Positions 1 to 64,000 of a stretch of 64,000 nt of DNA are shown piece by piece (position 1 is the first letter of the stretch; each line of letters opens with the position of its first letter). The stretch comes from Candidatus Parcubacteria bacterium. GTDB taxonomy: Bacteria > Patescibacteriota > Microgenomatia > UBA12405. The translations under genes and the position numbers were made by a program. Below the pieces are notes generated by a model that had not been told where the DNA came from, made no database searches, and worked only from the letters and a program-made list of their open reading frames with translations. The stretch is taken from the NCBI GenBank assembly GCA_023396915.1, contig JAEWUV010000007.1, positions 146,077 to 210,076 on the forward strand, given 5' to 3'.

Positions 1-573
1 AGATAAACCAACATTAATCAATAATGGAACAATTTTTTTTCGACCGTCACCCGGACCATAAACATTATAAAGATTTAAAGTTACTGCATTGAAATCACAA
101 ACTTGAACATAATATTCAAGGACATCAAAAAAAGATTTTTTCAATGAAGCATATAAATCAACTGGATTATACTTAGAATCTTGTCTATAACTTTCCCAAT
201 AAGTACCAGTAGAAATTATATTTTTAACACCAATCTTTTTCATTGCGTCCAACAACTTCACTCCAAAAACAAAATTCGAATCAATCAATGGAATTAGATC
301 ATCTTTCTTAGGTTCAGCAACAAAACTTCCGGCTAAATGAACCACAACATCAGGCTTAACATCTTCTAAACAATTATAAATATCAAAAGCATCATCATTG
401 TAACGGTAATATTTTACACGTTCCTCTTCAAACAAAATGGGAGAATCTTTCCCTTGCAATAAAAACAAAGAATAATCACTTTCTTTTAGGAGACAATCAA
501 CTAAGTGTCTGCCTATATAACCAGATGCGCCAGTAACTATAACTTTAATCTTTCTTTCAGGTTCTTTAATCAT
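1..573 (-). CDS. NAD-dependent epimerase/dehydratase (N-terminal ~190 aa; gene runs off the window start)
   Basis: Minus-strand ATG at 571-573. Translation MIKEPERKIKVIVTGASGYIGRHLV... has the GxxGxxG Rossmann motif and a YASLK (YxxxK) motif. Open to position 1. Confidence 0.7.
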   Translation of the reverse strand, partial: MIKEPERKIKVIVTGASGYIGRHLVDCLLKESDYSLFLLQGKDSPILFEEERVKYYRYNDDAFDIYNCLEDVKPDVVVHLAGSFVAEPKKDDLIPLIDSNFVFGVKLLDAMKKIGVKNIISTGTYWESYRQDSKYNPVDLYASLKKSFFDVLEYYVQVCDFNAVTLNLYNVYGPGDGRKKIVPLLINVGLS

Positions 574-641
574 TTTCTAAAGTATAAAGCTTTTTTCAAA
601 AATATAATTATATAAATCGCACAAAATAAATTATTCTAAAA

Positions 642-1481
642 CTACTTAATCGAAAACAATATAAAAAGTTTTCCAAAATAATTTATTATTAATCGTAAAT
701 ATAATAAAAATTGCTCAAAGTTAGAAAGATCATATTCATCTTTATATTTTCTAAAAAGTAGAATATGTTCTTTTAGGGCTTTTTTAAAAAACAAAATAGT
801 TCCCTGACCTTTATGTAAACAAAAACCAAATTGAATATTTCGACAAAAATAACCATTCCCATATTGAAGTATTTTAATCCATAAATCCATATCACTTATA
901 TATTTAAAAGCGCTTTCAAAAAAAAGTTTATTTCTCTTAATAACTGAAGTTCTTAACGTTACTCCAGTTGGTTCACCTAAAGGATTCCTGCCAGATAATA
1001 AAATTTTATTTATCAAAACACCGCCATTAACTTTCTTGCTATATTTATAATGTTTACGAACCATTATTCTCTTGAACTTATTTGTTAAAACATTACTTGA
1101 ACCATAAACCAATACTACATCATCAAATCTATCTAAAATATTAACTTGTTCCAACAAACAATTTTTATATAGAATATCATCTGCACATAATATTTTTAAA
1201 TACTTTCCACTGGCTACCGATAAGCATTTATTCATATTTGGAAACATACCAATATTTTTTTTATTTCTATAAAGATGAATATTATTATATTTTTTTACAA
1301 ATGAATTTATAATTTCAACGCTATTATCAATAGAAGCATTATCAAAAATATAGACATCAAAATCTTTATACGACGAGCTCATTAGTGATTCCAAAGTCCT
1401 AGCTATATATTTTCCAGCATTAAAACAAGGAATACAAACTATTAATTTTTTACTTTTTTTCATTTGTCTTTTCAAGACCAA
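642..1481 (-). CDS. family 2 glycosyltransferase
   Basis: LIVCIPCFNAGKYIARTLESL...DVYIFDNASIDNS is a GT2 N-terminal signature. Confidence 0.75.
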   Translation of the reverse strand: MVLKRQMKKSKKLIVCIPCFNAGKYIARTLESLMSSSYKDFDVYIFDNASIDNSVEIINSFVKKYNNIHLYRNKKNIGMFPNMNKCLSVASGKYLKILCADDILYKNCLLEQVNILDRFDDVVLVYGSSNVLTNKFKRIMVRKHYKYSKKVNGGVLINKILLSGRNPLGEPTGVTLRTSVIKRNKLFFESAFKYISDMDLWIKILQYGNGYFCRNIQFGFCLHKGQGTILFFKKALKEHILLFRKYKDEYDLSNFEQFLLYLRLIINYFGKLFILFSIK

Positions 1482-3477
1482 GTTTAATTAAATAATAAAA
1501 ATGCAAAAGAATAAAAATATTTTTGACTCTTACATCAAACAATGAAAAACCATTTGACAAGTAATAGCAAAACCATAAACCTGCAACCATAAAACATAAA
1601 ACCGATTTTAAAAATAAAACTTTTTCTTTTGAATCTTTATCAACTTCAGTTAAAAGTACCAACATAATAGGAATTGAATATAAAAGACGATAAGCATACA
1701 CACTATTAGGAATTAAATTAATTACGGCACATGACAATATATACAATAATATATATAATTCTCTTTTTTTTAAAACTAAATATGAAAACATCTTGAAAAT
1801 ATTTTTCTTCCTCAAGTGAATAAAGGGTAAAACGAATACAAACAACAACCAAAATTTTGATATAAACGATACTAAACCAAACCGTATCAAACAAGTACCT
1901 TTGTTTACGCAACCAGTAAACAAAGTAGATATTGCCTTTATTGAATGGTTTGATACTAGGTAAAAAGGTTGTGAAAAATTACCATTAGAACCATTGTTAA
2001 ATAACAAAATACCATTCCAAATAGAAAAAATATCAGTACTCACCCCATATAAAACTGGCAAATAAGAAAAGGCTATAAAAGAAAACAAAAAAGACAATAA
2101 TGAAACCAAAACACTTCCAGAAAATAAGATTTCAATAATAGCAAATGGTAATAAAAAAAACTTTACATTACTTATATATCCAACCAAAAAACCAATAAAT
2201 AAAGACCGTAAAATCCTATTTTTTACAGGTATTTTAAGAGAAAAATAAAATAAAAAACCAATTAAAACAAATAAAAATAAATCTAAATTACCCCTCTCTA
2301 CCCCAAAAGCAAAAGGAAGCTGTAAAGAAAAAATTGAAACAAAAAGCAATAACAATAAACGATTTTTACTCTTAACTTTTAAAAAACATATCCAAATAAA
2401 TATTAAAAACAATAAAAAAAATAAAAATAGATACCACTTGTATAAAGTAATATGACAATTTAAAACATCATCAAAACTACAAACTCCATGATTTTTTAAA
2501 ACACTCAATAATGGAGCAAATGTGACTACTATACCAGTACCATAATTAGCAGCACCTTCAACAAAATTTCTTCCATTTAATAAATTATTGGCCGGTAAAA
2601 CTACACCAGTAAACAAATCTCTACCAACGGGAGATAAATAAAACAAAGACTCTGGTGCTTGAATTAAATTTTCAGAATTTCTATAGGAAACAACATACCT
2701 TGACAAGATAGTTAATAAAAGAATTACTAAAAACAAAATCAACGGATCCTTTTTAAGATTATTTTTAAACCACAAAAATATATTTTTGACTAACCAAGAA
2801 AACCAATAAAAAGCTTTCTTAAAAAAGTTAAATATGTTAATAATAAAAATCGAAAAGATAATTGCCAATAAATAATCTCCAATTGACAAAGATTTTAAAA
2901 GAGAAAATAACTTAGAAAATAAAAATATTGGAATTTCACGTTTATTTTGCAACAAATATTCCTTCGAATAACTATACTTACTAAGAAAAGAATTATTGAC
3001 AGCAAGTAGCTGAACTGAATTACCAATAACACCATCTACAGACTCGATTTCAATTACATATTCCTTCCCTTTTGATTTAGTTATCTCTGGAAAACCAAAA
3101 GGGAAATATAAACTATCTTGAAATTTACTTATTTCATAATCATTAACGTAATACCAATCATTACTAATAGATTCTTTAATCTTAAATCTTAGTAAACCAT
3201 GGTTAACTCTATTGTGTATATTAAATCTCATCGAAACTATACCTAATCTATTACTACTAGCTTCAAATCTTAAAACAACTTTTTCTCCTTCTAAAAGTTC
3301 TACGTCTTTAATATCATTAAATTTGTTAACTTGAGTTATTACTGTAGGATTAAATCCAATATAATTACTAAAACTTCTACTTTTTAACATCCCCATTAAT
3401 ACCAACACTAAAACAAAAACAAAAGGGAATAAACAAAACTTTACTTTATTAATATTTCTCATTCTCATACCAATCAT
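1450..3477 (-). CDS. large polytopic membrane protein (putative glycan polymerase / GT-C-like); function unknown
   Basis: 675 aa. N-terminal TM, then a ~150-aa soluble domain, then more than 10 hydrophobic helices. Lies inside a glycan operon. Confidence 0.4.
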   Translation of the reverse strand: MIGMRMRNINKVKFCLFPFVFVLVLVLMGMLKSRSFSNYIGFNPTVITQVNKFNDIKDVELLEGEKVVLRFEASSNRLGIVSMRFNIHNRVNHGLLRFKIKESISNDWYYVNDYEISKFQDSLYFPFGFPEITKSKGKEYVIEIESVDGVIGNSVQLLAVNNSFLSKYSYSKEYLLQNKREIPIFLFSKLFSLLKSLSIGDYLLAIIFSIFIINIFNFFKKAFYWFSWLVKNIFLWFKNNLKKDPLILFLVILLLTILSRYVVSYRNSENLIQAPESLFYLSPVGRDLFTGVVLPANNLLNGRNFVEGAANYGTGIVVTFAPLLSVLKNHGVCSFDDVLNCHITLYKWYLFLFFLLFLIFIWICFLKVKSKNRLLLLLFVSIFSLQLPFAFGVERGNLDLFLFVLIGFLFYFSLKIPVKNRILRSLFIGFLVGYISNVKFFLLPFAIIEILFSGSVLVSLLSFLFSFIAFSYLPVLYGVSTDIFSIWNGILLFNNGSNGNFSQPFYLVSNHSIKAISTLFTGCVNKGTCLIRFGLVSFISKFWLLFVFVLPFIHLRKKNIFKMFSYLVLKKRELYILLYILSCAVINLIPNSVYAYRLLYSIPIMLVLLTEVDKDSKEKVLFLKSVLCFMVAGLWFCYYLSNGFSLFDVRVKNIFILLHFYYLIKLGLEKTNEKK

Positions 3478-4294
3478 ACAAAATTTTTATACATTTTTTT
3501 ATATCTAAAAATTTGAAATCACCCAGTTCTTTTTTTAATCTCTTATTATCGCAAGTATATTCATCATTTAACCCCTCATTTTTTACTACAACCTCTGATT
3601 TTTTTTCTGCCACTTCGTTAATTATTCTAGCTATTGTCAATAAATCTATCTTTTCACCATTTCCAATGTTATAAAACTTATATTTCGCTTCGTGATTAAT
3701 AAAAAAATCAACAATTTTTACAAAATCATCAATATAAACATAAGTAAAATAAACATTTTGACTTATAGTGATTGGTAATCCAGCTAAATTTTGACAAATT
3801 GCATTTGAAATAAACCGATATCGATAATCTTCGTGTTTACCAAATAAACCAAAAATTCTTAAACTAACAATATCGTCCTGTCCTTCAATATATTTTGAAC
3901 AAATATATTTAAAAAATCCATAATCATCAACAGGAATATTTTTATCAAAATCACTTTCCTTTACATCAACAATAGACTTCGATTTATCATATTCCGCCCC
4001 TGATCCTAAATTAATCATTTTTCCAAATTTGTGTTTATTCCTAACAATATTAAAAAACATTCTTAAATTCTGAGACAATGCCGAATCAACTTGTTCTGCA
4101 GCTGTACTACCACCCACTATCGCTGCATGTATTACTACGTCAATTTTATTTTTATTAAAAAAATCATCTACCTTTTTACCATCAGTTAAATCCAATTCCA
4201 ATCTTGTTGGTGCTAAAAAATCATATTCATTTCTAAGTTTCTCATAAATATTTTTTCCTACGAAACCATTAACACCAGTCAACAAAATTTTCAT
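3449..4294 (-). CDS. short NAD(P)-dependent sugar-nucleotide reductase/epimerase (RmlD / CDP-paratose-synthase-like)
   Basis: MKILLTGVNGFVGKNIYEKL Rossmann motif, YICSK (YxxxK), 281 aa. Confidence 0.65.
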   Translation of the reverse strand: MKILLTGVNGFVGKNIYEKLRNEYDFLAPTRLELDLTDGKKVDDFFNKNKIDVVIHAAIVGGSTAAEQVDSALSQNLRMFFNIVRNKHKFGKMINLGSGAEYDKSKSIVDVKESDFDKNIPVDDYGFFKYICSKYIEGQDDIVSLRIFGLFGKHEDYRYRFISNAICQNLAGLPITISQNVYFTYVYIDDFVKIVDFFINHEAKYKFYNIGNGEKIDLLTIARIINEVAEKKSEVVVKNEGLNDEYTCDNKRLKKELGDFKFLDIKKCIKILYDWYENEKY

Positions 4295-4313
4295 ATTAAT
4301 TTAATATCCATTG

Positions 4314-4997
4314 TTATTTTATTGAAAAACCACCATCTATAACCACCACCGAGCCAGTCATATAAGTGTTTTTTTCAGAAACTAAAAACAAAACCAATTG
4401 GGCAATTTCCTCCGGATTAACTAATCTCTTTAAAGGGATATCTTCCTCCAATGCTTTTATCTTTTCTGGTGAATTTCTGGCTGTTACCAATTCAGTGTTG
4501 GTAAAACCAGGACAAACTGAATTTACTAAAATATTATCCTGTGCCAACTCTAAAGCCAAAGCCTTTGTCATTCCATTAATTCCATGCTTTGCAGAACAAT
4601 ACAAAACCTGTTTACCTCTAGCTACCACACCAAAAGCCGAACTTATATTAATAATTCTTCCCCATTTGTTTTTCTTCATATTACCAACAAAAGCTCGAGT
4701 TAATTTAATTGGAGCCAATAAATCTATCTGAAAAGTATCCTTTATATTCTTATCGTCCATCTCTTCAATCCACTGAGGGTAATTAATCCCAGCATTATTA
4801 ATTAATATATCTACTTTCAAACTCTTATTTTTTTTAATATATTGATTAATTGATTTATCATCAGACAAATCTAACTCCTGTCTAGTAGGGGAAATAACAC
4901 AATATTTATTCTCTAACAATAAATCCTTTATAGCCTTACCTATTCCCCTAGAAGCACCTGTAATTAAAACATTCTTCTTTAGATTGTTAATCATCAT
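4314..4997 (-). CDS. SDR-family short-chain dehydrogenase/reductase
   Basis: VLITGASRGIGKAI and NAG motifs, classic SDR, 227 aa. Confidence 0.8.
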   Translation of the reverse strand: MMINNLKKNVLITGASRGIGKAIKDLLLENKYCVISPTRQELDLSDDKSINQYIKKNKSLKVDILINNAGINYPQWIEEMDDKNIKDTFQIDLLAPIKLTRAFVGNMKKNKWGRIINISSAFGVVARGKQVLYCSAKHGINGMTKALALELAQDNILVNSVCPGFTNTELVTARNSPEKIKALEEDIPLKRLVNPEEIAQLVLFLVSEKNTYMTGSVVVIDGGFSIK

Positions 4998-5012
4998 ATC
5001 GTATTTTACATC

Positions 5013-6833
5013 CTATTCTTTGGTACCTCCACTTATGATCATGTTTTCTTTCATTTCCTTTTCTGAAATGAACGGACACATATCTTCAAGTGGAGGAGAA
5101 ATAAACCGGCCACCATCTACCATTTTTGTAGTTAATTTAGGAGTTAAAACTAAATCTCTAACAGTATTAATATCGCAAAGAACAGGGCCATCAAAATTCA
5201 AAACTTGCTTTATTTTCTTAACCATTTCTTGGTGATTATTAATTCTTACAGTCTTAATACCATAAGCCTGTCCTACTTTTACATAATCAGGACAACTAAC
5301 CCCACTGTTAGGATCAGACGCGACATGTCTACCATTAAATAAATTATCTTGGGTATTAACAATTGACCTGTATCCATTATTGCTATAAACAAATAATTTT
5401 ACTGGTAATTTATAATGTTTAATAACCTGTAATTCATGAACACTTAATTGCAAACTTCCATCACCCTCAAAACAAATAACCCTTTTTTTATTATTAGCAA
5501 AACAAGCACCTATCGCCGCCGGTAAACCATAACCCATCTGAGCAGCTCCCAAATTTAAAATTATCCTTTGATTTTTTTTAACTTTAAAAACTTGATAAGA
5601 ACAGTTCATTGGACCAATTCCATTAGACAATACCACAACCTCATTTTCCTTTAAAAAATCACAAACAGTGTTTATAAAACAATATTGATTAACATATTTT
5701 TTATCTTTACAAAAATCTTCGGAAAAGGGTGGATATTTTTCATTAATTTTCGAACAATAATTCAACCACCTCTTTATTTTTAAACTACTATTTTTTACTT
5801 TTTCTTTTAATTGTTTGATCATTTCGTCAATAAAATCTTTAGCGTCAAAATTAATCGGTAAATCCACTGATAAAATCGGTTTATCTAATTCGTTCTTGTC
5901 AATATCAACCATAATCTTATAAGCTTTTCTGGCAAAAGCCTTATAGTTAAAACCTACCGTTAAAATATCCATTCTAGCTCCAACAGAAAGTAAAAAATCA
6001 CTATTTTGAATAATAAAATTTGCTGCCCGTTGCCCCAAAGCATGAGCTCTTCCAAAATAATACGGATTATCATCAGCCACTAAATCATAACCCACATAAC
6101 TTGTTAAAACTGGTATTTTAAGTAACTTTATTAGTTTTAATAATTCTTTACTAGCGCCTGACAAATGAACTCCATTCCCAACATACAAAACCGGCCTTTC
6201 TGATTTTAAAAGTTTATTTATTGTTTTCATTACTAAACTAGACAACTTTTTTTTATCAATAGAAAAATCTAAATTGATTTCACTTTCTTTAAACTCCTTA
6301 AAATTCTTCTCATCAACCAAAGCCCCTTGAATATCCAACGGTATATCTAACCAAACTGGGCCTTGTCTTCCATGAGTTGCTAAAAACAAAGCTTTGTCTA
6401 AATGATATTTAATCTCATTAGGGTCCATCACTGTTACTGCATATTTTGTAATTGGTTTAACTAAATCAACTATATTAATTTCTTGTGGACCTAATTGTCT
6501 CATCCCTCCAATTTTAGCCCCCATTAATTCTCTTTTAACTTGACCAGAAATCATTAAAACCGGAATAGAATCCAACCAACTTCCCATCACTCCCGTAATC
6601 GCATTTGTTCCACCAGGACCAGTAGTAACCAAACCAACACCAAATCCACTTAAGCGCGAATATCCTTCAGCAGCGGTAGACACTGCTTCTTCGTGGTGAC
6701 AACAAACATAATTAATATTACTTCTACCCAAAGAATCAACTAAATGTATATTTCCACCACCAGACAAAAGAAAAACATCCTTTATTCCTTTAGTATTTAA
6801 ATACTTAAAGACAAAATCGCTAAGTTTTATCAC
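5013..6833 (-). CDS. thiamine-pyrophosphate-dependent enzyme, acetolactate-synthase large-subunit-like (YerE-like sugar branching enzyme candidate)
   Basis: N-terminal TPP pyrimidine-binding region (LVTTGPGGTNAITGVMGSWLDSIPVLMISGQV) and C-terminal GDGS...NN TPP-binding motif. 606 aa. Confidence 0.8.
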   Translation of the reverse strand: MIKLSDFVFKYLNTKGIKDVFLLSGGGNIHLVDSLGRSNINYVCCHHEEAVSTAAEGYSRLSGFGVGLVTTGPGGTNAITGVMGSWLDSIPVLMISGQVKRELMGAKIGGMRQLGPQEINIVDLVKPITKYAVTVMDPNEIKYHLDKALFLATHGRQGPVWLDIPLDIQGALVDEKNFKEFKESEINLDFSIDKKKLSSLVMKTINKLLKSERPVLYVGNGVHLSGASKELLKLIKLLKIPVLTSYVGYDLVADDNPYYFGRAHALGQRAANFIIQNSDFLLSVGARMDILTVGFNYKAFARKAYKIMVDIDKNELDKPILSVDLPINFDAKDFIDEMIKQLKEKVKNSSLKIKRWLNYCSKINEKYPPFSEDFCKDKKYVNQYCFINTVCDFLKENEVVVLSNGIGPMNCSYQVFKVKKNQRIILNLGAAQMGYGLPAAIGACFANNKKRVICFEGDGSLQLSVHELQVIKHYKLPVKLFVYSNNGYRSIVNTQDNLFNGRHVASDPNSGVSCPDYVKVGQAYGIKTVRINNHQEMVKKIKQVLNFDGPVLCDINTVRDLVLTPKLTTKMVDGGRFISPPLEDMCPFISEKEMKENMIISGGTKE

Positions 6834-6835
6834 TA

Positions 6836-7891
6836 CTATTCCTTATTATTAAAATAAACTAAATAATCTTCTATATCTTTTTTAAATTCTTTGTTAAATT
6901 TTAATCTAACAACACTTATTTTACCAATCCCTTCACATAAAATAGCATCCACTTCGTCTCCAATGACTTTCTTGTCTGTTTTTAAAAATTTCATATATAA
7001 GTCGATATTATCAACTGGAAACGTTTTAAAAGATATAAATTTTTTAATAAAAAGATGAATCCTTAAAAATTCATCTTTTAGTAAAATTCCTCTTTTCATT
7101 GAAATAAAATTAGCTAAATCTATCCCCATTAAAACAGCTAAACCATGAGGGATTTTATTTTTTGTATAGCCTTCTAATGCATGTCCAAAAGTATGACCAT
7201 AATTAAGTAATTTTCTTATATTTTTTTCTAATTCATCTTTCTCAACAATTTCCTTCTTTATAAGCAAACTCTTATAAACTACATCTTCAGTTACTTTACT
7301 ATTCTTTTCCAAATCAGAATAAAACACTCCTCCTTTAATTAATGCGTGTTTTATTATCTCTCCAATACCATTAATTGAATCGACTTCAGACAAAGTATTT
7401 AAAAAACTTATATTTATATATATTTCTATAGGAGGATGAAAAGAACCAACTTGATTTTTAAAACCGCCTATATTGATTCCAGATTTAGCCCCAATACAAC
7501 TATCCACCATAGAAAGAAGTGTAGTGGGAACAAAAACCCAATCAATCCCTCGTTTTATTATATGTGAAGTAAAAGATCCAATATCTTGAACTAAGCCACC
7601 TCCAATTACAACAACTTTATCTTGTTTTTGAATCCCGTTATCCAATAAAAAATAAACATACTTGTTAACTTCATTTAAGGTTTTATTTTTTTCAACCGCT
7701 TCAAAATAATTAACCGATTTAGCCAACGAAACTCCTAATTTCAAATTATCCTTATAAAGATTCCAAATATTTTTATCTATTAAAAAATGACAACGATATT
7801 TTTTAACCAACTCGTTGGTTAAATTATTTAAATTTTTAATAAAAATAACTTCATAATCTTTAATACTAGATTTTATTTTTATATTTCTCAT
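6836..7891 (-). CDS. 3-dehydroquinate-synthase-like sugar phosphate cyclase family protein
   Basis: VVVIGGGLVQDIGSF...PTTLLSMVDSCIGAKSGIN...GSFHPP...HGHTFGHALE aligns to AroB core motifs. Confidence 0.75.
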   Translation of the reverse strand: MRNIKIKSSIKDYEVIFIKNLNNLTNELVKKYRCHFLIDKNIWNLYKDNLKLGVSLAKSVNYFEAVEKNKTLNEVNKYVYFLLDNGIQKQDKVVVIGGGLVQDIGSFTSHIIKRGIDWVFVPTTLLSMVDSCIGAKSGINIGGFKNQVGSFHPPIEIYINISFLNTLSEVDSINGIGEIIKHALIKGGVFYSDLEKNSKVTEDVVYKSLLIKKEIVEKDELEKNIRKLLNYGHTFGHALEGYTKNKIPHGLAVLMGIDLANFISMKRGILLKDEFLRIHLFIKKFISFKTFPVDNIDLYMKFLKTDKKVIGDEVDAILCEGIGKISVVRLKFNKEFKKDIEDYLVYFNNKE

Positions 7892-8820
7892 TTTTTAATT
7901 AAATAATTTATAGCTTCATAAACCGCACCTACTGGAGATTTTTTTATTTCCAAAACATACGGAGGTGCATACACATTCGATTTTATAATATTACCATCAT
8001 TAGTGAAACTATAAGGATAGCTTAATAATCCCTTATTATTATCATTAGGAGAATCTCCAAAAGTAGCTAATTGATTATCTTTTATTTTTAATTTCTTAAC
8101 TAAATTTTTCATCATATACAATTTCCCATCAACAATCTTTCCATTAATTCTTAAGTTTCTACCCACATCAGCAAATGGTAAATTTCCCCAAGAAACACAT
8201 AAATCATAAGGGGTCAACTTTCTTCTCAACACATTAATGATTTTCTTTTGTTCATTAATATCTGACGGTAAGACAAAAGTAACCTTAACAGCTTCAGCAA
8301 AAACACAACCCTTAGAATTACAAGAAATCTTGTAACAAGTCTCTGGCATTAAATCCTTTGGAGGTTTATTTTTCAAAAATTCATTAAAAAAAATTTTTGA
8401 TTTTAGGTCTGGTTCAACCTTTAACTTCTTGTAAACATCAAACGTTTTTTTTAATAAAGATTTATCAAAACTATTAGAATATATTTTTTTAACAAACACT
8501 TTTTTAGGAGTAAAAGTTAATCTATTTAAAACTGCTCCTGTTCCGCCAGACCGCCAAACAGTAAAAGAACAGTCGTTCTTCATACAAAATATCAAACCCA
8601 ACTCTCTAAGTTTAATGTCTAAAGTGGTGTTTCTTCCTGATACAAAAGCAAAATCTATTCCACTCTGAAACACACGAAAAGCCAACTCAATCACATTATC
8701 TAGTGAATTATAAGTTTTATCATTCCTATCATACACTGTTCCATCATAATCAACCGCAATTAATTTTACACCTCCACACTTTACTTCTTCTAATTTTTGC
8801 CACACTAAACTATTTTTCAT
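7888..8820 (-). CDS. HAD-superfamily (IIB, Cof-like) phosphatase
   Basis: KLIAVDYDGTV (DxDGT motif I), FVSGR, FGDSPND (motif IV). Confidence 0.7.
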   Translation of the reverse strand: MKNSLVWQKLEEVKCGGVKLIAVDYDGTVYDRNDKTYNSLDNVIELAFRVFQSGIDFAFVSGRNTTLDIKLRELGLIFCMKNDCSFTVWRSGGTGAVLNRLTFTPKKVFVKKIYSNSFDKSLLKKTFDVYKKLKVEPDLKSKIFFNEFLKNKPPKDLMPETCYKISCNSKGCVFAEAVKVTFVLPSDINEQKKIINVLRRKLTPYDLCVSWGNLPFADVGRNLRINGKIVDGKLYMMKNLVKKLKIKDNQLATFGDSPNDNNKGLLSYPYSFTNDGNIIKSNVYAPPYVLEIKKSPVGAVYEAINYLIKK

Positions 8821-9401
8821 TTACCTAATTTTAAATCATTTAAATTTTTTAAAATAAATTTAAGACAATCTGAATTTTCCGTATCCACTTCTACAACTGG
8901 CCAAAAATCTATCTTTTCAAAAAAACTTTCTGCCCATCTTAATTGTTTCAAGGTAGTTATATTTGAAAAACTACCTTCCTTTTTTCTTTTATTCAATCTT
9001 TTAACAATTTCATTATCTCCCGGCTTTTTTAAATAAAATATTCTTAAAGGTATCTTATACTTAAGCAAATAATCCTTTAAGACAACCAATGGCGCCTTAA
9101 ATTCTTTCCTTGAAAACGTAGCCGGTAACAAAACTGATTCACCTGAAGAAACCATATACCAAGCCTTAGAACAAAAATAAGCATAAACCGCAGCCATTAT
9201 AGGAAATTCTTCACTTTCAGTTAATAATTTAGGAGTCTCTCCATTGCATCTGTTTGGATCGATTAAGGTTCTAATTCTGTCCAACTCTAAAATCTCAAAG
9301 TTTGACACGCTTTTAATTTTCTTAGCCAAATAATCCTTTCCTCTCAAGGGGGAGCCATATACAACAACCACACAGGGTTTATATTTATGTTTTTTTACCA
9401 T
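8817..9401 (-). CDS. P-loop kinase-like protein (divergent Walker A GSPLRGKD)
   Basis: VVVVYGSPLRGKDYLAKKI looks like a P-loop at the N-terminus, 194 aa. Translationally coupled to the HAD and DHQS-like genes. Confidence 0.4.
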   Translation of the reverse strand: MVKKHKYKPCVVVVYGSPLRGKDYLAKKIKSVSNFEILELDRIRTLIDPNRCNGETPKLLTESEEFPIMAAVYAYFCSKAWYMVSSGESVLLPATFSRKEFKAPLVVLKDYLLKYKIPLRIFYLKKPGDNEIVKRLNKRKKEGSFSNITTLKQLRWAESFFEKIDFWPVVEVDTENSDCLKFILKNLNDLKLGK

Positions 9402-9456
9402 ATTTGCCTACAAAAGTCATTATAACAAACTAGTTGGTATTATTATTTTTTAATTT

Positions 9457-10650
9457 ATGATACAATCATCCTATAATAATTACAACGTTATGAACAATAA
9501 TTCAATTTTCGATGATCTTTTCGTTTTAGAATTAGCCAATAACCATTGGGGAGACGTAAATAGAGGACTAAAAATTATCAGTGACTTTTCTAAAATTGTT
9601 AGATTTAATAATGTACGTGCTGCTATAAAATTTCAATTTCGCGATGTTGATAACTTTATTCACCCAGATTATATAAATAGAACTGATGTTCGATATATAG
9701 GCAAAACACTAGCCACTAAACTATCAGATCAAAATCTCGATATCCTAGTAAAAGCTTGTAAAAAAAGTGGTTGTATTACTATGGCCACACCTTTCGACGA
9801 AAGATCAGTTGATCTTTGTACCGAATTAAATATTGAAATAATAAAAATTGCTAGTTCTGATATTAATGATTGGGTTTTAATTGAAAAAATCGCCACTACT
9901 AAAAAACCAGTGGCTATGTCTACAGGAGGATCATCTTTAAAAGATATAGATGATTTAGTAAAATTCTTCGAAAATCGCAATATTCCATTAGCTATTAATC
10001 ATTGCGTATCTATTTATCCATCAGAAGATAACGAACTTGAATTAAACCAAATTGATTTTCTTAAAAACAGGTATCCTGACCACGTAATCGGGCTATCTAG
10101 CCATGAATACCATGATTGGGATTCATCAATAACGATTGCCTATGCCAAAGGTGCTAGGACTTTTGAAAGACATATAGACATAAGCACTGAAGATAAAACA
10201 GTTAGTCCATACTGTTCCTTACCACACCAAATAGACAAATGGTTCAAAGCTTTTCATAAAGCCAGAGAAATGTGTGGTGGTAGCGCAGATACAAAAAGAG
10301 TCCCTCCAAAAAAAGAAATTGATTATTTAGACCAATTAGTCAGAGGTGTCTATGCCAAAGAAGACCTACCAATAGGACATGTATTATCTGATGCAGATAT
10401 ATTTTTAGCAATTCCTTTACTTAAAGGTCAAATTTCTTGTCGAGAACTTATGTCTGGAGAAGTTCTCATCAAGCCAGTTGAAAAAAATAAACCAATTTTT
10501 ATTGATATGATAGATAGCCCATACGCTTACAATGAAGAACTTAAAAAAACAATATATGAAAGAGGAATAGATATGACTCCACCCGCAGAGACAGAAACAC
10601 CAAAAGAAAGTACTAATCAAACTCAACCAATCTTCAACAATCCTAAATAA
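9457..10650 (+). CDS. NeuB-family PEP-dependent aldolase (sialic/pseudaminic/legionaminic acid synthase-like) with C-terminal SAF domain
   Basis: LELANNHWGD, IKFQF, MATPFDERSVDL...IIKIASSDINDW, CVSIYPS, IGLSSHE and TFERHID all align with NeuB motifs. Confidence 0.8.
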   Translation: MIQSSYNNYNVMNNNSIFDDLFVLELANNHWGDVNRGLKIISDFSKIVRFNNVRAAIKFQFRDVDNFIHPDYINRTDVRYIGKTLATKLSDQNLDILVKACKKSGCITMATPFDERSVDLCTELNIEIIKIASSDINDWVLIEKIATTKKPVAMSTGGSSLKDIDDLVKFFENRNIPLAINHCVSIYPSEDNELELNQIDFLKNRYPDHVIGLSSHEYHDWDSSITIAYAKGARTFERHIDISTEDKTVSPYCSLPHQIDKWFKAFHKAREMCGGSADTKRVPPKKEIDYLDQLVRGVYAKEDLPIGHVLSDADIFLAIPLLKGQISCRELMSGEVLIKPVEKNKPIFIDMIDSPYAYNEELKKTIYERGIDMTPPAETETPKESTNQTQPIFNNPK

Positions 10651-11614
10651 TTTTTTTGTACCAATCAAAAATACCTTTAGAAGTTTTTGATATTAAACTT
10701 TCATTTTTCCACCCAATCTTTTTTATTTTGTCATAATTTAATGATTGGTAGGGGATTTCGTTTTTAGCAATATTTAAAACTTTATAAGGAACTTTTTTAC
10801 CCAAAGCTTTTTCAATTTCTTTTATTAAATCTATTACCGACAAAGTATCATTTGATCCAAAATTAAAAGCTTCACCTTTTACTTCATCAATTTTTTCGGC
10901 CAACATCAAATAACCTTTCACCACATCTTTGACATATAAATAATCACGCACTGCTTTACCATCGCTTCTCAACTCTAAAGTTTCATTTTTAAGTAAAGAC
11001 ATCATAATTCCTGGAATAATCCGAGAAAAATTATTATCACCTTCACCATAAATATTTCCAAATCGAGTAATAACCACTGGTACTTGGTAAGTTTTAAAAT
11101 ACATTCTCGAAATCAAATCAGTCGCCGATTTTGACACATCATAAGGATGATCACCTTTTACCGGGTCTGTTTCTATATACTGTCCCGAAGCTAATTTACC
11201 ATAAGCTTTATCTGACGATGCCACTACAACTGCTTTTATTTTTGGATAAAGCCTGGCGCTTTCCAATATATTTGTTGTCCCCATCACATTCGACTTTATG
11301 GTTTTTAACGGATTAGCATAAGCTGTAGTCACTATTGCCTGAGCCGCCAAATGGAAAATATAATCAATTTCAAATTTCGTTACTAAATCCATCACTCCAT
11401 CAAAATCAGCTATATCTACCTGTGCCATAACAACTTTTTTATCAAATCCTTTCACCATAAAATAAGACAAAGGATCGGTGTATTCAAAAGTAGTTACAAC
11501 ATTAGCCCTCTGATTGATTAATTCCTCAACTAAATGAGATCCAACAAAACCAGTTCCACCCGTCACTAAAACATTTTTTCCTGCAAATTTATTTTTTATT
11601 TCCATATTTTCCAA
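10643..11614 (-). CDS. rfbG: NDP-hexose 4,6-dehydratase, CDP-glucose 4,6-dehydratase-like
   Basis: VLVTGGTGFVGSHL, FHLAAQ, TNVMGT, SSDKAYG, YDVSK. Lies adjacent to rfbF. Confidence 0.65.
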   Translation of the reverse strand: MENMEIKNKFAGKNVLVTGGTGFVGSHLVEELINQRANVVTTFEYTDPLSYFMVKGFDKKVVMAQVDIADFDGVMDLVTKFEIDYIFHLAAQAIVTTAYANPLKTIKSNVMGTTNILESARLYPKIKAVVVASSDKAYGKLASGQYIETDPVKGDHPYDVSKSATDLISRMYFKTYQVPVVITRFGNIYGEGDNNFSRIIPGIMMSLLKNETLELRSDGKAVRDYLYVKDVVKGYLMLAEKIDEVKGEAFNFGSNDTLSVIDLIKEIEKALGKKVPYKVLNIAKNEIPYQSLNYDKIKKIGWKNESLISKTSKGIFDWYKKII

Positions 11615-12375
11615 GGTGGATTAGATTCACTCCACCAAGTGTTTAAATCCTTTAATTCCTTATTAGTATCCATACAAGCCCAAAAACCATCATGGTTATA
11701 CAATGAAAGCTGTTTTTCTTTGGCCAATCTTTGCAATGCTGGATGCTCTGTTTCACCAGGTCTTAAATATTTAAAAAATTCTCTATTAAACACCATATAT
11801 CCACCGTTAACCCAATCGTTCATTACTGGTTTTTCAGTAAACTCTTTAACCTTATTTTTCGAATCAACTAAAACAACACCAAATTTAGAAATCGGATGTA
11901 TTCCGGTTATTGTCCCTATTGTTTTTTGTCTTTTGTGAAATTCTAATAATTTTTTTATATTAATATCACTCACACCATCTCCGTAAGTCACCATAAAACT
12001 TTCATCTTCTTTTGGAATATATTTTTTACATTTTAAAATTCTTTCGCCTGGCATAGTTTCTAAACCCGTATCCACAAAAGTAATTTTAAAATCATCAACT
12101 TCTTCTCTGTTTTCCATATGGTACTCACATTCAAAATCTTTTGTATTTAAAGTAAAATCAGAAGTCAAAGCCTTTTGGTTCAAAAAGAAAGTTTTTATAT
12201 AGTCACCTTTGTAACCCAAAGCCAAAATAAACTCATTAAATCCGTAAAACGAATACATTTTCATGATATGCCACAAAATTGGCTTATTACCCACATATAC
12301 CATTGGCTTTGGTTTAAATTCCGTTTCTTCTCGCAACCTAGTTCCTTGACCACCACAAAGAATAATAACTTTCAT
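11596..12375 (-). CDS. rfbF: glucose-1-phosphate cytidylyltransferase
   Basis: MKVIILCGGQGTRLREETEFKPKPMVYVGNKPILWHIMKMYSFYG is nearly diagnostic of RfbF. Confidence 0.85.
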   Translation of the reverse strand: MKVIILCGGQGTRLREETEFKPKPMVYVGNKPILWHIMKMYSFYGFNEFILALGYKGDYIKTFFLNQKALTSDFTLNTKDFECEYHMENREEVDDFKITFVDTGLETMPGERILKCKKYIPKEDESFMVTYGDGVSDINIKKLLEFHKRQKTIGTITGIHPISKFGVVLVDSKNKVKEFTEKPVMNDWVNGGYMVFNREFFKYLRPGETEHPALQRLAKEKQLSLYNHDGFWACMDTNKELKDLNTWWSESNPPWKIWK

Positions 12376-12415
12376 AAAGTGATGATACCACAGCCCAATA
12401 TATAGTAGAATATGT

Positions 12416-13648
12416 TTGCAAATGTTTAATTTTAAATATTACTTCAAAAAACAAGTTATCGATTTTCAAAAATATGGTTGGGCTGGAGTATTTACCAAAA
12501 TCAAAAATAGACTTATATACCCAATTTTAAAAATTAGGATAAAAAAAATTCTAAAAACAGCCAAAAACTATCATCGTAAATCCATACTCATCGTCAATGG
12601 TGCCGAAAAATCTGTTTCTGAAATTCACCGAGTAAAACATTTAGAAGACAAACTTAAAATATTAAACATTCCTTTTTTATCCTTAACTGATAATTTACTT
12701 AATCGTTTTACTCCAAGAAATATTAATAAATTTAATTTACTTTATATTCATCGATGCCCTTACAAAAATAACATTATTACATTAATTAACGATTTTAAAA
12801 ATCAACACAAACTGGTTATCTATGATATTGACGATCTAATTTTTGACAAAGACCAACTTAAAAAAATAAGTTTTCTTAAAAACATGAACTCACGATTTTG
12901 CCATCAATTTATTCAAAATACCGACGTTCATTTAAAAATTATGAAGAGGTGTGATTTTACAATCACACCAACTAAATTTCTTTCTCAATACATCAACAAA
13001 AAATATAAAATCCATACCAAAGTTTTACGTAACCACTTGGATCAAAGCAGTCTAGACAAAGGCCGAAAAATTTACCAAGCTCAAAAACAATCTCAAAATA
13101 AAAATATAACCATCGGCTATTTTTCCGGTACTAAAACTCATGACAAAGATTTTCAAATTATTCAACCTTCACTTCAAAAACTTTTGACTCAAAACCCAAA
13201 TTTAAATCTAAAAATAGTCGGTATCTTAGATATAAATTCAAGTCTTAACAAATTCAAAAATCAAATAATCACCCACAAAAAAGTTCCTTATAAAAGATTA
13301 ATGAACTTGTATAAAGGTGTTGATATCAATATCGCCCCTTTAGAAATAAATAATGATTTTTGTGAAAGCAAAAGTGAATTAAAATATTTCTTTGCCGCCG
13401 CTTGTGGTATTCCTACCGTCGCTTCTGCCACCGACGCTTTTAAACACGCTATCAAACAAGGAGAGAACGGTTACCTTTGTAAAAATTCATCCGATTGGTA
13501 TCAATATTTAAATCGACTTATTCAAAATAAAAAAGAAAGATTAGTTATGGGTAAAAAAGCCTTTATCCAAACCAAACAAGAATATTCACCCAAATATCAA
13601 GCTAAACAACTTAAAAAGATACTAGAAGAAGTAAAATTTTATGACTAA
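12416..13648 (+). CDS. GT-B fold glycosyltransferase (GT4-like C-terminal domain)
   Basis: C-terminal ESKSELKYFFAAACGIPTVASATDAFKHAIKQGENGYLC resembles the GT4 E-x7-E region. Divergent from rfbF with a 40-bp spacer. Confidence 0.6.
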   Translation: MQMFNFKYYFKKQVIDFQKYGWAGVFTKIKNRLIYPILKIRIKKILKTAKNYHRKSILIVNGAEKSVSEIHRVKHLEDKLKILNIPFLSLTDNLLNRFTPRNINKFNLLYIHRCPYKNNIITLINDFKNQHKLVIYDIDDLIFDKDQLKKISFLKNMNSRFCHQFIQNTDVHLKIMKRCDFTITPTKFLSQYINKKYKIHTKVLRNHLDQSSLDKGRKIYQAQKQSQNKNITIGYFSGTKTHDKDFQIIQPSLQKLLTQNPNLNLKIVGILDINSSLNKFKNQIITHKKVPYKRLMNLYKGVDINIAPLEINNDFCESKSELKYFFAAACGIPTVASATDAFKHAIKQGENGYLCKNSSDWYQYLNRLIQNKKERLVMGKKAFIQTKQEYSPKYQAKQLKKILEEVKFYD

Positions 13649-14627
13649 TCAAGTATACGGTGTCAGCTTTATTATTCCCACCTGGAACAAGAAAGATTTA
13701 ATTATAAAATGTATCCAGCTACTTGATAAACAACTGTCTATCGAACGTCCTGAAATCAAAAAAGAAATTATTGTGGTCGAAAACGGCTCTACTGATGGTA
13801 GTTTTGAGGCTTTATCAAAACTTAAAACTAAAACTCCTTTTAAAATCCTTGCTCAAAAAACTAATCTGGGTTTTGCCAAAGCTATTAATTTGGCCGTCAA
13901 AAAGGCTAAATATGACTACCTTTATTTTCTTAATAATGACATGGAAGTTCAAAATGGATTTTTCACAGAAATTACCAAAACAGGCAATAATCTATTATCA
14001 AAAAATATTAGCTTTTTTGGCATTGCTTCACAAATATTTTTCTTTAATCCAAAGGTAAAGCGGGTAGAATCCGGCAAAACCTGGACTCAGTTTAAAAATG
14101 GAAAATTATTAGTGGGGCATGAATTAAACCCCAAAAAACTTACTCAAATTTCACCAACTGCTTACTGTGGAGGGGGATCATCTTTGATTAATAAACAAAT
14201 ATTTAATCTCCTTGGTGGCTTAGATAGCAAAGTTTATATTCCTATGTACTGCGAAGATTTAGATTTAAGTTTTGTTGCCTGGAAAAAAGGTTACCCATCC
14301 TACTTTTGCCCCAATTCAAAAGTAATTCATCACCACCGCAGCAGTAGTAAACTTTTATCTATTAGCCCCGATTATTATATTCACAAAAATTATTTATCTT
14401 TTTGTCTTAAAAATTTTGACAGTCCAATATTATTATCCAAATTATTTTTATACTACCCACTTTATTTAATCTTTAAAAAAGATTATGGGAAATATTTAAT
14501 TGATAACCTAAAAAACCTAAAAAATATTAAACGTTCTAAAGATAAATTAAAAAAAATACCCAATAAATACAAAGATATTAAACTAATAAATTTCAAATTT
14601 TTTATTAAAACATATGAACAAACCTAG
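13641..14627 (+). CDS. family 2 glycosyltransferase
   Basis: VSFIIPTWNKKDLIIKCIQ...VVENGSTDGS. Confidence 0.75.
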   Translation: MTNQVYGVSFIIPTWNKKDLIIKCIQLLDKQLSIERPEIKKEIIVVENGSTDGSFEALSKLKTKTPFKILAQKTNLGFAKAINLAVKKAKYDYLYFLNNDMEVQNGFFTEITKTGNNLLSKNISFFGIASQIFFFNPKVKRVESGKTWTQFKNGKLLVGHELNPKKLTQISPTAYCGGGSSLINKQIFNLLGGLDSKVYIPMYCEDLDLSFVAWKKGYPSYFCPNSKVIHHHRSSSKLLSISPDYYIHKNYLSFCLKNFDSPILLSKLFLYYPLYLIFKKDYGKYLIDNLKNLKNIKRSKDKLKKIPNKYKDIKLINFKFFIKTYEQT

Positions 14628-14706
14628 TCTTCTTCTTGTCTCGGCCATTCCACCTCAACCCCAAACAAGTGGGGGAGCCAACAATCACGTCAAAACTATG
14701 ATATAA
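14614..14706 (+). pseudogene. 30-codon remnant of a GT4 glycosyltransferase 5' end (MNKPSLLLVSAIPPQPQTSGGANNHVKTMI*)
   Basis: ATG overlaps the GT2 stop. LLLVSAI..PQTSGG matches the N-terminus of the downstream truncated GT4 (16126-). Terminates after 30 codons. Confidence 0.6.
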
Positions 14707-14733
14707 CCATATCAAAACGATATGGTTTTTATT
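14706..14733 (+). terminator. rho-independent terminator hairpin (ACCATATC-AAAAC-GATATGGT + TTTTTATT)
   Basis: Perfect 8-bp inverted repeat with a 5-nt loop, followed by a T-run. Confidence 0.55.
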
Positions 14734-14753
14734 AATTTTTGATATGATTTTAT

Positions 14754-14811
14754 AAAAACTTGCGAAAACGTGCAATTTCTATATAAAAAAACTTGCGAAA
14801 ACGTGCAATTT
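14754..14811. repeat. two perfect 25-bp direct repeats (AAAAACTTGCGAAAACGTGCAATTT) with 33-bp period, 17 nt upstream of the ATPase start
   Basis: Copies at 14754-14778 and 14787-14811. Each contains a TTGC-N8-GCAA partial dyad. Confidence 0.8.
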
Positions 14812-14827
14812 TTACTAAAATTTTAAT

Positions 14828-16123
14828 ATGAAACGAGATATCACAAGTAAATTATTGGAATGGAAAAACTCAGAAAACCGTAAACCATTAATTTTAACCG
14901 GCGCCAGACAAGTTGGGAAAACCTGGATTTTAAAAGAATTTGGCAAGCAATACTATCAAAATACTGCGTACATCATGTTTGAAAAAAACGAAAACATGAA
15001 AAAATTATTTGACGGATCTCTGTCGCCCAAAGATTTATTACCTTTTCTTCAAGCAGAGACTAACATCTCAATAGACCCAAAAAATACATTGATAATTTTT
15101 GATGAAATCCAAGCCGTCCCCAATGCCATTACCTCTCTTAAGTTTTTCAACGAGGAAGCACCGGAATATTCAATTATTGCTGCCGGTTCCACGTTAGGAG
15201 TTACCTTACACAATAGTGGATCTTTTCCCGTTGGTAAGGTAAATTTTATGACTCTTTATCCTATGACGTTTTTGGAATTTTTAGATGCCAACAATGAAAA
15301 ACAATTAACAGATTTAATAAAAAATACAAAAGAGTTATCTTCGATAAATATATTTCACGAAAAATTAGATAAATATCTCAAACAATATTTTTTGATTGGC
15401 GGGATGCCTGAAGTTGTTAAAAAATATATTGAAACAAACAGTTTTGAAGAAGCTCGTACAATTCAAAAACAATTACTTGACTCTTACAACCAAGATTTTT
15501 CCAAATATACAACACCCATAGCTGCAACTAAACTTCAAATGGTTTGGAAATCAATTCCTTCTCAAATAACCAAAGAAAATCGTAAATTTATATATGGAGC
15601 AGTTAAAAATAGTGCCCGAGCCAGAGATTTCGAAACCACTATACAGTGGTTAGTTGACAGTTCATTAGTAAATAAAATTAATCGAGTTAGTCTACCTAAA
15701 CCACCATTAAAAAGTTACGAGGAATTTGAGATTTTTAAGTTATTTCTGCATGATATTGGTTTACTTGGAGCTATGGTTAACGCATCACCAAAATCAATCA
15801 TCAACAATAATAATATTTACACTGAATTTAAAGGAGCATTAGCAGAACAATTTGTTTGTCAGGAGTTAATAGCCTCCGGGATAGAAACATTCTATTGGTC
15901 AGCTAATGACTCAAGACAAGAAATAGATTTCTTGACAGAAAGAAATAATGAAGTTATTCCTATTGAAGTAAAATCAGGAAAAAATTTAACATCAGTTTCA
16001 TTTAATAGATTTATGAAGGCTAACCAGTCAAAATATGGTTATAAAATATCAAATAGGCCTTATATGAATAACAAAAAAATAATAAATTTACCATTATATT
16101 TAACCTCAACAATATCCCAATAA
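14828..16123 (+). CDS. AAA+ ATPase of the AAA_14/DUF4143 family (function unknown)
   Basis: Walker A TGARQVGKT, Walker B LIIFDEIQ, then a C-terminal DUF4143-like region. 431 aa. Confidence 0.7.
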   Translation: MKRDITSKLLEWKNSENRKPLILTGARQVGKTWILKEFGKQYYQNTAYIMFEKNENMKKLFDGSLSPKDLLPFLQAETNISIDPKNTLIIFDEIQAVPNAITSLKFFNEEAPEYSIIAAGSTLGVTLHNSGSFPVGKVNFMTLYPMTFLEFLDANNEKQLTDLIKNTKELSSINIFHEKLDKYLKQYFLIGGMPEVVKKYIETNSFEEARTIQKQLLDSYNQDFSKYTTPIAATKLQMVWKSIPSQITKENRKFIYGAVKNSARARDFETTIQWLVDSSLVNKINRVSLPKPPLKSYEEFEIFKLFLHDIGLLGAMVNASPKSIINNNNIYTEFKGALAEQFVCQELIASGIETFYWSANDSRQEIDFLTERNNEVIPIEVKSGKNLTSVSFNRFMKANQSKYGYKISNRPYMNNKKIINLPLYLTSTISQ

Positions 16124-16125
16124 AA

Positions 16126-17184
16126 AATCTTCTTCTAGTCTCTGCTATTTCACCAACCCCTCAAACCAGTGGGGGATCGGTAAGAATAAAAAACACACTC
16201 GAACAACTTTCAAAATATTACCACGTCGATTTTGTTACTTTTGACGAATCAAAAATTAAAACTCAATCAAAAAAAATAACTTCAAAAATCCCTTATTGGT
16301 TTTCACCTTGGTATAACCCAAAATTAATTTCTCAAATTCAAAAATTAACCTCCGAAAACAAATACGACATTATTCAAATCGAGTTTAGCCAATTACTTTA
16401 TTTAGCTAAATATTTACCCCAAAACACCCGAAAAATCTTCACTGCTCACGACATTTCCACTATTTCTTTTTATCGTCGTGTTTCAGAAGACAATCCATCA
16501 ATTTTAAAAAAAATAATCAGGCTTTTATTTTTTCTTCAAATTTATTTCTACGAAAAAAAATACCTACCAAAATTCGATACTATTATTACTGTTTCCCAAA
16601 AAGACCAACAAACACTACAAAAATGGCTACCAGACAAAAACATAATTTGTTTGGAAAACGGCATTGAAAAAATAAATTTTCTGTCTAAAAAACCATCAAA
16701 AATACTTAAACTTGGCTATATCGGATCCTTTAACCATACTCCAAACTTAAATGCTGTTAAATATTTTTTCGACAAAATCGCCCCGTTATTTAACAAAGAA
16801 AAAATTAAATATGAATTCTACTTAGCCGGAAACAATGATCCTCAATTCATTAAAAACAATTTCCCTAAGGCCATAAATTTAGGAAAAGTAAAATCAGTAA
16901 AGGATTTTTACAAAAAAATCGACTGTCTAATTACCCCGATTTTTGCTGGCTCCGGTTCTCGAATCAAGATTCTTGAAGCGTTAAGTTTTGGTATTCCTGT
17001 CGTTTCCAGCCCTGTTGGTGCCGAAGGAATAAATGTAAAATCCGACTACCTTCAAATAGCCAAAACTCCACAAGATTATATAAAATACCTTAAAAATCTC
17101 TCCAAAAGCAATCAACAACTCAAAAAAGAACTTAGCCCATTATTATGGACAAACATATTTAAAAAATACCCACAATTTATTTAA
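16126..17184 (+). pseudogene. GT4 glycosyltransferase lacking a start codon (5' end displaced by the ATPase insertion)
   Basis: Frame open from 16072 with no ATG/GTG before the TTG at 16651. Translation NLLLVSAISPTPQTSGGSVRIKNTLEQL... through to the C-terminal GT4 motif EALSFGIPVVSSPVGAEG. Confidence 0.6.
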
Positions 17185-17189
17185 CCATT

Positions 17190-18179
17190 ATGGTCAATAT
17201 TGCTTTTTCCTCCGATAATAATTACGCCTCATTTTTGTGTGCCTCCATTTTTTCTTTACTCAAAAATTCCAATAAACAAAACAAATATAATATTTATATT
17301 TTAGACGGAGGAATATCTAAAATAAACAAGACCAAAATTTTAAACAGCATCAAACAATTTAAAAACAAAAAAATAGAATTTATTAAAGTAAACCAAGAAA
17401 TTTTTAAAAATATTAAACAGTTTCTCTAACTTAATCAATCATCATATTACCGTTTATTATTACCACAGATTCTTCCAAAAATTAAAAAAATAATTTACTG
17501 TGACTGTGACCTTTTAATTTTAAAAGATATTTCAAATTTATATAACCAAAAACTTGGCAACAATTTGATTGGTTGCTGTCAAATATTTCACCCAAATTAC
17601 CAATCAATCTTACAAAGAATACATCCCCAAACAAAAATCAGACAGGCTATAAATTCGGGTGTAACCTTAATGAATTTAGATAAACTCAGACAAGGAAACT
17701 ATTCTAAAATTTTTATAAACTTTGTTAACAGAAATTCTCACAAACTTATTGCTGGTGACCAAGATGTTTTAAATATTGTTCTGTCTAACAAAATTAAGAT
17801 CATCAACCCAAAATGGAATACCACATCATATCTTTTTGTCGTTAATAATTATAAAAAATGTAATTTATCCAAAAAATTATTTAACACATGTACCCAAAAT
17901 CCCTCAATTGTTCATTTTGACGGTATAAAACCATGGATTAGCGGATCGTCTCATCCATACAAAAAAATATTTTTCAAATATATTAAAAAAACTGAATTTA
18001 AAGACTACAAAATAAAACCAAATCTTAAAAAATTTTTATTTAATCAAGTCTTTTATCTTGGTAATAAGATCGCTAATTTATTACCCCAAAAGATATATAA
18101 TCTAGTCGAAAAACAATATCTTAAAAATAATTTTTTAGAAAAACGTTACCAACAAATTATTAAAAATGAAACTAAGTAA
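17190..18179 (+). pseudogene. GT8-family glycosyltransferase interrupted by an in-frame TAA at 17427-17429
   Basis: ORFs 17190-17429 and 17565-18179 are in the same frame. Sequence after the stop reads LNQSSYYRLLLPQILPKIKKIIYCDCDLLIL (GT8 DxD region). Preceded by MVNIAFSSDNNYA (GT8 N-terminus). Confidence 0.6.
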
Positions 18180-18771
18180 GCCTCTCTTAAACTATTTAAA
18201 TTTTATTCTCGGCCAAATTAAAAGAGGTTTTGGTATTTTTTATACCAAAGATTTAATTCCCGAATATAAAAATTCAATCGGAAAACATACCTATGGTTTG
18301 CCAAAAATTTTTAAACTAGAACCAGACAGTAAATTAACCATCGGAAAATTTTGCTCTATTGCCAATGGTGTAAAAATATTCCTTGACGGAGAACACAATA
18401 CCAAAAATATTTCAACTTATCCTTTTGGATATTTTAATAATTTTAAAACTAAAAAACGTTACAAAACGCTATCAAAAGGTGAAGTAATCATTGGAAATGA
18501 TGTTTGGATTGGTTATGGGGTAACTATCCTTTCTGGAGTCAATATTGGCGACGGAGCCGTGATCGGTGCTTGTTCCCTTGTCACCAAAGATATTCCACCA
18601 TACAGTATCGTCGGTGGAATCCCGGCTAAATTAATTAAAAAAAGATTTAATCAACAAACTATAGACAAGTTAGAAAAAATAAAATGGTGGAATTGGAGTG
18701 ATAAAACAATCCAAAAAAATATAAAAATACTACAATCAAACAATCCAAAATTACTTAATAAACTTTACTAA
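18166..18771 (+). CDS. hexapeptide-repeat (left-handed beta-helix) acetyltransferase
   Basis: IGNDVWIGYGVTILSGVNIGDGAVIGACSLVTKDIPPYSIVGGIPAK. Confidence 0.8.
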   Translation: MKLSKPLLNYLNFILGQIKRGFGIFYTKDLIPEYKNSIGKHTYGLPKIFKLEPDSKLTIGKFCSIANGVKIFLDGEHNTKNISTYPFGYFNNFKTKKRYKTLSKGEVIIGNDVWIGYGVTILSGVNIGDGAVIGACSLVTKDIPPYSIVGGIPAKLIKKRFNQQTIDKLEKIKWWNWSDKTIQKNIKILQSNNPKLLNKLY

Positions 18772-19788
18772 AGCCCAATAAACCCTATAAATCGGATTAA
18801 TTATATAAGTAATTAAAACATTATTTAACTCAGGGAAATCCAATCGTAAACTAAAAAAGGGCAATATTTTTGAATCCGGCACAATCCTACTTTTTTGAAT
18901 TTCCACCCTTCTAGCTTTTATCTTCTCTTTGTTTTTTATCAAAAAATCATATGATTTTAATTTCAAGATAAACCATCCCGTAAACAGTGAATAAACCATC
19001 ATTAATATCTCATTAAAAATTAAAATTGGTAACAACTTTAACAAAGTCCTTTTTTCATAATTTTCAAAAACCATCATCAACCTATTTTTTTCCGAATGAT
19101 ACATTTTACTTTTATTTTTCGAAAAATTGTATTTGTGCCAAATCACTCCATTAGCTGATAAAAAATGTTTATATCCCAACATTAACCCCCTCCACGAATA
19201 ATTTTGATCCTCATTATACATAAAAAAATCTTCATCCAACAAACCAACATTTTCATAATAATCCCGAGAAATTAACATCGCCGTTCCTGAAACTGAAACT
19301 ATTTCCTCATCATTTTTTGGAACTTTTGTTTTTAAATAATTGCCACAATAACCGAAACCCAAATAATGAATAGTATTCCCAATGGTATTTATTTTTCTAG
19401 GCTCACTATAGAGCATCACTGTCGGTTGAATTAAACCAACTTTCTGCTCCTTCGATTTTTCTTTATAAGACTTTATTAAATTCGTTAATAAATTTTTATC
19501 AACTTTTGTATCAGCATTTAAAAGTAAACAAAAATCAGCCTTATTGGCAAAAGCTTGTTTAATTAATTTATTATTACCTCCGGCATACCCGGTATTTTCA
19601 TTAAATTGAAAGGTCTTAACTTTAGGAAAATTTTTAGCAATATATTCTACTGAACCGTCTTTTGAATTGTTATCAGCAAACCAAACCTCGTAATTATCAT
19701 AATTTTGTTTTAAAAGCGACCCAAAACAATCGTCTAAATTTTTCAAATCATTATAACCCAATACCAAAACAAAAACTTTATTTCTCAC
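18751..19788 (-). CDS. family 2 glycosyltransferase
   Basis: VLGYNDLKNLDDCFGSL...FADNNSKDGS. Confidence 0.7.
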   Translation of the reverse strand: MRNKVFVLVLGYNDLKNLDDCFGSLLKQNYDNYEVWFADNNSKDGSVEYIAKNFPKVKTFQFNENTGYAGGNNKLIKQAFANKADFCLLLNADTKVDKNLLTNLIKSYKEKSKEQKVGLIQPTVMLYSEPRKINTIGNTIHYLGFGYCGNYLKTKVPKNDEEIVSVSGTAMLISRDYYENVGLLDEDFFMYNEDQNYSWRGLMLGYKHFLSANGVIWHKYNFSKNKSKMYHSEKNRLMMVFENYEKRTLLKLLPILIFNEILMMVYSLFTGWFILKLKSYDFLIKNKEKIKARRVEIQKSRIVPDSKILPFFSLRLDFPELNNVLITYIINPIYRVYWALVKFIK

Positions 19789-20110
19789 TTTTAACTGAAA
19801 TCTTTCTAACTAATTTCTCTATCTGACTTTCCAAATTTCTTATCTTTATATTATTTTCAATAGTTATATAAGTCAAAACCATAAATGCCAAAATCATTCC
19901 CAAATCCATTACCCGAACAATAAATAATTCTTTTAACAAAGGCTCTAATAATTTTGGAAACAAAGCCATAAAAGCAAATACCCCAAAAATAATAATCCAA
20001 CCAATAAATAATTTCGTCGAAATGTTTTTCTTTTTCCAATGCAAAAACAACGAATAAGTCATAAACAAAGCAAAAGCCAACAAAATTATTTGTAAATAAA
20101 TAATACTCAT
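19778..20110 (-). CDS. small 3-4 TM membrane protein (DUF2304-like GT2 partner)
   Basis: 110 aa, hydrophobic helices, overlaps the GT2 start by 11 nt. Confidence 0.4.
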   Translation of the reverse strand: MSIIYLQIILLAFALFMTYSLFLHWKKKNISTKLFIGWIIIFGVFAFMALFPKLLEPLLKELFIVRVMDLGMILAFMVLTYITIENNIKIRNLESQIEKLVRKISVKSEK

Positions 20111-20742
20111 ATTGTCGCTTTAATATCACCAATAACTACCTGATTTTTAAAGTCATGATATAAACAATTAACAGTATTGTCTTTATCCTTAGTTTTCCCA
20201 GCTAAAATTTTAGATATATTTTTTGCCAATAATTTTTTAGACTTCATATCAGCAATTTCAACTGTATTTCCTTTTAACAAACATTCCACTATCATGTTTG
20301 ACGGTTTTAAAAACAAAGCCGCCATCGGATCCATCCACGGTCTTGTCATATATCTTTGTGAAGTTTTAACAATATAATCATCCCTATAACCAACAAAAGC
20401 TATCGTTCCATTTTTAACTAAAAATTTTCCTAAAACTTTCGCGCATCGACAACTTCTAGCAACTACAACCGACCCTCTCAAATCTATCTTGTTCAACCCA
20501 TCATCTATTAATACTTTATCATCATATCCTGTAATCAAATTATCATAACCATGACCATTCAGAAAAAGCAAACTATGTTTATGTTTTTTATAATAACTTA
20601 ATAAATTATTCCTATTAGCCTTCTTCGACGACAAATCAGTCACGTTAATACCTCTTTTATAAGCTTCGTCTATTACCGACTTCGACCAATAATATAAATA
20701 ATTAGTTCCATAGTCGTGATTTGGTCGGGTTACTAACATCAT
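20107..20742 (-). CDS. hypothetical protein; candidate caspase-like (clan CD) fold
   Basis: Hydrophobic strand + HG (SLLFLNGHG) and, ~44 aa later, hydrophobic strand + small-Cys (VVVARSC). No other recognisable motifs. Confidence 0.25.
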   Translation of the reverse strand: MMLVTRPNHDYGTNYLYYWSKSVIDEAYKRGINVTDLSSKKANRNNLLSYYKKHKHSLLFLNGHGYDNLITGYDDKVLIDDGLNKIDLRGSVVVARSCRCAKVLGKFLVKNGTIAFVGYRDDYIVKTSQRYMTRPWMDPMAALFLKPSNMIVECLLKGNTVEIADMKSKKLLAKNISKILAGKTKDKDNTVNCLYHDFKNQVVIGDIKATI

Positions 20743-20969
20743 AAAGCATTATTCAAGGCTTCATAAAACTTTCCATTAGTTAAATCCGTCATAAATTCAT
20801 TTTGAATTTCAACCATCTTTAAACCCGCTTCAGTTTCATTTTCAATTTCTTTAGTAATAGATTCTTTATTAAAAGAACCATTTCCTCCAATAGTTATCAT
20901 CCAATCGTCATCATAACTCTCAACTTTAGCTAAGACTATCTTTTTTAAATCTGAATCAATTTTTTTCAT
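20739..20969 (-). CDS. hypothetical small protein (76 aa)
   Basis: Translationally coupled (4-nt overlap) within the glycosylation operon. No recognisable motif. Confidence 0.35.
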   Translation of the reverse strand: MKKIDSDLKKIVLAKVESYDDDWMITIGGNGSFNKESITKEIENETEAGLKMVEIQNEFMTDLTNGKFYEALNNAL

Positions 20970-21159
20970 CTTTAACTAAATAATTTAATTTATTTAATAT
21001 TTCCAAACCTTTTTTACCAAGTAAAGTATTGTTATCCACCTCAATTTTTAATACATTCCAAGAAATGGGTTCATCATCAATAACCACAGCTACTTCACTT
21101 CTAACCGGTAATGGTAAATTAGCGTAAGTTCGGTAAAACCTTGTCTTCAAATCAACCAT
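20956..21159 (-). CDS. hypothetical small protein (67 aa)
   Basis: 14-nt overlap with the downstream gene. No recognisable motif. Confidence 0.3.
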   Translation of the reverse strand: MVDLKTRFYRTYANLPLPVRSEVAVVIDDEPISWNVLKIEVDNNTLLGKKGLEILNKLNYLVKDEKN

Positions 21160-21183
21160 AATTAATTATATCATCAACTTCTC

Positions 21184-21855
21184 TTATTTCTCGAAATACC
21201 ATCCAGGGATTTTCAGAAAAATTTTAAAAGAATCAAAAAGAGTCATCCCTTTGTATTTATCAATATAAATTGTATCAATTTTTAGCTCACTAAAGGGAAG
21301 TTTATTTTTCCCCACTTTTGTTGCTATTTCAGTTTCGACTCCATATCGACAAGACTGCCACCTCACTTTTTTATAAACATCTTTTCGTATTGCCATAAAA
21401 CCACAAAGTAAATCTTTTCTCTTGATTTTAAAAAGGTTACCTATAAACCAACCGGCTATTTTATTCCCTGTTCGTCTTATCCAGGGAGCATTTTTATCTA
21501 AAACCCGATAACCAAAAACCAACGGATAGTCATTTAATTTTTTGATAAATTCTGGCAGATACTTTGGATTATGTTGCCCATCGGCATCAATAAAAATTAC
21601 TGCCTCGGCCCCCATCTTCCAAGCAACCTGAGCCCCAGTTTTCATTGCCGCTCCTTTACCCAAATTAATCAAATGACTGCAAACCATTATTCTTTTATTT
21701 TTTTTAAACGCACCTTTTATTCTTTGAAGCGAATTATCACTCGAGCCATCATCAACTACAATTACCCCAAAATTAATCGTTCCTAAAATCTCTTTGATTA
21801 CCTTTACTGCCCTTTCTTCCTCATTATAAACCGGAACCACCACCAAAACTTTCAT
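21184..21855 (-). CDS. GT2 polyprenyl-phosphate sugar synthase (DPM1/ArnC/GtrB-like)
   Basis: MKVLVVVPVYNEEERAVKVIKEI...VVDDGSSDNS, 223 aa, followed by a GT-C gene. Confidence 0.75.
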   Translation of the reverse strand: MKVLVVVPVYNEEERAVKVIKEILGTINFGVIVVDDGSSDNSLQRIKGAFKKNKRIMVCSHLINLGKGAAMKTGAQVAWKMGAEAVIFIDADGQHNPKYLPEFIKKLNDYPLVFGYRVLDKNAPWIRRTGNKIAGWFIGNLFKIKRKDLLCGFMAIRKDVYKKVRWQSCRYGVETEIATKVGKNKLPFSELKIDTIYIDKYKGMTLFDSFKIFLKIPGWYFEK

Positions 21856-23432
21856 TTTTTCAAATCTAATTTATATATTTTACATTCACCCAAGCAACCG
21901 TCGCCCACCTGTTCAAACCTAAAATTCTTTTCTAACTCAAAATAATCTCCATCCAAACCACCATGATAATAAGTCAGATAATAATTAGTTACATAAACTT
22001 CTTTTCCTTTGTCTAACAATTTTTGATATATATCAACTAACGAATCATTACCCTCAAAATATTTATCGATAAAACCCTTACCCAACCCGGAAAACTCTTG
22101 TCTTGGTGATAAAGGTACAAATTTATAATTTCCATTACCAAAATAATTTATATAAAAAGGATTGGTCGCCGTCCCCAAATAAACATCAGTTTTATCCTTA
22201 AAATATTCATTAAAACTTTGTACTGCTACCCAAGTCCAAGGAATTTCATTTTCCTCTAATCGATTGTTTAAAATTTGTCGTTTTAGTGAAGTGGCTTTTC
22301 TTTCATAAAAACCGTTAACCGTTCCTCTGGTCAAAAAATAAACTCCCAAAAACAAAATTAAATAAATATTTTTATTCAATTTGTCTAAAATTACTCCGGC
22401 TCCTAACATAAATAGGGGAATTACAGTTGAAATATATCTCCCCTCCGGATAGCTCATCATCGAATGAAACACTGTTACTGCCAAAATAAGTGCCAATAAA
22501 ATCAAAACCTTTTGTCGATATTTTTTCCAAACTAATCCCACCACCATTCCCACCAAACAAAATATTCCTAACCACTGCTCAATTTGTTGATTGGCAAACC
22601 ACAAATAACTGCCGTTAATTCCCACAAATTCTTTTAAATATATCGGTAAAGTTTTTGAAATAAATTTTATCGAAAAAGAACCACTTGCCGCAGGTAAATT
22701 TTTTATATTAGGTAAAGCCACTTTAACCGCTGCCGCTGTAAAAATAGAAATTAATAAAACACTCAAAACTATCAACTGTTTTTTTGAAAGGTTTTTCCAA
22801 AATTTTGACTTAATTATTTTTACCAAAAAGACTGTACCCAAAACCGCCAAAACCGGGAAACTGGAAATTTTTGTAAAAGCCAACAATCCCATTACTGTCA
22901 AAGTTTGGATAAAAGTAGATATTTTTAAGGGTTTAAACATTAAAATTACTGCCGCCAAAGTTAGTGGAATCAAAATATTTTCCGCCATCAGCAAAGTCGG
23001 CAAATTATAAAAATAAAAATTAGTTACCAAAACTAAACCCAAAGTAAACTGCAAAAACAATTTCCTTTTTTCTAAAAATACTTCTACTAATTTTAAAAAG
23101 AGATAAATGCTTAAAATCCCCAACAATACATTGGCATAGTAATAACACCTGACATCACCCCAAATTTTAAAAAACGGCGCCAAGACTATTCCGTAAAGTG
23201 GGGGGACTATTTTTTTGATTTCAATCCCAAAAGCCTCCATTTTAAAACCATTACCATGAACCCAATTCCACGCCGGCACCGAATAATAATAAACATCGGG
23301 TGATGGCTCTAAATTTGAAATCAAATTATTTGTTTTAAACGGGTTTTTGTAAACCAAAGCCAAATAAACCACCACACAAACCAAAAAACTGATCCCAAAA
23401 CCATATTTCTTTAAAAACTTCGCCACAGTCAA
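21852..23432 (-). CDS. GT-C fold membrane glycosyltransferase (ArnT/PMT-like)
   Basis: 526 aa, more than 10 TM helices, coupled to the polyprenyl-P sugar synthase. Confidence 0.55.
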   Translation of the reverse strand: MTVAKFLKKYGFGISFLVCVVVYLALVYKNPFKTNNLISNLEPSPDVYYYSVPAWNWVHGNGFKMEAFGIEIKKIVPPLYGIVLAPFFKIWGDVRCYYYANVLLGILSIYLFLKLVEVFLEKRKLFLQFTLGLVLVTNFYFYNLPTLLMAENILIPLTLAAVILMFKPLKISTFIQTLTVMGLLAFTKISSFPVLAVLGTVFLVKIIKSKFWKNLSKKQLIVLSVLLISIFTAAAVKVALPNIKNLPAASGSFSIKFISKTLPIYLKEFVGINGSYLWFANQQIEQWLGIFCLVGMVVGLVWKKYRQKVLILLALILAVTVFHSMMSYPEGRYISTVIPLFMLGAGVILDKLNKNIYLILFLGVYFLTRGTVNGFYERKATSLKRQILNNRLEENEIPWTWVAVQSFNEYFKDKTDVYLGTATNPFYINYFGNGNYKFVPLSPRQEFSGLGKGFIDKYFEGNDSLVDIYQKLLDKGKEVYVTNYYLTYYHGGLDGDYFELEKNFRFEQVGDGCLGECKIYKLDLKK

Positions 23433-23464
23433 TTCTAGCCTAAGTAATAATAATATCCAATAAT

Positions 23465-24238
23465 TTAGATGACTACTTCCAAATCATCCATAGCCACAAA
23501 CGAACCTGAAAATATTTTTTTGGCCAATTTTTCAGTTTTCTTTTTTAATTCAATCGAAGAATAGACGCTAGCATCAAAATGAGTCAAGGCTAATTTTTTG
23601 ACACCCTGTGCGGCTGCCATTTCTGCTACTTCAATTGGCGAACTATGACCCCAAGCATTAGACTCAGGTGCTTTCAAAAAACTACATTCATGAATCAGCA
23701 AATCAGCATTTTTTGATAATAATTCGTCATTTTTACATACGGCCGTATCACAACAATAAGTCAAAATCTTACCATCTAAATTTATTCTAAAACCAAAAGT
23801 CTCGTCTGCGTGAAACAATTTTTTGACTGTAAAAGTAAAAGGGGATTTATACTCGCCTTCTTTAAAAGATTGAAATTTAAAATTCGTAAATAATTCTTTT
23901 GGATTGGCAGTAAAAGGACTATCTAAAAAATTTTGCAACTTATCTACATACACTTCCGGACAATAAATACTTAAATCCAATTTTCCCTTTAATTTTGCCA
24001 ACGTATGCAAGCCTTCGATATGGTCAATATGAAGATGGCTAATAAACAGATAAACCGGTTTATCAAAATTGACATAACGACCAAGTTTAGACAAACCATT
24101 TCCGGCATCAAACACTAAATTAAATTTATCTGTTTCTACAAAGGTAGAAATTGTATTACCCGTTTCAGTGTCATACCAACCATTAGTCCCCAAAAAAATT
24201 ATTCTCATAATAGTCAATTTTACCCCATCTAAAAGCAT
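23465..24238 (-). CDS. MBL-fold metallo-hydrolase (RNase Z/beta-lactamase superfamily); real start probably the ATG at 24206-24208
   Basis: LFISHLHIDHIEGL (HxHxDH motif). Confidence 0.7.
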   Translation of the reverse strand: MLLDGVKLTIMRIIFLGTNGWYDTETGNTISTFVETDKFNLVFDAGNGLSKLGRYVNFDKPVYLFISHLHIDHIEGLHTLAKLKGKLDLSIYCPEVYVDKLQNFLDSPFTANPKELFTNFKFQSFKEGEYKSPFTFTVKKLFHADETFGFRINLDGKILTYCCDTAVCKNDELLSKNADLLIHECSFLKAPESNAWGHSSPIEVAEMAAAQGVKKLALTHFDASVYSSIELKKKTEKLAKKIFSGSFVAMDDLEVVI

Positions 24239-24302
24239 TTTTTCAATTTAAATGTTATAATCCCTATCCCAAGGTAACAGCACCTTGAGCACACATTAAA
24301 AT

Positions 24303-24308
24303 AGGAGG
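24303..24308 (+). promoter_or_regulatory. Shine-Dalgarno AGGAGG 10 nt upstream of the 24319 start
   Basis: Read directly from the sequence. Confidence 0.5.
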
Positions 24309-24318
24309 AAACATTTCA

Positions 24319-24549
24319 ATGGCAAAAGGACGACTTACATCCTCGGACCGACTCTGCCGAACCGCCATATGGTATTATGGCAACAACTGTTGGACAGTAC
24401 GTAAACTATCTGAACTTACCGGGTTCTTAGTAAGAGACATACTATCTGTAATCCAAAAAAATCCACAGGACTACCAAGAAAACAAAGGCAAGATTTCCAC
24501 GTATCAGGTAAAAAACCCAGAAAAATACCTTATCCCGGAAAACAATTAG
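24319..24549 (+). CDS. small winged-helix/HTH-like protein (paralog 1 of 3)
   Basis: CWTVRKLSELTGF aligns with the W-x-T-x-x-E/K-I/L-A-K-K motif of the next two ORFs. Lies in a GC-rich island. Confidence 0.45.
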   Translation: MAKGRLTSSDRLCRTAIWYYGNNCWTVRKLSELTGFLVRDILSVIQKNPQDYQENKGKISTYQVKNPEKYLIPENN

Positions 24550-24589
24550 AGACTAATTTCCTAAAAAATAAAACAGGAGAGTCTAAAAA

Positions 24590-24865
24590 ATGTCGACTTA
24601 CCCAAAAACTTTTCTAGAAAGCAGCGACGATTATACACTCACTACATTGGATCTATGTCTCAAAGTTGTCCGGTTACACAATCCATGGCTGACTCCGCAA
24701 GAGATGGCCAAAAAAACAGAGTTACAAGGGCACGAAGGTAGAATCAACTTTTTAGTCAGTCACTATGATTACCCTTTTCAGAAAAGGATTAGAAACGGTA
24801 TTGCCGAATATCGGTTAATAGACGCTAATCAATTTAGGAAAAGGAGACGTAGTCGCTGTGTTTAA
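24590..24865 (+). CDS. small winged-helix/HTH-like protein (paralog 2 of 3)
   Basis: LHNPWLTPQEMAKKTE, basic C-terminal tail RKRRRSR. Confidence 0.5.
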   Translation: MSTYPKTFLESSDDYTLTTLDLCLKVVRLHNPWLTPQEMAKKTELQGHEGRINFLVSHYDYPFQKRIRNGIAEYRLIDANQFRKRRRSRCV

Positions 24866-25067
24866 TAAATTTTTGAAAAGAATTTTTTCCCGGCAAAGAA
24901 ATAAAGACCACTATGAACTTTTCCATGTCATTTCTGATCATCCATGGATGACAGCGGAACAAATTGCCAAAAAATATTTTAAAGGAGACATTGAATGGGT
25001 AAATTTAATGACAGAACGCTATCATCTACATTTAGTCCGCAGCAATAGTCTCCACCGCCACAGGTAA
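24858..25067 (+). CDS. small winged-helix/HTH-like protein (paralog 3 of 3)
   Basis: SDHPWMTAEQIAKKYF, basic tail. Confidence 0.5.
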   Translation: MFNKFLKRIFSRQRNKDHYELFHVISDHPWMTAEQIAKKYFKGDIEWVNLMTERYHLHLVRSNSLHRHR

Positions 25068-25087
25068 ATACCCCTCCTAAATTCACG

Positions 25088-25141
25088 CCGGCAGGTTAGT
25101 GCGCATTCGCTCACTTATAAAATCCTGCCGGCCCTTTTTTT
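25088..25141 (+). terminator. rho-independent terminator (GCCGGCAGG...CCTGCCGGC + CCCTTTTTTTACC)
   Basis: 9-bp perfect inverted repeat at 25088-25096 / 25125-25133, followed by a T7 run. Confidence 0.55.
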
Positions 25142-25209
25142 ACCTTTACACATAATATTTTATTATTCAAACTCTAGCCAAAAATACACTCCTACATTAA
25201 AATAGGTAT

Positions 25210-26934
25210 ATGGACGGAGAAAGCCGCTATCAACCCGGAAAAAACACTGCCAAAGAAAAACAACCAGAAACAGTGTCAAAATTCAATACTGAAATCCAAA
25301 GTCTCATTGATCAAAAGCCTTTTGAACCAAGAATAGAACAACTTGCACTTATGGATCTACAAAAAGGACTTAAAACATATCGAATTGATGGAAAGACTGC
25401 CCCCACTTTATCCCTTTGGAATATGGCTTCAGAAACAGAAAAGATAAATGGAAACAACTTAGTTAGTGTAGGAATAAAAAAACATGGAAGATTAATTCAA
25501 AAGGCAGCAATTTATATCGCCAACAGGGTCAAAGATGGAACTATTACATTAGGGATGGACAGAGCCCAAATCTTTTCAGAACAATTATTCAACTATGGTA
25601 AAAGTTTAAATGAAGGTAGGTCAAATACCAGAACAACACCATTCGAGCAAATAGTTGAAAAAGAAGAGCTTGATCAACAACAAAGCCAAATAATCGAACA
25701 TTTATTAGGTATCGATACTTTTTTAGAAACACCAACCAGCCAAAATGATATTGAACTACAAAGAAAATCAATACTAAGAAAATTTTTTATTTCTGTCGGG
25801 GATAATCAAAGAAACATGGCCGTATTATCACAAGATTCAGATATTGTCCAAGATCAATATCAAGCTAACCAAATAATAGAAGCTATCAAAATAGCCATTG
25901 AAAAACCAGCCAGAGAATTAGAAGGTAGTATCATTCTACAGGGAATAAAACAATCACAAGAAACTATGTCATTAGTACCTTTACATGTAAAGGAGTTTTT
26001 TGACTGGCTTGGAATAAAAACAGAAGGTCTCTTTTGTTCCTTAACCATACCAAAATATAGAAGTAAACTTGAAAAGCATCGTAATAATATAGATCTTTCT
26101 AATGAAAAAATCGGAGAAAAAGAAATATCAACCGCAAAAAAAATTAGAAACGCTACTACCATTCTCACTGGTAAAGAAAGAGCCAAAAATCATAATCGAA
26201 TTCATAAGCCAACCAATAAAGAATATCATGTTCTAGCCACCACCTCAGGTGCTATCTGGATGCAACAGGCTGGAATAAATTGTGCCATTGCAAATATCCC
26301 TGACGCTTCTGGTATATTTTTTATGACCACCGACGGTAGAGTCTTTTCAATGGATATGACCAATCCAACAAAAACCTTTGATGTAACTGAAAATGTTCAA
26401 AACTCCCCATTGTTTAAACAATCTCTCAAAGCTGAAGGATTAAGAATGAGAAACCCAAAACAAACCGGTGAAAAAGCATATCTGACACTATATCCTCCAA
26501 AAGACGGTCGAAGGATTTTAACCCTTTTTAATAAAGCTATCGAATATCGAAATGCACCTCCTATAGAAGGAAAAGATCGCAATCACGCTATGGACAAATT
26601 TCGAAATTATCAATTATCTATCAAAACTTTTGAAAAAATTATTACTCCTAATCTCCAAGATGAAGATATTTGGTATCAATATGCTGTAACCCTTATGAAA
26701 AGTGTTACTGATGAACAGTTTAAAAATACAAATATAATATCAAACCAAAACAAAAATTATTCTCTTCAAAAAGCTATCGACGCCTTTTTTCAAACCACTC
26801 AATTAAATCATAACAACCACCAAGCGTATACTCATATTGCTGAAATTCTTGAAATGAATTCTCTTGACCAAGAGGCAGCCAAATTCCGTAAACAAGCAAG
26901 AGAAGCAAAGAAAAGGCAAAAACTCGTCGCCTAG
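25210..26934 (+). CDS. hypothetical 574-aa soluble protein in GC-rich island; function unknown
   Basis: Long ORF whose GC content is clearly higher than the flanks. No recognisable catalytic motifs. Helical, repeat-like C-terminus. Confidence 0.5.
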   Translation: MDGESRYQPGKNTAKEKQPETVSKFNTEIQSLIDQKPFEPRIEQLALMDLQKGLKTYRIDGKTAPTLSLWNMASETEKINGNNLVSVGIKKHGRLIQKAAIYIANRVKDGTITLGMDRAQIFSEQLFNYGKSLNEGRSNTRTTPFEQIVEKEELDQQQSQIIEHLLGIDTFLETPTSQNDIELQRKSILRKFFISVGDNQRNMAVLSQDSDIVQDQYQANQIIEAIKIAIEKPARELEGSIILQGIKQSQETMSLVPLHVKEFFDWLGIKTEGLFCSLTIPKYRSKLEKHRNNIDLSNEKIGEKEISTAKKIRNATTILTGKERAKNHNRIHKPTNKEYHVLATTSGAIWMQQAGINCAIANIPDASGIFFMTTDGRVFSMDMTNPTKTFDVTENVQNSPLFKQSLKAEGLRMRNPKQTGEKAYLTLYPPKDGRRILTLFNKAIEYRNAPPIEGKDRNHAMDKFRNYQLSIKTFEKIITPNLQDEDIWYQYAVTLMKSVTDEQFKNTNIISNQNKNYSLQKAIDAFFQTTQLNHNNHQAYTHIAEILEMNSLDQEAAKFRKQAREAKKRQKLVA

Positions 26935-26944
26935 ATATGGAAAG

Positions 26945-27028
26945 GGGTCGCGACGTTGGTACGGGAAAGTAGGGGGCGGCAAGCATACGCTAGCCACATC
27001 TATCTTCCGACACAACGTCACGACCCGC
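26945..27028. other. GC-rich (~55% GC) structured non-coding segment with a 14-bp imperfect inverted repeat enclosing ~55 nt
   Basis: GGGTCGCGACGTTG (26946-26959) pairs with CAACGTCACGACCC (27014-27027). No ORF; lies between convergent genes. Confidence 0.4.
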
Positions 27029-27168
27029 AATCCGCAGAAAACCTTTTAAGATAACCAATAATAAGCCACCAGCGCCGCCAGACACACACCGACCGAGACC
27101 AAAAATACAAGCAGAACTCGAAGGGTTCCCCTACAGTCTTCTTTTTTTTCCTCTTGTGATCTTTTCAC

Positions 27169-27789
27169 CTAAACACCTCCTTCAACGTCTTCCCAAGTGG
27201 AAAAATATTTTGGCTTGACTGACTCATAATTATAAACGGCCTTTATAATTCCAACAATCGTGCGTATATCTTGCAACGAAACACCATAAATAATATACGC
27301 AGGATTAATCGCCGCCATAATCTTACATGAACGCACATCAACCCAAAACATAGTCAGAGTGTCCATCTCAAAATCTTTGTCGTATAAGGATCTAATCACT
27401 TCGTCATCTTGATTAAGAAGCAATGTGTCCCCCAAGATAAGCGACCCATAAGGAGCTGATTCTTTTGCCCCTTGCGGCACGTATTTTCCAGAATATCCAC
27501 AAGAGATCAGCAGATTGACAGGATCAATTTCATGATGCAGACTTTCTTGAAACTCAGTCAAGGGTAACCACCCCAGTCCAGCATCAAATCCCGTTCTCAC
27601 CTTAAGGCTCTGCAAAAGCCCAACATGGACGATTGCAAAAAATCCCAAAAGAAGAAAAGCATAAACAAGATAGGATAAAACCCTTAAAAAAAACTTTTTA
27701 ATTGGGCCATCCTCCTTCTTAACTTCAGCCTTCTGGGGTTCCTTGGGTTCTTGGGGGACAGCATAGGGGTTAGGTTTCATAATTTTCAT
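27169..27789 (-). CDS. membrane-anchored hypothetical protein (single TM, ~150-aa extracytoplasmic domain)
   Basis: Start chosen at the ATG preceded by AAAGGAGA (MKIMKPNPY...); the longer ORF to 27882 begins with TTG. TM FFLRVLSYLVYAFLLLGFFAIV. Confidence 0.5.
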   Translation of the reverse strand: MKIMKPNPYAVPQEPKEPQKAEVKKEDGPIKKFFLRVLSYLVYAFLLLGFFAIVHVGLLQSLKVRTGFDAGLGWLPLTEFQESLHHEIDPVNLLISCGYSGKYVPQGAKESAPYGSLILGDTLLLNQDDEVIRSLYDKDFEMDTLTMFWVDVRSCKIMAAINPAYIIYGVSLQDIRTIVGIIKAVYNYESVKPKYFSTWEDVEGGV

Positions 27790-28138
27790 TCTCCTTTTCA
27801 ACGATAAGTTACAAAAACTTTCAGTGCGTCTTCTGAATAGATTCCAAAGAGACAAGAGATAACCACCTTTACCCAGACCCAAAAATCAATTTTTTTCATG
27901 CTAATTCTCCTTTATTTTGGTTAGTTACATAGCAACGATATATTCAAGCTTCAAAAAAGTTTAAGAAGCATTAATTTTCTGCGGATTTTAAAAGAGCGAA
28001 TAAAACATACATTTCGGACGCCTTGTCCAAAAGAATTTTATTCACAAAAACAATGATATTCTATTGAATATCGACGGTAATTTTACCAAAACCAAACTTA
28101 GAAGTCAAAAATTATAGGATATACTTTGTCTTGTAATT

Positions 28139-29458
28139 TTAATCAATCTGACGTCTTCCCACCGGAATATATCTAAAACCTAACCTCTTCATATCCTTAA
28201 GTTTAAATACATTTCGGCCATCAACCACACAAGGACAATTCATAACCTTTTTAATTTTCTCCAAATCCACCTCTTTAAACTCTTTCCATTCGGTAGTAAT
28301 TACCAAACAATCCGATTTTTCCACCGATTTTAATAAATCAGTTTCATAAACTACGCTATCACCCAACACCCCTTCGACACCTTTCTGAGCTATTGGATCA
28401 AAGACTCTTACCTTTACCCCTCTGTCTAATAATTGATGGATTACCACCAATGCCGGTGCTTCACGTATATCATCAGTTCCTGGTTTAAAAGCCAAACCCC
28501 AAACAGTTATTGTCTTGCCGGCCAAATCGTCTCCTAATATCTTTTGAATCTTAGCCAACAAAGATTTTTTCTGTGCTTCATTGGTATTTTCCACTTCTTC
28601 CAATATTCCAAAACGAATTCCGTTTTCCTGGGCCATTTGAATCAAACCTTTGACATCTTTTGGAAAACAACTACCTCCATATCCCACTCCAGCTTTCAAA
28701 AAAGCCTTAGTTCCAATCCTTTTATCCAACATCATTCCTTTAGAGACTTTTTCTACGTCGGCTCCCAGTTTTTCACACAAATTAGCAATTGAATTTATAA
28801 AAGAAATTTCCGTTGCCAAAAAAGCATTAGAAGCATATTTAATCATTTCTGCCGTTTTTATATCAGTAAAAATTAAATTTTCCGTTTTAAAACCTCCATA
28901 AAGTTCTTTTAAAATCTCTTTGGCTTTTTCCGAGGCAGCCCCAACAACAATTCTATCCGGATTCATAAAATCAGACACCGCCATTCCTTCCCTCAAAAAT
29001 TCTGGATTCGAAACCACATCAAACTCCCCTTTATAATTTTCACAAATAATTTTTGTTACCAAATCACCAGTCCCGATTGGTACAGTTGATTTGTTAATAA
29101 TTACTTTATATCCATTCATATTTTTTGCCACCGTCTCGGCCGCTGATCTAACATAATCCAAGTTGACGTTTCCATTAGGCATCGGCGGAGTTCCCACCGC
29201 AATAAAAACTATTTCTGAATTTTTTATCGCCCTCCCAGCATCAACAGTAAAACTTATCCTTTTTTCATCAATGTTTTTTTTAACTAATTCTTCCAAACCT
29301 TCCTCATAAATTGGGATAATTCCTTTATTTAAATCATTTATTCTCTTCTCATTAATATCCACCCCGATCACCTCATTACCCAATTCTGCCAAACAAGCCC
29401 CGGTCACTAAACCAACATACCCTACACCGATAACTGCAATTCTTTTCATATAAACCAA
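28139..29458 (-). CDS. ugd: UDP-glucose 6-dehydrogenase (nucleotide-sugar dehydrogenase family)
   Basis: MKRIAVIGVGYVGLVTGACLAELGNEV, GGSCFPKD (catalytic Cys motif). Likely start at M4 (29449). Confidence 0.85.
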   Translation of the reverse strand: MVYMKRIAVIGVGYVGLVTGACLAELGNEVIGVDINEKRINDLNKGIIPIYEEGLEELVKKNIDEKRISFTVDAGRAIKNSEIVFIAVGTPPMPNGNVNLDYVRSAAETVAKNMNGYKVIINKSTVPIGTGDLVTKIICENYKGEFDVVSNPEFLREGMAVSDFMNPDRIVVGAASEKAKEILKELYGGFKTENLIFTDIKTAEMIKYASNAFLATEISFINSIANLCEKLGADVEKVSKGMMLDKRIGTKAFLKAGVGYGGSCFPKDVKGLIQMAQENGIRFGILEEVENTNEAQKKSLLAKIQKILGDDLAGKTITVWGLAFKPGTDDIREAPALVVIHQLLDRGVKVRVFDPIAQKGVEGVLGDSVVYETDLLKSVEKSDCLVITTEWKEFKEVDLEKIKKVMNCPCVVDGRNVFKLKDMKRLGFRYIPVGRRQID

Positions 29459-29470
29459 TTATAGATAAAT

Positions 29471-30859
29471 TTAGGCATTTAATAAAGTCAATAAACTAAA
29501 CCCAGCAAAAAACACCACTATTAATACCAAAATCAATTTTCGCCACCAAACAGGCCTTAACGCTTTATCTAAAGTTTTTTGATTTAACCACAACAAAGCT
29601 ACTGTATAAACCATCATCGCTACTGCGTTTAAAAAGGCACTAGTCCTAACTAGTTGCCAAGGTTGTTGAAAGCCTAAAAGCAAGATTGATATTCCCAAAA
29701 AGATTTGAGTCCACAAAAAAATAAAATAAAATTTAGGTAAATTTTTTGGCTTAAATTTTTCTTTGTTCAAAATCACTAAATTTTCCGACGTAATTCGACT
29801 GGTTGCGTCCATGACTGACAATTGAGTTGAAAATAAAGTTACTGATACTAAAATCAAAAACAAAGTACCTATAAACGGCAAAGTCTTTTGTCCAATAACC
29901 CCCGCCTCCATAAACAAAAAGTTAATCCCTTCCACACCACCAGATTGACGATATACCGTCGCAAAAGCCAACAAACTTAACATCAGTATTGTCAAAGCTC
30001 CAGTTGCCCAAAAAACCATTAAGTGTTCCGTATTAATTTTTTTCCACCAATCTTTAAATTTTATTAAATTTTGTTGATTAATCTCAAACGTTTTTCCCTC
30101 TAAAGGAAAATCATCCGTCTTCTTTCGCAATAAACTGGTAATTTTACCACCATATTTACCCATACCATACTCTTTTTCGCGAATATAAAAAGATTGGGCT
30201 AAGTTTAAATTTCCTCCAGCCCCACTATAAGCAAACGCTCCCAAAAAAGTAATTAAAGACAAACCTACTGGAAAGAACCAAAAATTATCTCCTTTACCAA
30301 ATAATCCGCTTGCCAAACCCTGCCAATCGCTACCTTTGGCAAAAAACAAAGCTAATAAGAATACAATTGGCACACTAATAAAAATTAAATATTTTTGGAA
30401 TACTTCCTGTGTTTTATAAACCACTCTACCTAAACTTAAAATTAAGCCTACCAAAACCAACATAACAATTGCTATCCAACTTGGTTGGCTAAAACCAAAA
30501 ACACTGGATAAAACTACCGCCGAAGACAAAATAATTCCCGGCCACATCCAGGGAATCACCGTTGACAAGATAAACCAAATAGGGGAGAGTCTTCCAAATT
30601 TTCTAGCCCAACCTACAAACACACTTTCCCCATTAATCAATGTGTACCTTTCAATTTCCATATTAATAAAAAATTGAAAAGTAATTCCAATTACTGCCGC
30701 CCAAATTATTCCTAATCCAAAGTTAGCCACTAAATAGGGCCACATAATTAACTCGCCACTTCCCAAACCCATTCCCAACAATACAAAACTCGGACCCACC
30801 ATCTTCCTTAGCTTAGGAGCTTTTACTAATTCCCCTCGACCAATTTTTTCTATTTTCAT
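29471..30859 (-). CDS. Nramp-like polytopic membrane transporter (tentative)
   Basis: 462 aa, ~11 TM. N-terminal VGPSFVLLGMGLGSGELIMWP resembles the Nramp first-helix region. Confidence 0.4.
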   Translation of the reverse strand: MKIEKIGRGELVKAPKLRKMVGPSFVLLGMGLGSGELIMWPYLVANFGLGIIWAAVIGITFQFFINMEIERYTLINGESVFVGWARKFGRLSPIWFILSTVIPWMWPGIILSSAVVLSSVFGFSQPSWIAIVMLVLVGLILSLGRVVYKTQEVFQKYLIFISVPIVFLLALFFAKGSDWQGLASGLFGKGDNFWFFPVGLSLITFLGAFAYSGAGGNLNLAQSFYIREKEYGMGKYGGKITSLLRKKTDDFPLEGKTFEINQQNLIKFKDWWKKINTEHLMVFWATGALTILMLSLLAFATVYRQSGGVEGINFLFMEAGVIGQKTLPFIGTLFLILVSVTLFSTQLSVMDATSRITSENLVILNKEKFKPKNLPKFYFIFLWTQIFLGISILLLGFQQPWQLVRTSAFLNAVAMMVYTVALLWLNQKTLDKALRPVWWRKLILVLIVVFFAGFSLLTLLNA

Positions 30860-30866
30860 TTGTTTT

Positions 30867-31856
30867 CTACTTGCTACCAGCTAATTTGCTATTAACTAAT
30901 TGATGCCATTTCCAAGCACTTTCAATAATTGTTTCTAAATCTGCATATTTCGGCTCCCAGCCCAAAACCTCTTTTGCTTTTTTAGAATCAGCCACTAGTA
31001 CTGGTGGATCACCTTCACGTCTGCCAGCTACAGTCACCTTAAAATCAACTCCCGTAATTTTCTTTGCTGCTTCTATAACTTCTTTTACCGAAAAACCCTT
31101 TCCATTACCCAAATTAAAAGCATCACTCACCCCACCATCTAATAATCTTTTTAACGCCAAAATATGAGCCTGAGCCAAATCAATTACATGAACATAATCC
31201 CGAACACAAGTTCCATCCGAAGTAGGATAATCATTTCCAAAAATTTTTATATCCTCTCTTTTTCCGGTTGCCGCATCCAAAACCAAAGGTATTAAATGTG
31301 ATTCCGGGTTATGATTCTCACCAATTTCACCGTCTAGATCAGCACCGCAAGCGTTAAAATATCTCAAGGCTATATATTTCATTCCATAAGCCACATCGTA
31401 ATCTTTTAAAACTTTTTCAACGACTAACTTAGCCTGACCATAAGGATTAATCGGATTCTGCGGATGTTTTTCATCTATCGGGGTATATTCTGGGTTACCA
31501 AAAGTCGCTGCCGTCGAAGAAAAAATTATTTTTTTAACATCATTTTCCAACATTACTTGAAATAAATTTAAAGTGTTAGTCACATTATTTCTATAATATT
31601 TCTGCGGATCTTTAACTGATTCACCAACTTCAATAAACGCCGCAAAATGTAACACCGCTTCAATTTGATATTTCTTAAAAACACCCCTAACATCGTCTAA
31701 GTTTTCCAAATCACCTTGATAAAATTCACCCCATTTTACCGCCTCTTTGTGACCCTTAACCAAGCTATCAAACACCACTGTTTTGTAACCCTGCTTAACC
31801 AATTCTTTATTTATATGAGAACCAATATAACCAGCTCCTCCGACAATTAAAATCAT
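30867..31856 (-). CDS. galE: UDP-glucose 4-epimerase
   Basis: MILIVGGAGYIGSHINKELVKQGY...RYFNACGA..., YGQAK (YxxxK). Confidence 0.8.
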   Translation of the reverse strand: MILIVGGAGYIGSHINKELVKQGYKTVVFDSLVKGHKEAVKWGEFYQGDLENLDDVRGVFKKYQIEAVLHFAAFIEVGESVKDPQKYYRNNVTNTLNLFQVMLENDVKKIIFSSTAATFGNPEYTPIDEKHPQNPINPYGQAKLVVEKVLKDYDVAYGMKYIALRYFNACGADLDGEIGENHNPESHLIPLVLDAATGKREDIKIFGNDYPTSDGTCVRDYVHVIDLAQAHILALKRLLDGGVSDAFNLGNGKGFSVKEVIEAAKKITGVDFKVTVAGRREGDPPVLVADSKKAKEVLGWEPKYADLETIIESAWKWHQLVNSKLAGSK

Positions 31857-31899
31857 AAATTAGTAATTAATAAATAAATTTTTACAAACAATTTTACCA

Positions 31900-33045
31900 T
31901 TAAAAACTAACGCCCTGCCCTGTCAAGGGAAGGGATGGGGAAGGGTTTGTCTTTTCCCAAGAAAACTCTTCTCGACCAAAATGACCATACTTGGCTGTTT
32001 GTTGATATATCGGCCTTTTTAAATCAAATTTTTCAATAATCCCTTTAACCGACAAATCCATTAAATTCCAAGCAAAATCCTCAATAATTTTGATATCTTT
32101 TTTAGCTGTTCTAAAAGTTTCGATTGATTTTACTATCGGTTCTCTTTGACCAATCACATAAGCTAGTTGTACTTCACATCTATCGGCCAAACCAGCCGCC
32201 ACCAAATTTTTAGCCAAAAATCTGGCCGCATAAGCTGCACTTCGATCTACTTTGCTCGGATCTTTTCCCGAAAAACAACCACCACCAATTCTACCCATTC
32301 CCCCGTAAGTATCTACTACAATTTTTCTACCAGTCACTCCGGTGTCACTTGCTGGCCCTCCGATTTCCCAAATTCCGGTTCCATTAAAAATTACCTTATC
32401 TTTAGGTATTTTAGTTAAATCATATTTTTCCAACACCGGCAAAACTGCCAAATTATATAAATCTTGCTTAACTTCTTCTGTTTTATTTTCTCTTCCAAAC
32501 GGTTTAGCTAAAACCACCGTATCAACCCCCATTACTTTTCCATTATCATAAATTACACTCACTTCTGCTTTACCATCAGGTCTTAGATAATTTAATTTTC
32601 CAAATTGCAGTTCATCCATTTTTCGGCATAACTCATGCGCCAAAACTATCGGCAACGGCATTAACTGAGGAGTCTCATTACAGGCATAACCAAACATCAT
32701 TCCTTGATCATCAGCTCCGTCATTATCCGCCCCAACAGCAATATCTTTTGACTGCTCGTGAACCAAAACTTCAATATCGGCATTTTCATCAAAATTAAAA
32801 ATTGAGCTTATAAAACCAATTTCTCTAATCTTTTTTTTGGCAATCTCTTTATAGTCCAAACTTTGTTTACAACTTACTTCACCCGCCATTACCACTTTAT
32901 TAACAGTCACCAAGGTTTCCAAGGCTACTCTTGATTCTTTGTCAACCATTAACGCTGCATCCAAAACAGCATCAGAGATTTGATCACAAATTTTATCCGG
33001 ATGACCACTACAAACCGACTCTGAAGTAAATAAAGAATAATTCAT
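31900..33045 (-). CDS. metK: S-adenosylmethionine synthetase, with C-terminal 12 aa (PSPSLPLTGQGVSF region) encoded by the 37-bp repeat
   Basis: SESVCSGHPDKICDQISDAVLDA, GGGCFSGKDPSKVDRSAAYAAR, AKYGHFGR..WEKT are canonical MetK motifs. Confidence 0.9.
   Translation of the reverse strand: MNYSLFTSESVCSGHPDKICDQISDAVLDAALMVDKESRVALETLVTVNKVVMAGEVSCKQSLDYKEIAKKKIREIGFISSIFNFDENADIEVLVHEQSKDIAVGADNDGADDQGMMFGYACNETPQLMPLPIVLAHELCRKMDELQFGKLNYLRPDGKAEVSVIYDNGKVMGVDTVVLAKPFGRENKTEEVKQDLYNLAVLPVLEKYDLTKIPKDKVIFNGTGIWEIGGPASDTGVTGRKIVVDTYGGMGRIGGGCFSGKDPSKVDRSAAYAARFLAKNLVAAGLADRCEVQLAYVIGQREPIVKSIETFRTAKKDIKIIEDFAWNLMDLSVKGIIEKFDLKRPIYQQTAKYGHFGREEFSWEKTNPSPSLPLTGQGVSF
31912..31948 (+). repeat. 37-bp GC-rich element copy 1 (GCCCTGCCCTGTCAAGGGAAGGGATGGGGAAGGGTTT), inside metK 3' end
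   Basis: Exact match to the consensus shared with copies at 34719, 35760 and 38560. Confidence 0.9.
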
Positions 33046-33998
33046 TATTTGTCTCCTAAACGACTTTTTCTAAAATCAGGAGTCAAAGAAAGCAAACCAC
33101 TAAGTAAAGCTACAATTATTCCCAATATTCCCGAAAAAGTTGAAGTTAATAACAGGCTCTCTGTTGAAGTCGCCAAACCGGTAAAAAATATTAAATATAA
33201 TTGCTCTCTAGCCCCAAATCCAGCAAAAGAAATTGGCAATGCCAAAATCATTGACATAATAGGTAAAAATATAAACACAGACCAAATTGACAAACCTGCC
33301 CCGAAGTACCAAGAAATAAACCAAATTTGTATAATCCAAAAAAATTCACTAACAAAACAAAGCAATAAAGATTTTAAAATTTGAATCTTGTTATCTTTAG
33401 AAACTAATTCAGCCACTGACTTTATTTTTTTTACCAACCTAAAATTCCATAGTTTTAAACTAGCTAATCTCCCTGAAAACAATAACAAGTAAAAAATCAA
33501 ACAAACCGTAAATAAGGCCAAAAAAGCCAATTTAATCCATAAAGGAATAAAACCTTTATCAACTCCTACTAAAAAAACCATTCCTGTTCCTACAAAAACA
33601 AACATTGACAATCCAATAAATCTATCTAAAAAAACAGAGGCTAAAATTTTTGACTTGGGTATATCTGGATATTTTTCATCAATAATCATCCATTTAAATA
33701 AATCCCCGGCGACTGAAGTATTAAAAAACAAACCATAAAAACCAGATACCAAGCTCGACTTAGTAAAAATTATAATATCCTTTAATTTTGGTTTTTTAGT
33801 CAATAACAAAGACCATCTAAAAGAAACCAAGGTAGTTGCTAATAATGACAAAAGAATATTAACCAAAATAAACCATAGTTTTATTTGCTGGAGTTGTTGC
33901 CACAAAGACCGAAGATCTACTTTTTTAAAAGCAAAATATATCAATACTAAAGACACCAATATTCTAAAAATTCGCGAAGTAAAAATTTTCTTTACCAT
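33045..33998 (-). CDS. UPF0104/YbhN-like (lysylphosphatidylglycerol-synthase TM-region-like) membrane protein
   Basis: 317 aa, 8 TM, N-terminal LVLIYFAFKKVDL...W pattern typical of this family. Confidence 0.45.
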   Translation of the reverse strand: MVKKIFTSRIFRILVSLVLIYFAFKKVDLRSLWQQLQQIKLWFILVNILLSLLATTLVSFRWSLLLTKKPKLKDIIIFTKSSLVSGFYGLFFNTSVAGDLFKWMIIDEKYPDIPKSKILASVFLDRFIGLSMFVFVGTGMVFLVGVDKGFIPLWIKLAFLALFTVCLIFYLLLFSGRLASLKLWNFRLVKKIKSVAELVSKDNKIQILKSLLLCFVSEFFWIIQIWFISWYFGAGLSIWSVFIFLPIMSMILALPISFAGFGAREQLYLIFFTGLATSTESLLLTSTFSGILGIIVALLSGLLSLTPDFRKSRLGDK

Positions 33999-34041
33999 AG
34001 ACTATTATTTAGCATAACACGTATAATTTCACCAGCACTAT

Positions 34042-35295
34042 ATGTCAAAAATTCTTTGTCTTAGTCATATTTTCCCCCCGGCAATAGATGGGGGATCTCG
34101 GGTCGTCTACAAACTCGGCCAATATTTTCAAAACCAAGGTAATCAAGTTTTATTTCTTTCTTCTGACTGTTCTTCCACCGACGATTTCACCAAAAAAGTT
34201 TCCCTTTTTAAGGGAAAAACCGGTTTATCCGGAAAGGGTTTCATCAAAATTCCTGTCTATCATCATCTCCGCCGCTTTTTAAAATTTATTAATCTTTTTA
34301 TTCCTCCAAAAACCTATCTCCATCAGCTACTCAAAGTTTTTCAAAAAGGACCTATTTTTAAATTTATACCTTTTATAAAAACCACTTTCAAAATTATAAA
34401 ATTTAAACCTGACTTAATTATCGCCGGACCACTCCCCACCACCATTATTCTCTACGCCAATTTTCTCAAAAAAATATCTACGATCTACAATCTACGACCT
34501 AAAATCTTACTTAATGCTTCTTTTCACCCCACCGACCACGACTTTCACTGTCTTCCTTTAATTAAAACCTTACAAAAAGCCGACTACCTTTGGACCCTGA
34601 CCCAATTCGAAACTAACTATTTTATAAAAAATTTTAATATTAATCCAAAAAAAATAATTCTTGCCGGCAACGGCATCGACCAATCATTTTTAAAAACTAA
34701 TAAACAAAAAAAAGTAGTGCCCTGCCCTGTCAAGGGAAGGGGTAGGGAAGGGTTTCGTCTTTTATTTATCGGCTCACTTTCCGCCCATAAAGGCCTTGAT
34801 ACCCTTATCACTTCTTTCTCTAACATCTATCGTCCAAAATCTAATATCTCGTTAACCATTGCCGGTCAAAAAACTCTCTACTACCCCCAAATCAAAAAAC
34901 AAATCCAAACACTTCCTCAAAATATTAAATCCAAAATAAAATTTATTTTTAATTTCTCCCAGAACAAATTAAGCCAAATTATCGACAACTGTGATATTTT
35001 AATTTTACCCTCAAAACAGGAAAGTTTTGGCTTAGTTATTATTGAGGCTTGGGCCAGACAAAAACCGGTTATTGTTAGCGATATTCCTTCACTTTCTGAA
35101 ATAACCCAAAAAGCCAATGGGGGTCTAACCTTCAAACTCAACAATTTTTCCAATCTAAATCAAAAAATATCAAAATTATTAAAGAACTCCAAACTTGCCA
35201 ATCAACTTGGCAAAAATGGTTTTAATTATGTTAAAAATAATTACACATGGAACATAGTCGGAAGAAAAATAAAAGAAGAAATCTCATTATATTAG
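34042..35295 (+). CDS. GT4 glycosyltransferase (carries repeat copy 2 at its inter-domain linker)
   Basis: MSKILCLSHIFPPAIDGGSRVV...; C-domain start LLFIGSLSAHKG; ...LPSKQESFGLVIIEAWA. Confidence 0.8.
   Translation: MSKILCLSHIFPPAIDGGSRVVYKLGQYFQNQGNQVLFLSSDCSSTDDFTKKVSLFKGKTGLSGKGFIKIPVYHHLRRFLKFINLFIPPKTYLHQLLKVFQKGPIFKFIPFIKTTFKIIKFKPDLIIAGPLPTTIILYANFLKKISTIYNLRPKILLNASFHPTDHDFHCLPLIKTLQKADYLWTLTQFETNYFIKNFNINPKKIILAGNGIDQSFLKTNKQKKVVPCPVKGRGREGFRLLFIGSLSAHKGLDTLITSFSNIYRPKSNISLTIAGQKTLYYPQIKKQIQTLPQNIKSKIKFIFNFSQNKLSQIIDNCDILILPSKQESFGLVIIEAWARQKPVIVSDIPSLSEITQKANGGLTFKLNNFSNLNQKISKLLKNSKLANQLGKNGFNYVKNNYTWNIVGRKIKEEISLY
34719..34755 (+). repeat. 37-bp GC-rich element copy 2 (translated VPCPVKGRGREGF)
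   Basis: GCCCTGCCCTGTCAAGGGAAGGGGTAGGGAAGGGTTT. Confidence 0.9.
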
Positions 35296-35723
35296 CTTTT
35301 ATTGGTTTGCTGATTATCATTGGTATAATTTCACTTTTGCTTAAAAAGCAAAATACCTTTCCAAAAAGTTTAGGCGTAGTCATCAAAAACAACGGCTACT
35401 ATCTAGAAGTGGCTCAAAGTAACCAAGAAACAAAAAAAGGGTTATCCAACAGAGACCAGCTTTGCCCTAATTGCGGTATGCTTTTTGTTTTTAACAAGGA
35501 AGATCAACATGATTTTTGGATGAAGGATACCCATATTCCGCTAGACATTATTTGGATTAATTCAAAAAAAGAAATTGTCAAAATTATTGTCTCCGCCAAA
35601 ACTGACTCTGAAACCATCTATAGCAACAAAGCTCCCGCTCAATACGTTATTGAACTGCCAGCTAACGAAAGTCTAAAACTCAACCTGCAAGTAGGGGACA
35701 CCATTCCTATCTTTGACCAGTGA
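35247..35723 (+). CDS. DUF192-domain protein
   Basis: LCPNCGMLFVF...DFWMKDTHIPLDIIWIN...YVIELPAN matches the DUF192 pattern. The listed start overlaps the upstream GT by 48 nt, so the true start may be downstream. Confidence 0.6.
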   Translation: MEHSRKKNKRRNLIILAFIGLLIIIGIISLLLKKQNTFPKSLGVVIKNNGYYLEVAQSNQETKKGLSNRDQLCPNCGMLFVFNKEDQHDFWMKDTHIPLDIIWINSKKEIVKIIVSAKTDSETIYSNKAPAQYVIELPANESLKLNLQVGDTIPIFDQ

Positions 35724-36775
35724 AAGTTAAACAAAAGTTTACTAACAAAAAGAAGAAGTGCCCTGCCCTGTCAAGGGAAGGGATAGGGAAGGGTTTATCT
35801 TTTTCTATAGTCATTCCCAATTACAACGGAAAAAATTTTTTACCGAATTGTCTTCAATCCCTACTTCAATCAATCAAAAATTGTCCTAAGTCAAATTTTG
35901 AAATTATCATTGTCGACAATGGTTCCACCGACAACAGCATTCAATTAGTCAAAGATTTTTTTACCAAACATAAACTCCAAAATCTAGAATCTAAAATCTT
36001 ACATTTAGAATCTAACACCGGTTTCGCTTTTGCCGTTAATCAGGGTATTAAAATTGCCAAATATCCATATGTTTGTGTTTGTAACAATGATTTAAAATTA
36101 AAAAACGATTGGTTTAAAATTATTAGCCAAGAAATCAAAAACAACCAAAAAAATCATAAAATTACTACTTTTTTTAGTACTGTTCTCAACTATAATGGCA
36201 CTAAATTTGAATCCCAAGGTTTTGAATTTAATTACTCCGGCAAATGCACCAACATCAGCAACGATAAAATATTTTTAGCATCTAGCATCTTGCATCTTAA
36301 ATCTAATTTAGTATGGGGTGCTCCTGCTGCCCTTATAGTTTATAAAAAGGAAATTATCCAAAAAATAGGCGCCTTTGATTCTGACTTTTTTGCCTACGAA
36401 GAAGATGTCGATTTAAACCTCAGACTTAAAAATTTCGGTTATCAAACCCTATATATTCCCCAAGCTATTTGTTACCATCTTGGCGGCGCCACCAGTAATA
36501 GAATGGGGAATTTTAGAAACAGAATGGATGCCAAAAATTGGATTTATATTATCATCAAAAACTACCCCGCTAAATTTATTTTTAAATATTTCTTTCCTAT
36601 CATAGAACAAAGGCTCAGAAATTTATCATCTTTAATCAAAAATACGTCAATTAAAAAACTTCCAAAAGACATTATCGCTACCTATGGCGAAGTCTTATTC
36701 AACCTACCCAAAATGTTCCAAAAACGCCGCTATACCCAAAAAATGTTAAAATCAAACCATGATTATTGGACTTGA
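35720..36775 (+). CDS. family 2 glycosyltransferase (GTG start; repeat copy 3 encoded in N-terminal extension)
   Basis: SFSIVIPNYNGKNFLPNCLQSL...IIVDNGSTDNS. Confidence 0.75.
   Translation: MKVKQKFTNKKKKCPALSREGIGKGLSFSIVIPNYNGKNFLPNCLQSLLQSIKNCPKSNFEIIIVDNGSTDNSIQLVKDFFTKHKLQNLESKILHLESNTGFAFAVNQGIKIAKYPYVCVCNNDLKLKNDWFKIISQEIKNNQKNHKITTFFSTVLNYNGTKFESQGFEFNYSGKCTNISNDKIFLASSILHLKSNLVWGAPAALIVYKKEIIQKIGAFDSDFFAYEEDVDLNLRLKNFGYQTLYIPQAICYHLGGATSNRMGNFRNRMDAKNWIYIIIKNYPAKFIFKYFFPIIEQRLRNLSSLIKNTSIKKLPKDIIATYGEVLFNLPKMFQKRRYTQKMLKSNHDYWT
35760..35796 (+). repeat. 37-bp GC-rich element copy 3 (translated CPALSREGIGKGL, a different frame)
   Basis: GCCCTGCCCTGTCAAGGGAAGGGATAGGGAAGGGTTT. Confidence 0.9.
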
Positions 36776-37892
36776 TATTTCCTCTGTTGCTTATCAGACA
36801 GGAGTAAGCAATTATACCCTTAACTTAGTCAAAAACTTAATATCTATTGATAAAACCAACCACTACAAACTTTTCTTTTCCTCTCTCAGGCTACCTCTTC
36901 CCTCAGAAATTATTAAACTTAAAAACAATCGTAACGTTACCATATACCATTTTCGACTTCCTCCAACTCTTTTACAAATTCTTTGGAATCAGCTGCGACT
37001 GTTTCCCGTCGAAATGTTTATCGGTAAATGTGATATTTTTCACACCTCAGACTGGACCCAGCCGCCAACATTAAAAGCCAAAACTATTACCACAATTCAC
37101 GATTTAACTCCGTTTCTTTTCCCTCAATGGCACCACCCCAAAGTCATCAACGCCCATCATAATAAAATGTATTGGGCTGCCAAAAAATGTACCAAGTTTA
37201 TTTGTGTATCGAAAAATACTAAAAATGATTTAATCAAACTTTTCCCAAAAATTGACGAATCTAAAACAGAAGTTATTTATGAAGCCGCCGAAAATAAATA
37301 TACCTTGTTTCATAAACTTCCATTAAAAACTCAACAACAAAAAATCTCCTTGATAAAAAAACAATATAACTTAAACGAGTTTATTCTGGCTCAAGGCACC
37401 AGAGAACCTCGTAAAAATCTAGACAGACTAGTCAAAGCTTTCCTTAAATTCAAACAGGAAAATCCAAAAAACAAAATTCAACTGGCCATTACCGGCAAAT
37501 ACGGTTGGGGAAAAGATATTTCTACCTCTGACTCCGATGTAAAAATTCTTGGATTTATCCCAGAAATTAACATGGTTGCTCTACATGCCGCCGCCACTTG
37601 TCTTGTTTATCCTTCCCTTTACGAAGGCTTTGGATTACCTATTATTAAATCCTTTACCGTCGGCGTTCCAGTTGTTACCAGCAACAACTCGTCTTTGGCA
37701 GAAATTTCTCAAGATTCCGCTATTTTAGTTAATCCAAATTCAATTAATAATATTCAAAATGCCATAAAAAAAATAATTTCTTCCCCAAAACTCAGAGACG
37801 AATTATCCCAAAAAGGACTTAAGGTGGCCAATAAATTCAGCTGGGAAAAAACCGCCCAACAAACTTTACAAGTTTACAATTCATTATGTTAA
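36759..37892 (+). CDS. GT4 glycosyltransferase
   Basis: MIIGLDISSVAYQTGVSNYTLNL...; C-terminal LYEGFGLPIIKSFTVGVPVVTSNNSSLAEI. Confidence 0.8.
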   Translation: MIIGLDISSVAYQTGVSNYTLNLVKNLISIDKTNHYKLFFSSLRLPLPSEIIKLKNNRNVTIYHFRLPPTLLQILWNQLRLFPVEMFIGKCDIFHTSDWTQPPTLKAKTITTIHDLTPFLFPQWHHPKVINAHHNKMYWAAKKCTKFICVSKNTKNDLIKLFPKIDESKTEVIYEAAENKYTLFHKLPLKTQQQKISLIKKQYNLNEFILAQGTREPRKNLDRLVKAFLKFKQENPKNKIQLAITGKYGWGKDISTSDSDVKILGFIPEINMVALHAAATCLVYPSLYEGFGLPIIKSFTVGVPVVTSNNSSLAEISQDSAILVNPNSINNIQNAIKKIISSPKLRDELSQKGLKVANKFSWEKTAQQTLQVYNSLC

Positions 37893-39034
37893 TTGGAATT
37901 GACGGCAACGAGGCTAATATTTCTCAAAGGGTCGGAGTCGGGCAATATGCCCTTAAATTACTTTGGCATTTGTATAAATTAGATAAAAAAAATAAATATT
38001 TAATTTATTTAAAAGAAAAACCCTCAAAAGAACTACCTCCAACCACCGAAAACTGGCAGTATCGTGTTTTTGGCCCTAGCAAAATGTGGACCAGACTAGC
38101 CTTACCTTTCCACCTGTTCACAGACAAAATTCCACTTGATTTATTCTTTTCTCCCAGTCATTACTCACCAAAATTTTCTCCCTTTCCCACCATCCCCACT
38201 ATTCATGATATCGGTTATCTTCAATTCCAAGACCAATTTACTAAAAAAGACCTCTACCAGCTAATCAATTGGACCAAAGAATCCATAAAAAAAGCCAGTC
38301 ATATTATTACTGTTTCCAAATTTTCCCAAAACGAAATTATCAAAACTTACAACGTTAACCCAAATAAAATAAGTATCGCTTATAACGGAGTAGAGGAACC
38401 ACCTAAAATAAATCCAAAAAACCAAGCTCAAATATTGTCTTCCTACAACCTCGTGTCTAAAAACTACTACCTATACTTAGGGACCTTAAAGCCTAATAAG
38501 AATATCCCATTTTTAATCAAAGGATATTCAAAATTCATTAAAAAATTCACTAATTCAACACCCTGCCCTGTCAAGGGAAGGGTTGGGGAAGGGTTTGGTC
38601 CTAAATTAGTTATTGCCGGCAAGAAAGGCTGGCTTTTTGATGAAATTTTTAAAACAGTCAAACAAGAAAAATTGGAGGATAAAGTTATTTTCACTGATTT
38701 TCTTGATAACTTACAAAAATGGACCTTATATCAAAACGCCATTGCTACAGTTTTACCCAGCACGTACGAAGGTTTTGGTATCCCAGCCATTGAATCTATG
38801 AAAACCGGTACACCAGTAATAGTTTCTGACATTCCGCCATTCAAAGAAGTGGTGGGGGATTGTGGCCTAATTATCGACCCCAACGATACTGCTGACTTAT
38901 GTCAAAAAATGATAAATATAAATAATCCTAATATTAGGCAAAAGTATTCACACCTAGGCAAAGTGCAAGCTGATAAATTCACTTGGAACTCTACCGCCAA
39001 ATCAGTCTTAAAAGTCTTTGAAAAATTCTGCTAA
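37886..39034 (+). CDS. GT4 glycosyltransferase (carries repeat copy 4 at its inter-domain linker)
   Basis: MLIGIDGNEANISQRVGVGQYAL...; KLVIAGKKG; TYEGFGIPAIESMKTGTPVIVSDIPPFKEV. Confidence 0.8.
   Translation: MLIGIDGNEANISQRVGVGQYALKLLWHLYKLDKKNKYLIYLKEKPSKELPPTTENWQYRVFGPSKMWTRLALPFHLFTDKIPLDLFFSPSHYSPKFSPFPTIPTIHDIGYLQFQDQFTKKDLYQLINWTKESIKKASHIITVSKFSQNEIIKTYNVNPNKISIAYNGVEEPPKINPKNQAQILSSYNLVSKNYYLYLGTLKPNKNIPFLIKGYSKFIKKFTNSTPCPVKGRVGEGFGPKLVIAGKKGWLFDEIFKTVKQEKLEDKVIFTDFLDNLQKWTLYQNAIATVLPSTYEGFGIPAIESMKTGTPVIVSDIPPFKEVVGDCGLIIDPNDTADLCQKMININNPNIRQKYSHLGKVQADKFTWNSTAKSVLKVFEKFC
38560..38596 (+). repeat. 37-bp GC-rich element copy 4 (translated TPCPVKGRVGEGF; first base A instead of G)
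   Basis: ACCCTGCCCTGTCAAGGGAAGGGTTGGGGAAGGGTTT. Confidence 0.9.
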
Positions 39035-39043
39035 ACTACTCTT

Positions 39044-39637
39044 ATGCAAGACCGTAACGGTAAAGAATTGTCTCCTAACCAAGTTACTTCCAAAATTTTT
39101 ACTCGTATCAAAACTATTTTTTTAGAATTTTGGTTAATGGTTTTACGTTTTATCGGTTTTATTCCCTTGCATTTTGTCCGTAAATTCTTTTATCTTCTTT
39201 CCGGTGTCAAATTAAAACTGGACTCTACTGTCCATATTGGTGCTAACTTTTTTAATCCTTCAAACGTTTCTATTGGTCACGATACTATTGTTGGCGATCA
39301 CTGTTTTTTAGACGGCCGCGCCCCTTTAAAAATTGGCAATCATGTTGGCATCGCCAGTCAAGTTTTAATTTACAACGACGAACACGACATTAATTCCCCA
39401 ACTTACGGCAATTCTTTTGGACCAGTTGAAATAGGAGATTATGTTTTTATCGGACCCAGAGCTATTATTTTACCCAATATCAAAATCGGTAAAGGTGCTG
39501 TTGTCGCCGCCGGTGCTGTGGTCACCAAAGATATCCCTGAAAACGAAATTTGGGGCGGAATTCCTGCAAAAAAAATTAGTGATCGTAAAATTGACAAACC
39601 CAATTACAAACTCGGCCGCCCCATGCTTTTCCAATAA
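39044..39637 (+). CDS. hexapeptide-repeat acetyltransferase
   Basis: IGDYVFIGPRAIILPNIKIGKGAVVAAGAVVTKDIPENEIWGGIPAK. Confidence 0.75.
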   Translation: MQDRNGKELSPNQVTSKIFTRIKTIFLEFWLMVLRFIGFIPLHFVRKFFYLLSGVKLKLDSTVHIGANFFNPSNVSIGHDTIVGDHCFLDGRAPLKIGNHVGIASQVLIYNDEHDINSPTYGNSFGPVEIGDYVFIGPRAIILPNIKIGKGAVVAAGAVVTKDIPENEIWGGIPAKKISDRKIDKPNYKLGRPMLFQ

Positions 39638-40176
39638 TGCTCAAAAAAATTTTAGTATCAATTTTAGTAATTTTTAATCTCCTAGCTGTTTTCTATTTAA
39701 TTTCGCCCACGCCCATTCTTCCTGATCTTCCCAATAGTGCTAAATCTGATTTACCCGGAGATACCACTCAAATTAGTAATGTATCTGCCTATTTTACCAA
39801 CATGACCCGTACCGAAGTTATCAATTTTTACAAAGCCTACTACAGTGGTCTGTTTCGAATTAATTTAAATCACCCACCGGAACGAGCCAAAGATATTATT
39901 GTCGACACCATTCAAAGTTATTATTTGGAAGAATTCGTCCTCCCCTTCAAAGAATCGCTCTACATTAATGGCTTTGAATGGGAAAATGATGTTTTTACTA
40001 AAGTCGAAAACCGCAGTAAAAATAAACTTATCTATAACGATATAGAATACAAAGCCAAAATTACTTTACGCCGTTTCCCTGTTTCCATTCCCTCCCGCCT
40101 TATTGCTTTTTTCTCTGTTGAAACCGGAATTATTGTCGTCTTTTTGGTTTTTAAAACTTTTCTTCGCAAAAAATGA
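39637..40176 (+). CDS. hypothetical membrane protein (N- and C-terminal TM)
   Basis: 179-aa ORF overlapping its neighbours by 1-4 nt. Confidence 0.4.
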   Translation: MLKKILVSILVIFNLLAVFYLISPTPILPDLPNSAKSDLPGDTTQISNVSAYFTNMTRTEVINFYKAYYSGLFRINLNHPPERAKDIIVDTIQSYYLEEFVLPFKESLYINGFEWENDVFTKVENRSKNKLIYNDIEYKAKITLRRFPVSIPSRLIAFFSVETGIIVVFLVFKTFLRKK

Positions 40177-41099
40177 ACCCGATAATTTCTATTATTATAG
40201 TCTCTTACAACACTGCCGATATTACTATTGATTGTCTTCGTTCAATTTTTGCTGACAAAGGTCTAAAACAAACCCCTTTTGAAATTATCATTGTTGATAA
40301 CAATTCTCATGATGATAGTGTTACCAAAATCAAACAATTTAAAAACAAATTAAAAAACAAAAACGGCACTTTAACTTTGATTACCAACAAAGACAACCGT
40401 GGCTTTGGGGGAGCCAACAACCAAGGTCTAAAAATCGCCAAAGGTAATTATATTTTATTTTTAAACTCAGACACTATTATTCTTCATTCGGCTATCAGCC
40501 AAAGTCTGGACTGGCTTTCATCCCACCCAGAAGCCTCTACTTGTACCGCCCAACTTCTGAACAAAGATAAAACTATCCAAGCTTCCGGCGGTTTTTTCCC
40601 TAATCTTGCCAACATGTTTACCTGGTGTCTTAGCCTTGATGATCTACCCTTAGTCAACAAAATTATTAAACCTATTCATCCTCACACTCCCCAATTTTAT
40701 ACCAAAGATAAATTTTATACCAAAGATCACCAACAACATTGGGTTACCGGCGCTTTTTTACTTACCCGCAAACCTATTTTAGACAAAGTTCATGGTTTTG
40801 ATGAAAATTATTTTATGTATGGTGAAGAGTTGGAACTATCTTATCGGATTTATCAAAACACCAAGCAAAACCAGGTCTGGTATCTGGTCGGACCTCAAAT
40901 AATTCATCTTGGCGGCGCCTCAGCTGTTAATCGCATGGATCCTATCTTAAACGAGTATCGGGGTTTTATTTCCTTCTTTAAAAAACATCGCCCCTCTTGG
41001 CAACTACCCATAATTCGTTTATTGCTAAAATTAAATGCCTTTATCCGATTTATAATTAGACGTTCACCCATGTATTTGGAAATATGTTCAAAAATATAA
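40173..41099 (+). CDS. family 2 glycosyltransferase
   Basis: ISIIIVSYNTADITIDCLRSI...IIVDNNSHDDS. Confidence 0.75.
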   Translation: MNPIISIIIVSYNTADITIDCLRSIFADKGLKQTPFEIIIVDNNSHDDSVTKIKQFKNKLKNKNGTLTLITNKDNRGFGGANNQGLKIAKGNYILFLNSDTIILHSAISQSLDWLSSHPEASTCTAQLLNKDKTIQASGGFFPNLANMFTWCLSLDDLPLVNKIIKPIHPHTPQFYTKDKFYTKDHQQHWVTGAFLLTRKPILDKVHGFDENYFMYGEELELSYRIYQNTKQNQVWYLVGPQIIHLGGASAVNRMDPILNEYRGFISFFKKHRPSWQLPIIRLLLKLNAFIRFIIRRSPMYLEICSKI

Positions 41100-42511
41100 A
41101 AATAAATATATTCCGTTCACTTCTGGCTATAATTCTTATTTTTATTCCGCTGTACCCTAAATTTCCCTTACTAAGTATCAAGGGCACATACGTAGCCGTC
41201 CGCCTTGACGACATTGTTATTGCCGCTGCTGCCTTAATTTGGCTTGTCTATCAGATTAAAAATAAATTTCCCGTTTTTAAACTAAAAATTACCAGACTAT
41301 TTTTAGTCTATTTTATGGCCATTTTAGTTAGTTTTCTTAATGCTTTTTTAGTCTACCAAACTGAACCAACTAACATTCTTTTACTCCATGTTTTTCGTCG
41401 TTTCGAATATATTTCTGTCTTCTTTATTGCTATAAACGCCATTAAAAACCAAAAAGATTTCAAATTTACTTACATCTTTTTTCTTTTATCTACTGCTTTG
41501 GTGACTTTCTACGGTTTTGGCCAAAAATACCTCAAATTCCCGGTAATTTCCACCATGAATGAGGAGTTTTCCAAAGGTCAACTTATTCAGATGAATATCT
41601 GGACCCGAATTAGTTCCACTTTTGCCGGACATTACGACTTGGCCGCTTTTCTTAGTGTAGCTCTTATCATAATTCTAGGTGCCGCCCTGATTACCAAAAA
41701 TAGAATTATTAAAATTACTAGTTTTATAGTTTGGATTCCTGCTTACTATATCCTCACTCTCACTGCCTCACGGGTTTCTACTTTTGCTTTTTTAGGCGGA
41801 ATCATTATCACCCTTACATTGCTTAAAAAATATTGGTGGATAGTTCCAGTTACAATTTTAGTTATTTTTAGTATTTTTAATTCAGAAGATCTCAATCAAC
41901 GTCTGTTAGCCACTATCCCTGCTCTTAAAAATCAATTTACTTCAAACCAAACAACTGAAAACACCCCAACACCAACAGCAACCCTTATTCCTACTCAAAC
42001 TACAACAACTCCCGTAGCCAAGCCAACTAAAACTAATCTCAGCCCTACCCCCACAATTTATCGCCACCCGGTCGAAGAATATCCCGTCGCTGACGCCGAC
42101 GTCGGTGTTGCCAGATCCGGAGAGATCCGCTTCAACGCCGAATGGCCCCGAGCTATCAATGCTTGGCGTAAAAACATCTTTGTCGGCAGTGGTCTTGGAT
42201 CAATCACCTTAGCCACCGATAATGACTACTTACGCTGCTTAGGTGAAAGTGGACTGCTAGGGTTAATAACCTTTAGTGCCATTTTCATCTTTTTTATAGC
42301 AAAAACTTTACCTCTACTTTTTAAAAAATCATCTAACATCTATCATCTAACATCTATCATCTTTCTCGGTGGTTTATTAGCCACACTGGCTAATGCCGTT
42401 TTTATTGATGTTTTTGAAGCCTCAAAAACAGCTTATCTTTTTTGGATTATGATGGGACTTTATTACCAATCGTTAACTATTAAACAAGAAAATGAAAAAT
42501 CGCAAACGTAA
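41084..42511 (+). CDS. O-antigen ligase/polymerase-like (Wzy_C family) membrane protein with Thr/Pro-rich loop
   Basis: 475 aa, ~10 TM, large loop with TTENTPTPTATLIPTQTTTTPVAKPTKTNLSPTPT. Confidence 0.5.
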   Translation: MFKNIKINIFRSLLAIILIFIPLYPKFPLLSIKGTYVAVRLDDIVIAAAALIWLVYQIKNKFPVFKLKITRLFLVYFMAILVSFLNAFLVYQTEPTNILLLHVFRRFEYISVFFIAINAIKNQKDFKFTYIFFLLSTALVTFYGFGQKYLKFPVISTMNEEFSKGQLIQMNIWTRISSTFAGHYDLAAFLSVALIIILGAALITKNRIIKITSFIVWIPAYYILTLTASRVSTFAFLGGIIITLTLLKKYWWIVPVTILVIFSIFNSEDLNQRLLATIPALKNQFTSNQTTENTPTPTATLIPTQTTTTPVAKPTKTNLSPTPTIYRHPVEEYPVADADVGVARSGEIRFNAEWPRAINAWRKNIFVGSGLGSITLATDNDYLRCLGESGLLGLITFSAIFIFFIAKTLPLLFKKSSNIYHLTSIIFLGGLLATLANAVFIDVFEASKTAYLFWIMMGLYYQSLTIKQENEKSQT

Positions 42512-43706
42512 AATTTTAATGATAACTCCCTACATTCCACGTCTTTCTCAATCAGGCGGACAAAACAGTTCTTTTTACTCTATAAAATATTTATCACCCA
42601 AAAACGATATTACCCTAATTTGCCTTAGTCCTGACGAAGAAGGTCTTAACGACGTCAAACAATATTGCTCAAAAGTTGTTGTAGTTAAACGAGGTAAAAC
42701 TTGGGATCCCAAAAAAGTTTTTCTTACTGGGCTCTCTCCTTATCCATTTTTGGTTATGAAACATATCAATAAAAATTTTCGTTTAGCTATCAAAAATGAA
42801 CTGGACCATAACAAATTTGACCTAATTCATTGTGATTGTTTTTATCCTATGCCCAATATTCCCAAAACCAAAGTCCCCATCGTTTTAGTTGATTTAACTG
42901 TCGAATATAATGTTTATAAACATTACGTTGAAACCGTTACCGGTTGGAAAAAACTTTTTAAACCCATCCTTTGGCTTGATGTCCTTAAACTTAAATATTG
43001 GGAAACTTATTATTGGAAAAACACCCATACTGTCGTTGCCTTTGCTCACGAAGACCAACAATTAATCAGTAAAATTACCGGTAGAACTGATATCCAGCTC
43101 TTTCAAAACGGAGTCGACAATAAATTTTTTGAATCTACTCCAAAAACTCCAAGAAGCAGTTTTCCGTCTATTCTTTTTGGTATTTCCAATATGAAATGGA
43201 TGCAAAACAGAGAATCTGTCGAAATGATTATGAAAGATTCCTGGCCAGAAATAAAAAAAACCATACCTAACGCCAAACTTTATATCATTGGTCGTCATGC
43301 TCCCGATTACTACAACCACTACAGATCTCCTGATGTAATCATTGAAGAGGCTGATTTTGACGGGGAAAGCCATGATCCTATGTACTACTACCAGTATTGT
43401 TGGATATTATTAGCTCCCATGGGCAGTGGGGGAGGCACCCGCAATAAATTTCTCGAGGCCATGGCCTGTCAACTTCCTATTGTAACTACACCTGAAGGTA
43501 TGGGTGGAATAAAAATTAAAAATTATCAGGAATCTATTGTTTGCAACTATTCCGATGTCGGCAAAAATGCTATTAACCTACTTAAAGATAACCAAAAACG
43601 TAATGCCATGGGTAAAGCCGCTAACAAACTTATTGCTCAAAATTATTCCTATCAAAATAGTGTCGACGGTCTTAATAAAATTTACGACAAAATAACCAAT
43701 GAATAA
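42492..43706 (+). CDS. GT4 glycosyltransferase
   Basis: ILMITPYIPRLSQSGGQNSSFYSIKYL...; C-terminal GSGGGTRNKFLEAMACQLPIVTT. Confidence 0.7.
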   Translation: MKNRKRKILMITPYIPRLSQSGGQNSSFYSIKYLSPKNDITLICLSPDEEGLNDVKQYCSKVVVVKRGKTWDPKKVFLTGLSPYPFLVMKHINKNFRLAIKNELDHNKFDLIHCDCFYPMPNIPKTKVPIVLVDLTVEYNVYKHYVETVTGWKKLFKPILWLDVLKLKYWETYYWKNTHTVVAFAHEDQQLISKITGRTDIQLFQNGVDNKFFESTPKTPRSSFPSILFGISNMKWMQNRESVEMIMKDSWPEIKKTIPNAKLYIIGRHAPDYYNHYRSPDVIIEEADFDGESHDPMYYYQYCWILLAPMGSGGGTRNKFLEAMACQLPIVTTPEGMGGIKIKNYQESIVCNYSDVGKNAINLLKDNQKRNAMGKAANKLIAQNYSYQNSVDGLNKIYDKITNE

Positions 43707-44625
43707 TCCCAAAATTAAACTCTCAATTATTATTCTCAACTACAACTCCGGCGATTATCTTACCAAGTGTCTTCAAAGTATTGCCAAATCAAAACCGAAC
43801 CTTAATGATATCGAAACCATTATTGTCGACAATTCCTCTACCGACGAAAGTGCTAAATTAGCTCAAAAAGTAAAACTAAAAAATAGTAAATTCCTACTTT
43901 TGAAAACTAACAATGGTTTTGCCGCCGGTAATAATAAAGGAATAGAACAACTCAATCCAAATACGGAATACGTTTTATTTCTAAACCCTGATACTACCGT
44001 AGAACCTAATACTTTTAAAACTATGATTGAATTTTTTGATAAAAATCCAAGCGTCGACGCCGCCACTTGTTATATTAAATTAGCCGCTACCAATCAAATG
44101 CAGCCAGAATGCCACCGTGGCTTTCCAACCCCCTGGAATTCTTTTTGTTATTTTTCCGGTATCTCTAAAATATTTCCAAAATCCGCCATATTCAATGGTT
44201 ATTTTCAAGGTAACTTAGATATCACCAAAGTCCATCAAATCGAAGCTTGTGTCGGTGCCTTCTTAATGGTTAAAAAAACTGTTGGACAAAAAATAAAATG
44301 GTGGAACGAAAAGTATTTCTTTTACGGCGAGGATTTAGATTTTTGTTATCAACTTAAACAAAACGGCTTTAAATTATTTTTTAATCCAAATTGTAAAATT
44401 ACCCATTTTCAGGGAATTTCTTCCGGACTTAAAAAAGCTACCAGCAAATTAACCAAAGCCAATCGTCAAACCAAAGTTAAAGTCGCCAAAGCCAGTACCA
44501 ACGCCATGAGAATCTTTTATCGTGAGAATTTATTTAAAAAATATTCACCTCCAACCCGTATTTTAGTTCTTTTTGGGATAAAACTTTTAGAATGGAAACG
44601 TATCCTCAAAGCCAAATTTTTATAA
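43699..44625 (+). CDS. family 2 glycosyltransferase
   Basis: LSIIILNYNSGDYLTKCLQSI...IIVDNSSTDES. Confidence 0.75.
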   Translation: MNNPKIKLSIIILNYNSGDYLTKCLQSIAKSKPNLNDIETIIVDNSSTDESAKLAQKVKLKNSKFLLLKTNNGFAAGNNKGIEQLNPNTEYVLFLNPDTTVEPNTFKTMIEFFDKNPSVDAATCYIKLAATNQMQPECHRGFPTPWNSFCYFSGISKIFPKSAIFNGYFQGNLDITKVHQIEACVGAFLMVKKTVGQKIKWWNEKYFFYGEDLDFCYQLKQNGFKLFFNPNCKITHFQGISSGLKKATSKLTKANRQTKVKVAKASTNAMRIFYRENLFKKYSPPTRILVLFGIKLLEWKRILKAKFL

Positions 44626-44885
44626 TAAATTATGTTTGAAGCTAAAATAATAGCCATTTTTGACAAATACACACCAACCCCCCGTTTTTTCATTCAAAAT
44701 CCTGAAAAAAACCAACCTCAAGAAGTCAAAACATCACCTGGTTTCACCCCTGAATTTCAATCGATGGTTCAAGTTGAACAAAGAAACGAAAAAGACAAAT
44801 CTCTTCCTGAAATTTTACCAAGACAAAAAACTGATACGTAACCTCTAAAAACTAAAAATTTTTAATATGTGATAAAATCGACCAA

Positions 44886-45185
44886 ATGCCGGCAGAGCAC
44901 CAATCAGAAACAAAAAACGCCACTAGACCAATTCTACAAGGTTTTGTTGCACCAGTAATAGGTGCCAAAATAATCGAAGTTTATACCAAAAATCCAGAAA
45001 CAGGGGATGTTGTAACATGTCCAACCCCTATTGAATTTAATATCCCAGGTCTATCAGACTGCTTTATTTTAGTCACACCAGAGGCAGGGAAATCTTGTAA
45101 AACCACCCCTTATAACACCAGATCAAGAATAAAACAAAATTCTTTACCTACACCTTCCAATATCTTTCAATCTCTTCTAAAATAG
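44886..45185 (+). CDS. hypothetical protein (99 aa); coding status uncertain
   Basis: ORF in a 350-bp gap with locally higher GC. No recognisable motif. Confidence 0.2.
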   Translation: MPAEHQSETKNATRPILQGFVAPVIGAKIIEVYTKNPETGDVVTCPTPIEFNIPGLSDCFILVTPEAGKSCKTTPYNTRSRIKQNSLPTPSNIFQSLLK

Positions 45186-45189
45186 GGCA

Positions 45190-46314
45190 GTGGTAAACAA
45201 AAAGTCACATATAGTAATTGACGCCCGACTCTATGGCCCCAAACACACCGGTATTGGCCGCTACACCAAAAATCTTTTGGTTGCTTTATCAAAATTACCT
45301 GACTTCAAAAATTATTCTTTTACTTTAATTATTTATCCGAAATTAGAATTAGAAATCAAAAAAGATTTAGGCAATAATTTTAATTATGTCACCACCAATA
45401 TTCGTCATTACTCTCTGAATGAACAACTATTCTTACCGTTTCTAATTTATCGTCTTCACCCAACTTTAGTTCACTTCACTCATTTTAATAAACCAATTTT
45501 TTATTTTGGCAAATCTATCGTTACTATCCACGACCTCATCAAACATTTTTTCAAAGGCCGTTTAACCACCACCAAAAACATTTCTCTTTACTGGCTAAAA
45601 CATCTATTCTATTTAATTTTAACCAATATTACCATTAAAAATAACACCATTTTAGTCCCCAGTAACTATTGGCGTGATTATATTATTAAAAAATTCCATA
45701 TATCACCCGACAAAATTACCACTACCCACGAAGCTGTCGATCCAACATTTTTAGAAAAACTAACCAAAAATCCAAAACCAACTAAACCATCAAACTATGT
45801 TATTTACACCGGTAACTTATACCCCCACAAAAACATCGAGATTATTCTCAAAGCTCTTACAAAAATGCCTGACTTGAAGTTAAAGATTATCTGCGCCCGT
45901 AGTTTTTTTACCCAAAGAATTGAACAGTTAATTAAACAATACAAAATTAATAAACAAGTCGAATTTTTAGGTTATTTACCTGATGCTAAATTTAAACAAA
46001 TTTACTCTCAAGCACTAGCCTTAGTCCATCCATCATTAATGGAAGGATTCAGTCTCACCGGACTTGAAGCCATGAGTTTAGGTTGTCCGGTAATTTCTTC
46101 AAATAGCAGTTGCCTTCCCGAAATTTATCAAAAATCTGTTCTTTATTTTGACCCAAAAAATTCAGACGACCTGATAAGTCAAATCAAAAAACTTCAAAAT
46201 AATCCCAAATTAAGAGAAAAATTCATAAAACTCGGTTACCAACAAGTCCAAAAATACTCTTGGACCAAAACTGCCACCCAAACCCTCAATGTCTATCAAA
46301 AAAACATCACTTAA
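45190..46314 (+). CDS. GT4 glycosyltransferase
   Basis: HIVIDARLYGPKHTGIGRYT...; C-terminal PSLMEGFSLTGLEAMSLGCPVISSNSSCLPEI. Confidence 0.8.
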   Translation: MVNKKSHIVIDARLYGPKHTGIGRYTKNLLVALSKLPDFKNYSFTLIIYPKLELEIKKDLGNNFNYVTTNIRHYSLNEQLFLPFLIYRLHPTLVHFTHFNKPIFYFGKSIVTIHDLIKHFFKGRLTTTKNISLYWLKHLFYLILTNITIKNNTILVPSNYWRDYIIKKFHISPDKITTTHEAVDPTFLEKLTKNPKPTKPSNYVIYTGNLYPHKNIEIILKALTKMPDLKLKIICARSFFTQRIEQLIKQYKINKQVEFLGYLPDAKFKQIYSQALALVHPSLMEGFSLTGLEAMSLGCPVISSNSSCLPEIYQKSVLYFDPKNSDDLISQIKKLQNNPKLREKFIKLGYQQVQKYSWTKTATQTLNVYQKNIT

Positions 46315-47410
46315 AAATCTTAAAATAGCTATCTTTTACGACTGGCTTAACCAATGGGGTGGTGCTGAAAAAGTTTTACTCGATATTTTTTCTGTTTTTC
46401 CACAAGCAGACCTTTATACCTTAATTTATGACCCAAAAAAAACCAACTGGCTACCAAAAAACATTAAAGTCTACTCTTCAATCCTTAATAAATTTTCTCT
46501 ATATAAAAAAAATAATATTTTTCACACTCCATTTTATGGCTTATGTTTAGAACAATTCGATTTTTCTCAATACGATATTGTTATCTCTACCACCCAAGTC
46601 AGCGGACAGTGTCTCTTGACTCCACCCAAAACCCTTTATATTTGCTATATGCACAACATTAATCGATATGTTTATCAAACACCAAAACAATTTAAAATTT
46701 TGACTCCTTTGCTTAAACATTATCAAAAAACTGATTTTATTTATGGACAGCGACCTGATCAACTTATATGCAATTCTAAAACAGTCCAAGACAGAATCAG
46801 AAATAATTACCACCGTCAAGCCAAAATTATTTATCCCGGAATCGATACTTCATTTTTTATTCCCAATAAAAATCAATCTGTTAATCCATATTTTTTAGTT
46901 GTATCTCGTTTAGTCCGTCATAAAAAAATCGATTTGGCTATTCGAGCCTGCCAAGAGCTTAATCAAAAACTAATTATTGTCGGAGACGGCAGAGATTATC
47001 CTTATTTTTTTAAGATAAGAAATAAAGTTCCTAATTCTAAAATAATTTTTATGAGACACGTCTCAATAAAAAAACTTTTAACCCTTTACCAAAATTGTCA
47101 GGCCTTAATCTGTCCCCAAATAGAAGATTTTGGGTTAAGCCCGTTAGAAGCCCAAGCTTGTGGCAAACCGGTTATTGCTTTTCATCAAGGAGGGCTTACT
47201 GAAACAGTAATAGACGGAAAAACCGGTATATTCTTTAATTACCAAACAGTCAAATCTCTTAAAAAAGCTATTAAAAAATTTAACTCTATTTTGTTCAACC
47301 CTAAAACGTGTATTGACAATGCCGTTAGATTCTCCCGTCAAAATTTCATGTTAAACTTTAAAAAGACTATTGAAAAATTATGGCACCAACATCAAATCAC
47401 TATATCGTAA
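46289..47410 (+). CDS. GT4 glycosyltransferase
   Basis: LKIAIFYDWLNQWGGAEKV...; C-terminal EDFGLSPLEAQACGKPVIAFHQGGLTETV. Confidence 0.8.
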   Translation: MSIKKTSLKNLKIAIFYDWLNQWGGAEKVLLDIFSVFPQADLYTLIYDPKKTNWLPKNIKVYSSILNKFSLYKKNNIFHTPFYGLCLEQFDFSQYDIVISTTQVSGQCLLTPPKTLYICYMHNINRYVYQTPKQFKILTPLLKHYQKTDFIYGQRPDQLICNSKTVQDRIRNNYHRQAKIIYPGIDTSFFIPNKNQSVNPYFLVVSRLVRHKKIDLAIRACQELNQKLIIVGDGRDYPYFFKIRNKVPNSKIIFMRHVSIKKLLTLYQNCQALICPQIEDFGLSPLEAQACGKPVIAFHQGGLTETVIDGKTGIFFNYQTVKSLKKAIKKFNSILFNPKTCIDNAVRFSRQNFMLNFKKTIEKLWHQHQITIS

Positions 47411-48474
47411 TCCTTTGTGGTGGCACTGGACCACGCCTTTGGCCTTTATCCCGAGCTTATCATCCAAAGCAATTCTTAAATCTTTTTGGTAAAAAAAGTC
47501 TTTTAGAACAAACCATTTCTAGAGCTCAAAAAATAGTTCCCTCAAAAAGAATCTTTATTATTTCTAACTATCGATACAACCCTATACTTGAAAAGTATGT
47601 CAGTAAAAAAATTCCCCGCCAAAATATCATTTACGAACCAGCCAAAAAAAATACTGCCATGGCCATTCTTTTAGCCACCTGTTTAATAAAAAAAATTGAT
47701 CCCAAAGCCACCATTAGTACAATGCCTTCAGATCATTATGTCAAACAAGTCCTTCGTTTCAGCCAAACCATAAATTTTGCCACCACCATAGCCAACAGAC
47801 ATCAACAAATAGTTACTATTGGCATCTCTCCAACTTTTCCCAACCCTTCCTTTGGCTACATTGTCCCTCAAAAGAAAAAACAACAACTTTCACAAGTCAA
47901 TCTTTTTATTGAAAAACCGGATATTGATACGGCTCAAACCTTAATCAAAAAAGGCGCTTTCTGGAATTCAGGTATCTACACTTTTTCTGTCGAAACCATG
48001 ATTAACGAATTCCAAAAACTTCAACCAGAGTTCAAACCAATTATAAAACAGCTTCTTTCATCAAGCTCAACTAAAACCATAAACAAAGTTTATAAACTTG
48101 CACCTAATATTCCTATCGACAAAGCTATTTCAGAAAAAACCAAAAGTATTATGGTAACTCCAATTAAATCAGATTGGAGTGACGTAGGAGAGTGGAAGGC
48201 TATTTACCAACATTTAACTCATGACAAATCTAATATTTCCAAACTTAACAAAGAAACAAACTTTCTACAAATAAATTCCAAAAATTGTCTAGTTTCATCT
48301 TCAAAAAATAAACTTGTGGGGTTGGTAGATGTTAATAATTTAGCTATAATCGATACACCCGATGGTCTTTTAATTTGTAATATTGCCCACGACGGCAGCG
48401 CTAAAGTCAAAGAAATTGTTCGTCAAATGGTAAAAAACAAAAAATATCAAAAATATTTTCTAAAAAAAATATGA
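47380..48474 (+). CDS. mannose-1-phosphate guanylyltransferase-like nucleotidyltransferase
   Basis: [26 protein letters not shown] (NTP_transferase G-x-G-T-R-L motif). Confidence 0.7.
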   Translation: [364 protein letters not shown]

Positions 48475-49112
48475 AAAACAGATTTTTCTTTAATGTTTTT
48501 AAACGTTGTTTAGACATTTTTGGTTCCATTTTCTTATTAATTCTTTTTTCTCCGGTCTTTCTGATAACTATTATCCTGATTAAAACAACTTCTTCTGGAC
48601 CAGTTTTTTTTAAACAAAAACGAGTCACCCGAAATGACAAAGAATTTTGGATGTATAAATTCCGATCTATGTATACTGGCGATAATGACAAAAGACTAAA
48701 AGAAAATTATCCTGAACTTTGGAAGAAATATAAAAATGCCGGATGGAAACTTCCTATGTCAGAAGACCCCAGAATTACTCCTATTGGAAAAGTTATTCGA
48801 GCTACCTCTATAGACGAATTTCCCCAACTTATAAATGTTCTTAAAGGAGAAATGAGTTTAATTGGACCCAGAGCCTATCGTGAAGAAGAACTCCAGGAAT
48901 ACGAAAAAAAATACCCTTCAACCAAAAAATACATCAAAGAGATTAGATCTGTAAAACCGGGTATCACCGGCCTTTGGCAAACCTCTGGCAGAAACGAACT
49001 CAACTTTGAACAAAGAGCTAAGCTTGATTCAAGATATATCCGCAATCAAAATATTTGGACAGAGATATTAATTATTCTTAAAACCCCCATGTCGATGATA
49101 TCTCGCTGGTAA
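48471..49112 (+). CDS. polyprenyl-phosphate sugar-1-phosphate transferase (initiating phosphoglycosyltransferase, WbaP/WcaJ C-domain type)
   Basis: DIFGSIFLLILFSPVFL...SGPVFFKQKRV...FRSM...PRITPIGKVIRATSIDEFPQLINVLKGEMSLIGPRA. Confidence 0.85.
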   Translation: MKNRFFFNVFKRCLDIFGSIFLLILFSPVFLITIILIKTTSSGPVFFKQKRVTRNDKEFWMYKFRSMYTGDNDKRLKENYPELWKKYKNAGWKLPMSEDPRITPIGKVIRATSIDEFPQLINVLKGEMSLIGPRAYREEELQEYEKKYPSTKKYIKEIRSVKPGITGLWQTSGRNELNFEQRAKLDSRYIRNQNIWTEILIILKTPMSMISRW

Positions 49113-49141
49113 ATTGTCAAATTATTGTTTAAACTTATTCT

Positions 49142-51067
49142 ATGGATTTATTTACCAAAGCCGCCAATACTTCTCCAAGTAAAAAAGTCAAAAAAAGCAG
49201 TAAGCGTCATATCTTAAAACCAGTCTTAATTATTCTTACCGTCATTTTAATAATCTTGGGTGGACTTTTCCTTTCTGCCTATTTTCCAACAAAAACTCTA
49301 CTTACTCAAATCGACTCAATTAAAAGCGAGGTGCAAAACCTCCAACAGTCAGTCAATAACAAAGATCTTGATCAAGCTAAAATTTCTCTTGATAATTTAA
49401 AAACTAAAATTAATGAAACTGAACAAACATATTCCAAACTTAAATTAATTGGTTCACTTCCCTATGTTAATCAATTTTACCAAGATGGACAGCAAGTATT
49501 AAAAATTGCCACAAACGCGTCAGAAACCGGAGAAATTTTAATCACCGCTATTGAACCTTACAAAGACTTTTTAGGTATCAAAGGTGGCGCCACCAGTAGC
49601 ACTGATACTACCGAAGATAGAATCGAATTCTTAACAAATTCGGTTGAAGGATTGATTCCGTATTTGGACACCATCGAAGCTAAAATAAAGGAAATTAATG
49701 ATTCAATTAGTCAAATCAACGCTTCCAAATATCCGGATGAATTCAGGGGAATAGTTTTAAAATCAAACATAATTAAAGCCCAAGAATTAACCGATCAAAT
49801 TTATAAATACGTCAAAGACGGTAAACCCTTATTAACCAAAATATCCTGGCTTTTGGGTAAAGACGCCCCCCGAAAATATCTTATGATTTTTCAAAATGAT
49901 GGCGAACTTAGACCCAGTGGAGGATTTTGGACAGCCTACAGCACTATCACTGTCAGTAACGGTAAGGTAACTCCGGGATCCGCTAGTAATATTTACGACC
50001 TCGACGATCTTATCGGCAGTCTGGGCAAATCTCCTAGACTTATTCAAAGCTATCATATCAATGTTCCTAATCTTTATCTCCGTGACAGTAATCTTTCTCC
50101 TGATTTTCCGACAGATGCTCAACTTTTTTTGGAAGAATACACCAAAGTTAAAAAAGGCGAATTTGATGCTGTTGTCGCCATTGACACCCAACTTTTAGTC
50201 GATATGGTTTCAGTCCTAGGCAAACTTGACACCCGTGTTGGCACTTTCACCACTGAACCGGATGCACGTTGTGATGGTTGCCCCCAGATTATTTATGAAA
50301 TGCAGTACATGTCCGGTCGCCCCCGTGATTATCTTGAAGCCAACCGCAAAGATTTCATGAACCCTCTTATGTCAGCCCTACTCGCCAATGTCATGGGTTC
50401 AGAAAAAAATAAAATGGGAGAATTAATGCAAGCTTTCTTTAAAGATATTAACGAAAAACATATCTTGGTCTATTTCCCCGATTCCGATATGCAACAAATT
50501 GGAAATTCCGCTAACATTACCGGGAAAATATTTGATATTGACTCTTCCGTTGATTACCTTCACTTAAATGATGCCAATTTCGCCTCAGCCAAAAGTAATA
50601 TGTTTATCACTCAAAAAATTAAACACAATATTGACATAAAAGCTGGAGTTGCTACTCACAAAATTTCTGTCACCTATACCAACTCTGCCGCCGGATCAAA
50701 TTGCAACTTAGAAAGGACTGACGGCCTCTGTCTTAATGCTTCTGTTTACCGTGACCTATTCCGTTTTTATACTCCTATCGGTTCCAAACTTATAAAAATG
50801 ACCGGATCTGAAGTGGAAACAGTCCAATATGAAGAGCTTAATAAACAAGTTTTTGAAGGCTTTTATGGAGACAAAACCGGTCTTAACCCAAAATCAAGCC
50901 TAATAACTTCAGTAGAATATACTTCAGGTGCCAAAATCGGATCTACTTACACCCTCATGCTTCAAAAACAACCTGGGACTAAAAGTGTGGAATACGATCT
51001 AACTATTAATGGTAAAAAACAAAGCTTTAACTGGACTGCTGATAAAACCATTAAGTTCTCTCTTTAA
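49142..51067 (+). CDS. DUF4012-like membrane-anchored protein
   Basis: N-terminal TM. KYLMIFQNDGELRPSGGFWTAYS resembles the DUF4012 motif. 641 aa. Confidence 0.5.
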   Translation: MDLFTKAANTSPSKKVKKSSKRHILKPVLIILTVILIILGGLFLSAYFPTKTLLTQIDSIKSEVQNLQQSVNNKDLDQAKISLDNLKTKINETEQTYSKLKLIGSLPYVNQFYQDGQQVLKIATNASETGEILITAIEPYKDFLGIKGGATSSTDTTEDRIEFLTNSVEGLIPYLDTIEAKIKEINDSISQINASKYPDEFRGIVLKSNIIKAQELTDQIYKYVKDGKPLLTKISWLLGKDAPRKYLMIFQNDGELRPSGGFWTAYSTITVSNGKVTPGSASNIYDLDDLIGSLGKSPRLIQSYHINVPNLYLRDSNLSPDFPTDAQLFLEEYTKVKKGEFDAVVAIDTQLLVDMVSVLGKLDTRVGTFTTEPDARCDGCPQIIYEMQYMSGRPRDYLEANRKDFMNPLMSALLANVMGSEKNKMGELMQAFFKDINEKHILVYFPDSDMQQIGNSANITGKIFDIDSSVDYLHLNDANFASAKSNMFITQKIKHNIDIKAGVATHKISVTYTNSAAGSNCNLERTDGLCLNASVYRDLFRFYTPIGSKLIKMTGSEVETVQYEELNKQVFEGFYGDKTGLNPKSSLITSVEYTSGAKIGSTYTLMLQKQPGTKSVEYDLTINGKKQSFNWTADKTIKFSL

Positions 51068-51627
51068 TGCAAAAGTATCAATCAACTTTGGGTATTGTTA
51101 TTAACAAAAAAACTTCCAAAGAATCAGACCTGGTTATCACACTTTTAACCCCACATTTAGGCAAAATTATTTCCCTAGCCAAAGGAGCCAAAAATATCAA
51201 AAGCACCCGGTTGGGAAATCTCCAACTAGGCAATACTATCAAAGTTCAACTTTATCAAAAAGATGATTTTAATTGGATATCTGACTCCCAAAATATTTCT
51301 CCTTTTCTTCAAAACCCCAAAAATCTAGCCCAATTAAATCTACTTTTTTATTTTCTGGAAATTGTTAACCAATTAATTGCCGAAAACCAACAAATAGAAC
51401 ACATTTTCGAAATTTCTCAAAACATTATTAATTCCATCAACAAAAATCAAGTTCCTTCATATATTCAAAATGAAATTAAATTTTTAGAAATTTTAGGGTT
51501 CGGTTTACCTGACGAAATCAAACAAAGTTTTTTTAAAAAAGACTACAAAACCAGTCAAAAACTCATTCAACGCTTCTTTGAATCTATTGCCGAAAAACCC
51601 CTCCAAAGCAACAAACTATTTAAATAA
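51067..51627 (+). CDS. recO: DNA repair protein RecO (short form)
   Basis: LGIVINKKTSKESDLVITLLTPHLGKIISLAKGAKNIKS matches the RecO N-terminal OB-fold region. Confidence 0.55.
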   Translation: MQKYQSTLGIVINKKTSKESDLVITLLTPHLGKIISLAKGAKNIKSTRLGNLQLGNTIKVQLYQKDDFNWISDSQNISPFLQNPKNLAQLNLLFYFLEIVNQLIAENQQIEHIFEISQNIINSINKNQVPSYIQNEIKFLEILGFGLPDEIKQSFFKKDYKTSQKLIQRFFESIAEKPLQSNKLFK

Positions 51628-52906
51628 AAATATGCTTTTCTCGTGATTCCTGTTTCTTCCACTTCGGGTGTTGACGACTACATATTTCTATTTCATGAGC
51701 CGCAATTTCTGCCTTTCTTTTAGCTTTTTCAACATCTTTATCAATTGCCAAGACCACTCCCATTCGTCTGTTTATATGTGCTTCATTTTTACCAAAAAGT
51801 AAAACCGTAACTCCTTGCGTTTTTAAAGCTTTATCAATATTTTTACAACCTATATCATCACCCTCAACCGGGGACAAAATCACATGTGAAGCCGCTGGAC
51901 TAATAATTGGAATTAAATCAAAACCCAAATGCTTTTCAGTCGGAATTGGTAATCCAGTTATGGCTTTAACATGCAATGCTGCCTCAGAAAACCCAATTTG
52001 GTGTGAGGCAAAAGTCACCATGCCGGTATCATGTGGTCGGGGACTACATTCATTGGCCCAAACCATATCACCTTTAACAAACAACTCACAACCAAAAACA
52101 CCCACTCCACCCAAAGCATCAGTAATTTTTTTAGCAATTTGGTAAACTTTCTTTTCTGCCTTTTTACTAATATCCGCCATTTGCCAACTGGAATGATAAT
52201 CACCACCTCTGGTTTGATATTGCCCGATAGGATGGCAAAAAGCTGTTTTTACCTTACCCTCCTCATAATGTCTTACCACCAACTCAGTTATTTCTATATC
52301 AAAATCAATATTCTTCTCTACAATTAACTTATCTGATGATCCACGAGCTTCTTTATGTGCCTTTTCATAGGCCCCTTTAATATCCTCCTCTGTCTTAACT
52401 TTACTTGAGCCACTGCCGGAAGAATCCTGAATTGCTTTTACCCAACAAGGAAAACCGGCCTTCTTACAAGCTTGTCTTAATTCATCCAAAGAACCGACAT
52501 AAAAATATTCCGATACCGGCACCCCGGTTTTTACAATCAACTCCCTAATTCGTTCACGTTGCATGGCAGTGTAAACAGCCCTAGCATTAGGAACAACATT
52601 AAACCCCTCTTTTTCCAAATCAAATAAAACATCTAAATTAATTGCTTCAATTTCCGGAACAATATAATCTGGTTTCTCTTTTTTAATCACTGATTTTAAA
52701 AATTTTGCCTCCCGCATATCACCGGTATAAAACTTATGAGCCACTTGCTGACCCGGAGCGCCTTCATATCTATCCACTGCTACAGTAAAAAAACCTAGTC
52801 TCATCGCCTCTATAATTATTTCTTTACCTAGCTCCCCAGACCCTAAAAGCATTATTTTAGTCGCCTTTTTAGATAGGGGAGAAAAAATAGTATCTCTTTG
52901 TTTCAT
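51620..52906 (-). CDS. purT: formate-dependent phosphoribosylglycinamide formyltransferase (PurT, ATP-grasp)
   Basis: KIMLLGSGELGKEIIIEAMRLGFFTVAVDRYEGAP...KPDYIVPEIEAI aligns closely with E. coli PurT. Confidence 0.8.
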   Translation of the reverse strand: MKQRDTIFSPLSKKATKIMLLGSGELGKEIIIEAMRLGFFTVAVDRYEGAPGQQVAHKFYTGDMREAKFLKSVIKKEKPDYIVPEIEAINLDVLFDLEKEGFNVVPNARAVYTAMQRERIRELIVKTGVPVSEYFYVGSLDELRQACKKAGFPCWVKAIQDSSGSGSSKVKTEEDIKGAYEKAHKEARGSSDKLIVEKNIDFDIEITELVVRHYEEGKVKTAFCHPIGQYQTRGGDYHSSWQMADISKKAEKKVYQIAKKITDALGGVGVFGCELFVKGDMVWANECSPRPHDTGMVTFASHQIGFSEAALHVKAITGLPIPTEKHLGFDLIPIISPAASHVILSPVEGDDIGCKNIDKALKTQGVTVLLFGKNEAHINRRMGVVLAIDKDVEKAKRKAEIAAHEIEICSRQHPKWKKQESREKHIFI

Positions 52907-52907
52907 A

Positions 52908-53438
52908 TTAAAGATTATCTAAAATAAATTTTACTCTCTTCTCAATTGACATTTTAGGCACATATACCACATCCATTCCCAAACTCTTGTAATCGCGTAT
53001 CAGAAAATCTTCTAATTCTTGCGCTTCTTTGGCATTTTCTAATCTGGCATAATCCTTTTGGTAATCCAACAATTGGAATAAAAAAACTTTCTTATAACTA
53101 CACGTTTTTAATGCCTCTTTTAATAATTCATCGCATTTGATTCCACAAGACTGGTCGTAATAAGACAATGTATCGGGAATACCTCTTTCTATAAAAATTA
53201 ACTCGTCTTTAGGAAACTCTTTCTCTTTTTCAATTTTCAATTCCAATATTTTTTTCTGAAATAAATGTTCATCTTTTCTCATTTCTTCCAACGTTTTCCC
53301 ATTTTTTAATTCCTGTTCAATCCAAAATCTGGCTGTTTCATATTCCACTCTATAACCCAACTTTTTTATCTCATCCAAAGTAGTCGTCTTGCCAGAACAC
53401 GGGCCACCGGTGATTACGTACCAATTATTGTTTTTCAT
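52908..53438 (-). CDS. P-loop ATPase, AAA_28/NadR-like nucleoside kinase family
   Basis: WYVITGGPCSGKTTTLDEI Walker A, 176 aa. Confidence 0.5.
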   Translation of the reverse strand: MKNNNWYVITGGPCSGKTTTLDEIKKLGYRVEYETARFWIEQELKNGKTLEEMRKDEHLFQKKILELKIEKEKEFPKDELIFIERGIPDTLSYYDQSCGIKCDELLKEALKTCSYKKVFLFQLLDYQKDYARLENAKEAQELEDFLIRDYKSLGMDVVYVPKMSIEKRVKFILDNL

Positions 53439-54241
53439 TTTTGTTTAAAATATTCCACTGCATTTTTAAATACTTGCAAAGCTAAACCGTAATAAGGCAA
53501 TTTTTTATTTTTTCTTTTTGCCTCTTCTTTAAACCAGGTCCATTTTGGTGATTGAGTCAAAAATATTGCTCTTTCAGGGTGGGGCATTAGACCTAAAATT
53601 CTTCCACTTTCATCGGTAATTCCGGCAATATCTAAAAGAGAACCGTTTGGATTCGCCTCCAAATCATGATAATCACAAATTTCACCTTTGACATATTTCA
53701 AAGCTATTAAATTTTTCTTCTTTAGCTCTGCCAAAGTTTTTTCATCAGCATAAAATCTTCCCTCACCATGGGCAATTGCCGCCGAAAACCCATCTAAATC
53801 TTTTAACCAACAAGAATCATTCGTCACTTTTAAATCCACCCATCTGGTCATATACCGAGCTGTTTTATTAAAAAGTAATTCCACTTGCTGTTCTCCATAT
53901 TTTCCATTTAGTGCTGGTAATAAACCTAGTCTGGTTAAAACCTGGAAACCATTACAAATTCCAATTATCAAACCACCACTTTTAACAAAATTTTTTACAT
54001 CCTTCCATAAATGATTTTTTACTTTTTGGGCAAAAGCATTTCCCGAACCGGTATCATCTCCATAAGAAAAACCACCCGGAACAGCCAATATTTGATAATC
54101 CTTTATTTTTTTAAGACCAATAATCAAATCATTTACATGGACAACTTCTGCCTCAGCCCCAGCCAAATCAAAAGCAAATTTTGTTTCCTCTTCACAATTT
54201 AAACCATAACCGGAAAAAACCAAAACTTTAACTTTTTTCAT
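53435..54241 (-). CDS. purQ: phosphoribosylformylglycinamidine synthase glutaminase subunit
   Basis: KVLVFSGYGLNCEEE, GICNGFQVL, AHGEGRFY. Confidence 0.8.
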   Translation of the reverse strand: MKKVKVLVFSGYGLNCEEETKFAFDLAGAEAEVVHVNDLIIGLKKIKDYQILAVPGGFSYGDDTGSGNAFAQKVKNHLWKDVKNFVKSGGLIIGICNGFQVLTRLGLLPALNGKYGEQQVELLFNKTARYMTRWVDLKVTNDSCWLKDLDGFSAAIAHGEGRFYADEKTLAELKKKNLIALKYVKGEICDYHDLEANPNGSLLDIAGITDESGRILGLMPHPERAIFLTQSPKWTWFKEEAKRKNKKLPYYGLALQVFKNAVEYFKQK

Positions 54242-54242
54242 A

Positions 54243-57146
54243 TTAAAAATTTTTAAATGGCAACCTATAAGCCTTAAGCATTTCTTTGACTTTATTAGTC
54301 AAAATCCTTTTAGTTTTATTTCTAACTATAAAATCATCACCTCTAACCTGACCTAAATAATGTTGATTGTTTCCCATATTTTTCTCAAATTCTTTTCTAT
54401 TTTTAGAGTCAACTGAAACTAAAATACAACCCTGATTTTCAGCCAATAAAATATCTTCTAGTTTTAGTCCATTCGTCAACAGGGGAGACAAATCAATATC
54501 CACTCCTAACATCCCTGCCATTGAAGTTTTAGCCAAAGCCATTAGCAAACCTCCTCTTTCAATACTTACCGCTGACGCTATTAATTCTTTTTTAGTACAA
54601 CCATAAAAATTTCTATATAATTTCAAATTTCTTTTAGCGTCAACCTTCGGTACTTCTCCATATCTAGTTTCAAAATTTCCCAAAACATAAAGCAAATCAC
54701 CTTCAAATTTAGAATCAATTGAAACCACTTTATTAATATCATCCACTACTGATATGGATGAAATTAAAAGTGTTGGAGGTACCGATATTTTTAACTCTTT
54801 ACTGTTTTTATCATACCCAAAAAAATCATTAAACATACTATCTTTCCCCGATATAAACGGTGTTCCCAAAGCAACGGCAAAATCATAAGCCGCCTGAGTT
54901 GACTGTTTCAATTGGCCTAATCTTTTTGGATTTTTTGAATCACACCAACAAAAATTATCCAAAATTGCCACTTTGTCCGGGTTTGCTCCTACCGCTACTA
55001 AATTTCTTACTGCCGTATCTACAGCACAAGCCGTCATCCAATAAACATCCCTATTGGCATATTCCGGATACAAACTTGACGACAAAGCCACTCCTTTTTT
55101 AGAATCCAAAACCGGTCTAAACACCGAAGTAGAAGCATTGATTCTACCCCTTCCCTGTAAAGGTTTTAACACACTTCCACCGCCAACCTCGTGATCATAC
55201 TGAGAAGATAAAAATTCAAATCCGGCTAAATTCAAATCTTTCAACATGTTTATTACTTTTTTATTCCAATCTTTCACTTTTTCAAACTTTATTTTTTCAC
55301 TAAAATCAGGGCTTTGAGTTATCATCGGTCTTGGAGGTAAACCATCGTGCAAAAAATCCATTGTTAAATCCAATACTTTTTTATCTTTAAATTTACACAC
55401 GCATCGTCCGCTTTTGGTAAATTTACCAATCACACTTGCTTCCACCCCCCGTCTTTTCATTAATTCTTCAAACTTTTTCCATTTATTTTTCGGTACCGCC
55501 AAAGTCATTCTCTCCTGCGACTCAGAAATCCAAATTTGCCATGGTTCTAATCCCGGATATTTTAAAGGCACTTTGTCCAAATTAACTTCACAACCACCGG
55601 CTTCCCGGGCCATCTCTGCTACCGAAGACGACAATCCCCCGGCCCCATCATCAGTAATACTGGTATATAAACCCAAATTCCTGGCTTCTTTTATCAAAGC
55701 ATCACTCATCTTTTTTTGAGTAATTGGATCCCCAATTTGAACTGCTGTTGCTGGACTCCCTGAACTTAACAACTCCGATGAAAAAGTTGCTCCATGAATT
55801 CCGTCTTTACCCACTCTACCCCCCACCATTACTATCAAATCGCCCGAATTTGCTTTCTTCTCATACATTTTTTTCTTCCCCATCTTTTTGGGAATTAACC
55901 CCACAGTACCGCAAAAAACCAAAGGTTTTCCTCTATAATTTTTATCAAAATACAAAAATCCATGTTCTGTCGGAATACCTGACTGGTTTCCTCCTTGATT
56001 TACTCCATTAACTACTCCATCCATAATTCTTCTAGCTGACAACATTTTCTGAGTTAATTTTTTATCTCTAAAAAGTTCGCTTTCATCACTTGGGCTCGCC
56101 AAACAATAACCATAAACATTAGCTACTGGTTTTGCCCCCATCCCAAAACCCATTGCATCCCGGTTAACCCCTACAATTCCGGTAATCGCTCCACCAAAAG
56201 GATCCAAAGCTGATGGGCTATTATGAGTTTCCGTTTTATGGCTGATCAAATAATTTTCATCAAACTCTATCGCCCCTGAATTATCCTTAAACACCGACAC
56301 ACAAAAATCATTTTTACCTTTATTTTCTCTAACTTTTTCAGTTGCCGCCCTAATATGTGCTTTAAATAAACCCTTGTCAATTTCATCGATCTTATTGGCA
56401 AAAATTGTATGCTTGCAATGTTCCGACCAGGTTTGAGCAATTGTTTCTAATTCAATATCAGTTGGGTTTCTTTTTTCTTTTCTAAAATAATTAGCAATCG
56501 CTTTCATATAGGTTAAATCCAAAGCTAACGGCCCTCGACTTACCCCATTCTCATCCAAAATTCCCTCTTTACCTAACTTTACTAATTCATCATCGCTCTT
56601 TTTTTCCAAATCAATTTCTAACACTTTAAACTTATCGTTTAAATTAACTTTCGGGATCACCACACCCATCCCTTTATCTTTTTTGTATTCACTAAAACTT
56701 TTTATTACCGCCCTTTGTATTAACGGGTTATACAACCGCTGTGCCATTTCCTCAATTTCTTTTTTAGAAAGTTTTCCATCAACAAAAGTTATTTGAGAAG
56801 AGTACCACCCTTCACTTTTACCAAACTTTACTTTCAATAAATCCTCAATCATTTCCTTGGCACTATTAGCTACATTATCAGTCACTCCGGGTAAATAACC
56901 AATCTCTATCGCCCAGGAAAAATCTTTTGGACAAATCCTGTCTCCGGTTATTTGGCTTACCTTACTCGACAAGGCTGATGCTATTTTAGATAAATCTTTC
57001 TTTAAGAACTTTTTATCAACAGTGTGGACGTCGACAATAACTAAATCCGTTATCTTAGGGAAAAAACTCAAATCACTTAAACTTTTTTTTCTGACGGCAG
57101 CTCGGGTATCTTCTATTTTTGATCCTATTTCTATGCGTACTGCCAT
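54243..57146 (-). CDS. purL: phosphoribosylformylglycinamidine synthase (PurL), probably with fused N-terminal PurS-like domain
   Basis: 967 aa. AIR-synthase-related domains. N-terminal ~80 aa resemble PurS. Confidence 0.7.
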   Translation of the reverse strand: MAVRIEIGSKIEDTRAAVRKKSLSDLSFFPKITDLVIVDVHTVDKKFLKKDLSKIASALSSKVSQITGDRICPKDFSWAIEIGYLPGVTDNVANSAKEMIEDLLKVKFGKSEGWYSSQITFVDGKLSKKEIEEMAQRLYNPLIQRAVIKSFSEYKKDKGMGVVIPKVNLNDKFKVLEIDLEKKSDDELVKLGKEGILDENGVSRGPLALDLTYMKAIANYFRKEKRNPTDIELETIAQTWSEHCKHTIFANKIDEIDKGLFKAHIRAATEKVRENKGKNDFCVSVFKDNSGAIEFDENYLISHKTETHNSPSALDPFGGAITGIVGVNRDAMGFGMGAKPVANVYGYCLASPSDESELFRDKKLTQKMLSARRIMDGVVNGVNQGGNQSGIPTEHGFLYFDKNYRGKPLVFCGTVGLIPKKMGKKKMYEKKANSGDLIVMVGGRVGKDGIHGATFSSELLSSGSPATAVQIGDPITQKKMSDALIKEARNLGLYTSITDDGAGGLSSSVAEMAREAGGCEVNLDKVPLKYPGLEPWQIWISESQERMTLAVPKNKWKKFEELMKRRGVEASVIGKFTKSGRCVCKFKDKKVLDLTMDFLHDGLPPRPMITQSPDFSEKIKFEKVKDWNKKVINMLKDLNLAGFEFLSSQYDHEVGGGSVLKPLQGRGRINASTSVFRPVLDSKKGVALSSSLYPEYANRDVYWMTACAVDTAVRNLVAVGANPDKVAILDNFCWCDSKNPKRLGQLKQSTQAAYDFAVALGTPFISGKDSMFNDFFGYDKNSKELKISVPPTLLISSISVVDDINKVVSIDSKFEGDLLYVLGNFETRYGEVPKVDAKRNLKLYRNFYGCTKKELIASAVSIERGGLLMALAKTSMAGMLGVDIDLSPLLTNGLKLEDILLAENQGCILVSVDSKNRKEFEKNMGNNQHYLGQVRGDDFIVRNKTKRILTNKVKEMLKAYRLPFKNF

Positions 57147-57201
57147 CTACAAGAACAATTATATGTAAAAAACCTCAAAAATAAACCACTCAAATTACTT
57201 T

Positions 57202-57849
57202 TTATTCGCTACTAAGACCACCTACCAAATTCCCATATCGCAAACTAACTTCCAATTTCAAATTATTACCAACTAAACAGCCTCCGTCGTTAAAAGAAAC
57301 TCTTCTAATTTTCATTGCCTCTTCAATTAAAGGCTTTTTATCAGCAGAAAAAAAAGTATTATGTAAAAAGTTGTCGTTCTTACCTGAATCACAACCTCTC
57401 TCAGAATAAACTCTCCTCAATCCATCAATCAAAACTCCCATTGCATCTCTATAATGAAACATTAAAATATCTCTCCTTTCCTCAGAACAAACATCTTCAT
57501 CTATCTCATCTTTTGTAACTCTTACCACCATTTCCGCGTCTAATATCAAAGCCATATTTCTCACTATATAATTCATTCCTGAGTGTTCCGGAGCATATCT
57601 TCCGATAAAAGAATCAACACCTTCATCCTTATACCCATCTTTTTTAGCAGAAGTTCTGCAATATCTATGAAAAGGTAAATCAAACCCCAAATCAACCAAT
57701 AAGTCCAAATATCTTCTCGCTTTATCTTCAATAGGTATCTCCTTATTCGCCGCATTAACGACAACAAAGGAAGAAGAACCATCACCTGCACTTCGTTCTA
57801 TATGATTTCTCATGTAACGGTACAATACCACTTTAAAATTCTCTGTCAA
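57202..57849 (-). CDS. hypothetical protein (215 aa), unknown function
   Basis: Only long ORF in the interval. Has a VVVNAANKE segment but lacks the following GGGV of macro domains. Confidence 0.35.
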   Translation of the reverse strand: MTENFKVVLYRYMRNHIERSAGDGSSSFVVVNAANKEIPIEDKARRYLDLLVDLGFDLPFHRYCRTSAKKDGYKDEGVDSFIGRYAPEHSGMNYIVRNMALILDAEMVVRVTKDEIDEDVCSEERRDILMFHYRDAMGVLIDGLRRVYSERGCDSGKNDNFLHNTFFSADKKPLIEEAMKIRRVSFNDGGCLVGNNLKLEVSLRYGNLVGGLSSE

Positions 57850-57901
57850 CCCAACTTCTATTCCATAACAATCTCCAACTTAAGTACGCTATAATACTTT
57901 C

Positions 57902-59224
57902 ATGCCAGAAAATAACCAAAATGAATTAGTCAGTAAAATCGTTAGCCTCTGCAAACGCAGGGGAATTATTTTTCAAAACTCAGAAATTTATGGTGGTGTT
58001 CAGGGTTTTTACGATTACGGACCAGTCGGATCACTGATGAAAAAAAATTGGAAAGATTTATGGATTCACGATAATGTTACCTCTCGTCGCGATGTAGTCA
58101 TGATTGACGGATCTATCATCACTCATCCAACTGTTTGGCAAGCCTCAGGCCATGTCAAAAATTTTGCCGACATTATGGTCGAATGTAAAAAATGCCACAA
58201 ACGTTTTCGACCCGACTTGCTTGATGATTCCACCAAGTGCCCAGAATGTGGTGGTGAATTTACTGAAGGTCGCAAATATAATATTTTATTTGAAACCGAA
58301 ATTGGAGTTATTGAAGGTGAAAAACTTCATGCCTATTTACGTGGTGAAGCTTGCCAAACTATTTATTTAGACTTTAAAAATATAGTCGATTCTACCCGTG
58401 TCAAAATACCATTTGGTATCGCTCAAATTGGAAAAGCTTTCCGAAATGAAATTACTCCCAAAAATTTTCTTTATCGTACCCGAGAATTCGAACAATGGGA
58501 TATTCAATATTTTGTTCATCCGTCAGAAATGGACAAATGGTATGAATACTGGAAAGAGACTCGTATGAGTTGGTATCAATCAATTTTTAATAATTCTAAA
58601 AATCTTAGATTCCGACAACATGCTTCAGACGAATTAGCTTTTTATGCCAAAAAAGCCTTCGATATCGAATACAACGCCCCTTGGGGTTGGGCCGAAATGG
58701 AAGGTATTCATTGGCGATCAGATTACGACTTAACTCAACATTCCAAATTTAGTGGTAAAGACCTATCTTATATTGACCCGGAAACTCACGAAAAATACGT
58801 TCCCCACATTACCGAAACTTCCGGCGGTGTCGACCGTAGTTTTTTCTTTTTACTTTTAGACGCTTATAACGAAGAAAAAACCGAATCCGGAGACATACGT
58901 ACCGTATTAAAAATTAATCCTAAAGTTTCTGCCTACAAGATGGCTATTTTTCCACTTGCTAGCAACAAACCAGAATTAGTCGACAAATCAAAAACCATTT
59001 TTGAAAAACTTGTTCAAAAATATTCTGTCGACTATGACGACTCTAGTAATATTGGTAAAAAATATCGTCGCCAGGACGAAATCGGTACACCCTGGTGCGT
59101 CGTCGTCGACTATCAAACACTAGAAGACAACACTGTTTCTATTCGCGACCGAGACACTATGAAACAAATCCGTCTAAATGCTGACGAAATTGACACTTGG
59201 CTTGAAAAAGAGTTAAATAAATAG
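57902..59224 (+). CDS. glyQS: glycine--tRNA ligase (alpha2 dimeric type)
   Basis: IYGGVQGFYDYGPVG...WQASGHV...GIAQIGKAFRNEITP...ETSGGVDR. Confidence 0.9.
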   Translation: MPENNQNELVSKIVSLCKRRGIIFQNSEIYGGVQGFYDYGPVGSLMKKNWKDLWIHDNVTSRRDVVMIDGSIITHPTVWQASGHVKNFADIMVECKKCHKRFRPDLLDDSTKCPECGGEFTEGRKYNILFETEIGVIEGEKLHAYLRGEACQTIYLDFKNIVDSTRVKIPFGIAQIGKAFRNEITPKNFLYRTREFEQWDIQYFVHPSEMDKWYEYWKETRMSWYQSIFNNSKNLRFRQHASDELAFYAKKAFDIEYNAPWGWAEMEGIHWRSDYDLTQHSKFSGKDLSYIDPETHEKYVPHITETSGGVDRSFFFLLLDAYNEEKTESGDIRTVLKINPKVSAYKMAIFPLASNKPELVDKSKTIFEKLVQKYSVDYDDSSNIGKKYRRQDEIGTPWCVVVDYQTLEDNTVSIRDRDTMKQIRLNADEIDTWLEKELNK

Positions 59225-59225
59225 T

Positions 59226-59933
59226 ATGAAAAAACTAAAATTTTTATCCCTGTTTATAACCGTATTAGCTTCGTCTTTTATTTTGTCAGGTTGTGGTAAA
59301 AAGGATACCAGTAATACCTCCAACACTAACACTGCTAATTCTAAACAAAACAGTGAATTAGTTTTGCAAGATTCAGAAAAACCAATTATTTCTTTAATTC
59401 CTCGAGCCGACGGCCACGAGCTTAAACTCAAAATCGAAAATATCCCCTCAAATGTTAGTCAAATTGAGTATGAATTAATCTATTCAGCCACCGACAGTGG
59501 TTTAACTATGGAAAAAGGAGTAGGGGATACTGTTAAAATCAGCTCTTCTTCAATTGAAAAAGACCTTTTATTGGGTACTGCCAGTTGTACTAACGGCTGT
59601 AAATATAAATACGATGAGAATGTCGATAGCGGCACCTTAACCTTGTACCTTTATACCGATGACAATCAAAGCACCACTTTTGAGACACCTTTTATTCTTA
59701 CCACTTCCTCTAAAATTAAAACCAATAGCGGATTTAGTTTAGACACCCAGAATTTTTCCGTCAAAGCTACTACCACTACTAAAAGCGATTACTTCGTAGT
59801 TATCAAAAATTATCCTAGCTATTACTCCGTTTTTTCTAGTGGAACTGGCGCTGGTAAAGTCACCTCCATTACTCCCGACACAGTCACTAAGGATGATATG
59901 ACTTCACTTGTCGGCAACTATAAAATCCAATAA
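59226..59933 (+). CDS. hypothetical lipoprotein
   Basis: Signal peptide with lipobox ILSGC, Ser/Thr/Asn-rich linker. Confidence 0.6.
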   Translation: MKKLKFLSLFITVLASSFILSGCGKKDTSNTSNTNTANSKQNSELVLQDSEKPIISLIPRADGHELKLKIENIPSNVSQIEYELIYSATDSGLTMEKGVGDTVKISSSSIEKDLLLGTASCTNGCKYKYDENVDSGTLTLYLYTDDNQSTTFETPFILTTSSKIKTNSGFSLDTQNFSVKATTTTKSDYFVVIKNYPSYYSVFSSGTGAGKVTSITPDTVTKDDMTSLVGNYKIQ

Positions 59934-60808
59934 TGGACTATCACACACCGGTACTATTAACAGAAACCATCGATGTTCTAGAAGTTAATCCAAATAAGGT
60001 TTTTGTTGATGTTACTTTGGGTCACGGTGGTCATACTATCGAAATTCTTAAAAACGGAGCCGAGGTTTATGGTTTTGACCAAGACCCCATAAACTTAAAA
60101 ATTGCCACCGACAGAATCACCCAACTTAATCTTTCTTCAAAATTTCATCCCATCCATGCTAATTTCAACCAACTAAAAAATATTTTCAATCAACAAATCA
60201 AAATCAAAGTCGACGGGTTACTGGCTGATTTGGGTTTAAGTCAAAATCAACAAACCGGCCAAGACAGGGGTTTTTCATTTAATGACCCAAACTCTTTGGA
60301 TATGCGACTTGATTCACAAAAGCAAAATTTAACCGCCGAAGAGATTATTAATACTTACTCCTTCGATGACCTTTATCAAATATTTACTAAATACGCCCAA
60401 GAGCTTTATGCCAAACCAATAATCCTCAGAATTATTCGCCAACGCCAACAATCACCAATTAAATCAGGCCAAAGATTAGCTGAAATTATTAACAACTACT
60501 ACCGGGAACATCACATAAAAACAAAAATAAATCCGGCCACTAAGATTTTTATGAGCTTACGAATTGCCGCTAACAACGAATTTTTTAACCTTTCTCAATT
60601 GTTGGAACAAAGTCTTTCAATAGTCAAAAATAATGGCACAGTTGCCATTATTACCTTTCACTCCGGTGAAGATAGAATTGTCAAAAATTTCATCTCATAT
60701 CATCAAAAACAAATAATTGCCCAAAAACCGGTAAAACCTAGTAAACAAGAAATCCTTAAAAACCCTTTATCTCGCTCAAGTACCCTAAGAGCGTATAAAA
60801 TAATTTAA
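59933..60808 (+). CDS. rsmH: 16S rRNA (cytosine1402-N4)-methyltransferase RsmH/MraW
   Basis: YHTPVLLTETID...VDVTLGHGGHT...GFDQDP. Confidence 0.85.
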   Translation: MDYHTPVLLTETIDVLEVNPNKVFVDVTLGHGGHTIEILKNGAEVYGFDQDPINLKIATDRITQLNLSSKFHPIHANFNQLKNIFNQQIKIKVDGLLADLGLSQNQQTGQDRGFSFNDPNSLDMRLDSQKQNLTAEEIINTYSFDDLYQIFTKYAQELYAKPIILRIIRQRQQSPIKSGQRLAEIINNYYREHHIKTKINPATKIFMSLRIAANNEFFNLSQLLEQSLSIVKNNGTVAIITFHSGEDRIVKNFISYHQKQIIAQKPVKPSKQEILKNPLSRSSTLRAYKII

Positions 60809-61059
60809 TGCCTAAAATTTTTACCGCGATTATTATTGCTAGCTTAATTCTTCAGATAATCTTTTCTTTTTTTTACTCCAACGAAATTTTGACCCAAAAT
60901 AGTCAGCTTAATCAATCTCAATCGAAAATTGAAATAAATTCATTAGAAATTGAAACACTCCAAAAACAAGCCTCTGACTTATCATCTATTCATCTTCTGA
61001 ACCAAAGTACTCCCTCAGCTTCTTATAATTTTATTAATCAGTCATTAACCGTCAACTAA
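60808..61059 (+). CDS. ftsL: FtsL-like small single-TM division protein
   Basis: 83 aa, N-terminal TM, lies between rsmH and ftsI. Confidence 0.45.
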   Translation: MPKIFTAIIIASLILQIIFSFFYSNEILTQNSQLNQSQSKIEINSLEIETLQKQASDLSSIHLLNQSTPSASYNFINQSLTVN

Positions 61060-61062
61060 TAA

Positions 61063-62715
61063 ATGTCTCGCTATAAAATTATTCTTATTAGTTTTTTATT
61101 TTGTTTTTTTGTAATTAGTTGTCGTCTTTTTTATTGGCAAGTAATTAAAAGTTCAGAATATAGTCAAAAAGCCAATAATCAAACTTATAAAATGGAAGTA
61201 AGCAAACCTACTCGTGGTTTAATTTACTCATCAGATGAATTTCCCCTAGCCGTCAATCAAACTGATTATGTTGTTTCTCTTTATAAACCTAATTTTAAAC
61301 AAAATACCGAGTCGGTTTATCAACAAATTGAGCAAATCCACCCCGGATTCATTCGCGACAATCAAAATCTTCTAGAAAATTTTAGCAAAAATGACCGGCA
61401 ACTTTGGATCGATTTAAACACTTTTTTTAATAAACCTGAATCTGAACAACTGGCTCAAATTCCAGGAATAACAGTAAGTCAACTCAAATCACGTTATTAT
61501 CCGGAAGGGGATTTGGCCCAAAACATTCTTGGGTTTATTGCCAAAAACACTCAAGGTAATTACATCGGATATGGTGGACTAGAAAATTATTACAATAAAC
61601 AACTCCAGGGGAAAACCGGTTTTACTTGGGCTCCTCAAGACGCCACTGGTAAAACTATTCTAACCAAAAAAAGCTGGAATTCTCCGACATATGACGGCAA
61701 CAATCTTTACACTTCTATAAACAGAGCTGTTCAACACTTAGTGGAAGCTACCATAACTCAAGGAGTTGAAAAATATCAAGCCGATTCTGGGTCCGTCAGT
61801 GTAATGGAAAGCGGTACCGGACGAATAATTGCCATGGCTAGTATTACTGCTACTTCTTCTGCCACTCCCAGTGCATCAAAAAATCCGGCTATTTCTGATC
61901 TTTTTGAACCAGGATCAATTTTTAAACCAATAATCATGACCATGGCTCTAGATCAAAAATCTATTAACACTGATTTTATTTGTACTGAATGTAGTCATTC
62001 TAGAACCATTGGCCAATATACTATTAGCAACTGGGATAATTCAGTCCACCCTGATTCGACTCTCAAAGACATCATCAAAAATTCCGACAATATCGGTATG
62101 AGTTATATTATTACTCAACTAGGACTAGATAACTTTTTAAAATATTATCAAAAACTAGGATTAAATCAAAAAACCGGTATTGACCTCCAAGGAGAAACAC
62201 GTCCTACCCTAAAAAGTTCCTGGCCGGAAATAGATTTAGCCACTGCTTCTTTTGGACAAGGCATAGTTGTCACTCAAATCAATATGCTTAGAAGTTTCAA
62301 TACTATTGCTAATGATGGAATTATGGTTAATCCAACCATAGTTGATTACTATACTGACTATTTAAACAAAAAAACCGTACCTAAAAACAGAAATGAACAA
62401 ACCCGTGTTTTTTCCCAAGAATCAGTTTCTCAAATGAAAGAAATTCTAAAATATGCGGTCGAAAATGGAGTAGTCGACCAATTCCGCCCCGACGATCTTG
62501 AAGTTTGCGCCAAAAGCGGAACTGCCCAAATTGCTGTTAAGGGTAATTACACCGATTCCGCCACTATTGCCTCTTATATCGGTTTTACCCCTTGTGATAA
62601 TCCAAAATTTACCATGATTGTTACCATTAACAACCCAAGATCATCACCTTGGGGTTCAAGTACTGCCGCTCCTATTTGGTATGAGCTAGCTTCAAAAATT
62701 AGATTTTTGTTATAA
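61063..62715 (+). CDS. ftsI: penicillin-binding protein 2B / FtsI transpeptidase
   Basis: N-terminal TM, GSIFKP (SxxK), ...KSGTAQ (KTG-like). Confidence 0.8.
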   Translation: MSRYKIILISFLFCFFVISCRLFYWQVIKSSEYSQKANNQTYKMEVSKPTRGLIYSSDEFPLAVNQTDYVVSLYKPNFKQNTESVYQQIEQIHPGFIRDNQNLLENFSKNDRQLWIDLNTFFNKPESEQLAQIPGITVSQLKSRYYPEGDLAQNILGFIAKNTQGNYIGYGGLENYYNKQLQGKTGFTWAPQDATGKTILTKKSWNSPTYDGNNLYTSINRAVQHLVEATITQGVEKYQADSGSVSVMESGTGRIIAMASITATSSATPSASKNPAISDLFEPGSIFKPIIMTMALDQKSINTDFICTECSHSRTIGQYTISNWDNSVHPDSTLKDIIKNSDNIGMSYIITQLGLDNFLKYYQKLGLNQKTGIDLQGETRPTLKSSWPEIDLATASFGQGIVVTQINMLRSFNTIANDGIMVNPTIVDYYTDYLNKKTVPKNRNEQTRVFSQESVSQMKEILKYAVENGVVDQFRPDDLEVCAKSGTAQIAVKGNYTDSATIASYIGFTPCDNPKFTMIVTINNPRSSPWGSSTAAPIWYELASKIRFLL

Positions 62716-62726
62716 TTAACAACTAA

Positions 62727-64000
62727 ATGACATCAAAATCAATAAATTTTTATATTCAAAAAATAAAAAATATCTTTTGGCATTACCCTAAAAATATTTT
62801 TCTTACTCTTAAATATCATCATCCAGCCAAAAAACTTACTTTAATCGGAGTAACCGGAACCGACGGAAAAACAACTACCTGCACTCTTATCTACGAAACT
62901 CTAAAAAAAGCCGGAATTAACGCGGGGTTAATCACTACTATTGGAGCTAAATTTGGCAACGACAAAGAAATTGACACTGGTCTGCACATGACCAGCCCAG
63001 ATCCGTATCTCATCCAACAAATTCTGAGTCAAATGTTAAAAGCCGGCGTTACTCATGTTGTCTGTGAAGTCACCGCCCACGCTCTTGACCAACATCGCTT
63101 TTATGGTTGCCATTTCCAAGTTGCTTTAATCACCAACACCTCACACGAACACTTAGATTATTTCCTTAATATGGAAAATTACATCCAGGCAAAAAGTAAA
63201 CTCTTTACACAAGCCAAGTTTTCAATCTTTAACAAAGACGACCCCTCGTTCAAACTTTTGATATCAAAATTCCCCAAGGCCAGAACTTACAGCATTGACA
63301 AAAAATCTGATTTTCAGGCTAAAAAAGTTCAGATAACTCCTCAAAAAGTAACTTTTTCTGTTAACCAACAAAAAATCACTACGGACACCATCTATCGCTA
63401 CCAAATTTACAACATTCTGGCTACACTGGCCACAATCTCTCAATTAAATATCGACACTGACTATCTTGTTAAGACAGTAATAAATTTTCCTCTTACCAAA
63501 GGACGCCGTGAAGAAATTACCAATGATTTAGGAATAAAAGCCATTATTGATTTTGCCCACACCCCTAACGCTATCGAAAACACGCTATCTTCTCTCCAAA
63601 CAATTAAACAAGCAAAAATTATCGCTCTTTTTGGAGCCACTGGCGGACGGGATCAGAGTAAGCGCCCGGAAATGGGGCTAGCCGCTTCAAAATTTGCCGA
63701 CATAGCCATAATTACTGCCGATGATACTAGAAATGAAAAAATTGATGATATTAATAAACAAATAATCAGTGGTATCCCCAAAAACAGTCTCCTAATTGAA
63801 TCTACTAATATTTCCCAAATCAAAAAAATTATCAAGGATAACCCTAAAAAATTTATTTATTTCAATATTCCCAACCGTCAAGACGCTTTTAATCTAAGCA
63901 TTAAACTAAGTCAACCAAAAGACATCGTCATTGCCATGGGTAAAGGCCATGAAACCACTATTCTTCATGGGCAAACCGAATACCCTTGGTCAGAAAGTGA
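62727..64000 (+). CDS. murE: UDP-N-acetylmuramoyl-tripeptide ligase MurE (3'-truncated by window end)
   Basis: GVTGTDGKTTT, TAHALDQHRF, DDTRNE (DNPR-like), GGRDQSKRPEMG. Confidence 0.75.
   Translation, partial: MTSKSINFYIQKIKNIFWHYPKNIFLTLKYHHPAKKLTLIGVTGTDGKTTTCTLIYETLKKAGINAGLITTIGAKFGNDKEIDTGLHMTSPDPYLIQQILSQMLKAGVTHVVCEVTAHALDQHRFYGCHFQVALITNTSHEHLDYFLNMENYIQAKSKLFTQAKFSIFNKDDPSFKLLISKFPKARTYSIDKKSDFQAKKVQITPQKVTFSVNQQKITTDTIYRYQIYNILATLATISQLNIDTDYLVKTVINFPLTKGRREEITNDLGIKAIIDFAHTPNAIENTLSSLQTIKQAKIIALFGATGGRDQSKRPEMGLAASKFADIAIITADDTRNEKIDDINKQIISGIPKNSLLIESTNISQIKKIIKDNPKKFIYFNIPNRQDAFNLSIKLSQPKDIVIAMGKGHETTILHGQTEYPWSES

Follow-up and report, generated by a model that had tools for sequence, protein, structure and literature searches.

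Given that CDP-sugar genes, a cyclase-like gene and a PEP-dependent aldolase gene lie together in this locus, the question arises which sugar they build and what the cyclase-like enzyme contributes to it. The window (the whole 64-kb stretch of DNA that was analyzed) comes from a Candidate Phyla Radiation bacterium resembling Roizmanbacteria. The nine genes considered here were confirmed at the coordinates given in the sequence-only reading, their family assignments were largely upheld by profile searches, and they sit within a glycan island of about 50 kb. Most likely, the genes build a CDP-linked deoxy-sugar with a long side chain, of the yersiniose/caryophyllose kind. In the fuller proposal, this part of a surface-glycan island is its sugar-building core and makes a CDP-activated C4-acyl-branched (3,)6-deoxyhexose by a scheme with a terminally deoxygenated donor; we regard this as somewhat more probable than improbable, and the predicted product class is that of yersiniose, erwiniose, caryophyllose and gastriose. 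The unusual part of the locus is an AroB-like enzyme, which probably modifies the sugar side chain.

Homology and conserved context show which acceptor would be made. The RfbF/DdhA-like glucose-1-phosphate cytidylyltransferase (259 aa; 11596..12375, minus strand; TIGR02623, PF00483) matched TIGR02623 over its full length with 271 bits (cut-off 300), and homologues from other phyla (38-66% identity) are part of the same cassette; its predicted product is CDP-glucose. Its gene overlaps by 19 nt that of an RfbG/DdhB-like CDP-glucose 4,6-dehydratase-like extended SDR (323 aa; 10643..11614, minus strand), for which the top NCBIfam model was TIGR02622 (196 bits, cut-off 278), followed by dTDP-glucose dehydratase (172 bits), and whose translation shows the SSDK and YxxxK motifs. 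Together, the two enzymes would yield CDP-4-keto-6-deoxyglucose, the product expected of the dehydratase. A weak point of the pathway is that the cytidylyltransferase, the dehydratase and the AroB-like protein each score under the curated equivalog cut-offs. The sequence-only reading had described the E1 dehydrase, the E3 reductase and any aminotransferase as absent. The contig does carry an RfbH/DdhC (E1) gene some 3.2 kb outside the left end of the window, and its product scored above the equivalog cut-off of NF011936 (611 bits, cut-off 423). The absence of E1 thus holds inside the window and not for the locus, and the statement that the DegT family is missing fails at the locus level because of the same gene; no E3 reductase was seen at the locus, as had been noted. 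RfbH would take away the 3-OH of the acceptor.

The side chain would be attached by a YerE-like ThDP-dependent carboligase (606 aa; 5013..6833, minus strand) with three ThDP-enzyme Pfam domains. Among solved structures, its best relative is JanthE (8rph; 404 bits), a characterised YerE-like lyase (PMC12188165), whereas the best true AHAS reached 242 bits; across many phyla, its homologues co-occur with RfbF, RfbG-like and RfbH genes. These scores and this gene company support the earlier suggestion of a CDP-6-deoxyhexose core with a YerE-type branching enzyme, which is predicted to decarboxylate a 2-oxo acid and to couple the resulting acyl anion with the CDP-4-keto sugar at its C4. A reading as acetolactate synthase (ilvB) is not supported, since JanthE is the best relative, all acetolactate-synthase equivalog models scored far under cut-off (368 vs 538), and the scan of ORFs over the 64 kb turned up neither ilvN nor ilvC; a bona fide ilvB with ilvN and ilvC appears to be absent from these ORFs.

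From conserved gene partnerships, we infer the donor branch that would provide this 2-oxo acid. The NeuB-family PEP-dependent aldolase (397 aa; 9457..10650, plus strand; PF03102, 140 bits) reached only 118 bits with the PseI and NeuB equivalog models, far under their cut-offs; its best solved relative is 3g8r, a protein of unknown function (208 bits), compared with at most 84 bits for true NeuB. It belongs to a distinct, highly conserved subfamily with 56-81% identity across phyla. Forty-two independently sampled metagenome loci, each 9 kb or longer, were collected around this subfamily; a GtrB-like GT2 gene was present in 31/42, a 4,6-dehydratase gene in 29/42, a cytidylyltransferase gene in 23/42 and RfbH in 19/42. 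With a YerE-like gene adjacent in 38 of the 42 loci, the NeuB-like protein is the aldolase with which the ThDP enzyme is paired and no add-on, a point missed by the sequence-only reading. It would condense an aldose with PEP and so supply a 3-deoxy-2-ulosonic acid, that is, a polyhydroxylated 2-oxo acid, as the donor.

A second sample of 80 genomes or loci was built on the AroB-like protein. A YerE-like gene was present in 31 of these, and 29 of the 31 carried exactly one of three unrelated aldolases, namely NeuB-like (9), HpcH/citrate-lyase type (11) or HMGL/BphI type (9), indicating that a single step, the formation of the 2-oxo acid, has undergone non-orthologous replacement. A search with the HpcH-type aldolase returned no named mycobacterial protein. 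In the published scheme for acyl-branched sugars, an aldolase makes a 2-oxo acid that passes to a YerE-like enzyme and then a reductase, ErwI being BphI-like and MMAR_2331 aldolase/citrate-lyase-like (PMC9306805); the layout of our locus agrees with this order. Only 3 of the 42 loci sampled around the NeuB-like gene had an AroB-like gene, which makes the latter an optional add-on. Identity to the NeuB-like protein of the window is 56-81% both in loci that have the AroB-like gene and in loci that lack it, so its presence probably leaves the aldolase reaction unchanged.

The HAD-IIB (Cof-type) phosphatase (310 aa; 7888..8820, minus strand) matched PF08282 with 26.5 bits, above the cut-off, and TIGR01484 with 31 bits, and carries the motifs DYDGT (DxDGT) and GDSPND (GDxxND). 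A homologue with 53% identity keeps this position in the close relative L088, which has HAD, AroB-like and ThDP genes and, as a point against our scheme, no kinase gene on the recovered contig. Because 17 sampled loci have a HAD-IA gene next to the NeuB-like gene, and a HAD-IIB homologue (31% identical) adjoins the NeuB-like gene of L087, where there is no AroB-like gene, the HAD gene is tied to the NeuB-like gene and not to the cyclase. Our guess is that it would release the free aldose for the NeuB-like enzyme, as drawn in our scheme, or dephosphorylate an intermediate.

The cyclase-like gene encodes an AroB-related sugar-phosphate phospholyase (351 aa; 6836..7891, minus strand) of the uncharacterised TIGR04425 family. 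TIGR04425 was its best model (342 bits, cut-off 400), ahead of aroB (253 bits, cut-off 305), and all 25 aligned relatives, as a group, scored far better with TIGR04425 than with aroB. Among solved structures, it was closer to DHQS (163 bits) than to EEVS (90), DDGS (83) or DOIS (82). In our own residue mapping, 13 of 13 DHQS active-site residues are kept, with unchanged spacing, and do not vary within the family; they include all metal and phosphate ligands and the carboxylate binders Lys212 and Arg226. These residues point to a DAHP-like acid or 3-deoxy-ulosonate phosphate as the substrate rather than sedoheptulose 7-phosphate. With DHQS-type residues kept, a HAD gene linked to the NeuB-like gene, and a gluconate/shikimate-kinase-like P-loop protein where acarbose and validamycin clusters use another type, a cyclitol kinase, the suggested likeness to such C7-cyclitol clusters is unsupported. 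Synthesis of aromatic amino acids is likewise not supported, as the protein is under the aroB cut-off and no shikimate-pathway gene was seen in the ORFs scanned over the 64 kb, where a complete pathway appears to be absent. Nothing at the locus points to either process.

The AroB-like enzyme is usually accompanied by a classical FabG-like SDR (227 aa; 4314..4997, minus strand; PF13561, PF00106). Homologues of this SDR lie no more than 8-10 kb from the AroB-like gene in at least 64 of the 80 loci, usually as the upstream neighbor, with a median distance of 22 bp for those within 8 kb. The putative P-loop (gluconate/shikimate-kinase-like) small-molecule kinase (194 aa; 8817..9401, minus strand) alone showed a weak AAA_33 resemblance (E 0.0056) and no match in the PDB. 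Full HMMER found 128 relatives, and a profile of 46 of them matched P-loop small-molecule kinases, with adenylate-kinase-like domains at 2e-12 and with the putative kinase 2rhm and the gluconate kinase 1knq over the full length; AAA_33 was matched by 44 of the 46 members, and the Walker A motif is GSPLRGKD. FGGY kinase genes were present in 13/31 ThDP-type AroB-like loci vs 0/49 other AroB-like loci, and, by aldolase type, in 6/9 NeuB-like, 6/9 HMGL-type and 0/11 HpcH-type loci. This distribution fits a kinase that readies the aldolase product, itself unphosphorylated, for the AroB-like enzyme, and we propose that the P-loop kinase fills the position of the FGGY kinase here.

The ulosonate donor would be tailored, we infer, by an optional module that is present here and consists of the kinase, the AroB-like enzyme and the SDR. 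The kinase would phosphorylate the terminal hydroxyl of the ulosonate; the AroB-like enzyme, by DHQS-type NAD+/metal chemistry, would transiently oxidize it and then eliminate the phosphate by beta-elimination; and the SDR would reduce the ketone left behind. The chemistry judged likeliest is a terminal deoxygenation in which phosphate is eliminated, and we favor a terminally deoxygenated 2-oxo acid with its 2-oxo group retained as the net product. No link was found, however, between the AroB-like gene and M. marinum, R. palustris or B. caryophylli, whose branched sugars are terminally deoxygenated and have known structures. It is also possible that the AroB-like enzyme cyclises its substrate to a true carbocycle, which would be DHQ-like rather than valienol-like: to our knowledge, every characterised member of the DHQS/sugar-phosphate-cyclase superfamily cyclises, and the NCBI name of TIGR04425 carries the label "(cyclizing)". 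In classical mechanistic work on DHQS, the DAHP-derived enol-pyranose cyclises spontaneously, so a C7 substrate would give a carbocycle and the 2-oxo group needed by the ThDP enzyme would be destroyed. Against this, AroB-like genes occur in two genomic contexts, ThDP coupling and CMP activation by NeuA/KdsB-like enzymes, and both require an intact 2-oxo acid. Of the branched or carbocyclic surface sugar first suggested, the branched part is supported by the YerE-like enzyme and its partner genes; an acarbose-type carbocycle is not, and a DHQ-like one is possible.

After coupling, the branch carbonyl would be reduced and the sugar exported. An RmlD/GDP-fucose-synthase-like extended SDR (281 aa; 3449..4294, minus strand; PF01370 96 bits, PF04321 51 bits) has homologues (38-62% identity) adjoining the YerE-like gene in ten loci (L004, L006, L012, L046, L068, L072, L078, L087, L088 and L098), and is a candidate for reducing the branch carbonyl, as YerF does, or for tailoring the 4- or 5-position. 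Its gene overlaps by 29 nt that of a strongly hydrophobic polytopic membrane protein (675 aa; 1450..3477, minus strand; no Pfam match), which in turn overlaps by 32 nt the gene of a GT2 glycosyltransferase (279 aa; 642..1481, minus strand; PF00535 on record). In many related loci, a GtrB-like GT2 is followed by a large membrane protein, and such a pair would transfer the sugar to the glycan via a polyprenyl-phosphate carrier; the 675-aa protein is a candidate for the GT-C-like transferase that would act outside the cytoplasm on the lipid-linked branched sugar.

The 4-nt overlaps between the kinase and HAD genes and between the HAD and AroB-like genes, and the 2-nt gap between the AroB-like and ThDP genes, are compatible with the translational coupling proposed earlier. 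The NeuB-like gene does overlap convergently, by 8 nt with the dehydratase gene; it is also divergent from the kinase gene across a 55-nt spacer, so the minus-strand genes form two units and it does not stand at the 3' end of a single operon. Nor do the limits of 3449-12375 hold, as the unit extends past both ends with glycosyltransferases, the 675-aa membrane protein and an off-window GtrB-like GT2. The window's left edge cuts an NAD-dependent epimerase/dehydratase (308 aa; N-terminal part only, 1..573, minus strand), and beyond it the contig (L084) carries this GT2, UDP-galactopyranose mutase, RfbH and a 590-aa GT87-like membrane protein. With the GT2 family found after the YerE-like/aldolase pair at other loci, the off-window GT2 shares 38% identity. 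On the other side, a GT1/GT4-type (410 aa) and a GT2 (328 aa) glycosyltransferase (12416..14627, plus strand; families taken from the contig's Pfam record) are divergent from the cytidylyltransferase gene.

All nine ORFs that the sequence-only reading had listed for the locus at 3449-12375 were present at their coordinates, and its observation was largely confirmed. Eight of them lie on the minus strand, and the 4-nt overlaps and very short gaps between the genes fit translational coupling. The gene for the NeuB-family protein (9457-10650, plus strand; PF03102, 140 bits) is convergent to the dehydratase gene (8-nt overlap) and divergent from the kinase gene (55-nt spacer). Because of this arrangement, the minus-strand genes make up two units, not the single operon with the NeuB-like gene at its 3' end that had been described. 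The window has a G+C content of about 30%, and the best named relatives of its proteins belong to Candidatus Roizmanbacteria and other Candidate Phyla Radiation (CPR) bacteria; identical proteins were found on metagenome contigs of up to ~0.9 Mb. An Rfam scan of the window returned no non-coding RNA.

The ThDP enzyme of the locus (606 aa; 5013-6833) carries three ThDP-enzyme Pfam domains. Among solved structures its best match was JanthE (8rph), with 404 bits over residues 2-599, compared with 242 bits for the best acetohydroxyacid synthase (AHAS). JanthE has been characterised as a YerE-like lyase; it joins 2-oxo acids to ketones (PMC12188165). The acetolactate-synthase equivalog models all scored far under their cut-off (368 vs 538 bits). 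Judged by homology, the enzyme is YerE-like and distinct from AHAS, which supports the earlier proposal of a YerE-type branching enzyme in a CDP-sugar pathway. In the closest CPR-like relatives, two YerE-like paralogues were observed per locus (L087, 1444-3222 and 7210-9018; L088, 29-1531 and 4766-6580), with ~41% and 52-66% identity to the ThDP protein of the window, which suggests two different branched sugars or two coupling steps.

These scores also bear on a housekeeping explanation, in which a genuine AroB of the shikimate pathway and a genuine IlvB of branched-chain amino acid synthesis would lie by chance among sugar genes. The aroB model does give 253 bits and the acetolactate-synthase model 368 bits, but both values are under the curated cut-offs (305 and 538), and TIGR04425 is a better match to the AroB-like protein, as JanthE is to the ThDP enzyme; genuine AroB or IlvB was rejected on these scores. 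Apart from the AroB-like gene itself, the scanned window ORFs and the genes on record for the 10 kb to the left include no shikimate gene, nor do they include ilvN or ilvC. The neighbourhood is moreover conserved over many phyla, including organisms with an aroB of their own, and one homologous locus (L026) contains a second copy. CPR bacteria are generally without amino-acid biosynthesis, which also speaks against this explanation. We consider it highly improbable.

The acceptor genes consist of an RfbF-like glucose-1-P cytidylyltransferase (11596-12375; TIGR02623, 271 bits, cut-off 300) and an RfbG-like SDR resembling CDP-glucose 4,6-dehydratase (10643-11614; TIGR02622, 196 bits, cut-off 278), each under its equivalog cut-off, together with an RfbH gene outside the window. 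To the left of the window the contig continues with the remainder of a 308-aa epimerase/dehydratase gene, after which come genes for a GtrB-like GT2, a UDP-galactopyranose mutase, a 419-aa DegT-family protein and lastly a 590-aa membrane protein. The 419-aa protein, encoded 3.2 kb beyond the left edge, scored 611 bits on the RfbH equivalog model (cut-off 423). RfbH is the CDP-6-deoxy-4-keto-glucose 3-dehydrase (E1). Both E1 and E3 had been reported absent, which no longer holds for E1; neither the scanned window ORFs nor the left flank yielded an E3-type reductase. Given that RfbH is encoded on the same contig, the acceptor is probably CDP-4-keto-3,6-dideoxyglucose, the same as in the yersiniose pathway. 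The second gene downstream of the ThDP gene encodes a candidate YerF-type reductase, the 281-aa extended SDR (3449-4294; PF01370, 96 bits), whose homologues are repeatedly encoded beside YerE-like genes elsewhere.

Clusters for acyl-branched sugars include those for yersiniose A, erwiniose, caryophyllose and gastriose (Steitz et al. 2022, PMC9306805; review PMC12247030). In the experimentally supported unifying scheme of Steitz et al., an aldolase yields a hydroxylated 2-oxo acid, a YerE-like enzyme (ErwE, MMAR_2332, MyGE) decarboxylates this acid and couples it to a CDP-keto sugar, and a YerF-like reductase completes the branch (PMC9306805). The published aldolases include the BphI-like ErwI and the aldolase/citrate-lyase-like MMAR_2331, and the scheme leaves open the origin of the terminal methyl in caryophyllose-type side chains (PMC9306805). 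A 2025 review (PMC12247030) cites more than 200 such clusters from an in-silico study, most of them without a known product. Like these clusters, the present locus unites genes for RfbF-like, RfbG-like and RfbH proteins, a YerE-like carboligase, a predicted 2-oxo-acid aldolase, a candidate NAD(P)H reductase and glycosyltransferases. Unlike the published clusters, in which the aldolase, where its type is stated, is BphI-like (ErwI) or aldolase/citrate-lyase-like (MMAR_2331), it has a PEP-dependent NeuB-family aldolase, no E3 was found here, and it belongs to a CPR bacterium. The locus also contains inserted genes that do not figure in the published scheme, for a kinase, a HAD phosphatase, a DHQS-like enzyme and a second SDR. 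The literature searches gave no account of either a NeuB-type aldolase or a DHQS-like gene in a branched-sugar context.

The NeuB-like subfamily is highly conserved, with 56-81% identity across phyla. Its closest solved relative is 3g8r (208 bits), true NeuB giving at most 84 bits. Considering its NeuB-family domain and weak C-terminal SAF-domain match, the enzyme presumably converts PEP and an aldose to a 3-deoxy-2-ulosonic acid. It resembles the NeuB, PseI and LegI synthases and the Neu5Ac-9-P/KDN-9-P synthase-phosphatase pairs in the NeuB-family domain and in frequent pairing with a HAD phosphatase; unlike NeuB, PseI and LegI, it reaches only 118 bits on the PseI and NeuB models (cut-offs 340-400), and its partner is a ThDP enzyme, with no NeuA-type CMP-transferase. 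Structure 3g8r was deposited as a 'probable spore coat polysaccharide biosynthesis protein E' without an assigned function, and the gene context described here suggests a function for this orphan structure.

Eighty NeuB-like loci were sampled, and partner genes were counted in the 42 metagenome loci of at least 9 kb. A YerE-like gene was adjacent in 38 of the 42, followed in frequency by a GtrB-like GT2 gene (31), a 4,6-dehydratase (29), a cytidylyltransferase (23) and RfbH (19); the AroB-like gene and an FGGY kinase gene were found in three and two, respectively. By these partner counts, the core module is made up of cytidylyltransferase, dehydratase, E1, reductase, YerE-like enzyme, NeuB-like aldolase and GT2. 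The AroB-like gene with its SDR and the kinase gene form an optional addition to it, present in the window and in its closest relatives (L088, L089, L098 and L004-L006). An aldolase to supply the ThDP enzyme is thus present at the locus as a NeuB-family protein of predicted activity, in a pairing kept in those 38 independent loci. Of the 80 sampled loci, 17 carry a HAD-IA gene of ~222 aa near the NeuB-like gene. Another 17 of the 80 have a gene for an FkbM-like methyltransferase of ~387 aa near the NeuB-like/YerE-like pair (L093, L094, L102, L106, L107, L110 and L113 among them), a possible sign that the side chains are methylated, which has been proposed for the sugar of R. palustris.

The AroB-like protein (6836-7891, minus strand) has the fold of DHQS and the other sugar-phosphate cyclases (EEVS, EVS, DDGS and DOIS) and contains the domains PF01761 and PF24621. 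Its best family is TIGR04425 (342 bits, cut-off 400), ahead of the aroB model TIGR01357 (253 bits, cut-off 305), and all 25 aligned relatives match TIGR04425 (best E 3e-133, vs 1e-85 for aroB). Residues R114, D130, K136, N146, E178, K181, K212, R226, N230, H233, H237, H249 and K307/308 are invariant in the 25 relatives and align to solved DHQS; by spacing, we take them to be R130, D146, K152, N162, E194, K197, K250, R264, N268, H271, H275, H287 and K356 of A. nidulans DHQS. By this mapping, the ligands of NAD+, metal, phosphate and carboxylate are the same as in DHQS and identically spaced. In DHQS the substrate carboxylate is bound by K250 and R264, and both residues are replaced in EEVS-type cyclases. 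Since the carboxylate binders of DHQS type are kept, the substrate of the AroB-like enzyme is predicted to be a 3-deoxy-2-ulosonate phosphate. The A. nidulans numbering used here is reportedly that of Carpenter et al. from 1998. Unlike DHQS, the protein has its best match in a separate family, scores under the aroB cut-off and shows invariant residues particular to that family (Gln102 in GGGLVQD, Trp118, Cys132, Tyr231). In every case its gene is surrounded by glycan or sugar-acid genes and an SDR gene, and in none by shikimate genes.

The sequence-only reading had likened the locus to cyclitol clusters of the acarbose/validamycin type. The C7-cyclitol pathways of acarbose and validamycin use EEVS, cyclitol kinases, the HAD phosphatase AcbJ and an NDP-valienol synthase. 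On paper the likeness includes a cyclase-like enzyme, a kinase, a HAD phosphatase, a nucleotidyltransferase and an NDP-glucose 4,6-dehydratase. Unlike in those pathways, however, the active-site residues are of DHQS type and not EEVS type, the kinase is from another fold family, the nucleotidyltransferase is RfbF-like, and the HAD and kinase genes are tied to the aldolase step in the comparative data. Against solved structures the AroB-like protein gave 163 bits for DHQS and 90 bits for EEVS (4p53), it resembles none of EEVS, DDGS and DOIS, and the six families that it matched include no model of these three. No pseudoglycosyltransferase, aminotransferase or NDP-cyclitol synthase partner was found in the scanned ORFs or the left flank, where the only DegT-family gene nearby is the RfbH-type 3-dehydrase. 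EEVS/valienol-type chemistry was rejected on active site and scores, and the likeness was not upheld. Of the earlier interpretation, the YerE/branched-sugar half was supported and the cyclitol half was not.

A genome scan with the AroB-like protein yielded 80 loci with 32-56% identity, most of them spread over many bacterial phyla and a few archaeal, and its neighbours in these 80 genomes are sugar genes. An SDR homologous to the FabG-like SDR of the locus (227 aa; 4314-4997, minus strand; PF13561, 156 bits) lies within 8-10 kb of the AroB-like gene in at least 64 of the 80 loci (75 by clustering; median distance 22 bp) and is usually its immediate upstream neighbour. The loci fall into two sets without common partner genes, 31 with a YerE-like gene and 49 others. 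In 29 of the 31, exactly one of three unrelated aldolases is present, NeuB-like (9), HpcH/citrate-lyase type (11) or HMGL/BphI type (9), so that the three types are interchangeable here. RfbF, dehydratase, RfbH and GtrB-like GT2 genes are often present in the 31 loci. ErwI and MMAR_2331 appear, by type, to match two of these three. A search with the HpcH-type aldolase (family of 6164 clusters) gave no named mycobacterial protein among the 120 matches listed. The 49 others have NeuA-/KdsB-like cytidylyltransferases, GmhA-like SIS proteins, Gfo/Idh/MocA proteins, D-2-hydroxyacid dehydrogenases, HpcH aldolases, YhcH and Maf-like (DUF115) proteins. A 'Cyclase'-family protein is also usual in this second cassette, which was seen in Bacteroidota, Desulfobacterota, Verrucomicrobiota, SAR86, Pelagibacterales and other groups (loci L008, L014-L018, L021, L023, L027-L034, L037-L058 and others) and looks like an uncharacterised CMP-activated sugar-acid pathway.

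Another explanation is that two unrelated pathways share the locus. A plain yersiniose-type C2-branched sugar would be made by the cytidylyltransferase, dehydratase, E1, ThDP enzyme with pyruvate and reductase. The NeuB-like enzyme, kinase, phosphatase, AroB-like enzyme and SDR would build a separate sugar of ulosonic-acid type, and each sugar would be incorporated on its own. Such mixing is common in glycan islands, and this one has more than 20 glycosyltransferase genes; the AroB-like/SDR pair occurs without a ThDP enzyme in 49 of 80 loci, and YerE itself favours pyruvate (PMC12247030). However, the locus has no second, NeuA/KdsB-like nucleotidyltransferase for activation of an ulosonic acid, and neither does any of the 31 ThDP-type loci. 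The adjacency of NeuB-like and ThDP genes in 38 of 42 loci and the presence of one of three alternative aldolases in 29 of 31 further weaken this explanation, because genes that simply shared a glycan island would be expected to associate much less closely. We regard it as quite unlikely.

The 194-aa protein (8817-9401, minus strand; AAA_33, E 0.0056) had two relatives in a word-indexed search and no match in a direct PDB search, and its single-sequence AlphaFold model was unusable (mean pLDDT 41). Its assignment therefore depends on a full HMMER search, which yielded 128 relatives, and on the family profile, which matches adenylate-kinase-like domains, a putative kinase, gluconate kinase (full length) and shikimate kinase; AAA_33 was matched by 44 of 46 family members. 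On this basis we class the protein as a P-loop small-molecule kinase. It occupies the slot of the FGGY kinase of other loci, which is found in 13 of the 31 ThDP-type AroB-like loci and none of the 49 others, and by aldolase type in 6 of 9 NeuB-like, 6 of 9 HMGL-type and none of 11 HpcH-type loci. Likewise, the HAD-IIB gene of the window (7888-8820; PF08282, 26.5 bits, above the cut-off) stands in for the HAD-IA gene of other loci, which adjoins the FGGY kinase gene in several ThDP-type loci. A role of the HAD and kinase as a GmhB/HddA-like or AcbJ/AcbU-like pair before nucleotide activation was rejected, since the HpcH-type AroB-like loci have neither and HAD genes also lie beside NeuB-like genes where no AroB-like gene is present. 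In L089, which also has an FGGY/AroB-like/NeuB-like set, a second, more distant NeuB-like gene (44% identity) was seen beside a homologue of the window kinase (35% identity; 0-1984); the P-loop kinase may therefore be tied to the NeuB-like product and not to the AroB-like enzyme itself.

Taken together, the locus is, by homology and gene context, a variant of the acyl-branched sugar pathway with a widespread DHQS-like/SDR module, and we give the model of a CDP-linked acyl-branched deoxy-sugar somewhat better than an even chance. For the acceptor, CDP-glucose would be converted to CDP-4-keto-6-deoxyglucose and, via E1, to the 3,6-dideoxy form. For the donor, the HAD enzyme would release an aldose, from which the NeuB-like enzyme would form the ulosonate with PEP. 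In the add-on, the kinase may phosphorylate the chain end, and the AroB-like enzyme may then oxidise, eliminate phosphate and re-reduce, leaving a ketone for the SDR to reduce. The YerE-like enzyme would join donor and acceptor, the 281-aa SDR would reduce the branch carbonyl, and the GtrB-like GT2 and a large membrane protein, either the 675-aa protein at 1450-3477 or the off-window 590-aa protein, would install the sugar via a lipid carrier. The acceptor and coupling steps rest on homology and strongly conserved context, and the donor, add-on and export steps are what we infer from the gene set.

A carbocyclic product, which is the earlier proposal in amended form, would alter this scheme. 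The NeuB-like enzyme and the kinase would then provide a DAHP-like ulosonate phosphate, which the AroB-like enzyme would cyclise to a dehydroquinate-like acid for reduction by the SDR, the ThDP enzyme using pyruvate as YerE does; a carba-sugar-like unit would enter the glycan as a separate residue or serve as ketone acceptor of the ThDP enzyme. All 13 catalytic and binding residues of DHQS, the closest solved family, are kept by mapping. To our knowledge, every characterised member of the DHQS/sugar-phosphate-cyclase superfamily is a cyclase, and the enol-pyranose derived from DAHP cyclises spontaneously, as reported in classical DHQS work. The NCBI name of TIGR04425, a family of putative AroB-related sugar phosphate phospholyases, also carries "(cyclizing)". 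Reduction of a cyclitol ketone by an SDR has precedent in shikimate/quinate and valienol-type pathways, and in its non-ThDP context the AroB-like gene is accompanied by Gfo/Idh/MocA proteins whose best NCBIfam match is inositol dehydrogenase. Cyclisation, however, uses up the 2-oxo group, and yet in 31 loci the gene lies between those of an aldolase and of a ThDP enzyme that uses 2-oxo acids, and in the remaining loci it lies beside CMP-ulosonate-type cytidylyltransferases. The compact loci L077, L035 and L046 lack an enzyme able to activate or attach a free carbocyclic acid, and no pseudoglycosyltransferase or GlgC-type nucleotidyltransferase is present among the genes classified. In addition, the NeuB-like/ThDP adjacency holds in loci without the AroB-like gene, and the aldolase product would therefore normally feed the ThDP enzyme. 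As an account of the whole locus, we consider the carbocyclic pathway possible but doubtful.

A non-cyclising tailoring role of the AroB-like enzyme has, in our estimate, a little under an even chance, because in both genomic contexts the next step, ThDP decarboxylation or CMP activation, requires the 2-oxo acid to be intact, NeuB-like and ThDP genes remain paired without the AroB-like gene, compact loci hold nothing able to use a free carbocyclic acid, and terminal deoxygenation would account for methyl-terminated side chains of caryophyllose type. A carbocyclic product of this enzyme, favoured by the cyclase record of the superfamily, the spontaneous cyclisation and the family name, is rather improbable. 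If TIGR04425 were nevertheless a true cyclase, then, together with the NeuB-like aldolase and the kinase, it would give access to a dehydroquinate-like carbocyclic acid independently of DAHP synthase. Surface glycans of CPR bacteria and of many other phyla would then contain this carbocycle, or a derivative branched by the ThDP enzyme, as a carba-sugar residue, which we think unlikely. Carbocycles in polysaccharides are, as far as we know, limited to a few examples, caryose and bradyrhizose among them, for which we know of no established biosynthetic route. No literature was found that links TIGR04425 or DHQS-like genes to O-antigen, flagellin-glycosylation or branched-sugar clusters, or that joins caryophyllose with dehydroquinate.

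Although branched sugars of the YerE type are known from bacterial surfaces, they have been little explored. To their pathways the locus adds a NeuB-family PEP-dependent aldolase, which appears to supply the side-chain donor commonly, was found chiefly in soil and peat metagenomes and is not described in any report found, and a widespread uncharacterised two-gene module of DHQS-like enzyme and SDR. This module would plug both into branched-sugar pathways and into a separate, apparently uncharacterised CMP-sugar-acid pathway linked to Maf-like transferases. It would represent either a new non-cyclising reaction in a superfamily so far known for cyclases only or the origin of carbocyclic glycan sugars; should it remove the oxygen at the chain end, this would account for the terminal methyls of side chains of caryophyllose type. 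YerE-like enzymes are also wanted as biocatalysts for chiral tertiary alcohols.

The locus forms part of a glycan-synthesis island of ~50 kb (600-51000), the length that this small-genome CPR bacterium devotes to glycans, with this elaborate sugar included. Besides its glycosyltransferase genes, the island contains nucleotide-sugar enzymes, two hexapeptide acyltransferases, a UDP-glucose dehydrogenase (28139-29458), MetK (31900-33045), a gene with a weak Wzy_C match below the cut-off (41084-42511), a mannose-1-P guanylyltransferase-like gene (47380-48474) and a priming sugar transferase (Bac_transf) gene (48471-49112); purine, tRNA-synthetase and cell-wall genes lie beyond it. To the left of the window on the same contig (L084, 17025-19992), an ABC transporter pair of ATPase and ABC2 membrane protein was observed past the sugar genes, followed by a Fic/RhuM-like gene, and this pair may export the glycan. 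Within the island, an AAA_14/DUF4143 ATPase gene (14828-16123) is followed by short glycosyltransferase ORFs of GT1 type (177 aa; 16651-17184) and GT8 type (204 aa; 17565-18179), and an additional 79-aa GT8 fragment was called on the contig in the same stretch (14828-18179); these ORFs look truncated or split and may be remnants of rearrangement.

Follow-up and report, generated by a model that had tools for sequence, protein, structure and literature searches.

The AroB-like gene of this locus encodes, on sequence grounds, a specialised paralogue of 3-dehydroquinate synthase (DHQS) and not a housekeeping AroB, and the module in which it lies most likely makes an unusual acidic, branched or carbocyclic cell-surface sugar, not aromatic amino acids. 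We give an even chance to the fuller reading, in which an unusual acidic sugar unit of this CPR bacterium's surface glycan is the joint product of an eight-gene operon, a NeuB-like gene transcribed divergently from it and a pair of CDP-hexose genes. The preliminary description had taken the first three genes of the operon, encoding a kinase, a HAD phosphatase and the cyclase, as the pathway; these are indeed part of it, but it is defined by two members that were missed, a NeuB-like synthase and a YerE/JanthE-like ThDP enzyme. The window, by which we mean the whole 64-kb stretch of DNA analysed, holds sugar genes together with glycosyltransferases, and no aro genes were found in it or in its flank. 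Kinase, HAD and cyclase open a dense run of eight genes on the minus strand (9401 to 642); this run and its neighbours are arranged as follows.

8817..9401, minus strand: P-loop small-molecule kinase (AAA_33 type), 194 aa, first gene of the operon (HMMER family, predicted fold)
7888..8820, minus strand: HAD-IIB (Cof/Hydrolase_3-like) phosphatase, 310 aa, motifs intact (profile matches, motif check)
6836..7891, minus strand: DHQS (AroB)-like NAD+/metal phosphate-lyase/cyclase, 351 aa, sister to TIGR04425 (profiles, tree, residues)
5013..6833, minus strand: ThDP-dependent carboligase of the JanthE/YerE-like group, with a GTG start 2 nt past the cyclase stop (match to JanthE, 8rph)
4314..4997, minus strand: FabG-like short-chain dehydrogenase/reductase (SDR), a near-universal partner of the cyclase clade (profile matches)
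3449..4294, minus strand: RmlD/GDP-fucose-synthase-like NAD(P) reductase or epimerase, kept in CPR relatives; candidate nucleotide-sugar or branch ketoreductase (profiles)
1450..3477, minus strand: polytopic membrane protein, 675 aa, no Pfam match; candidate glycan polymerase or transferase (sequence)
642..1481, minus strand: GT2 glycosyltransferase, last gene of the run (profile match)
9457..10650, plus strand: NeuB-family PEP-dependent ulosonate synthase-like, divergent from the operon across a 55-nt spacer, called start 9490 (profiles)
10643..11614, minus strand: CDP-glucose 4,6-dehydratase-like SDR (TIGR02622, 196 bits; cut-off 278)
11596..12375, minus strand: glucose-1-phosphate cytidylyltransferase-like NTP transferase (TIGR02623, 271 bits; cut-off 300)

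Both junctions between the first three genes are 4-nt overlaps, exactly as first described, and the ORF coordinates, the Pfam matches and the cyclase motifs PTTLLSMVDSCIGAKSG and NYGHTFGHALE confirm that an overlapping minus-strand triad with AroB-like motifs is real. The special coupling that had been read into it stands less well: approximately 8 of the approximately 38 co-directional junctions in the window show the same overlap, so that it is weak evidence for any particular linkage of these three genes, which in any case belong to the longer run of eight. Scans for promoters and terminators gave only chance-level results. CPR relatives retain the gene set of the locus (53-67% identity), with the NeuB-like gene conserved as the divergent neighbour.

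The cyclase matches the Pfam families DHQ_synthase and DHQS_C (E about 1e-31). On the aroB model TIGR01357 it scores 253 bits, below the equivalog cut-off of 305, and a Pelagibacter AroB adjoining aroK scores 347 bits. Its best family is TIGR04425 (342 bits, cut-off of 400 not reached), a hypothetical equivalog without assigned function which is labelled ‘AroB-related putative sugar phosphate phospholyase (cyclizing)’; together with the other CPR copies and the copies found with FGGY kinases it falls in the range of 321-352 bits, all below 400, and representatives of a second kind of locus, termed Type B below, score 428-454 bits. In a neighbour-joining tree all copies with a glycan context stand apart from the AroB of E. 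coli and Pelagibacter, with the window cyclase as the sister of TIGR04425, and among the loci examined adjacency to aroK was seen for the Pelagibacter copies only. The two model scores, the separate clade and the aro-free window bear out the earlier suggestion that this gene does not serve aromatic amino-acid synthesis.

Residue-level comparison was made against E. coli AroB. R114, D130, K136, N146, E178, K212, R226, N230, H233, H237, H249 and K307/K308 are invariant in 40 clade members and common to E. coli AroB; K181 is also invariant in these 40 and K in E. coli AroB, and is replaced by H in one Type B member. Within this set K212 and R226 are residues which we take, from the structural work on the A. 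nidulans DHQS, to be binders of the DAHP carboxylate. The clade departs from AroB in a set of signature changes (G to Q102, W118, S to C132, Y231) and in the loss of the Glu that follows the third metal His, HGE becoming HG(L/I/V/K); of these, Q102, C132 and the HG(L/I/V/K) change flank the NAD and substrate loops. By PDB sequence comparison the solved DHQSs match the cyclase at 163 bits as against 82-90 bits for EEVS/DDGS/DOIS (ValA, 4p53, 90; DDGS, 5tpr, 83; DOIS, 2d2x, 82), the comparison with these neutral sugar-phosphate cyclases being one of bit scores. As the phosphate and carboxylate residues of DHQS are kept and the DHQS scores are better, the substrate is probably a DAHP-like 3-deoxy-ulosonate phosphate rather than a neutral sugar phosphate, contrary to the sugar-phosphate cyclase first proposed, and the enzyme probably acts in the DHQS manner, by NAD+-mediated oxidation followed by beta-elimination of phosphate. 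A role on a CDP-linked branched sugar was also considered and is unlikely given the compact DHQS active site and the unchanged carboxylate-binding residues.

The Walker A of the kinase reads GSPLRGKD, as had been noted, and does not conform to the canonical GxxxxGK[S/T]. A full HMMER search found 128 homologues of the protein and was used in place of a word-indexed protein search, which had returned only the kinase itself and one fragment. The family motif is GxPLxGK[T/S] (consensus GxPLxGKT), and D is found in the window protein and in three relatives (P0123, P0129 and P0131); by sequence, the motif described as atypical is a variant inside an otherwise GK[T/S] family. AAA_33 is matched by 64 of 66 family members and SKI by 27 of 66. 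An AlphaFold model built from 66 homologues reached a pLDDT of 95 (a single-sequence model, with a pLDDT of 41, was discarded), and its best folds in Foldseek were the PFK-2 kinase domain, gluconate kinase (1knq) and a sugar kinase (4eun), with a probability of 1.00 to the PFK-2 kinase domain, gluconate kinase and APS kinase and TM scores of 0.57-0.70. According to this model the 194-aa protein has a P-loop small-molecule kinase fold, which is what had been supposed; PDB sequence searches gave no match for the kinase or the HAD protein.

In the HAD protein the motifs DYDGT, SGR, K and GDSPND are all intact, the DxD nucleophile included, and they are conserved in four of five orthologues, the fifth (L013) being degenerate. 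It scores 26.5 bits on Hydrolase_3 (cut-off 20.9) and 31.1 bits on TIGR01484, below the cut-off of 41.8. Both enzymes look active, judging by these motifs for the phosphatase and by the predicted fold for the kinase. Their genes are fused in one relative (P0143); in a 13-kb contig (L097) an HAD homologue lies between NeuB and ThDP genes and the cyclase is absent, and four further contigs, all short, have kinase and HAD directly beside the ThDP gene, although the contexts of kinase relatives are mostly contigs of 1-6 kb, in which absence of the cyclase is weak evidence, so that only the 13-kb contig is informative. The fusion and the NeuB-HAD-ThDP arrangement without cyclase suggest that one phosphorylated intermediate is probably drawn on by either the phosphatase or the cyclase, and not by the two in succession; kinase and HAD may even serve the ThDP donor branch only. 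The sequence put forward in the preliminary description, phosphorylate, cyclise, dephosphorylate, is not favoured by these arrangements, and since DHQS-type chemistry itself expels the phosphate no later dephosphorylation is needed. What the evidence points to is phosphorylation, then condensation with PEP, then dephosphorylation, the phosphorylated intermediate being the point at which the cyclase route diverges.

The ThDP enzyme matches JanthE (8rph), which is described in the literature as YerE-like, at 404 bits compared with at most 242 for acetolactate synthases; a ring-cleaving role of the IolD/CDH type was rejected, no such family being among its best matches. The closest solved relative of the NeuB-like protein is 3g8r (208 bits). 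A DegT/E1-like gene lies just beyond the window (L001), and no E3 reductase was seen at the locus. YerE-type enzymes are associated with the acyl-branched sugars yersiniose, erwiniose, caryophyllose and gastriose, and in the published scheme, as set out in the part of the source drawn on here, the product of an aldolase, a hydroxylated alpha-keto acid, is joined to CDP-4-keto-3,6-dideoxyglucose by a YerE-like enzyme, an SDR reduction following; for caryophyllose the proposed donor is a terminally deoxygenated hydroxy-alpha-keto acid, and the aldolase MMAR_2331 is of the HpcH/citrate-lyase type (PMC9306805). Common to these pathways and the window are a YerE/JanthE-like ThDP carboligase, an SDR, an aldolase-type enzyme and CDP-hexose-like genes, the last scoring below their cut-offs here; the E1-like DegT just past the window is a further shared element. 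The window differs in that a PEP-dependent synthase of the NeuB type takes the part of the aldolase, and in having a DHQS-like enzyme, a kinase and an HAD phosphatase, which go unmentioned in that part of the source (PMC9306805).

The association is not confined to CPR bacteria. Cyclase and ThDP enzyme occur together in 28 loci from many phyla, every one of them with an SDR, and an aldolase is present in 27 of the 28, drawn from four unrelated families (NeuB 12, HMGL-like 8, HpcH-like 7, DHDPS-like 1); a kinase is found in 15 (FGGY 13, P-loop 2) and an HAD protein in eight (IIB 4, IA 4). The 56 loci without the ThDP enzyme hold one aldolase, one kinase and no HAD. Wherever an FGGY kinase is present it lies within 400 nt of the cyclase (14/14 loci), and in the window's own lineage the P-loop kinase occupies its place; the linkage of kinase and cyclase proposed at the outset is supported by this recurrence of a kinase beside this type of cyclase. 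SDR genes accompany the cyclase in 71 of 84 loci, 63 of them within 400 nt and 70 on the same strand. Partners are also fused, a DHDPS-like aldolase to a kinase in L004 and the ThDP enzyme to an HpcH-like aldolase in L060. Such non-homologous replacement of kinase, phosphatase and aldolase across many phyla is strong evidence for a conserved, undescribed pathway. In Type B loci the cyclase-SDR pair is accompanied, in place of the ThDP enzyme, by Gfo/Idh/MocA, 2-hydroxyacid dehydrogenase, SIS isomerase and a KdsB/PseF-like CMP-ulosonate cytidylyltransferase, as well as Maf-like transferases and a YhcH-like protein. Most true TIGR04425 members are of this type; L073, above the cut-off, lies in a ThDP-type locus. 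Literature searches found no relevant publication on TIGR04425 or on a glycan-linked DHQS paralogue.

Taken together, a pathway may be proposed in which the P-loop kinase would phosphorylate a small aldose, or an ulosonate derived from it, and, to go by its family and context, the NeuB-like synthase would carry out the condensation with PEP to a 3-deoxy-2-ulosonate omega-phosphate resembling DAHP. This intermediate could then meet two fates. The cyclase, whose residues for the reaction are conserved, would perform a DHQS-like NAD+/metal-dependent oxidation, phosphate elimination and, most likely, aldol ring closure to a dehydroquinate-like cyclic keto-acid; alternatively the HAD phosphatase would free the ulosonic acid, an alpha-keto acid, on the model of the Kdo and animal sialic-acid routes. 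The JanthE/YerE-like enzyme would join an alpha-keto-acid donor to a cyclic ketone through a new C-C bond, this acceptor being either the CDP-4-keto-deoxyhexose supplied by the neighbouring genes or the carbocyclic ketone; SDRs would reduce the ketones formed, and the GT2 enzyme and membrane protein would attach the unit to the glycan. However, this scheme should be considered with caution, as we infer its substrate, its product and the order of its steps from sequence. If the cyclase eliminates phosphate, a phosphatase with the same intermediate as its substrate seems either superfluous or a competitor; dehydroquinate is no longer an alpha-keto acid, so that the cyclised product of an aldolase-cyclase-ThDP pathway running strictly in line could be an acceptor only; the CMP-ulosonate cytidylyltransferase and Maf-like transferases of Type B loci would fit a true ulosonic acid better than a carbocycle; and the CDP-hexose genes lie under their equivalog cut-offs. 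Unlikely, in our estimate, is the broader proposition that the clade represents a widespread route, in more than ten phyla, from a DAHP-like ulosonate phosphate to a carbocyclic ‘carba-ulosonic’ acid which is then C-branched by the ThDP enzyme or joined to a nucleotide sugar.

A serious competitor, though still on the unlikely side, is deoxygenation without ring closure, which borrows the logic of the NDP-hexose 4,6-dehydratases: the DHQS-like enzyme would oxidise, eliminate phosphate and return the hydride, and reduction of the resulting ketone by the SDR would then yield a 3,omega-dideoxy-2-ulosonic acid that serves as the donor of the YerE-like enzyme for a caryophyllose-like, long, terminally deoxygenated branch and that is CMP-activated in Type B loci. 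This would employ every conserved gene (aldolase, kinase, cyclase-like lyase, SDR and ThDP enzyme) in a single linear pathway, and would explain both the closeness of the SDR to the cyclase in most loci and the Type B partners, which need a real ulosonic acid. It also agrees with the terminally deoxygenated donor proposed for caryophyllose, with the HpcH/citrate-lyase-type aldolases, like MMAR_2331, that stand beside the cyclase in seven loci, and with the signature changes beside the NAD and substrate loops. However, the full catalytic set of DHQS is unchanged, and in the classic DHQS work the dephosphorylated intermediate closes to dehydroquinate spontaneously, so that avoiding ring closure would require an altered hydride path, for which there is no supporting evidence; the HAD phosphatase, moreover, would be left superfluous. 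The model of the preliminary description, spelt out here as one in which a neutral EEVS/DDGS/DOIS-like cyclase makes a cyclitol, kinase and HAD handle the phosphates and the cytidylyltransferase activates the cyclitol phosphate, we consider improbable. The co-occurrence of cyclase, kinase, HAD and NTP transferase in one locus speaks for it, as do the name of TIGR04425 itself, a putative sugar phosphate phospholyase, and the characterised C7-cyclitol pathways of acarbose and validamycin, which employ cyclitol kinases, an HAD phosphatase and a nucleotidyltransferase. The bit scores favouring DHQSs over ValA, DDGS and DOIS tell against it, as do the invariance of K212 and R226, taken as carboxylate binders, the near-constant presence beside the cyclase of a PEP- or pyruvate-dependent aldolase, which makes a keto acid, and a 2026 cyclitol review in which no such glycan-linked class appears. 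Compared with the C7-cyclitol pathways (EEVS ValA/AcbC) the window has the same types of enzyme, but its cyclase is of DHQS type in sequence, its kinase and HAD come from other families and it lies in a glycan island, not in an antibiotic cluster.

It is very improbable that the three genes have no functional link and are adjacent merely through genome compactness, their overlaps being incidental. The frequency of 4-nt overlaps in the window and the occurrence of the HAD-NeuB-ThDP module free of the cyclase would agree with this, but in distant phyla the cyclase is again surrounded by kinase, HAD and aldolase genes that are analogous without being homologous, and several fusions join partners. 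Barely credible is an ordinary 3-dehydroquinate synthase, for aromatic amino acids or for quinate/shikimate, stranded in a glycan island; it could appeal to the complete DHQS active site and to the score on the aroB HMM, yet that score is under the cut-off and TIGR04425 fits better, the clade is distinct from the aroK-linked AroB, its synteny with ThDP, SDR and NeuB genes crosses phyla, the window is free of aro genes, and CPR genomes are mostly without amino-acid biosynthesis. With AroB (TIGR01357; 3clh, 5eks, 1dqs) the window clade has in common the two-domain fold family, a similar length and the conserved catalytic, metal, phosphate and carboxylate residues; it differs in standing apart, below the equivalog cut-off, with its signature substitutions, and in never being found beside aroK or other aro genes but with an SDR and usually a ThDP carboligase or CMP-transferase. 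With TIGR04425, its best-scoring family, it shares membership of a non-housekeeping clade and the SDR partner, and differs in its score below 400 bits and in its setting, most true members being in Type B loci.

Phosphorylated ulosonic-acid routes are those of the animal ManNAc kinase, Neu5Ac-9-P synthase and Neu5Ac-9-P phosphatase and of KdsA/KdsC. The window module resembles them in having a kinase, a NeuB-family synthase and an HAD protein side by side, the kinase and HAD being fused in a relative; it differs in that the locus is without a CMP-sialate-type cytidylyltransferase and its product seems to feed ThDP and DHQS-like enzymes. In reduced genomes a DHQS homologue that carries the annotation ‘aroB’ can pass for a remnant of the shikimate pathway, and here such a gene belongs to a distinct paralogous clade in glycan biosynthesis. 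The module also connects ThDP enzymes of the YerE/JanthE type, which form tertiary alcohols, with enzymes of the sugar-phosphate-cyclase type, both of biocatalytic interest. If the carba-ulosonic reading were true, the surface of CPR bacteria, rumen Lachnospiraceae and others would carry carbocyclic sugars or sugars with carbocyclic branches, and sugars such as caryose and bradyrhizose would have a first enzymatic rationale; the paper on bradyrhizose gives no gene list for its cluster. The module is also carried by cultured organisms, namely Butyrivibrio sp. MB2005, Lachnospiraceae AB2028 and NC2004, and Joostella sp. CR20, which offer a route to solving both the pathway and its glycan product.

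The kinase-like protein, the HAD phosphatase and the AroB-like cyclase, a relative of 3-dehydroquinate synthase (DHQS), are encoded by the leading three genes in a compact run of eight on the minus strand, and it is the neighbouring genes which, judged from their sequences, would define the pathway of this triad. The run and the genes facing it are as follows:

8817-9401, minus strand: kinase-like protein, 194 aa
7888-8820, minus strand: HAD phosphatase, 310 aa
6836-7891, minus strand: cyclase, 351 aa
5013-6833, minus strand: ThDP enzyme, beginning 2 nt past the cyclase stop
4314-4997, minus strand: FabG-like short-chain dehydrogenase/reductase (SDR)
3449-4294, minus strand: RmlD/fucose-synthase-like reductase
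1450-3477, minus strand: membrane protein, 675 aa
642-1481, minus strand: GT2, last gene of the run
9457-10650, divergent from the operon across a 55-nt spacer: NeuB-family gene
10643-12375, beyond the NeuB-family gene: CDP-glucose 4,6-dehydratase-like and glucose-1-phosphate cytidylyltransferase-like genes

Both junctions within the triad are overlaps of exactly 4 nt, which the preliminary description took as a sign of coupling. The overlaps are real, but about 8 of the roughly 38 co-directional junctions in the window overlap likewise, and they thus reflect operon packing rather than a special triad. A terminator scan of the run gave no match between genes; its single match lies within the gene for the membrane protein. 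Matches to promoter-like sites were at chance level. Elsewhere the window consists of an extensive glycan island, in which over 12 glycosyltransferases are joined by a UDP-glucose dehydrogenase, a mannose-1-P guanylyltransferase-like gene and an initiating Bac_transf gene; purL/purQ, hisS, rsmH and a PBP are also encoded, no aro genes were found within the window, and an E1-like DegT gene lies just past its edge. The scaffold is metagenomic (906,714 bp), and the closest named homologues of the cyclase come from Candidatus Roizmanbacteria and Gottesmanbacteria (CPR/Patescibacteria).

The cyclase carries both DHQS Pfam domains, and its best curated family is TIGR04425, ‘AroB-related putative sugar phosphate phospholyase (cyclizing)’ (342 bits, cut-off 400), against 253 bits for the aroB equivalog (cut-off 305); a Pelagibacter AroB adjoining aroK, used for comparison, scored 347 with aroB and 260 with TIGR04425. 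In a neighbour-joining tree of 84 loci and E. coli AroB, all cyclase copies with a glycan setting group in a single clade, separate from the housekeeping enzymes, and the window cyclase falls in a CPR subclade. The earlier suggestion that this is not the AroB of aromatic amino-acid synthesis is therefore upheld by score, clade and context, and a housekeeping role is much less likely, even though the sites of the housekeeping enzyme are retained. From A. nidulans DHQS we take those for metal, phosphate and the DAHP carboxylate to be, in window numbering, R114, D130, K136, N146, E178, K181, K212, R226, N230, H233, H237, H249 and K307/308. The window cyclase keeps them all, as had been noted at the outset for the metal- and phosphate-binding motifs. 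All of these, K181 included, are invariant in 40 clade members, and in a seven-sequence alignment with E. coli and Pelagibacter AroB only K181 varies (H in locus L039). Close to these sites the clade departs from AroB in a few residues (G to Q102, F to W118, S to C132, and Y231), and the Glu following H249 is lost. As the DHQS binding sites are all kept, the cyclase is a specialised paralogue whose substrate is probably still a DAHP-like 3-deoxy-2-ulosonate phosphate. Its best solved relatives by sequence are likewise DHQSs (H. pylori 3clh, 163 bits), with ValA, DDGS and DOIS at 90, 83 and 82 bits, so that the neutral sugar-phosphate cyclase initially envisaged is much less likely.

A word-indexed search with the kinase-like protein recovered only itself and one fragment; a full HMMER search against 1.84 billion representatives gave 128 homologues. 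Most have the Walker A motif G-x-P-L-x-G-K-T/S, the lysine being followed by D in the window protein and three relatives and by N in two; the atypical GKD is hence genuine, but is a variant inside a normal kinase family. Pfam AAA_33 matched 64 of 66 aligned members and shikimate kinase 27, and the P-loop and DxD region align with E. coli AroK. An AlphaFold model built on the family alignment (pLDDT 95) has as its top structural matches a 6-phosphofructo-2-kinase domain, gluconate kinase, an EFI ‘sugar kinase’ and APS kinase; since these are kinase folds, the P-loop nucleotide-binding fold expected of this protein is present in the predicted structure. The phosphatase is a divergent HAD-IIB protein with all four catalytic motifs intact, as they are in four of five orthologues.

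CPR relatives of 53-67% identity have the same NTP transferase, dehydratase, divergent NeuB, cyclase, ThDP enzyme, SDR, reductase and DegT genes, whilst the kinase differs: P-loop in the window, P-loop fused to a DHDPS-like aldolase in L004, and FGGY in L008. A further 80 loci from many phyla, obtained by a scan of species-representative genomes, extend this comparison, and the loci sort into three groups. In Type A the cyclase occurs beside a ThDP gene; in Type B it occurs with Gfo/Idh/MocA, 2-hydroxyacid dehydrogenase, SIS isomerase and KdsB/PseF-like cytidylyltransferase genes, often also with HpcH aldolase, Maf-like and YhcH-like genes; and housekeeping copies adjoin aroK, a neighbour seen only in Pelagibacter within the 84-locus set. 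In 28 loci the cyclase is accompanied by a full-length ThDP enzyme, and every one of these also has an SDR. Aldolases, drawn from four unrelated families, occur in 27 of them (NeuB 12, HMGL/ErwI-like 8, HpcH/citrate-lyase-like 7, DHDPS-like 1), a kinase in 15 (FGGY 13, P-loop 2) and a HAD in 8 (IIB 4, IA 4), the corresponding counts in the other 56 loci being 1, 1 and 0. The SDR lies within 400 nt of the cyclase in 63/71 loci and the FGGY kinase in 14/14. Fusions join a ThDP carboligase to an HpcH-like aldolase (L060, 6658-9336), a DHDPS-like aldolase to a P-loop kinase (L004, 8520-9974) and a P-loop kinase to a HAD-IIB (P0143; L095, 2174-3622). That kinase, phosphatase and aldolase have been exchanged repeatedly for non-homologous equivalents speaks most strongly for their sharing one pathway with the cyclase, and a mere coincidence of neighbouring genes is much less likely.

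The ThDP enzyme scores 404 bits against JanthE (PDB 8rph) and at most 242 against acetolactate synthases; JanthE is a YerE-like carboligase, coupling alpha-keto-acid donors with ketone acceptors. In a published scheme for YerE-like branching of LPS sugars, the hydroxylated alpha-keto acid formed by an aldolase is coupled by the ThDP enzyme to CDP-4-keto-3,6-dideoxyglucose, and an SDR reduces the branch, giving products such as erwiniose, caryophyllose and gastriose (PMC9306805). All roles of this scheme have candidate counterparts among the window genes; that of the aldolase would fall to a NeuB-type PEP-dependent synthase, the best solved relative of which is 3g8r. In two other loci the NeuB-like synthase has a fused C-terminal cupin domain (L095, 617-2128; L097, 825-2360) with a faint lyxose-isomerase-like match, and the fusion suggests a built-in sugar isomerase that would provide the aldose.

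P-loop kinase family members lie directly beside HAD and ThDP genes in four other contigs (in the orders HAD-kinase-ThDP, kinase-ThDP, NeuB::cupin-kinase::HAD-ThDP and kinase-HAD-ThDP), and the 13-kb contig L097 holds NeuB::cupin, HAD, ThDP, GT2 and sugar-tailoring genes with the cyclase absent. The kinase, NeuB-like synthase and HAD thus look like a phosphorylated ulosonic-acid route. Animal sialic acid and Kdo are made by phosphorylation, condensation with PEP and dephosphorylation; here the kinase would phosphorylate, the NeuB-like enzyme would condense with PEP and the HAD would dephosphorylate, so that the ThDP enzyme would receive a free alpha-keto acid. The DHQS-like enzyme would most plausibly take the phosphorylated intermediate ahead of HAD action. 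As its chemistry would need a phosphate leaving group and itself expel it, the order first proposed for the triad (phosphorylate, cyclise, dephosphorylate) is unlikely, and a better view is that cyclase and phosphatase both draw on a single intermediate.

As the active site is unchanged from DHQS, our preferred reading is that the cyclase would give the canonical outcome, a dehydroquinate-like cyclic ketone, which is of the kind that YerE/JanthE-like enzymes accept. In the main rival reading no ring is closed: the enzyme, together with its SDR partner, would deoxygenate the end of the chain, yielding a 3,omega-dideoxy-ulosonic acid that serves as the ThDP donor or, in Type B loci, as the CMP-activated sugar. 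On this reading, both the setting of the Type B loci and the linear logic of the genes would be better explained. However, it requires a changed delivery of hydride, for which no support was found, and the de-phosphorylated DHQS intermediate cyclises spontaneously, which also counts against it.

That AroB has a paralogue was known before, the sister family being already listed in NCBIfam as a hypothetical equivalog. No literature was found on the function of the TIGR04425-type clade or on its link to YerE-like enzymes, and a 2026 review of cyclitol synthases includes no such class. What appears new is the combination, a DHQS-superfamily enzyme within a putative YerE-type branched-sugar pathway, which can be tested in cultured carriers met in the genome scan, such as Butyrivibrio sp. 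MB2005 and Lachnospiraceae AB2028 and NC2004.

Type B is a second widespread setting of the same cyclase-SDR pair, and its cyclase copies reach the TIGR04425 cut-off. Examples among L021-L078 are L039 (about 3-17 kb), L025 and L076 (Joostella sp. CR20); the dehydrogenase is PGDH/PdxB-like and the isomerase GmhA-like, often with a Maf/WaaZ-like transferase and a ‘cyclase’ family protein. The gene set resembles a pathway, so far undescribed, leading to an acid sugar activated with CMP. The CPR locus L006 has two NeuB-like and ThDP pairs (2897-5653 and 7770-12884), with HAD and cyclase beside one only, which suggests two related branched-sugar branches within one cluster. PF05635 (‘23S rRNA intervening sequence protein’) genes lie within the Roizmanbacteria glycan cluster of L004 (2837-3229 and 18152-18511). 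The three closest genome hits (L012, L013, L014) are titled ‘uncultured Gammaproteobacteria’; their loci and proteins look CPR-like, and the labels of these bins may be wrong.

The GC content of the window is 25-38%, being 0.25-0.33 in the first ~22 kb (1-22000), which holds the triad, against 0.33-0.38 at 24000-64000; the stretch of lower GC may be a sub-island of glycan genes that is variable or was acquired. GC skew is negative over the entire window, whatever the gene strand. The glycosyltransferase genes are interrupted by one for an AAA_14/DUF4143 ATPase (14828-16123, plus strand), around which the intergenic spacing is slightly wider; it may have been inserted as a mobile or defence-related element. 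A metallo-beta-lactamase-fold protein with a Pfam Anti-Pycsar_Apyc1 match (23465-24238, minus strand) and a nearby 574-aa ORF without family match (25210-26934, plus strand) are set apart by non-coding stretches unusually long for this genome, and a 641-aa DUF4012 protein (49142-51067, plus strand) comes directly after Bac_transf and a series of GT4 and GT2 genes.

Follow-up and report, generated by a model that had tools for sequence, protein, structure and literature searches.

Among the described systems closest to the locus reported here are the acyl-branched-sugar pathways of Steitz et al. [quoted passage not shown] The enzyme sets in this scheme are ErwI/ErwE/ErwF for erwiniose, MMAR_2331/MMAR_2332 for caryophyllose and MygI/MyGE for gastriose (PMC9306805). 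Where the scheme names an aldolase family, it is pyruvate-dependent class II, BphI-like or HpcH/citrate-lyase-like; it leaves the family of MygI unstated, and a SAM methyltransferase belongs to the R. palustris cluster (PMC9306805).

The locus analysed here lies in a 64-kb stretch of DNA (the window), and its pathway is best read, by analogy, as a PEP-dependent variant of this published scheme for erwiniose, caryophyllose and gastriose. Common to both are CDP-glucose genes, a YerE-like ThDP carboligase, a reductase that uses NAD(P)H, glycosyltransferases, and a predicted maker of a 4-hydroxy-2-keto acid (3-deoxy-2-ulosonic acid). The proposed supplier of the keto acid is different: the position of the clustered aldolase is occupied in the window by a predicted PEP-dependent NeuB-fold enzyme, which belongs to another family than the published pyruvate-dependent class II aldolases. 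The window also differs in having no E1 3-dehydrase (DegT search of the six-frame ORFs of the 64 kb by phmmer), and some loci carrying an ortholog of the NeuB-like gene have a HAD phosphatase and/or a module with a gene similar to that of 3-dehydroquinate synthase (DHQS). Ortholog loci often add O/C-methyltransferases, and methylated branches are known from the acyl-branched-sugar pathways as well; gastriose has methoxy groups. No experimental precedent for a keto-acid supplier of the NeuB type was found in the papers examined on branched-sugar pathways. A full-text literature search, covering sources other than the supplement of Steitz et al., Krug et al. 2024 (reportedly a survey of YerE-like clusters, more than 200 in number) and Lanza et al. 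2024 (said to be a study of JanthE), returned no text linking YerE or branched sugars with NeuB or sialic acid synthase.

An intact gene of the NeuB family

The open reading frame at 9457..10650 on the forward strand (397 amino acids) is intact and matches the Pfam family NeuB (PF03102) with 139.5 bits (E = 1.7e-40, residues 56–275; gathering cut-off 22.1 bits). When the C-terminal 122 amino acids were scanned alone, a SAF domain (PF08666) was found with a score that is marginal by sequence (21.7 bits, E = 3e-4; cut-off 21 bits). The AlphaFold model of the protein (pLDDT 85.7) was aligned by Foldseek over 336–348 columns with the two-domain structures 3g8r, NeuB 1xuu and PseI 8h2c. As the SAF match lies just above its cut-off and the structural alignment extends over two domains, we regard the SAF domain as real. 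An earlier note on this DNA had described the motifs of the NeuB TIM barrel and the SAF domain as clear; both domains are indeed present, but this wording was too generous for the SAF sequence. The closest solved structure is 3g8r, a structural genomics entry for 'SpsE' of Chromobacterium violaceum (phmmer E = 2e-60, Foldseek E = 6e-34, about 35% identity), which shares a clade-specific insertion around residues 60–85 but lies outside the tight clade of 59–82% identity to which the NeuB-like protein belongs.

Within this identity range, orthologs were identified in 81 more loci, which represent at least 15 phyla, among them Patescibacteria, Acidobacteriota, Elusimicrobiota, Chloroflexota and Proteobacteria. 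Carriers that have been cultured include Acidicapsa acidisoli, Singulisphaera sp. GP187, Methylobacterium sp. BTF04 and Beijerinckia sp. L45. Residue conservation was counted over 80 orthologs, and gene neighbours were counted over 82 loci including the window (L001) or over the 81 others. Full length, 60 positions invariant in the 80 orthologs and a confident model led us to reject a pseudogene or a chance ORF. The true start of the gene is probably the ATG at 9490, which gives a protein of 386 amino acids, because the public gene call (P0001) and the orthologs start there and a −10-like TATGAT overlaps the ATG at 9457. A scan for promoters and terminators around the gene gave no signal better than in shuffled sequences. 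The stop codon TAA (10648–10650) faces that of the opposing gene on the minus strand (CTA, or TAG on its own strand, at 10643–10645), and the previously described convergence on an rfbG-like gene with an 8-nt overlap of the 3′ ends is exact.

The residues for metal binding, PEP binding and catalysis are intact. The metal ligands H215 and H236 of NmNeuB and its residues E25, K53, T110, K129, S132, S154, S213 and E234 are all matched; the equivalents in the NeuB-like protein (E25, K58, Q60, T111, K130, S133, S155, Y187, S214, H216, E237 and H239) are kept in 78–80 of 80 orthologs. Shared with NeuB, PseI and LegI are the TIM barrel with a swapped SAF domain, the two histidines that bind the metal, the Lys/Ser/Thr set for PEP, and counterparts of E25 and E234. 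The sugar pocket, in contrast, is altered relative to NmNeuB by the changes E134→D, D247→S and R314→I; a further replacement is N184→S. The position of D247 is serine in 80/80 orthologs, and that of Arg314, which corresponds to Ile319 of the window protein in a local alignment of moderate confidence, is isoleucine in 61 and valine in 19 of the 80. In NmNeuB, Arg314 contacts the N-acetyl group. This residue of the SAF domain is essential (Joseph et al. 2013, as cited in PMC8208679), and the eukaryotic NanS, a user of phosphorylated sugar, is reported to have the same changes at E134 and R314 as found here (PMC8208679).

The combination of E134→D and R314→I/V suggests a phosphorylated aldose as the substrate of the NeuB-like clade. 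The same two features, E134D and a hydrophobic residue in place of R314, are found in animal NANS/NANP and in the KDN-9-P synthase/phosphatase pair of Bacteroides. As in these pairs, a HAD phosphatase is often a partner of the NeuB-like clade; taken together, this suggests both a phosphorylated aldose and a phosphorylated product. The products of these known pairs are dephosphorylated and then activated with CMP, whereas the NeuB-like loci show no CMP activation and have a decarboxylating ThDP enzyme in its place.

Despite public names such as 'N-acetylneuraminate synthase family protein' or 'SpsE' for the protein and its clade, the scores against the specific families remain far below the equivalog cut-offs of NCBIfam, with 117.6 bits for N-acetylneuraminate synthase (TIGR03569, cut-off 399.65) and 118 bits for PseI (TIGR03586, cut-off 340.25). 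Two CTP_transf_3 proteins (NeuA/KdsB-type) and one DegT protein gave zero phmmer matches to all six-frame ORFs of the 64-kb window, and Pfam detected no CTP_transf_3, Epimerase_2 or aminotransferase in the locus genes or in the unrecognised ORFs of the window; the remaining window ORFs were assessed by reading their translations. The statement of the earlier note that NeuA, NeuC and an aminotransferase are missing nearby thus holds throughout the window. Beyond it, CTP_transf_3 genes were found in only two of the 82 ortholog loci and are absent from 80, the window among these, so that the lack of NeuA appears as a feature of the clade and not as an accident. The nearest sister group of the clade consists of NeuB-cupin fusions, and these do adjoin CTP_transf_3. 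NeuB, PseI and LegI also differ from the NeuB-like clade in their partners, since the latter has no CMP-synthetase, 2-epimerase or aminotransferase but a ThDP enzyme instead.

The gene is a real member of the NeuB family that very probably does not encode a synthase of sialic, pseudaminic or related acids; the low NCBIfam scores, the pocket changes E134→D, D247→S and R314→I, and the 80 loci devoid of CTP_transf_3 all speak for this view. That it is no true sialic acid synthase had been proposed in the earlier note. A conventional synthase of nonulosonic or ulosonic acids (of the Neu5Ac, Pse, Leg or KDN type), whose CMP-synthetase and precursor genes would be located elsewhere in the genome, would be consistent with the NeuB fold, the intact catalytic residues and the public names, and the absences apply to 64 kb of a genome of roughly 0.9 Mb. 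We nevertheless consider it quite improbable in view of the bit scores, the replacement of Arg314 by Ile/Val and of D247 by Ser in 80/80 orthologs, the scarcity of CTP_transf_3 near the ortholog loci together with the missing NeuA, NeuC and aminotransferase genes in the window, and the conserved adjacency of the ThDP enzyme.

A conserved ThDP partner and the proposed branched-sugar pathway

The YerE-like ThDP carboligase of the window (5013..6833, minus strand) contains three TPP_enzyme domains; its best PDB match is JanthE (8rph, E = 1e-119), followed by PpYerE (5ahk) (PMC12188165, PMC12247030). The partner ThDP enzymes do not share the unusual CDG motif of JanthE, as their motif is GDG. A YerE-like enzyme is encoded less than 8 kb from the NeuB-like ortholog in 78 of the 82 loci and belongs to a single family cluster in 74. 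Among these 74 loci, 45 have the two genes as immediate neighbours (<300 bp), which share a strand in 44 cases; both gene orders occur. The constant partner of the NeuB-like clade is this enzyme and not the DHQS-like gene.

Genes for a CDP-sugar accompany the pair. A glucose-1-phosphate cytidylyltransferase (RfbF-like; 11596..12375, minus strand) matches TIGR02623 over its full length with 271 bits (cut-off 300), and an extended SDR similar to CDP-glucose 4,6-dehydratase (RfbG-like; 10643..11614, minus strand) has TIGR02622 as its top NCBIfam match with 196 bits (cut-off 278); both scores are below the equivalog cut-offs. SSDK and YxxxK motifs were read from the translation of the latter. RfbF is present in 49–51 and RfbG in about 51 of the 82 loci, and the E1-like DegT gene that the window lacks is found in 51–52. 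A further extended SDR (3449..4294, minus strand; Pfam Epimerase and RmlD_sub_bind) is a candidate YerF-like reductase of the branch carbonyl; 54 ortholog loci have an extended SDR of this type or of a second one. GtrB-like GT2 genes are found in 43 loci; of two methyltransferase families, one is represented in 38 and the other in 30. The distal genes of the operon (642..3477, minus strand) encode a polytopic membrane protein of 675 amino acids (1450–3477), which has no Pfam match and a homolog in L087, and a GT2 glycosyltransferase of 279 amino acids (642–1481, Pfam Glycos_transf_2). Two glycosyltransferases (GT1 and GT2; 12416..14627, plus strand) were assigned by the Pfam families of an identical public contig; they are divergent from the rfbF-like gene and are probable users of the pathway product.

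Two genes lie between the DHQS-like and the NeuB-like gene. The first encodes a HAD-IIB hydrolase (7888..8820, minus strand; Hydrolase_3 E = 7e-6, HAD-SF-IIB), a candidate phosphatase of a sugar phosphate or ulosonate phosphate. It has no PDB sequence match, and its homologs adjoin the NeuB-like gene in the Patescibacteria-type loci L003–L006, L008, L009 and L085. HAD genes of some type are located less than 2.5 kb from the NeuB-like ortholog in 39 of 81 loci, about half having none. The second gene (8817..9401, minus strand) heads the operon on the minus strand, is oriented divergently to the NeuB-like gene, and encodes a P-loop protein of 194 amino acids that is weakly kinase-like (AAA_33, 17.5 bits, E = 0.0055, below the cut-off). 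This protein has no PDB sequence match, and among the ortholog loci only L004 and L009 contain homologs.

As the NeuB-like gene is found beside a YerE-like enzyme and CDP-sugar genes in many phyla, the supply of a keto acid for a branched sugar is its most likely role. We propose, with a probability of roughly 0.6, that the NeuB-like enzyme provides a 3-deoxy-2-ulosonic (α-keto) acid which the ThDP enzyme grafts onto a CDP-4-keto-6-deoxyhexose, resulting in a long-branched surface sugar. The substrates, the order of steps and the product of this pathway we infer from sequence and gene context. The metal- and PEP-dependent NeuB-fold aldolase would condense PEP with an aldose, which may well be phosphorylated, to a polyhydroxylated 3-deoxy-2-ulosonic acid, and the HAD hydrolase would take off the phosphate brought in with the aldose. 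The ulosonic acid would not be activated with CMP but would serve as donor for the YerE-like enzyme. RfbF-like and RfbG-like proteins would make CDP-4-keto-6-deoxy-D-glucose, to whose C-4 the ThDP enzyme would add the acyl anion obtained by decarboxylation of the ulosonate. An SDR may then reduce the branch carbonyl, and glycosyltransferases may build the resulting long-branched sugar into a surface glycan. The predicted acceptor is a 6-deoxy and not a 3,6-dideoxy keto-sugar, because the window lacks the E1 3-dehydrase which is common in the ortholog loci. It is more likely that the CDP-sugar accepts the NeuB-like product than that its pathway supplies the aldose; for the latter idea, put forward in the earlier note, we found no evidence. 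A search for a named cultured mycobacterial ortholog, which would bear on a tie to gastriose and MygI, used an actinobacterial ortholog as query and returned nothing but sequences from metagenomes and MAGs.

The order of steps cannot be read from gene adjacency, and YerE itself favours pyruvate (PMC12247030). The ThDP enzyme might act first and, with pyruvate as donor, provide the CDP-keto sugar with an acetyl branch, as YerE does, after which the NeuB-like enzyme would extend a carbonyl of the nucleotide sugar with PEP. This reversed order is very improbable, since NeuB-family enzymes use open-chain aldoses, free or phosphorylated, and a nucleotide-binding element is not apparent, and since a small phospho-sugar as substrate agrees better with the HAD partners. 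For ErwE, an enzyme that refuses pyruvate, the corresponding order was moreover tested and rejected in the work of Steitz et al. (PMC9306805).

The DHQS-like accessory module

The DHQS-like protein (6836..7891, minus strand), annotated here as a sugar-phosphate phospholyase/cyclase, scores 342 bits against TIGR04425 (cut-off 400) and 253 against aroB (cut-off 305). It is most similar to true DHQS (3clh, E = 9e-47), far above EEVS, DDGS and DOIS, and alignments revealed that it retains all residues that bind the metal and the phosphate and carboxylate of DAHP. These comprise R in RG..PTTLL, D, K in GAKS, N in KNQ, E..IK, K, R..LNYGHTFGH, HG and DKK. A FabG-like classical SDR (4314..4997, minus strand; adh_short_C2 E = 2e-45) belongs to the same module, and its homologs are found in 12 loci including all nine that carry the DHQS-like gene, the window among them. 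A FGGY sugar kinase accompanies the DHQS-like gene in 7/7 positive genome loci outside Patescibacteria and in four metagenome loci, and it is present in zero negative loci. SDR, DHQS-like protein and sugar kinase form a patchy accessory module: the DHQS-like gene occurs in only eight of the 81 other ortholog loci (nine of 82 with the window), which are scattered over the NeuB-like tree and patchy within clades.

The closest relatives of the DHQS-like protein (45–67% identity) are nearly always encoded beside a NeuB-like or another 2-keto-3-deoxy-acid aldolase. They adjoin NeuB-like and ThDP genes in L085, L086 and L089 and a ThDP gene in L087; in L088 and L090 the module adjoins genes for CTP_transf_3, TAL_FSA, SIS and HAD_2, with an HpcH aldolase in L088 only. 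An alternative removal of phosphate, in which the DHQS-like gene replaces HAD, was unsupported, as Elusimicrobia-type loci are without HAD either way and the window has both genes.

Compared with DAHP synthase and DHQS, the locus likewise combines a PEP-aldolase barrel with a DHQS-like protein that has the full DAHP-type ligand set, the two genes being 1.6 kb apart in divergent units. It differs in that the aldolase is of the NeuB and not of the DAH7PS family, in that it is a glycan locus with SDR and kinase joined to the pair, and in that the pair is found in about 10% of ortholog loci. The earlier note had regarded the NeuB-like protein as a DAHP-synthase analogue feeding the DHQS-like cyclase. 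As its primary role, this would mean condensation of PEP with a tetrose phosphate, the product of which the DHQS-like enzyme and the FabG-like SDR would turn into a carbocycle (quinate-like) or a 7-deoxy compound. Consistent with such a route are the complete ligand set and the closeness to true DHQS, the NeuB-like/ThDP, ThDP or ulosonate-type neighbours of the nearest relatives (L085, L086 and L089; L087; L088 and L090, respectively), the co-occurrence with the FGGY kinase, the resemblance of the NeuB-like fold to the barrels of DAH7PS and KDO8PS (Foldseek E about 2e-10), and the changes E134D and R314I, which are compatible with a phospho-sugar substrate. We still judge this primary role unlikely. 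The universal partner is the ThDP enzyme (74–78 of 82 loci), which the earlier note had not linked to the gene, whereas the DHQS-like gene is rare, and a comparison of pocket residues between loci with and without it revealed no difference. Within the operon, the ThDP gene comes immediately after the DHQS-like gene, yet a DHQ-like compound, once cyclised, has lost the α-keto acid function and is therefore unusable as a ThDP donor. A dedicated kinase suggests that phosphate is added after and not before the aldol step, and the window itself offers only the weak P-loop candidate for such a kinase.

Because all DAHP-binding residues are retained, the idea of feeding the DHQS-like enzyme survives solely as a possible side branch to the proposed keto-acid supply. 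One such branch, which is possible but doubtful, would start in this Patescibacteria locus from a DAHP-like heptulosonate made by the NeuB-like enzyme, with the phosphate brought in by the aldose or attached by the P-loop protein. The DHQS-like protein and the FabG-like SDR might then either eliminate without cyclisation and reduce the keto group, leading to an ω-deoxy α-keto acid and a caryophyllose-type branch, or cyclise the compound to a quinate-like carbocycle in the glycan. If this holds, DHQS-family activity would have been recruited to surface-glycan synthesis, and SDR, DHQS-like protein and sugar kinase would constitute a portable module for the remodelling of ulosonic acids, be it for later use by a ThDP enzyme or by a CMP-transferase.

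Implications for the NeuB family

The proteins of this large and tightly conserved clade, which is spread over at least 15 phyla and bears the public name 'sialic acid synthase / SpsE', very probably do not make sialic-type sugars. Genome surveys which count NeuB homologs as evidence for sialylation or host mimicry would over-call. If the proposed pathway is correct, the NeuB fold gains a second metabolic outlet, in which a ThDP enzyme performs decarboxylative C–C grafting in place of activation with CMP, and the unifying scheme of 2022 for long-branched sugars would extend to PEP-dependent donor supply. The two enzymes might then also provide a matched pair for biocatalysis, consisting of a synthase for chiral polyhydroxy keto acids and a carboligase accepting such acids, and undiscovered branched sugars with C6–C8 polyhydroxyalkyl chains would be predicted in many environmental bacteria.

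Identity of the NeuB-like protein

The ORF at 9457..10650 (+) encodes a protein of 397 aa with a Pfam NeuB match (E = 1.7e-40) and a SAF domain, whose gathering score was barely passed (21.7 vs 21 bits) when the C-terminal 122 residues were scanned alone. When an AlphaFold model based on 31 orthologs (mean pLDDT 85.7) was aligned over its full length with known structures, 3g8r came first, followed by NeuB (1xuu) and PseI (8h2c), with DAH7PS and KDO8PS barrels far behind. The assignment to the NeuB family with TIM barrel and SAF domain, made in the earlier note, was thus confirmed by the Pfam and SAF scores and the model, and the 8-nt tail-to-tail overlap with the rfbG-like gene (10643..11614, minus strand) could be read directly from the sequence. 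The true start is probably the ATG at 9490, because it is supported by both the ortholog N-termini and the public call P0001 (386 aa). A -10-like hexamer overlaps the ATG at 9457; the promoter scan overall performed no better than chance.

In public annotation these proteins carry the labels SpsE or N-acetylneuraminate synthase family. With 118 bits, the protein stays far below the NCBIfam equivalog cut-offs for PseI (340) and NeuB (400). Among solved structures, 3g8r, a structural-genomics 'SpsE' without known function, scored 208 bits, N. meningitidis NeuB 82, B. subtilis SpsE 65 and PseI 57. Residues of N. meningitidis NeuB were transferred by alignment and checked in 80 orthologs. The metal ligands H216 and H239 as well as the PEP/catalytic set E25, K58, Q60, T111, K130, S133, S155, Y187, S214 and E237 are essentially invariant. 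On the sugar side, N184 and D247 are replaced by S185 and S250; E134 corresponds to D135 (78/80 orthologs), and Arg314, which is essential in NeuB, is Ile in 61 and Val in 19 of the 80 sequences. Judged by its sequence, the protein is neither a sialic acid nor a pseudaminic acid synthase; the scores far below cut-off, the altered sugar-side residues and the loss of Arg314 bear out the view that it is no true sialic acid synthase. A survey reported E134D together with R314V in eukaryotic NanS, which uses phosphorylated sugars, and placed E134 near the expected phosphate position (PMC8208679). E134D and a hydrophobic replacement of R314 are therefore common to NanS and the NeuB-like clade.

Conserved gene neighbourhood

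A tightly packed minus-strand operon is divergent from the NeuB-like gene. It encodes, in order, a P-loop protein (8817-9401, weak AAA_33 match), a HAD-IIB hydrolase (7888-8820), a DHQS-like protein (6836-7891; TIGR04425 342 bits vs a cut-off of 400), a YerE-like thiamine-diphosphate (ThDP) enzyme (5013-6833), a FabG-like SDR (4314-4997), an extended SDR (3449-4294) and, at its distal end, a 675-aa membrane protein and then a GT2. The other flank carries the CDP-glucose-4,6-dehydratase-like gene (RfbG-like, 10643..11614, minus strand) and a glucose-1-phosphate cytidylyltransferase gene (RfbF-like, 11596..12375, minus strand; TIGR02623 271 vs 300 bits). The nearest solved structures of the ThDP enzyme were 8rph (E = 1e-119) and then 5ahk, the structure of PpYerE. 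The former is JanthE, a YerE-like enzyme (PMC12188165).

Comparative gene context provides the decisive evidence on the role of the NeuB-like gene. Scanning one genome per species retrieved 80 ortholog loci (59-82% identity), to which an Acidicapsa locus was added; ORFs were called in each locus and searched with the proteins of the window. The nearest named relatives are Patescibacteria (Shapirobacteria, Roizmanbacteria); orthologs also occur in Acidobacteriota, Planctomycetota, Alpha-, Beta-, Gamma- and Deltaproteobacteria, Spirochaetota, Elusimicrobiota, Chloroflexota, Actinomycetota, Firmicutes, Verrucomicrobiota, Bacteroidota, Zixibacteria, Sumerlaeota and Melainabacteria. A YerE-like ThDP enzyme is encoded within 8 kb in 78/82 loci, and unsupervised clustering of all nearby ORFs returned it as the top cluster after the NeuB-like protein itself (74 loci). 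In 45 of these 74 loci, fewer than 300 bp separate the two genes; 44 of the 45 pairs share a strand, and either gene can come first (29 and 15 loci). In about 18 further loci, one gene lies between them. Other frequent neighbours are an extended-SDR reductase (54 loci), an E1-like DegT protein of 450 aa (3-dehydrase type; 51-52), RfbG (about 51), RfbF (49-51), GtrB-like GT2 (43), GtrA (21) and two methyltransferase families (38 and 30); in 39/81 loci, a HAD gene is found at a distance of up to 2.5 kb. Several Patescibacteria-type loci (L003, L005, L007 and L085, the last at 8413-9915 and 3364-5178) carry two ThDP-enzyme genes in the vicinity of the NeuB-like gene, one product matching that of the window strongly (680-915 bits) and the second more weakly (205-500 bits).

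Searches of every six-frame ORF of the 64-kb window with two CTP_transf_3 proteins (NeuA/KdsB-type CMP-sugar synthetases) and one E1/DegT protein found neither, nor was a second NeuB present among these ORFs. The locus genes and the ORFs unrecognised by eye, when scanned with Pfam, gave no match to CTP_transf_3, Epimerase_2 or aminotransferase families, so that the reported absence of NeuA, a NeuC-type epimerase and an aminotransferase holds within the window. CTP_transf_3 was found at only 2 ortholog loci. The nearest sister group (P0126-P0270) consists of NeuB-cupin fusions of about 500 aa with 35-47% identity, and one NeuB-cupin-HAD_2 protein of 723 aa; CTP_transf_3 adjoins the fusion in both retrieved contexts (L083 1803-3974, L084 5653-7206). 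Absence of the CMP-synthetase is therefore a property of the NeuB-like clade. Their cupin domain resembles D-lyxose or mannose-6-P isomerases. The fusions may be single-polypeptide pathways to KDN- or KDO-like sugars.

The G+C content of the window is low (26-37%); by segment it is 25-33% in the glycan locus of the first 24 kb (1-24000) and 33-38% in 24000-64000, a contrast typical for horizontally exchanged surface-polysaccharide loci. Downstream of an AAA_14/DUF4143 ATPase gene (14828-16123) lie a GT1-type piece of 177 aa (16651-17184) and GT8 pieces (around 17565-18179, split in two by public annotation); the short glycosyltransferase ORFs of 14828-18179 look like decayed or interrupted genes. 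A second, larger glycan locus (34042-49112, plus strand) contains about ten GT1 and GT2 genes and encodes an O-antigen-ligase-like membrane protein (41084-42511), a mannose-1-P guanylyltransferase (47380-48474) and a WbaP-like initiating transferase (48471-49112), an extensive glycan apparatus for a Patescibacteria member with a small genome. No Pfam match was obtained at E<=0.01 for ORFs 25210-26934 (574 aa), 27169-27882 (237 aa) and 57202-57849 (215 aa), or at E<=1 for ORF 20107-20742 (211 aa).

The DHQS-like gene and its module

The earlier note suggested that the NeuB-like enzyme may be a DAHP-synthase analogue supplying the DHQS-like cyclase. The DHQS-like gene occurs in 8/81 other ortholog loci (9/82 with the window copy), scattered within Patescibacteria and Elusimicrobia/Spirochaete clades, and the NeuB-like pocket residues are identical with or without it. 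It cannot be the defining partner of the family; the proposal finds no support as the main role and survives as a credible side branch in the window. The protein keeps all DHQS ligand motifs and is closer to true DHQS than to EEVS, DDGS or DOIS. That it represents a stray aroB was rejected in view of these complete motifs, the recurrent SDR and kinase partners and the NeuB-like and ThDP neighbours, which also adjoin its closest metagenomic relatives (one or both in L085, L086, L087 and L089).

A FabG-like SDR gene is present in every DHQS-like-positive genome locus; an FGGY sugar kinase gene is found in 7/7 such loci outside Patescibacteria and in 4 metagenome loci, and in 0 DHQS-like-negative loci. 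The window has no FGGY kinase, for which its P-loop protein is a weak candidate only. The three-gene cassette recurs at L035, L047, L049, L050, L063, L070, L072, L086 and L089. On the metagenome contigs L088 (2849-10690) and L090 (4289-14820) it stands without NeuB-like or ThDP genes, next to CTP_transf_3, TAL_FSA aldolase, SIS isomerase, HAD_2 and GFO/IDH/MocA genes and, only in L088, an HpcH/HpaI aldolase gene. This recurrence in either setting suggests that SDR, DHQS-like protein and kinase form an uncharacterised portable module remodelling ulosonic acids on their pathways. Because a fully cyclised product could not be used by the ThDP enzyme encoded directly downstream, phosphate elimination and reduction to an omega-deoxy keto acid is weakly favoured over carbocycle formation.

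Proposed role in acyl-branched-sugar synthesis

In a unifying scheme for acyl-branched sugars, the product of a clustered aldolase, a functionalised alpha-keto acid, is decarboxylated by a YerE-like ThDP enzyme and transferred by it to CDP-4-keto-3,6-dideoxyglucose; a reductase completes the branch of erwiniose, caryophyllose or gastriose (PMC9306805; review PMC12247030). The gene set of the NeuB-like loci agrees with this scheme, and the generic NeuB-fold product, a 3-deoxy-2-ulosonic acid, is precisely a 4-hydroxy-2-keto acid as the scheme needs. We therefore propose, with a probability of roughly 60%, that the NeuB-like enzyme would supply the ThDP enzyme with such an acid. As the window encodes no E1, its acceptor would be CDP-4-keto-6-deoxyglucose. 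E134D, R314I and the frequent HAD neighbour suggest that the aldose would be phosphorylated and a dephosphorylation step would follow; any particular substrate can be named with low confidence only.

In the literature searched, to which a 2024 survey of >200 YerE-like clusters did not belong, no text joined a NeuB-type enzyme to YerE-type branching, and that survey may already have noticed the association. The aldolases named in the scheme are of the pyruvate type (BphI-like, HpcH-like), whereas the supplier proposed here is PEP-dependent and NeuB-fold; it would thus be a variation on a known pathway.
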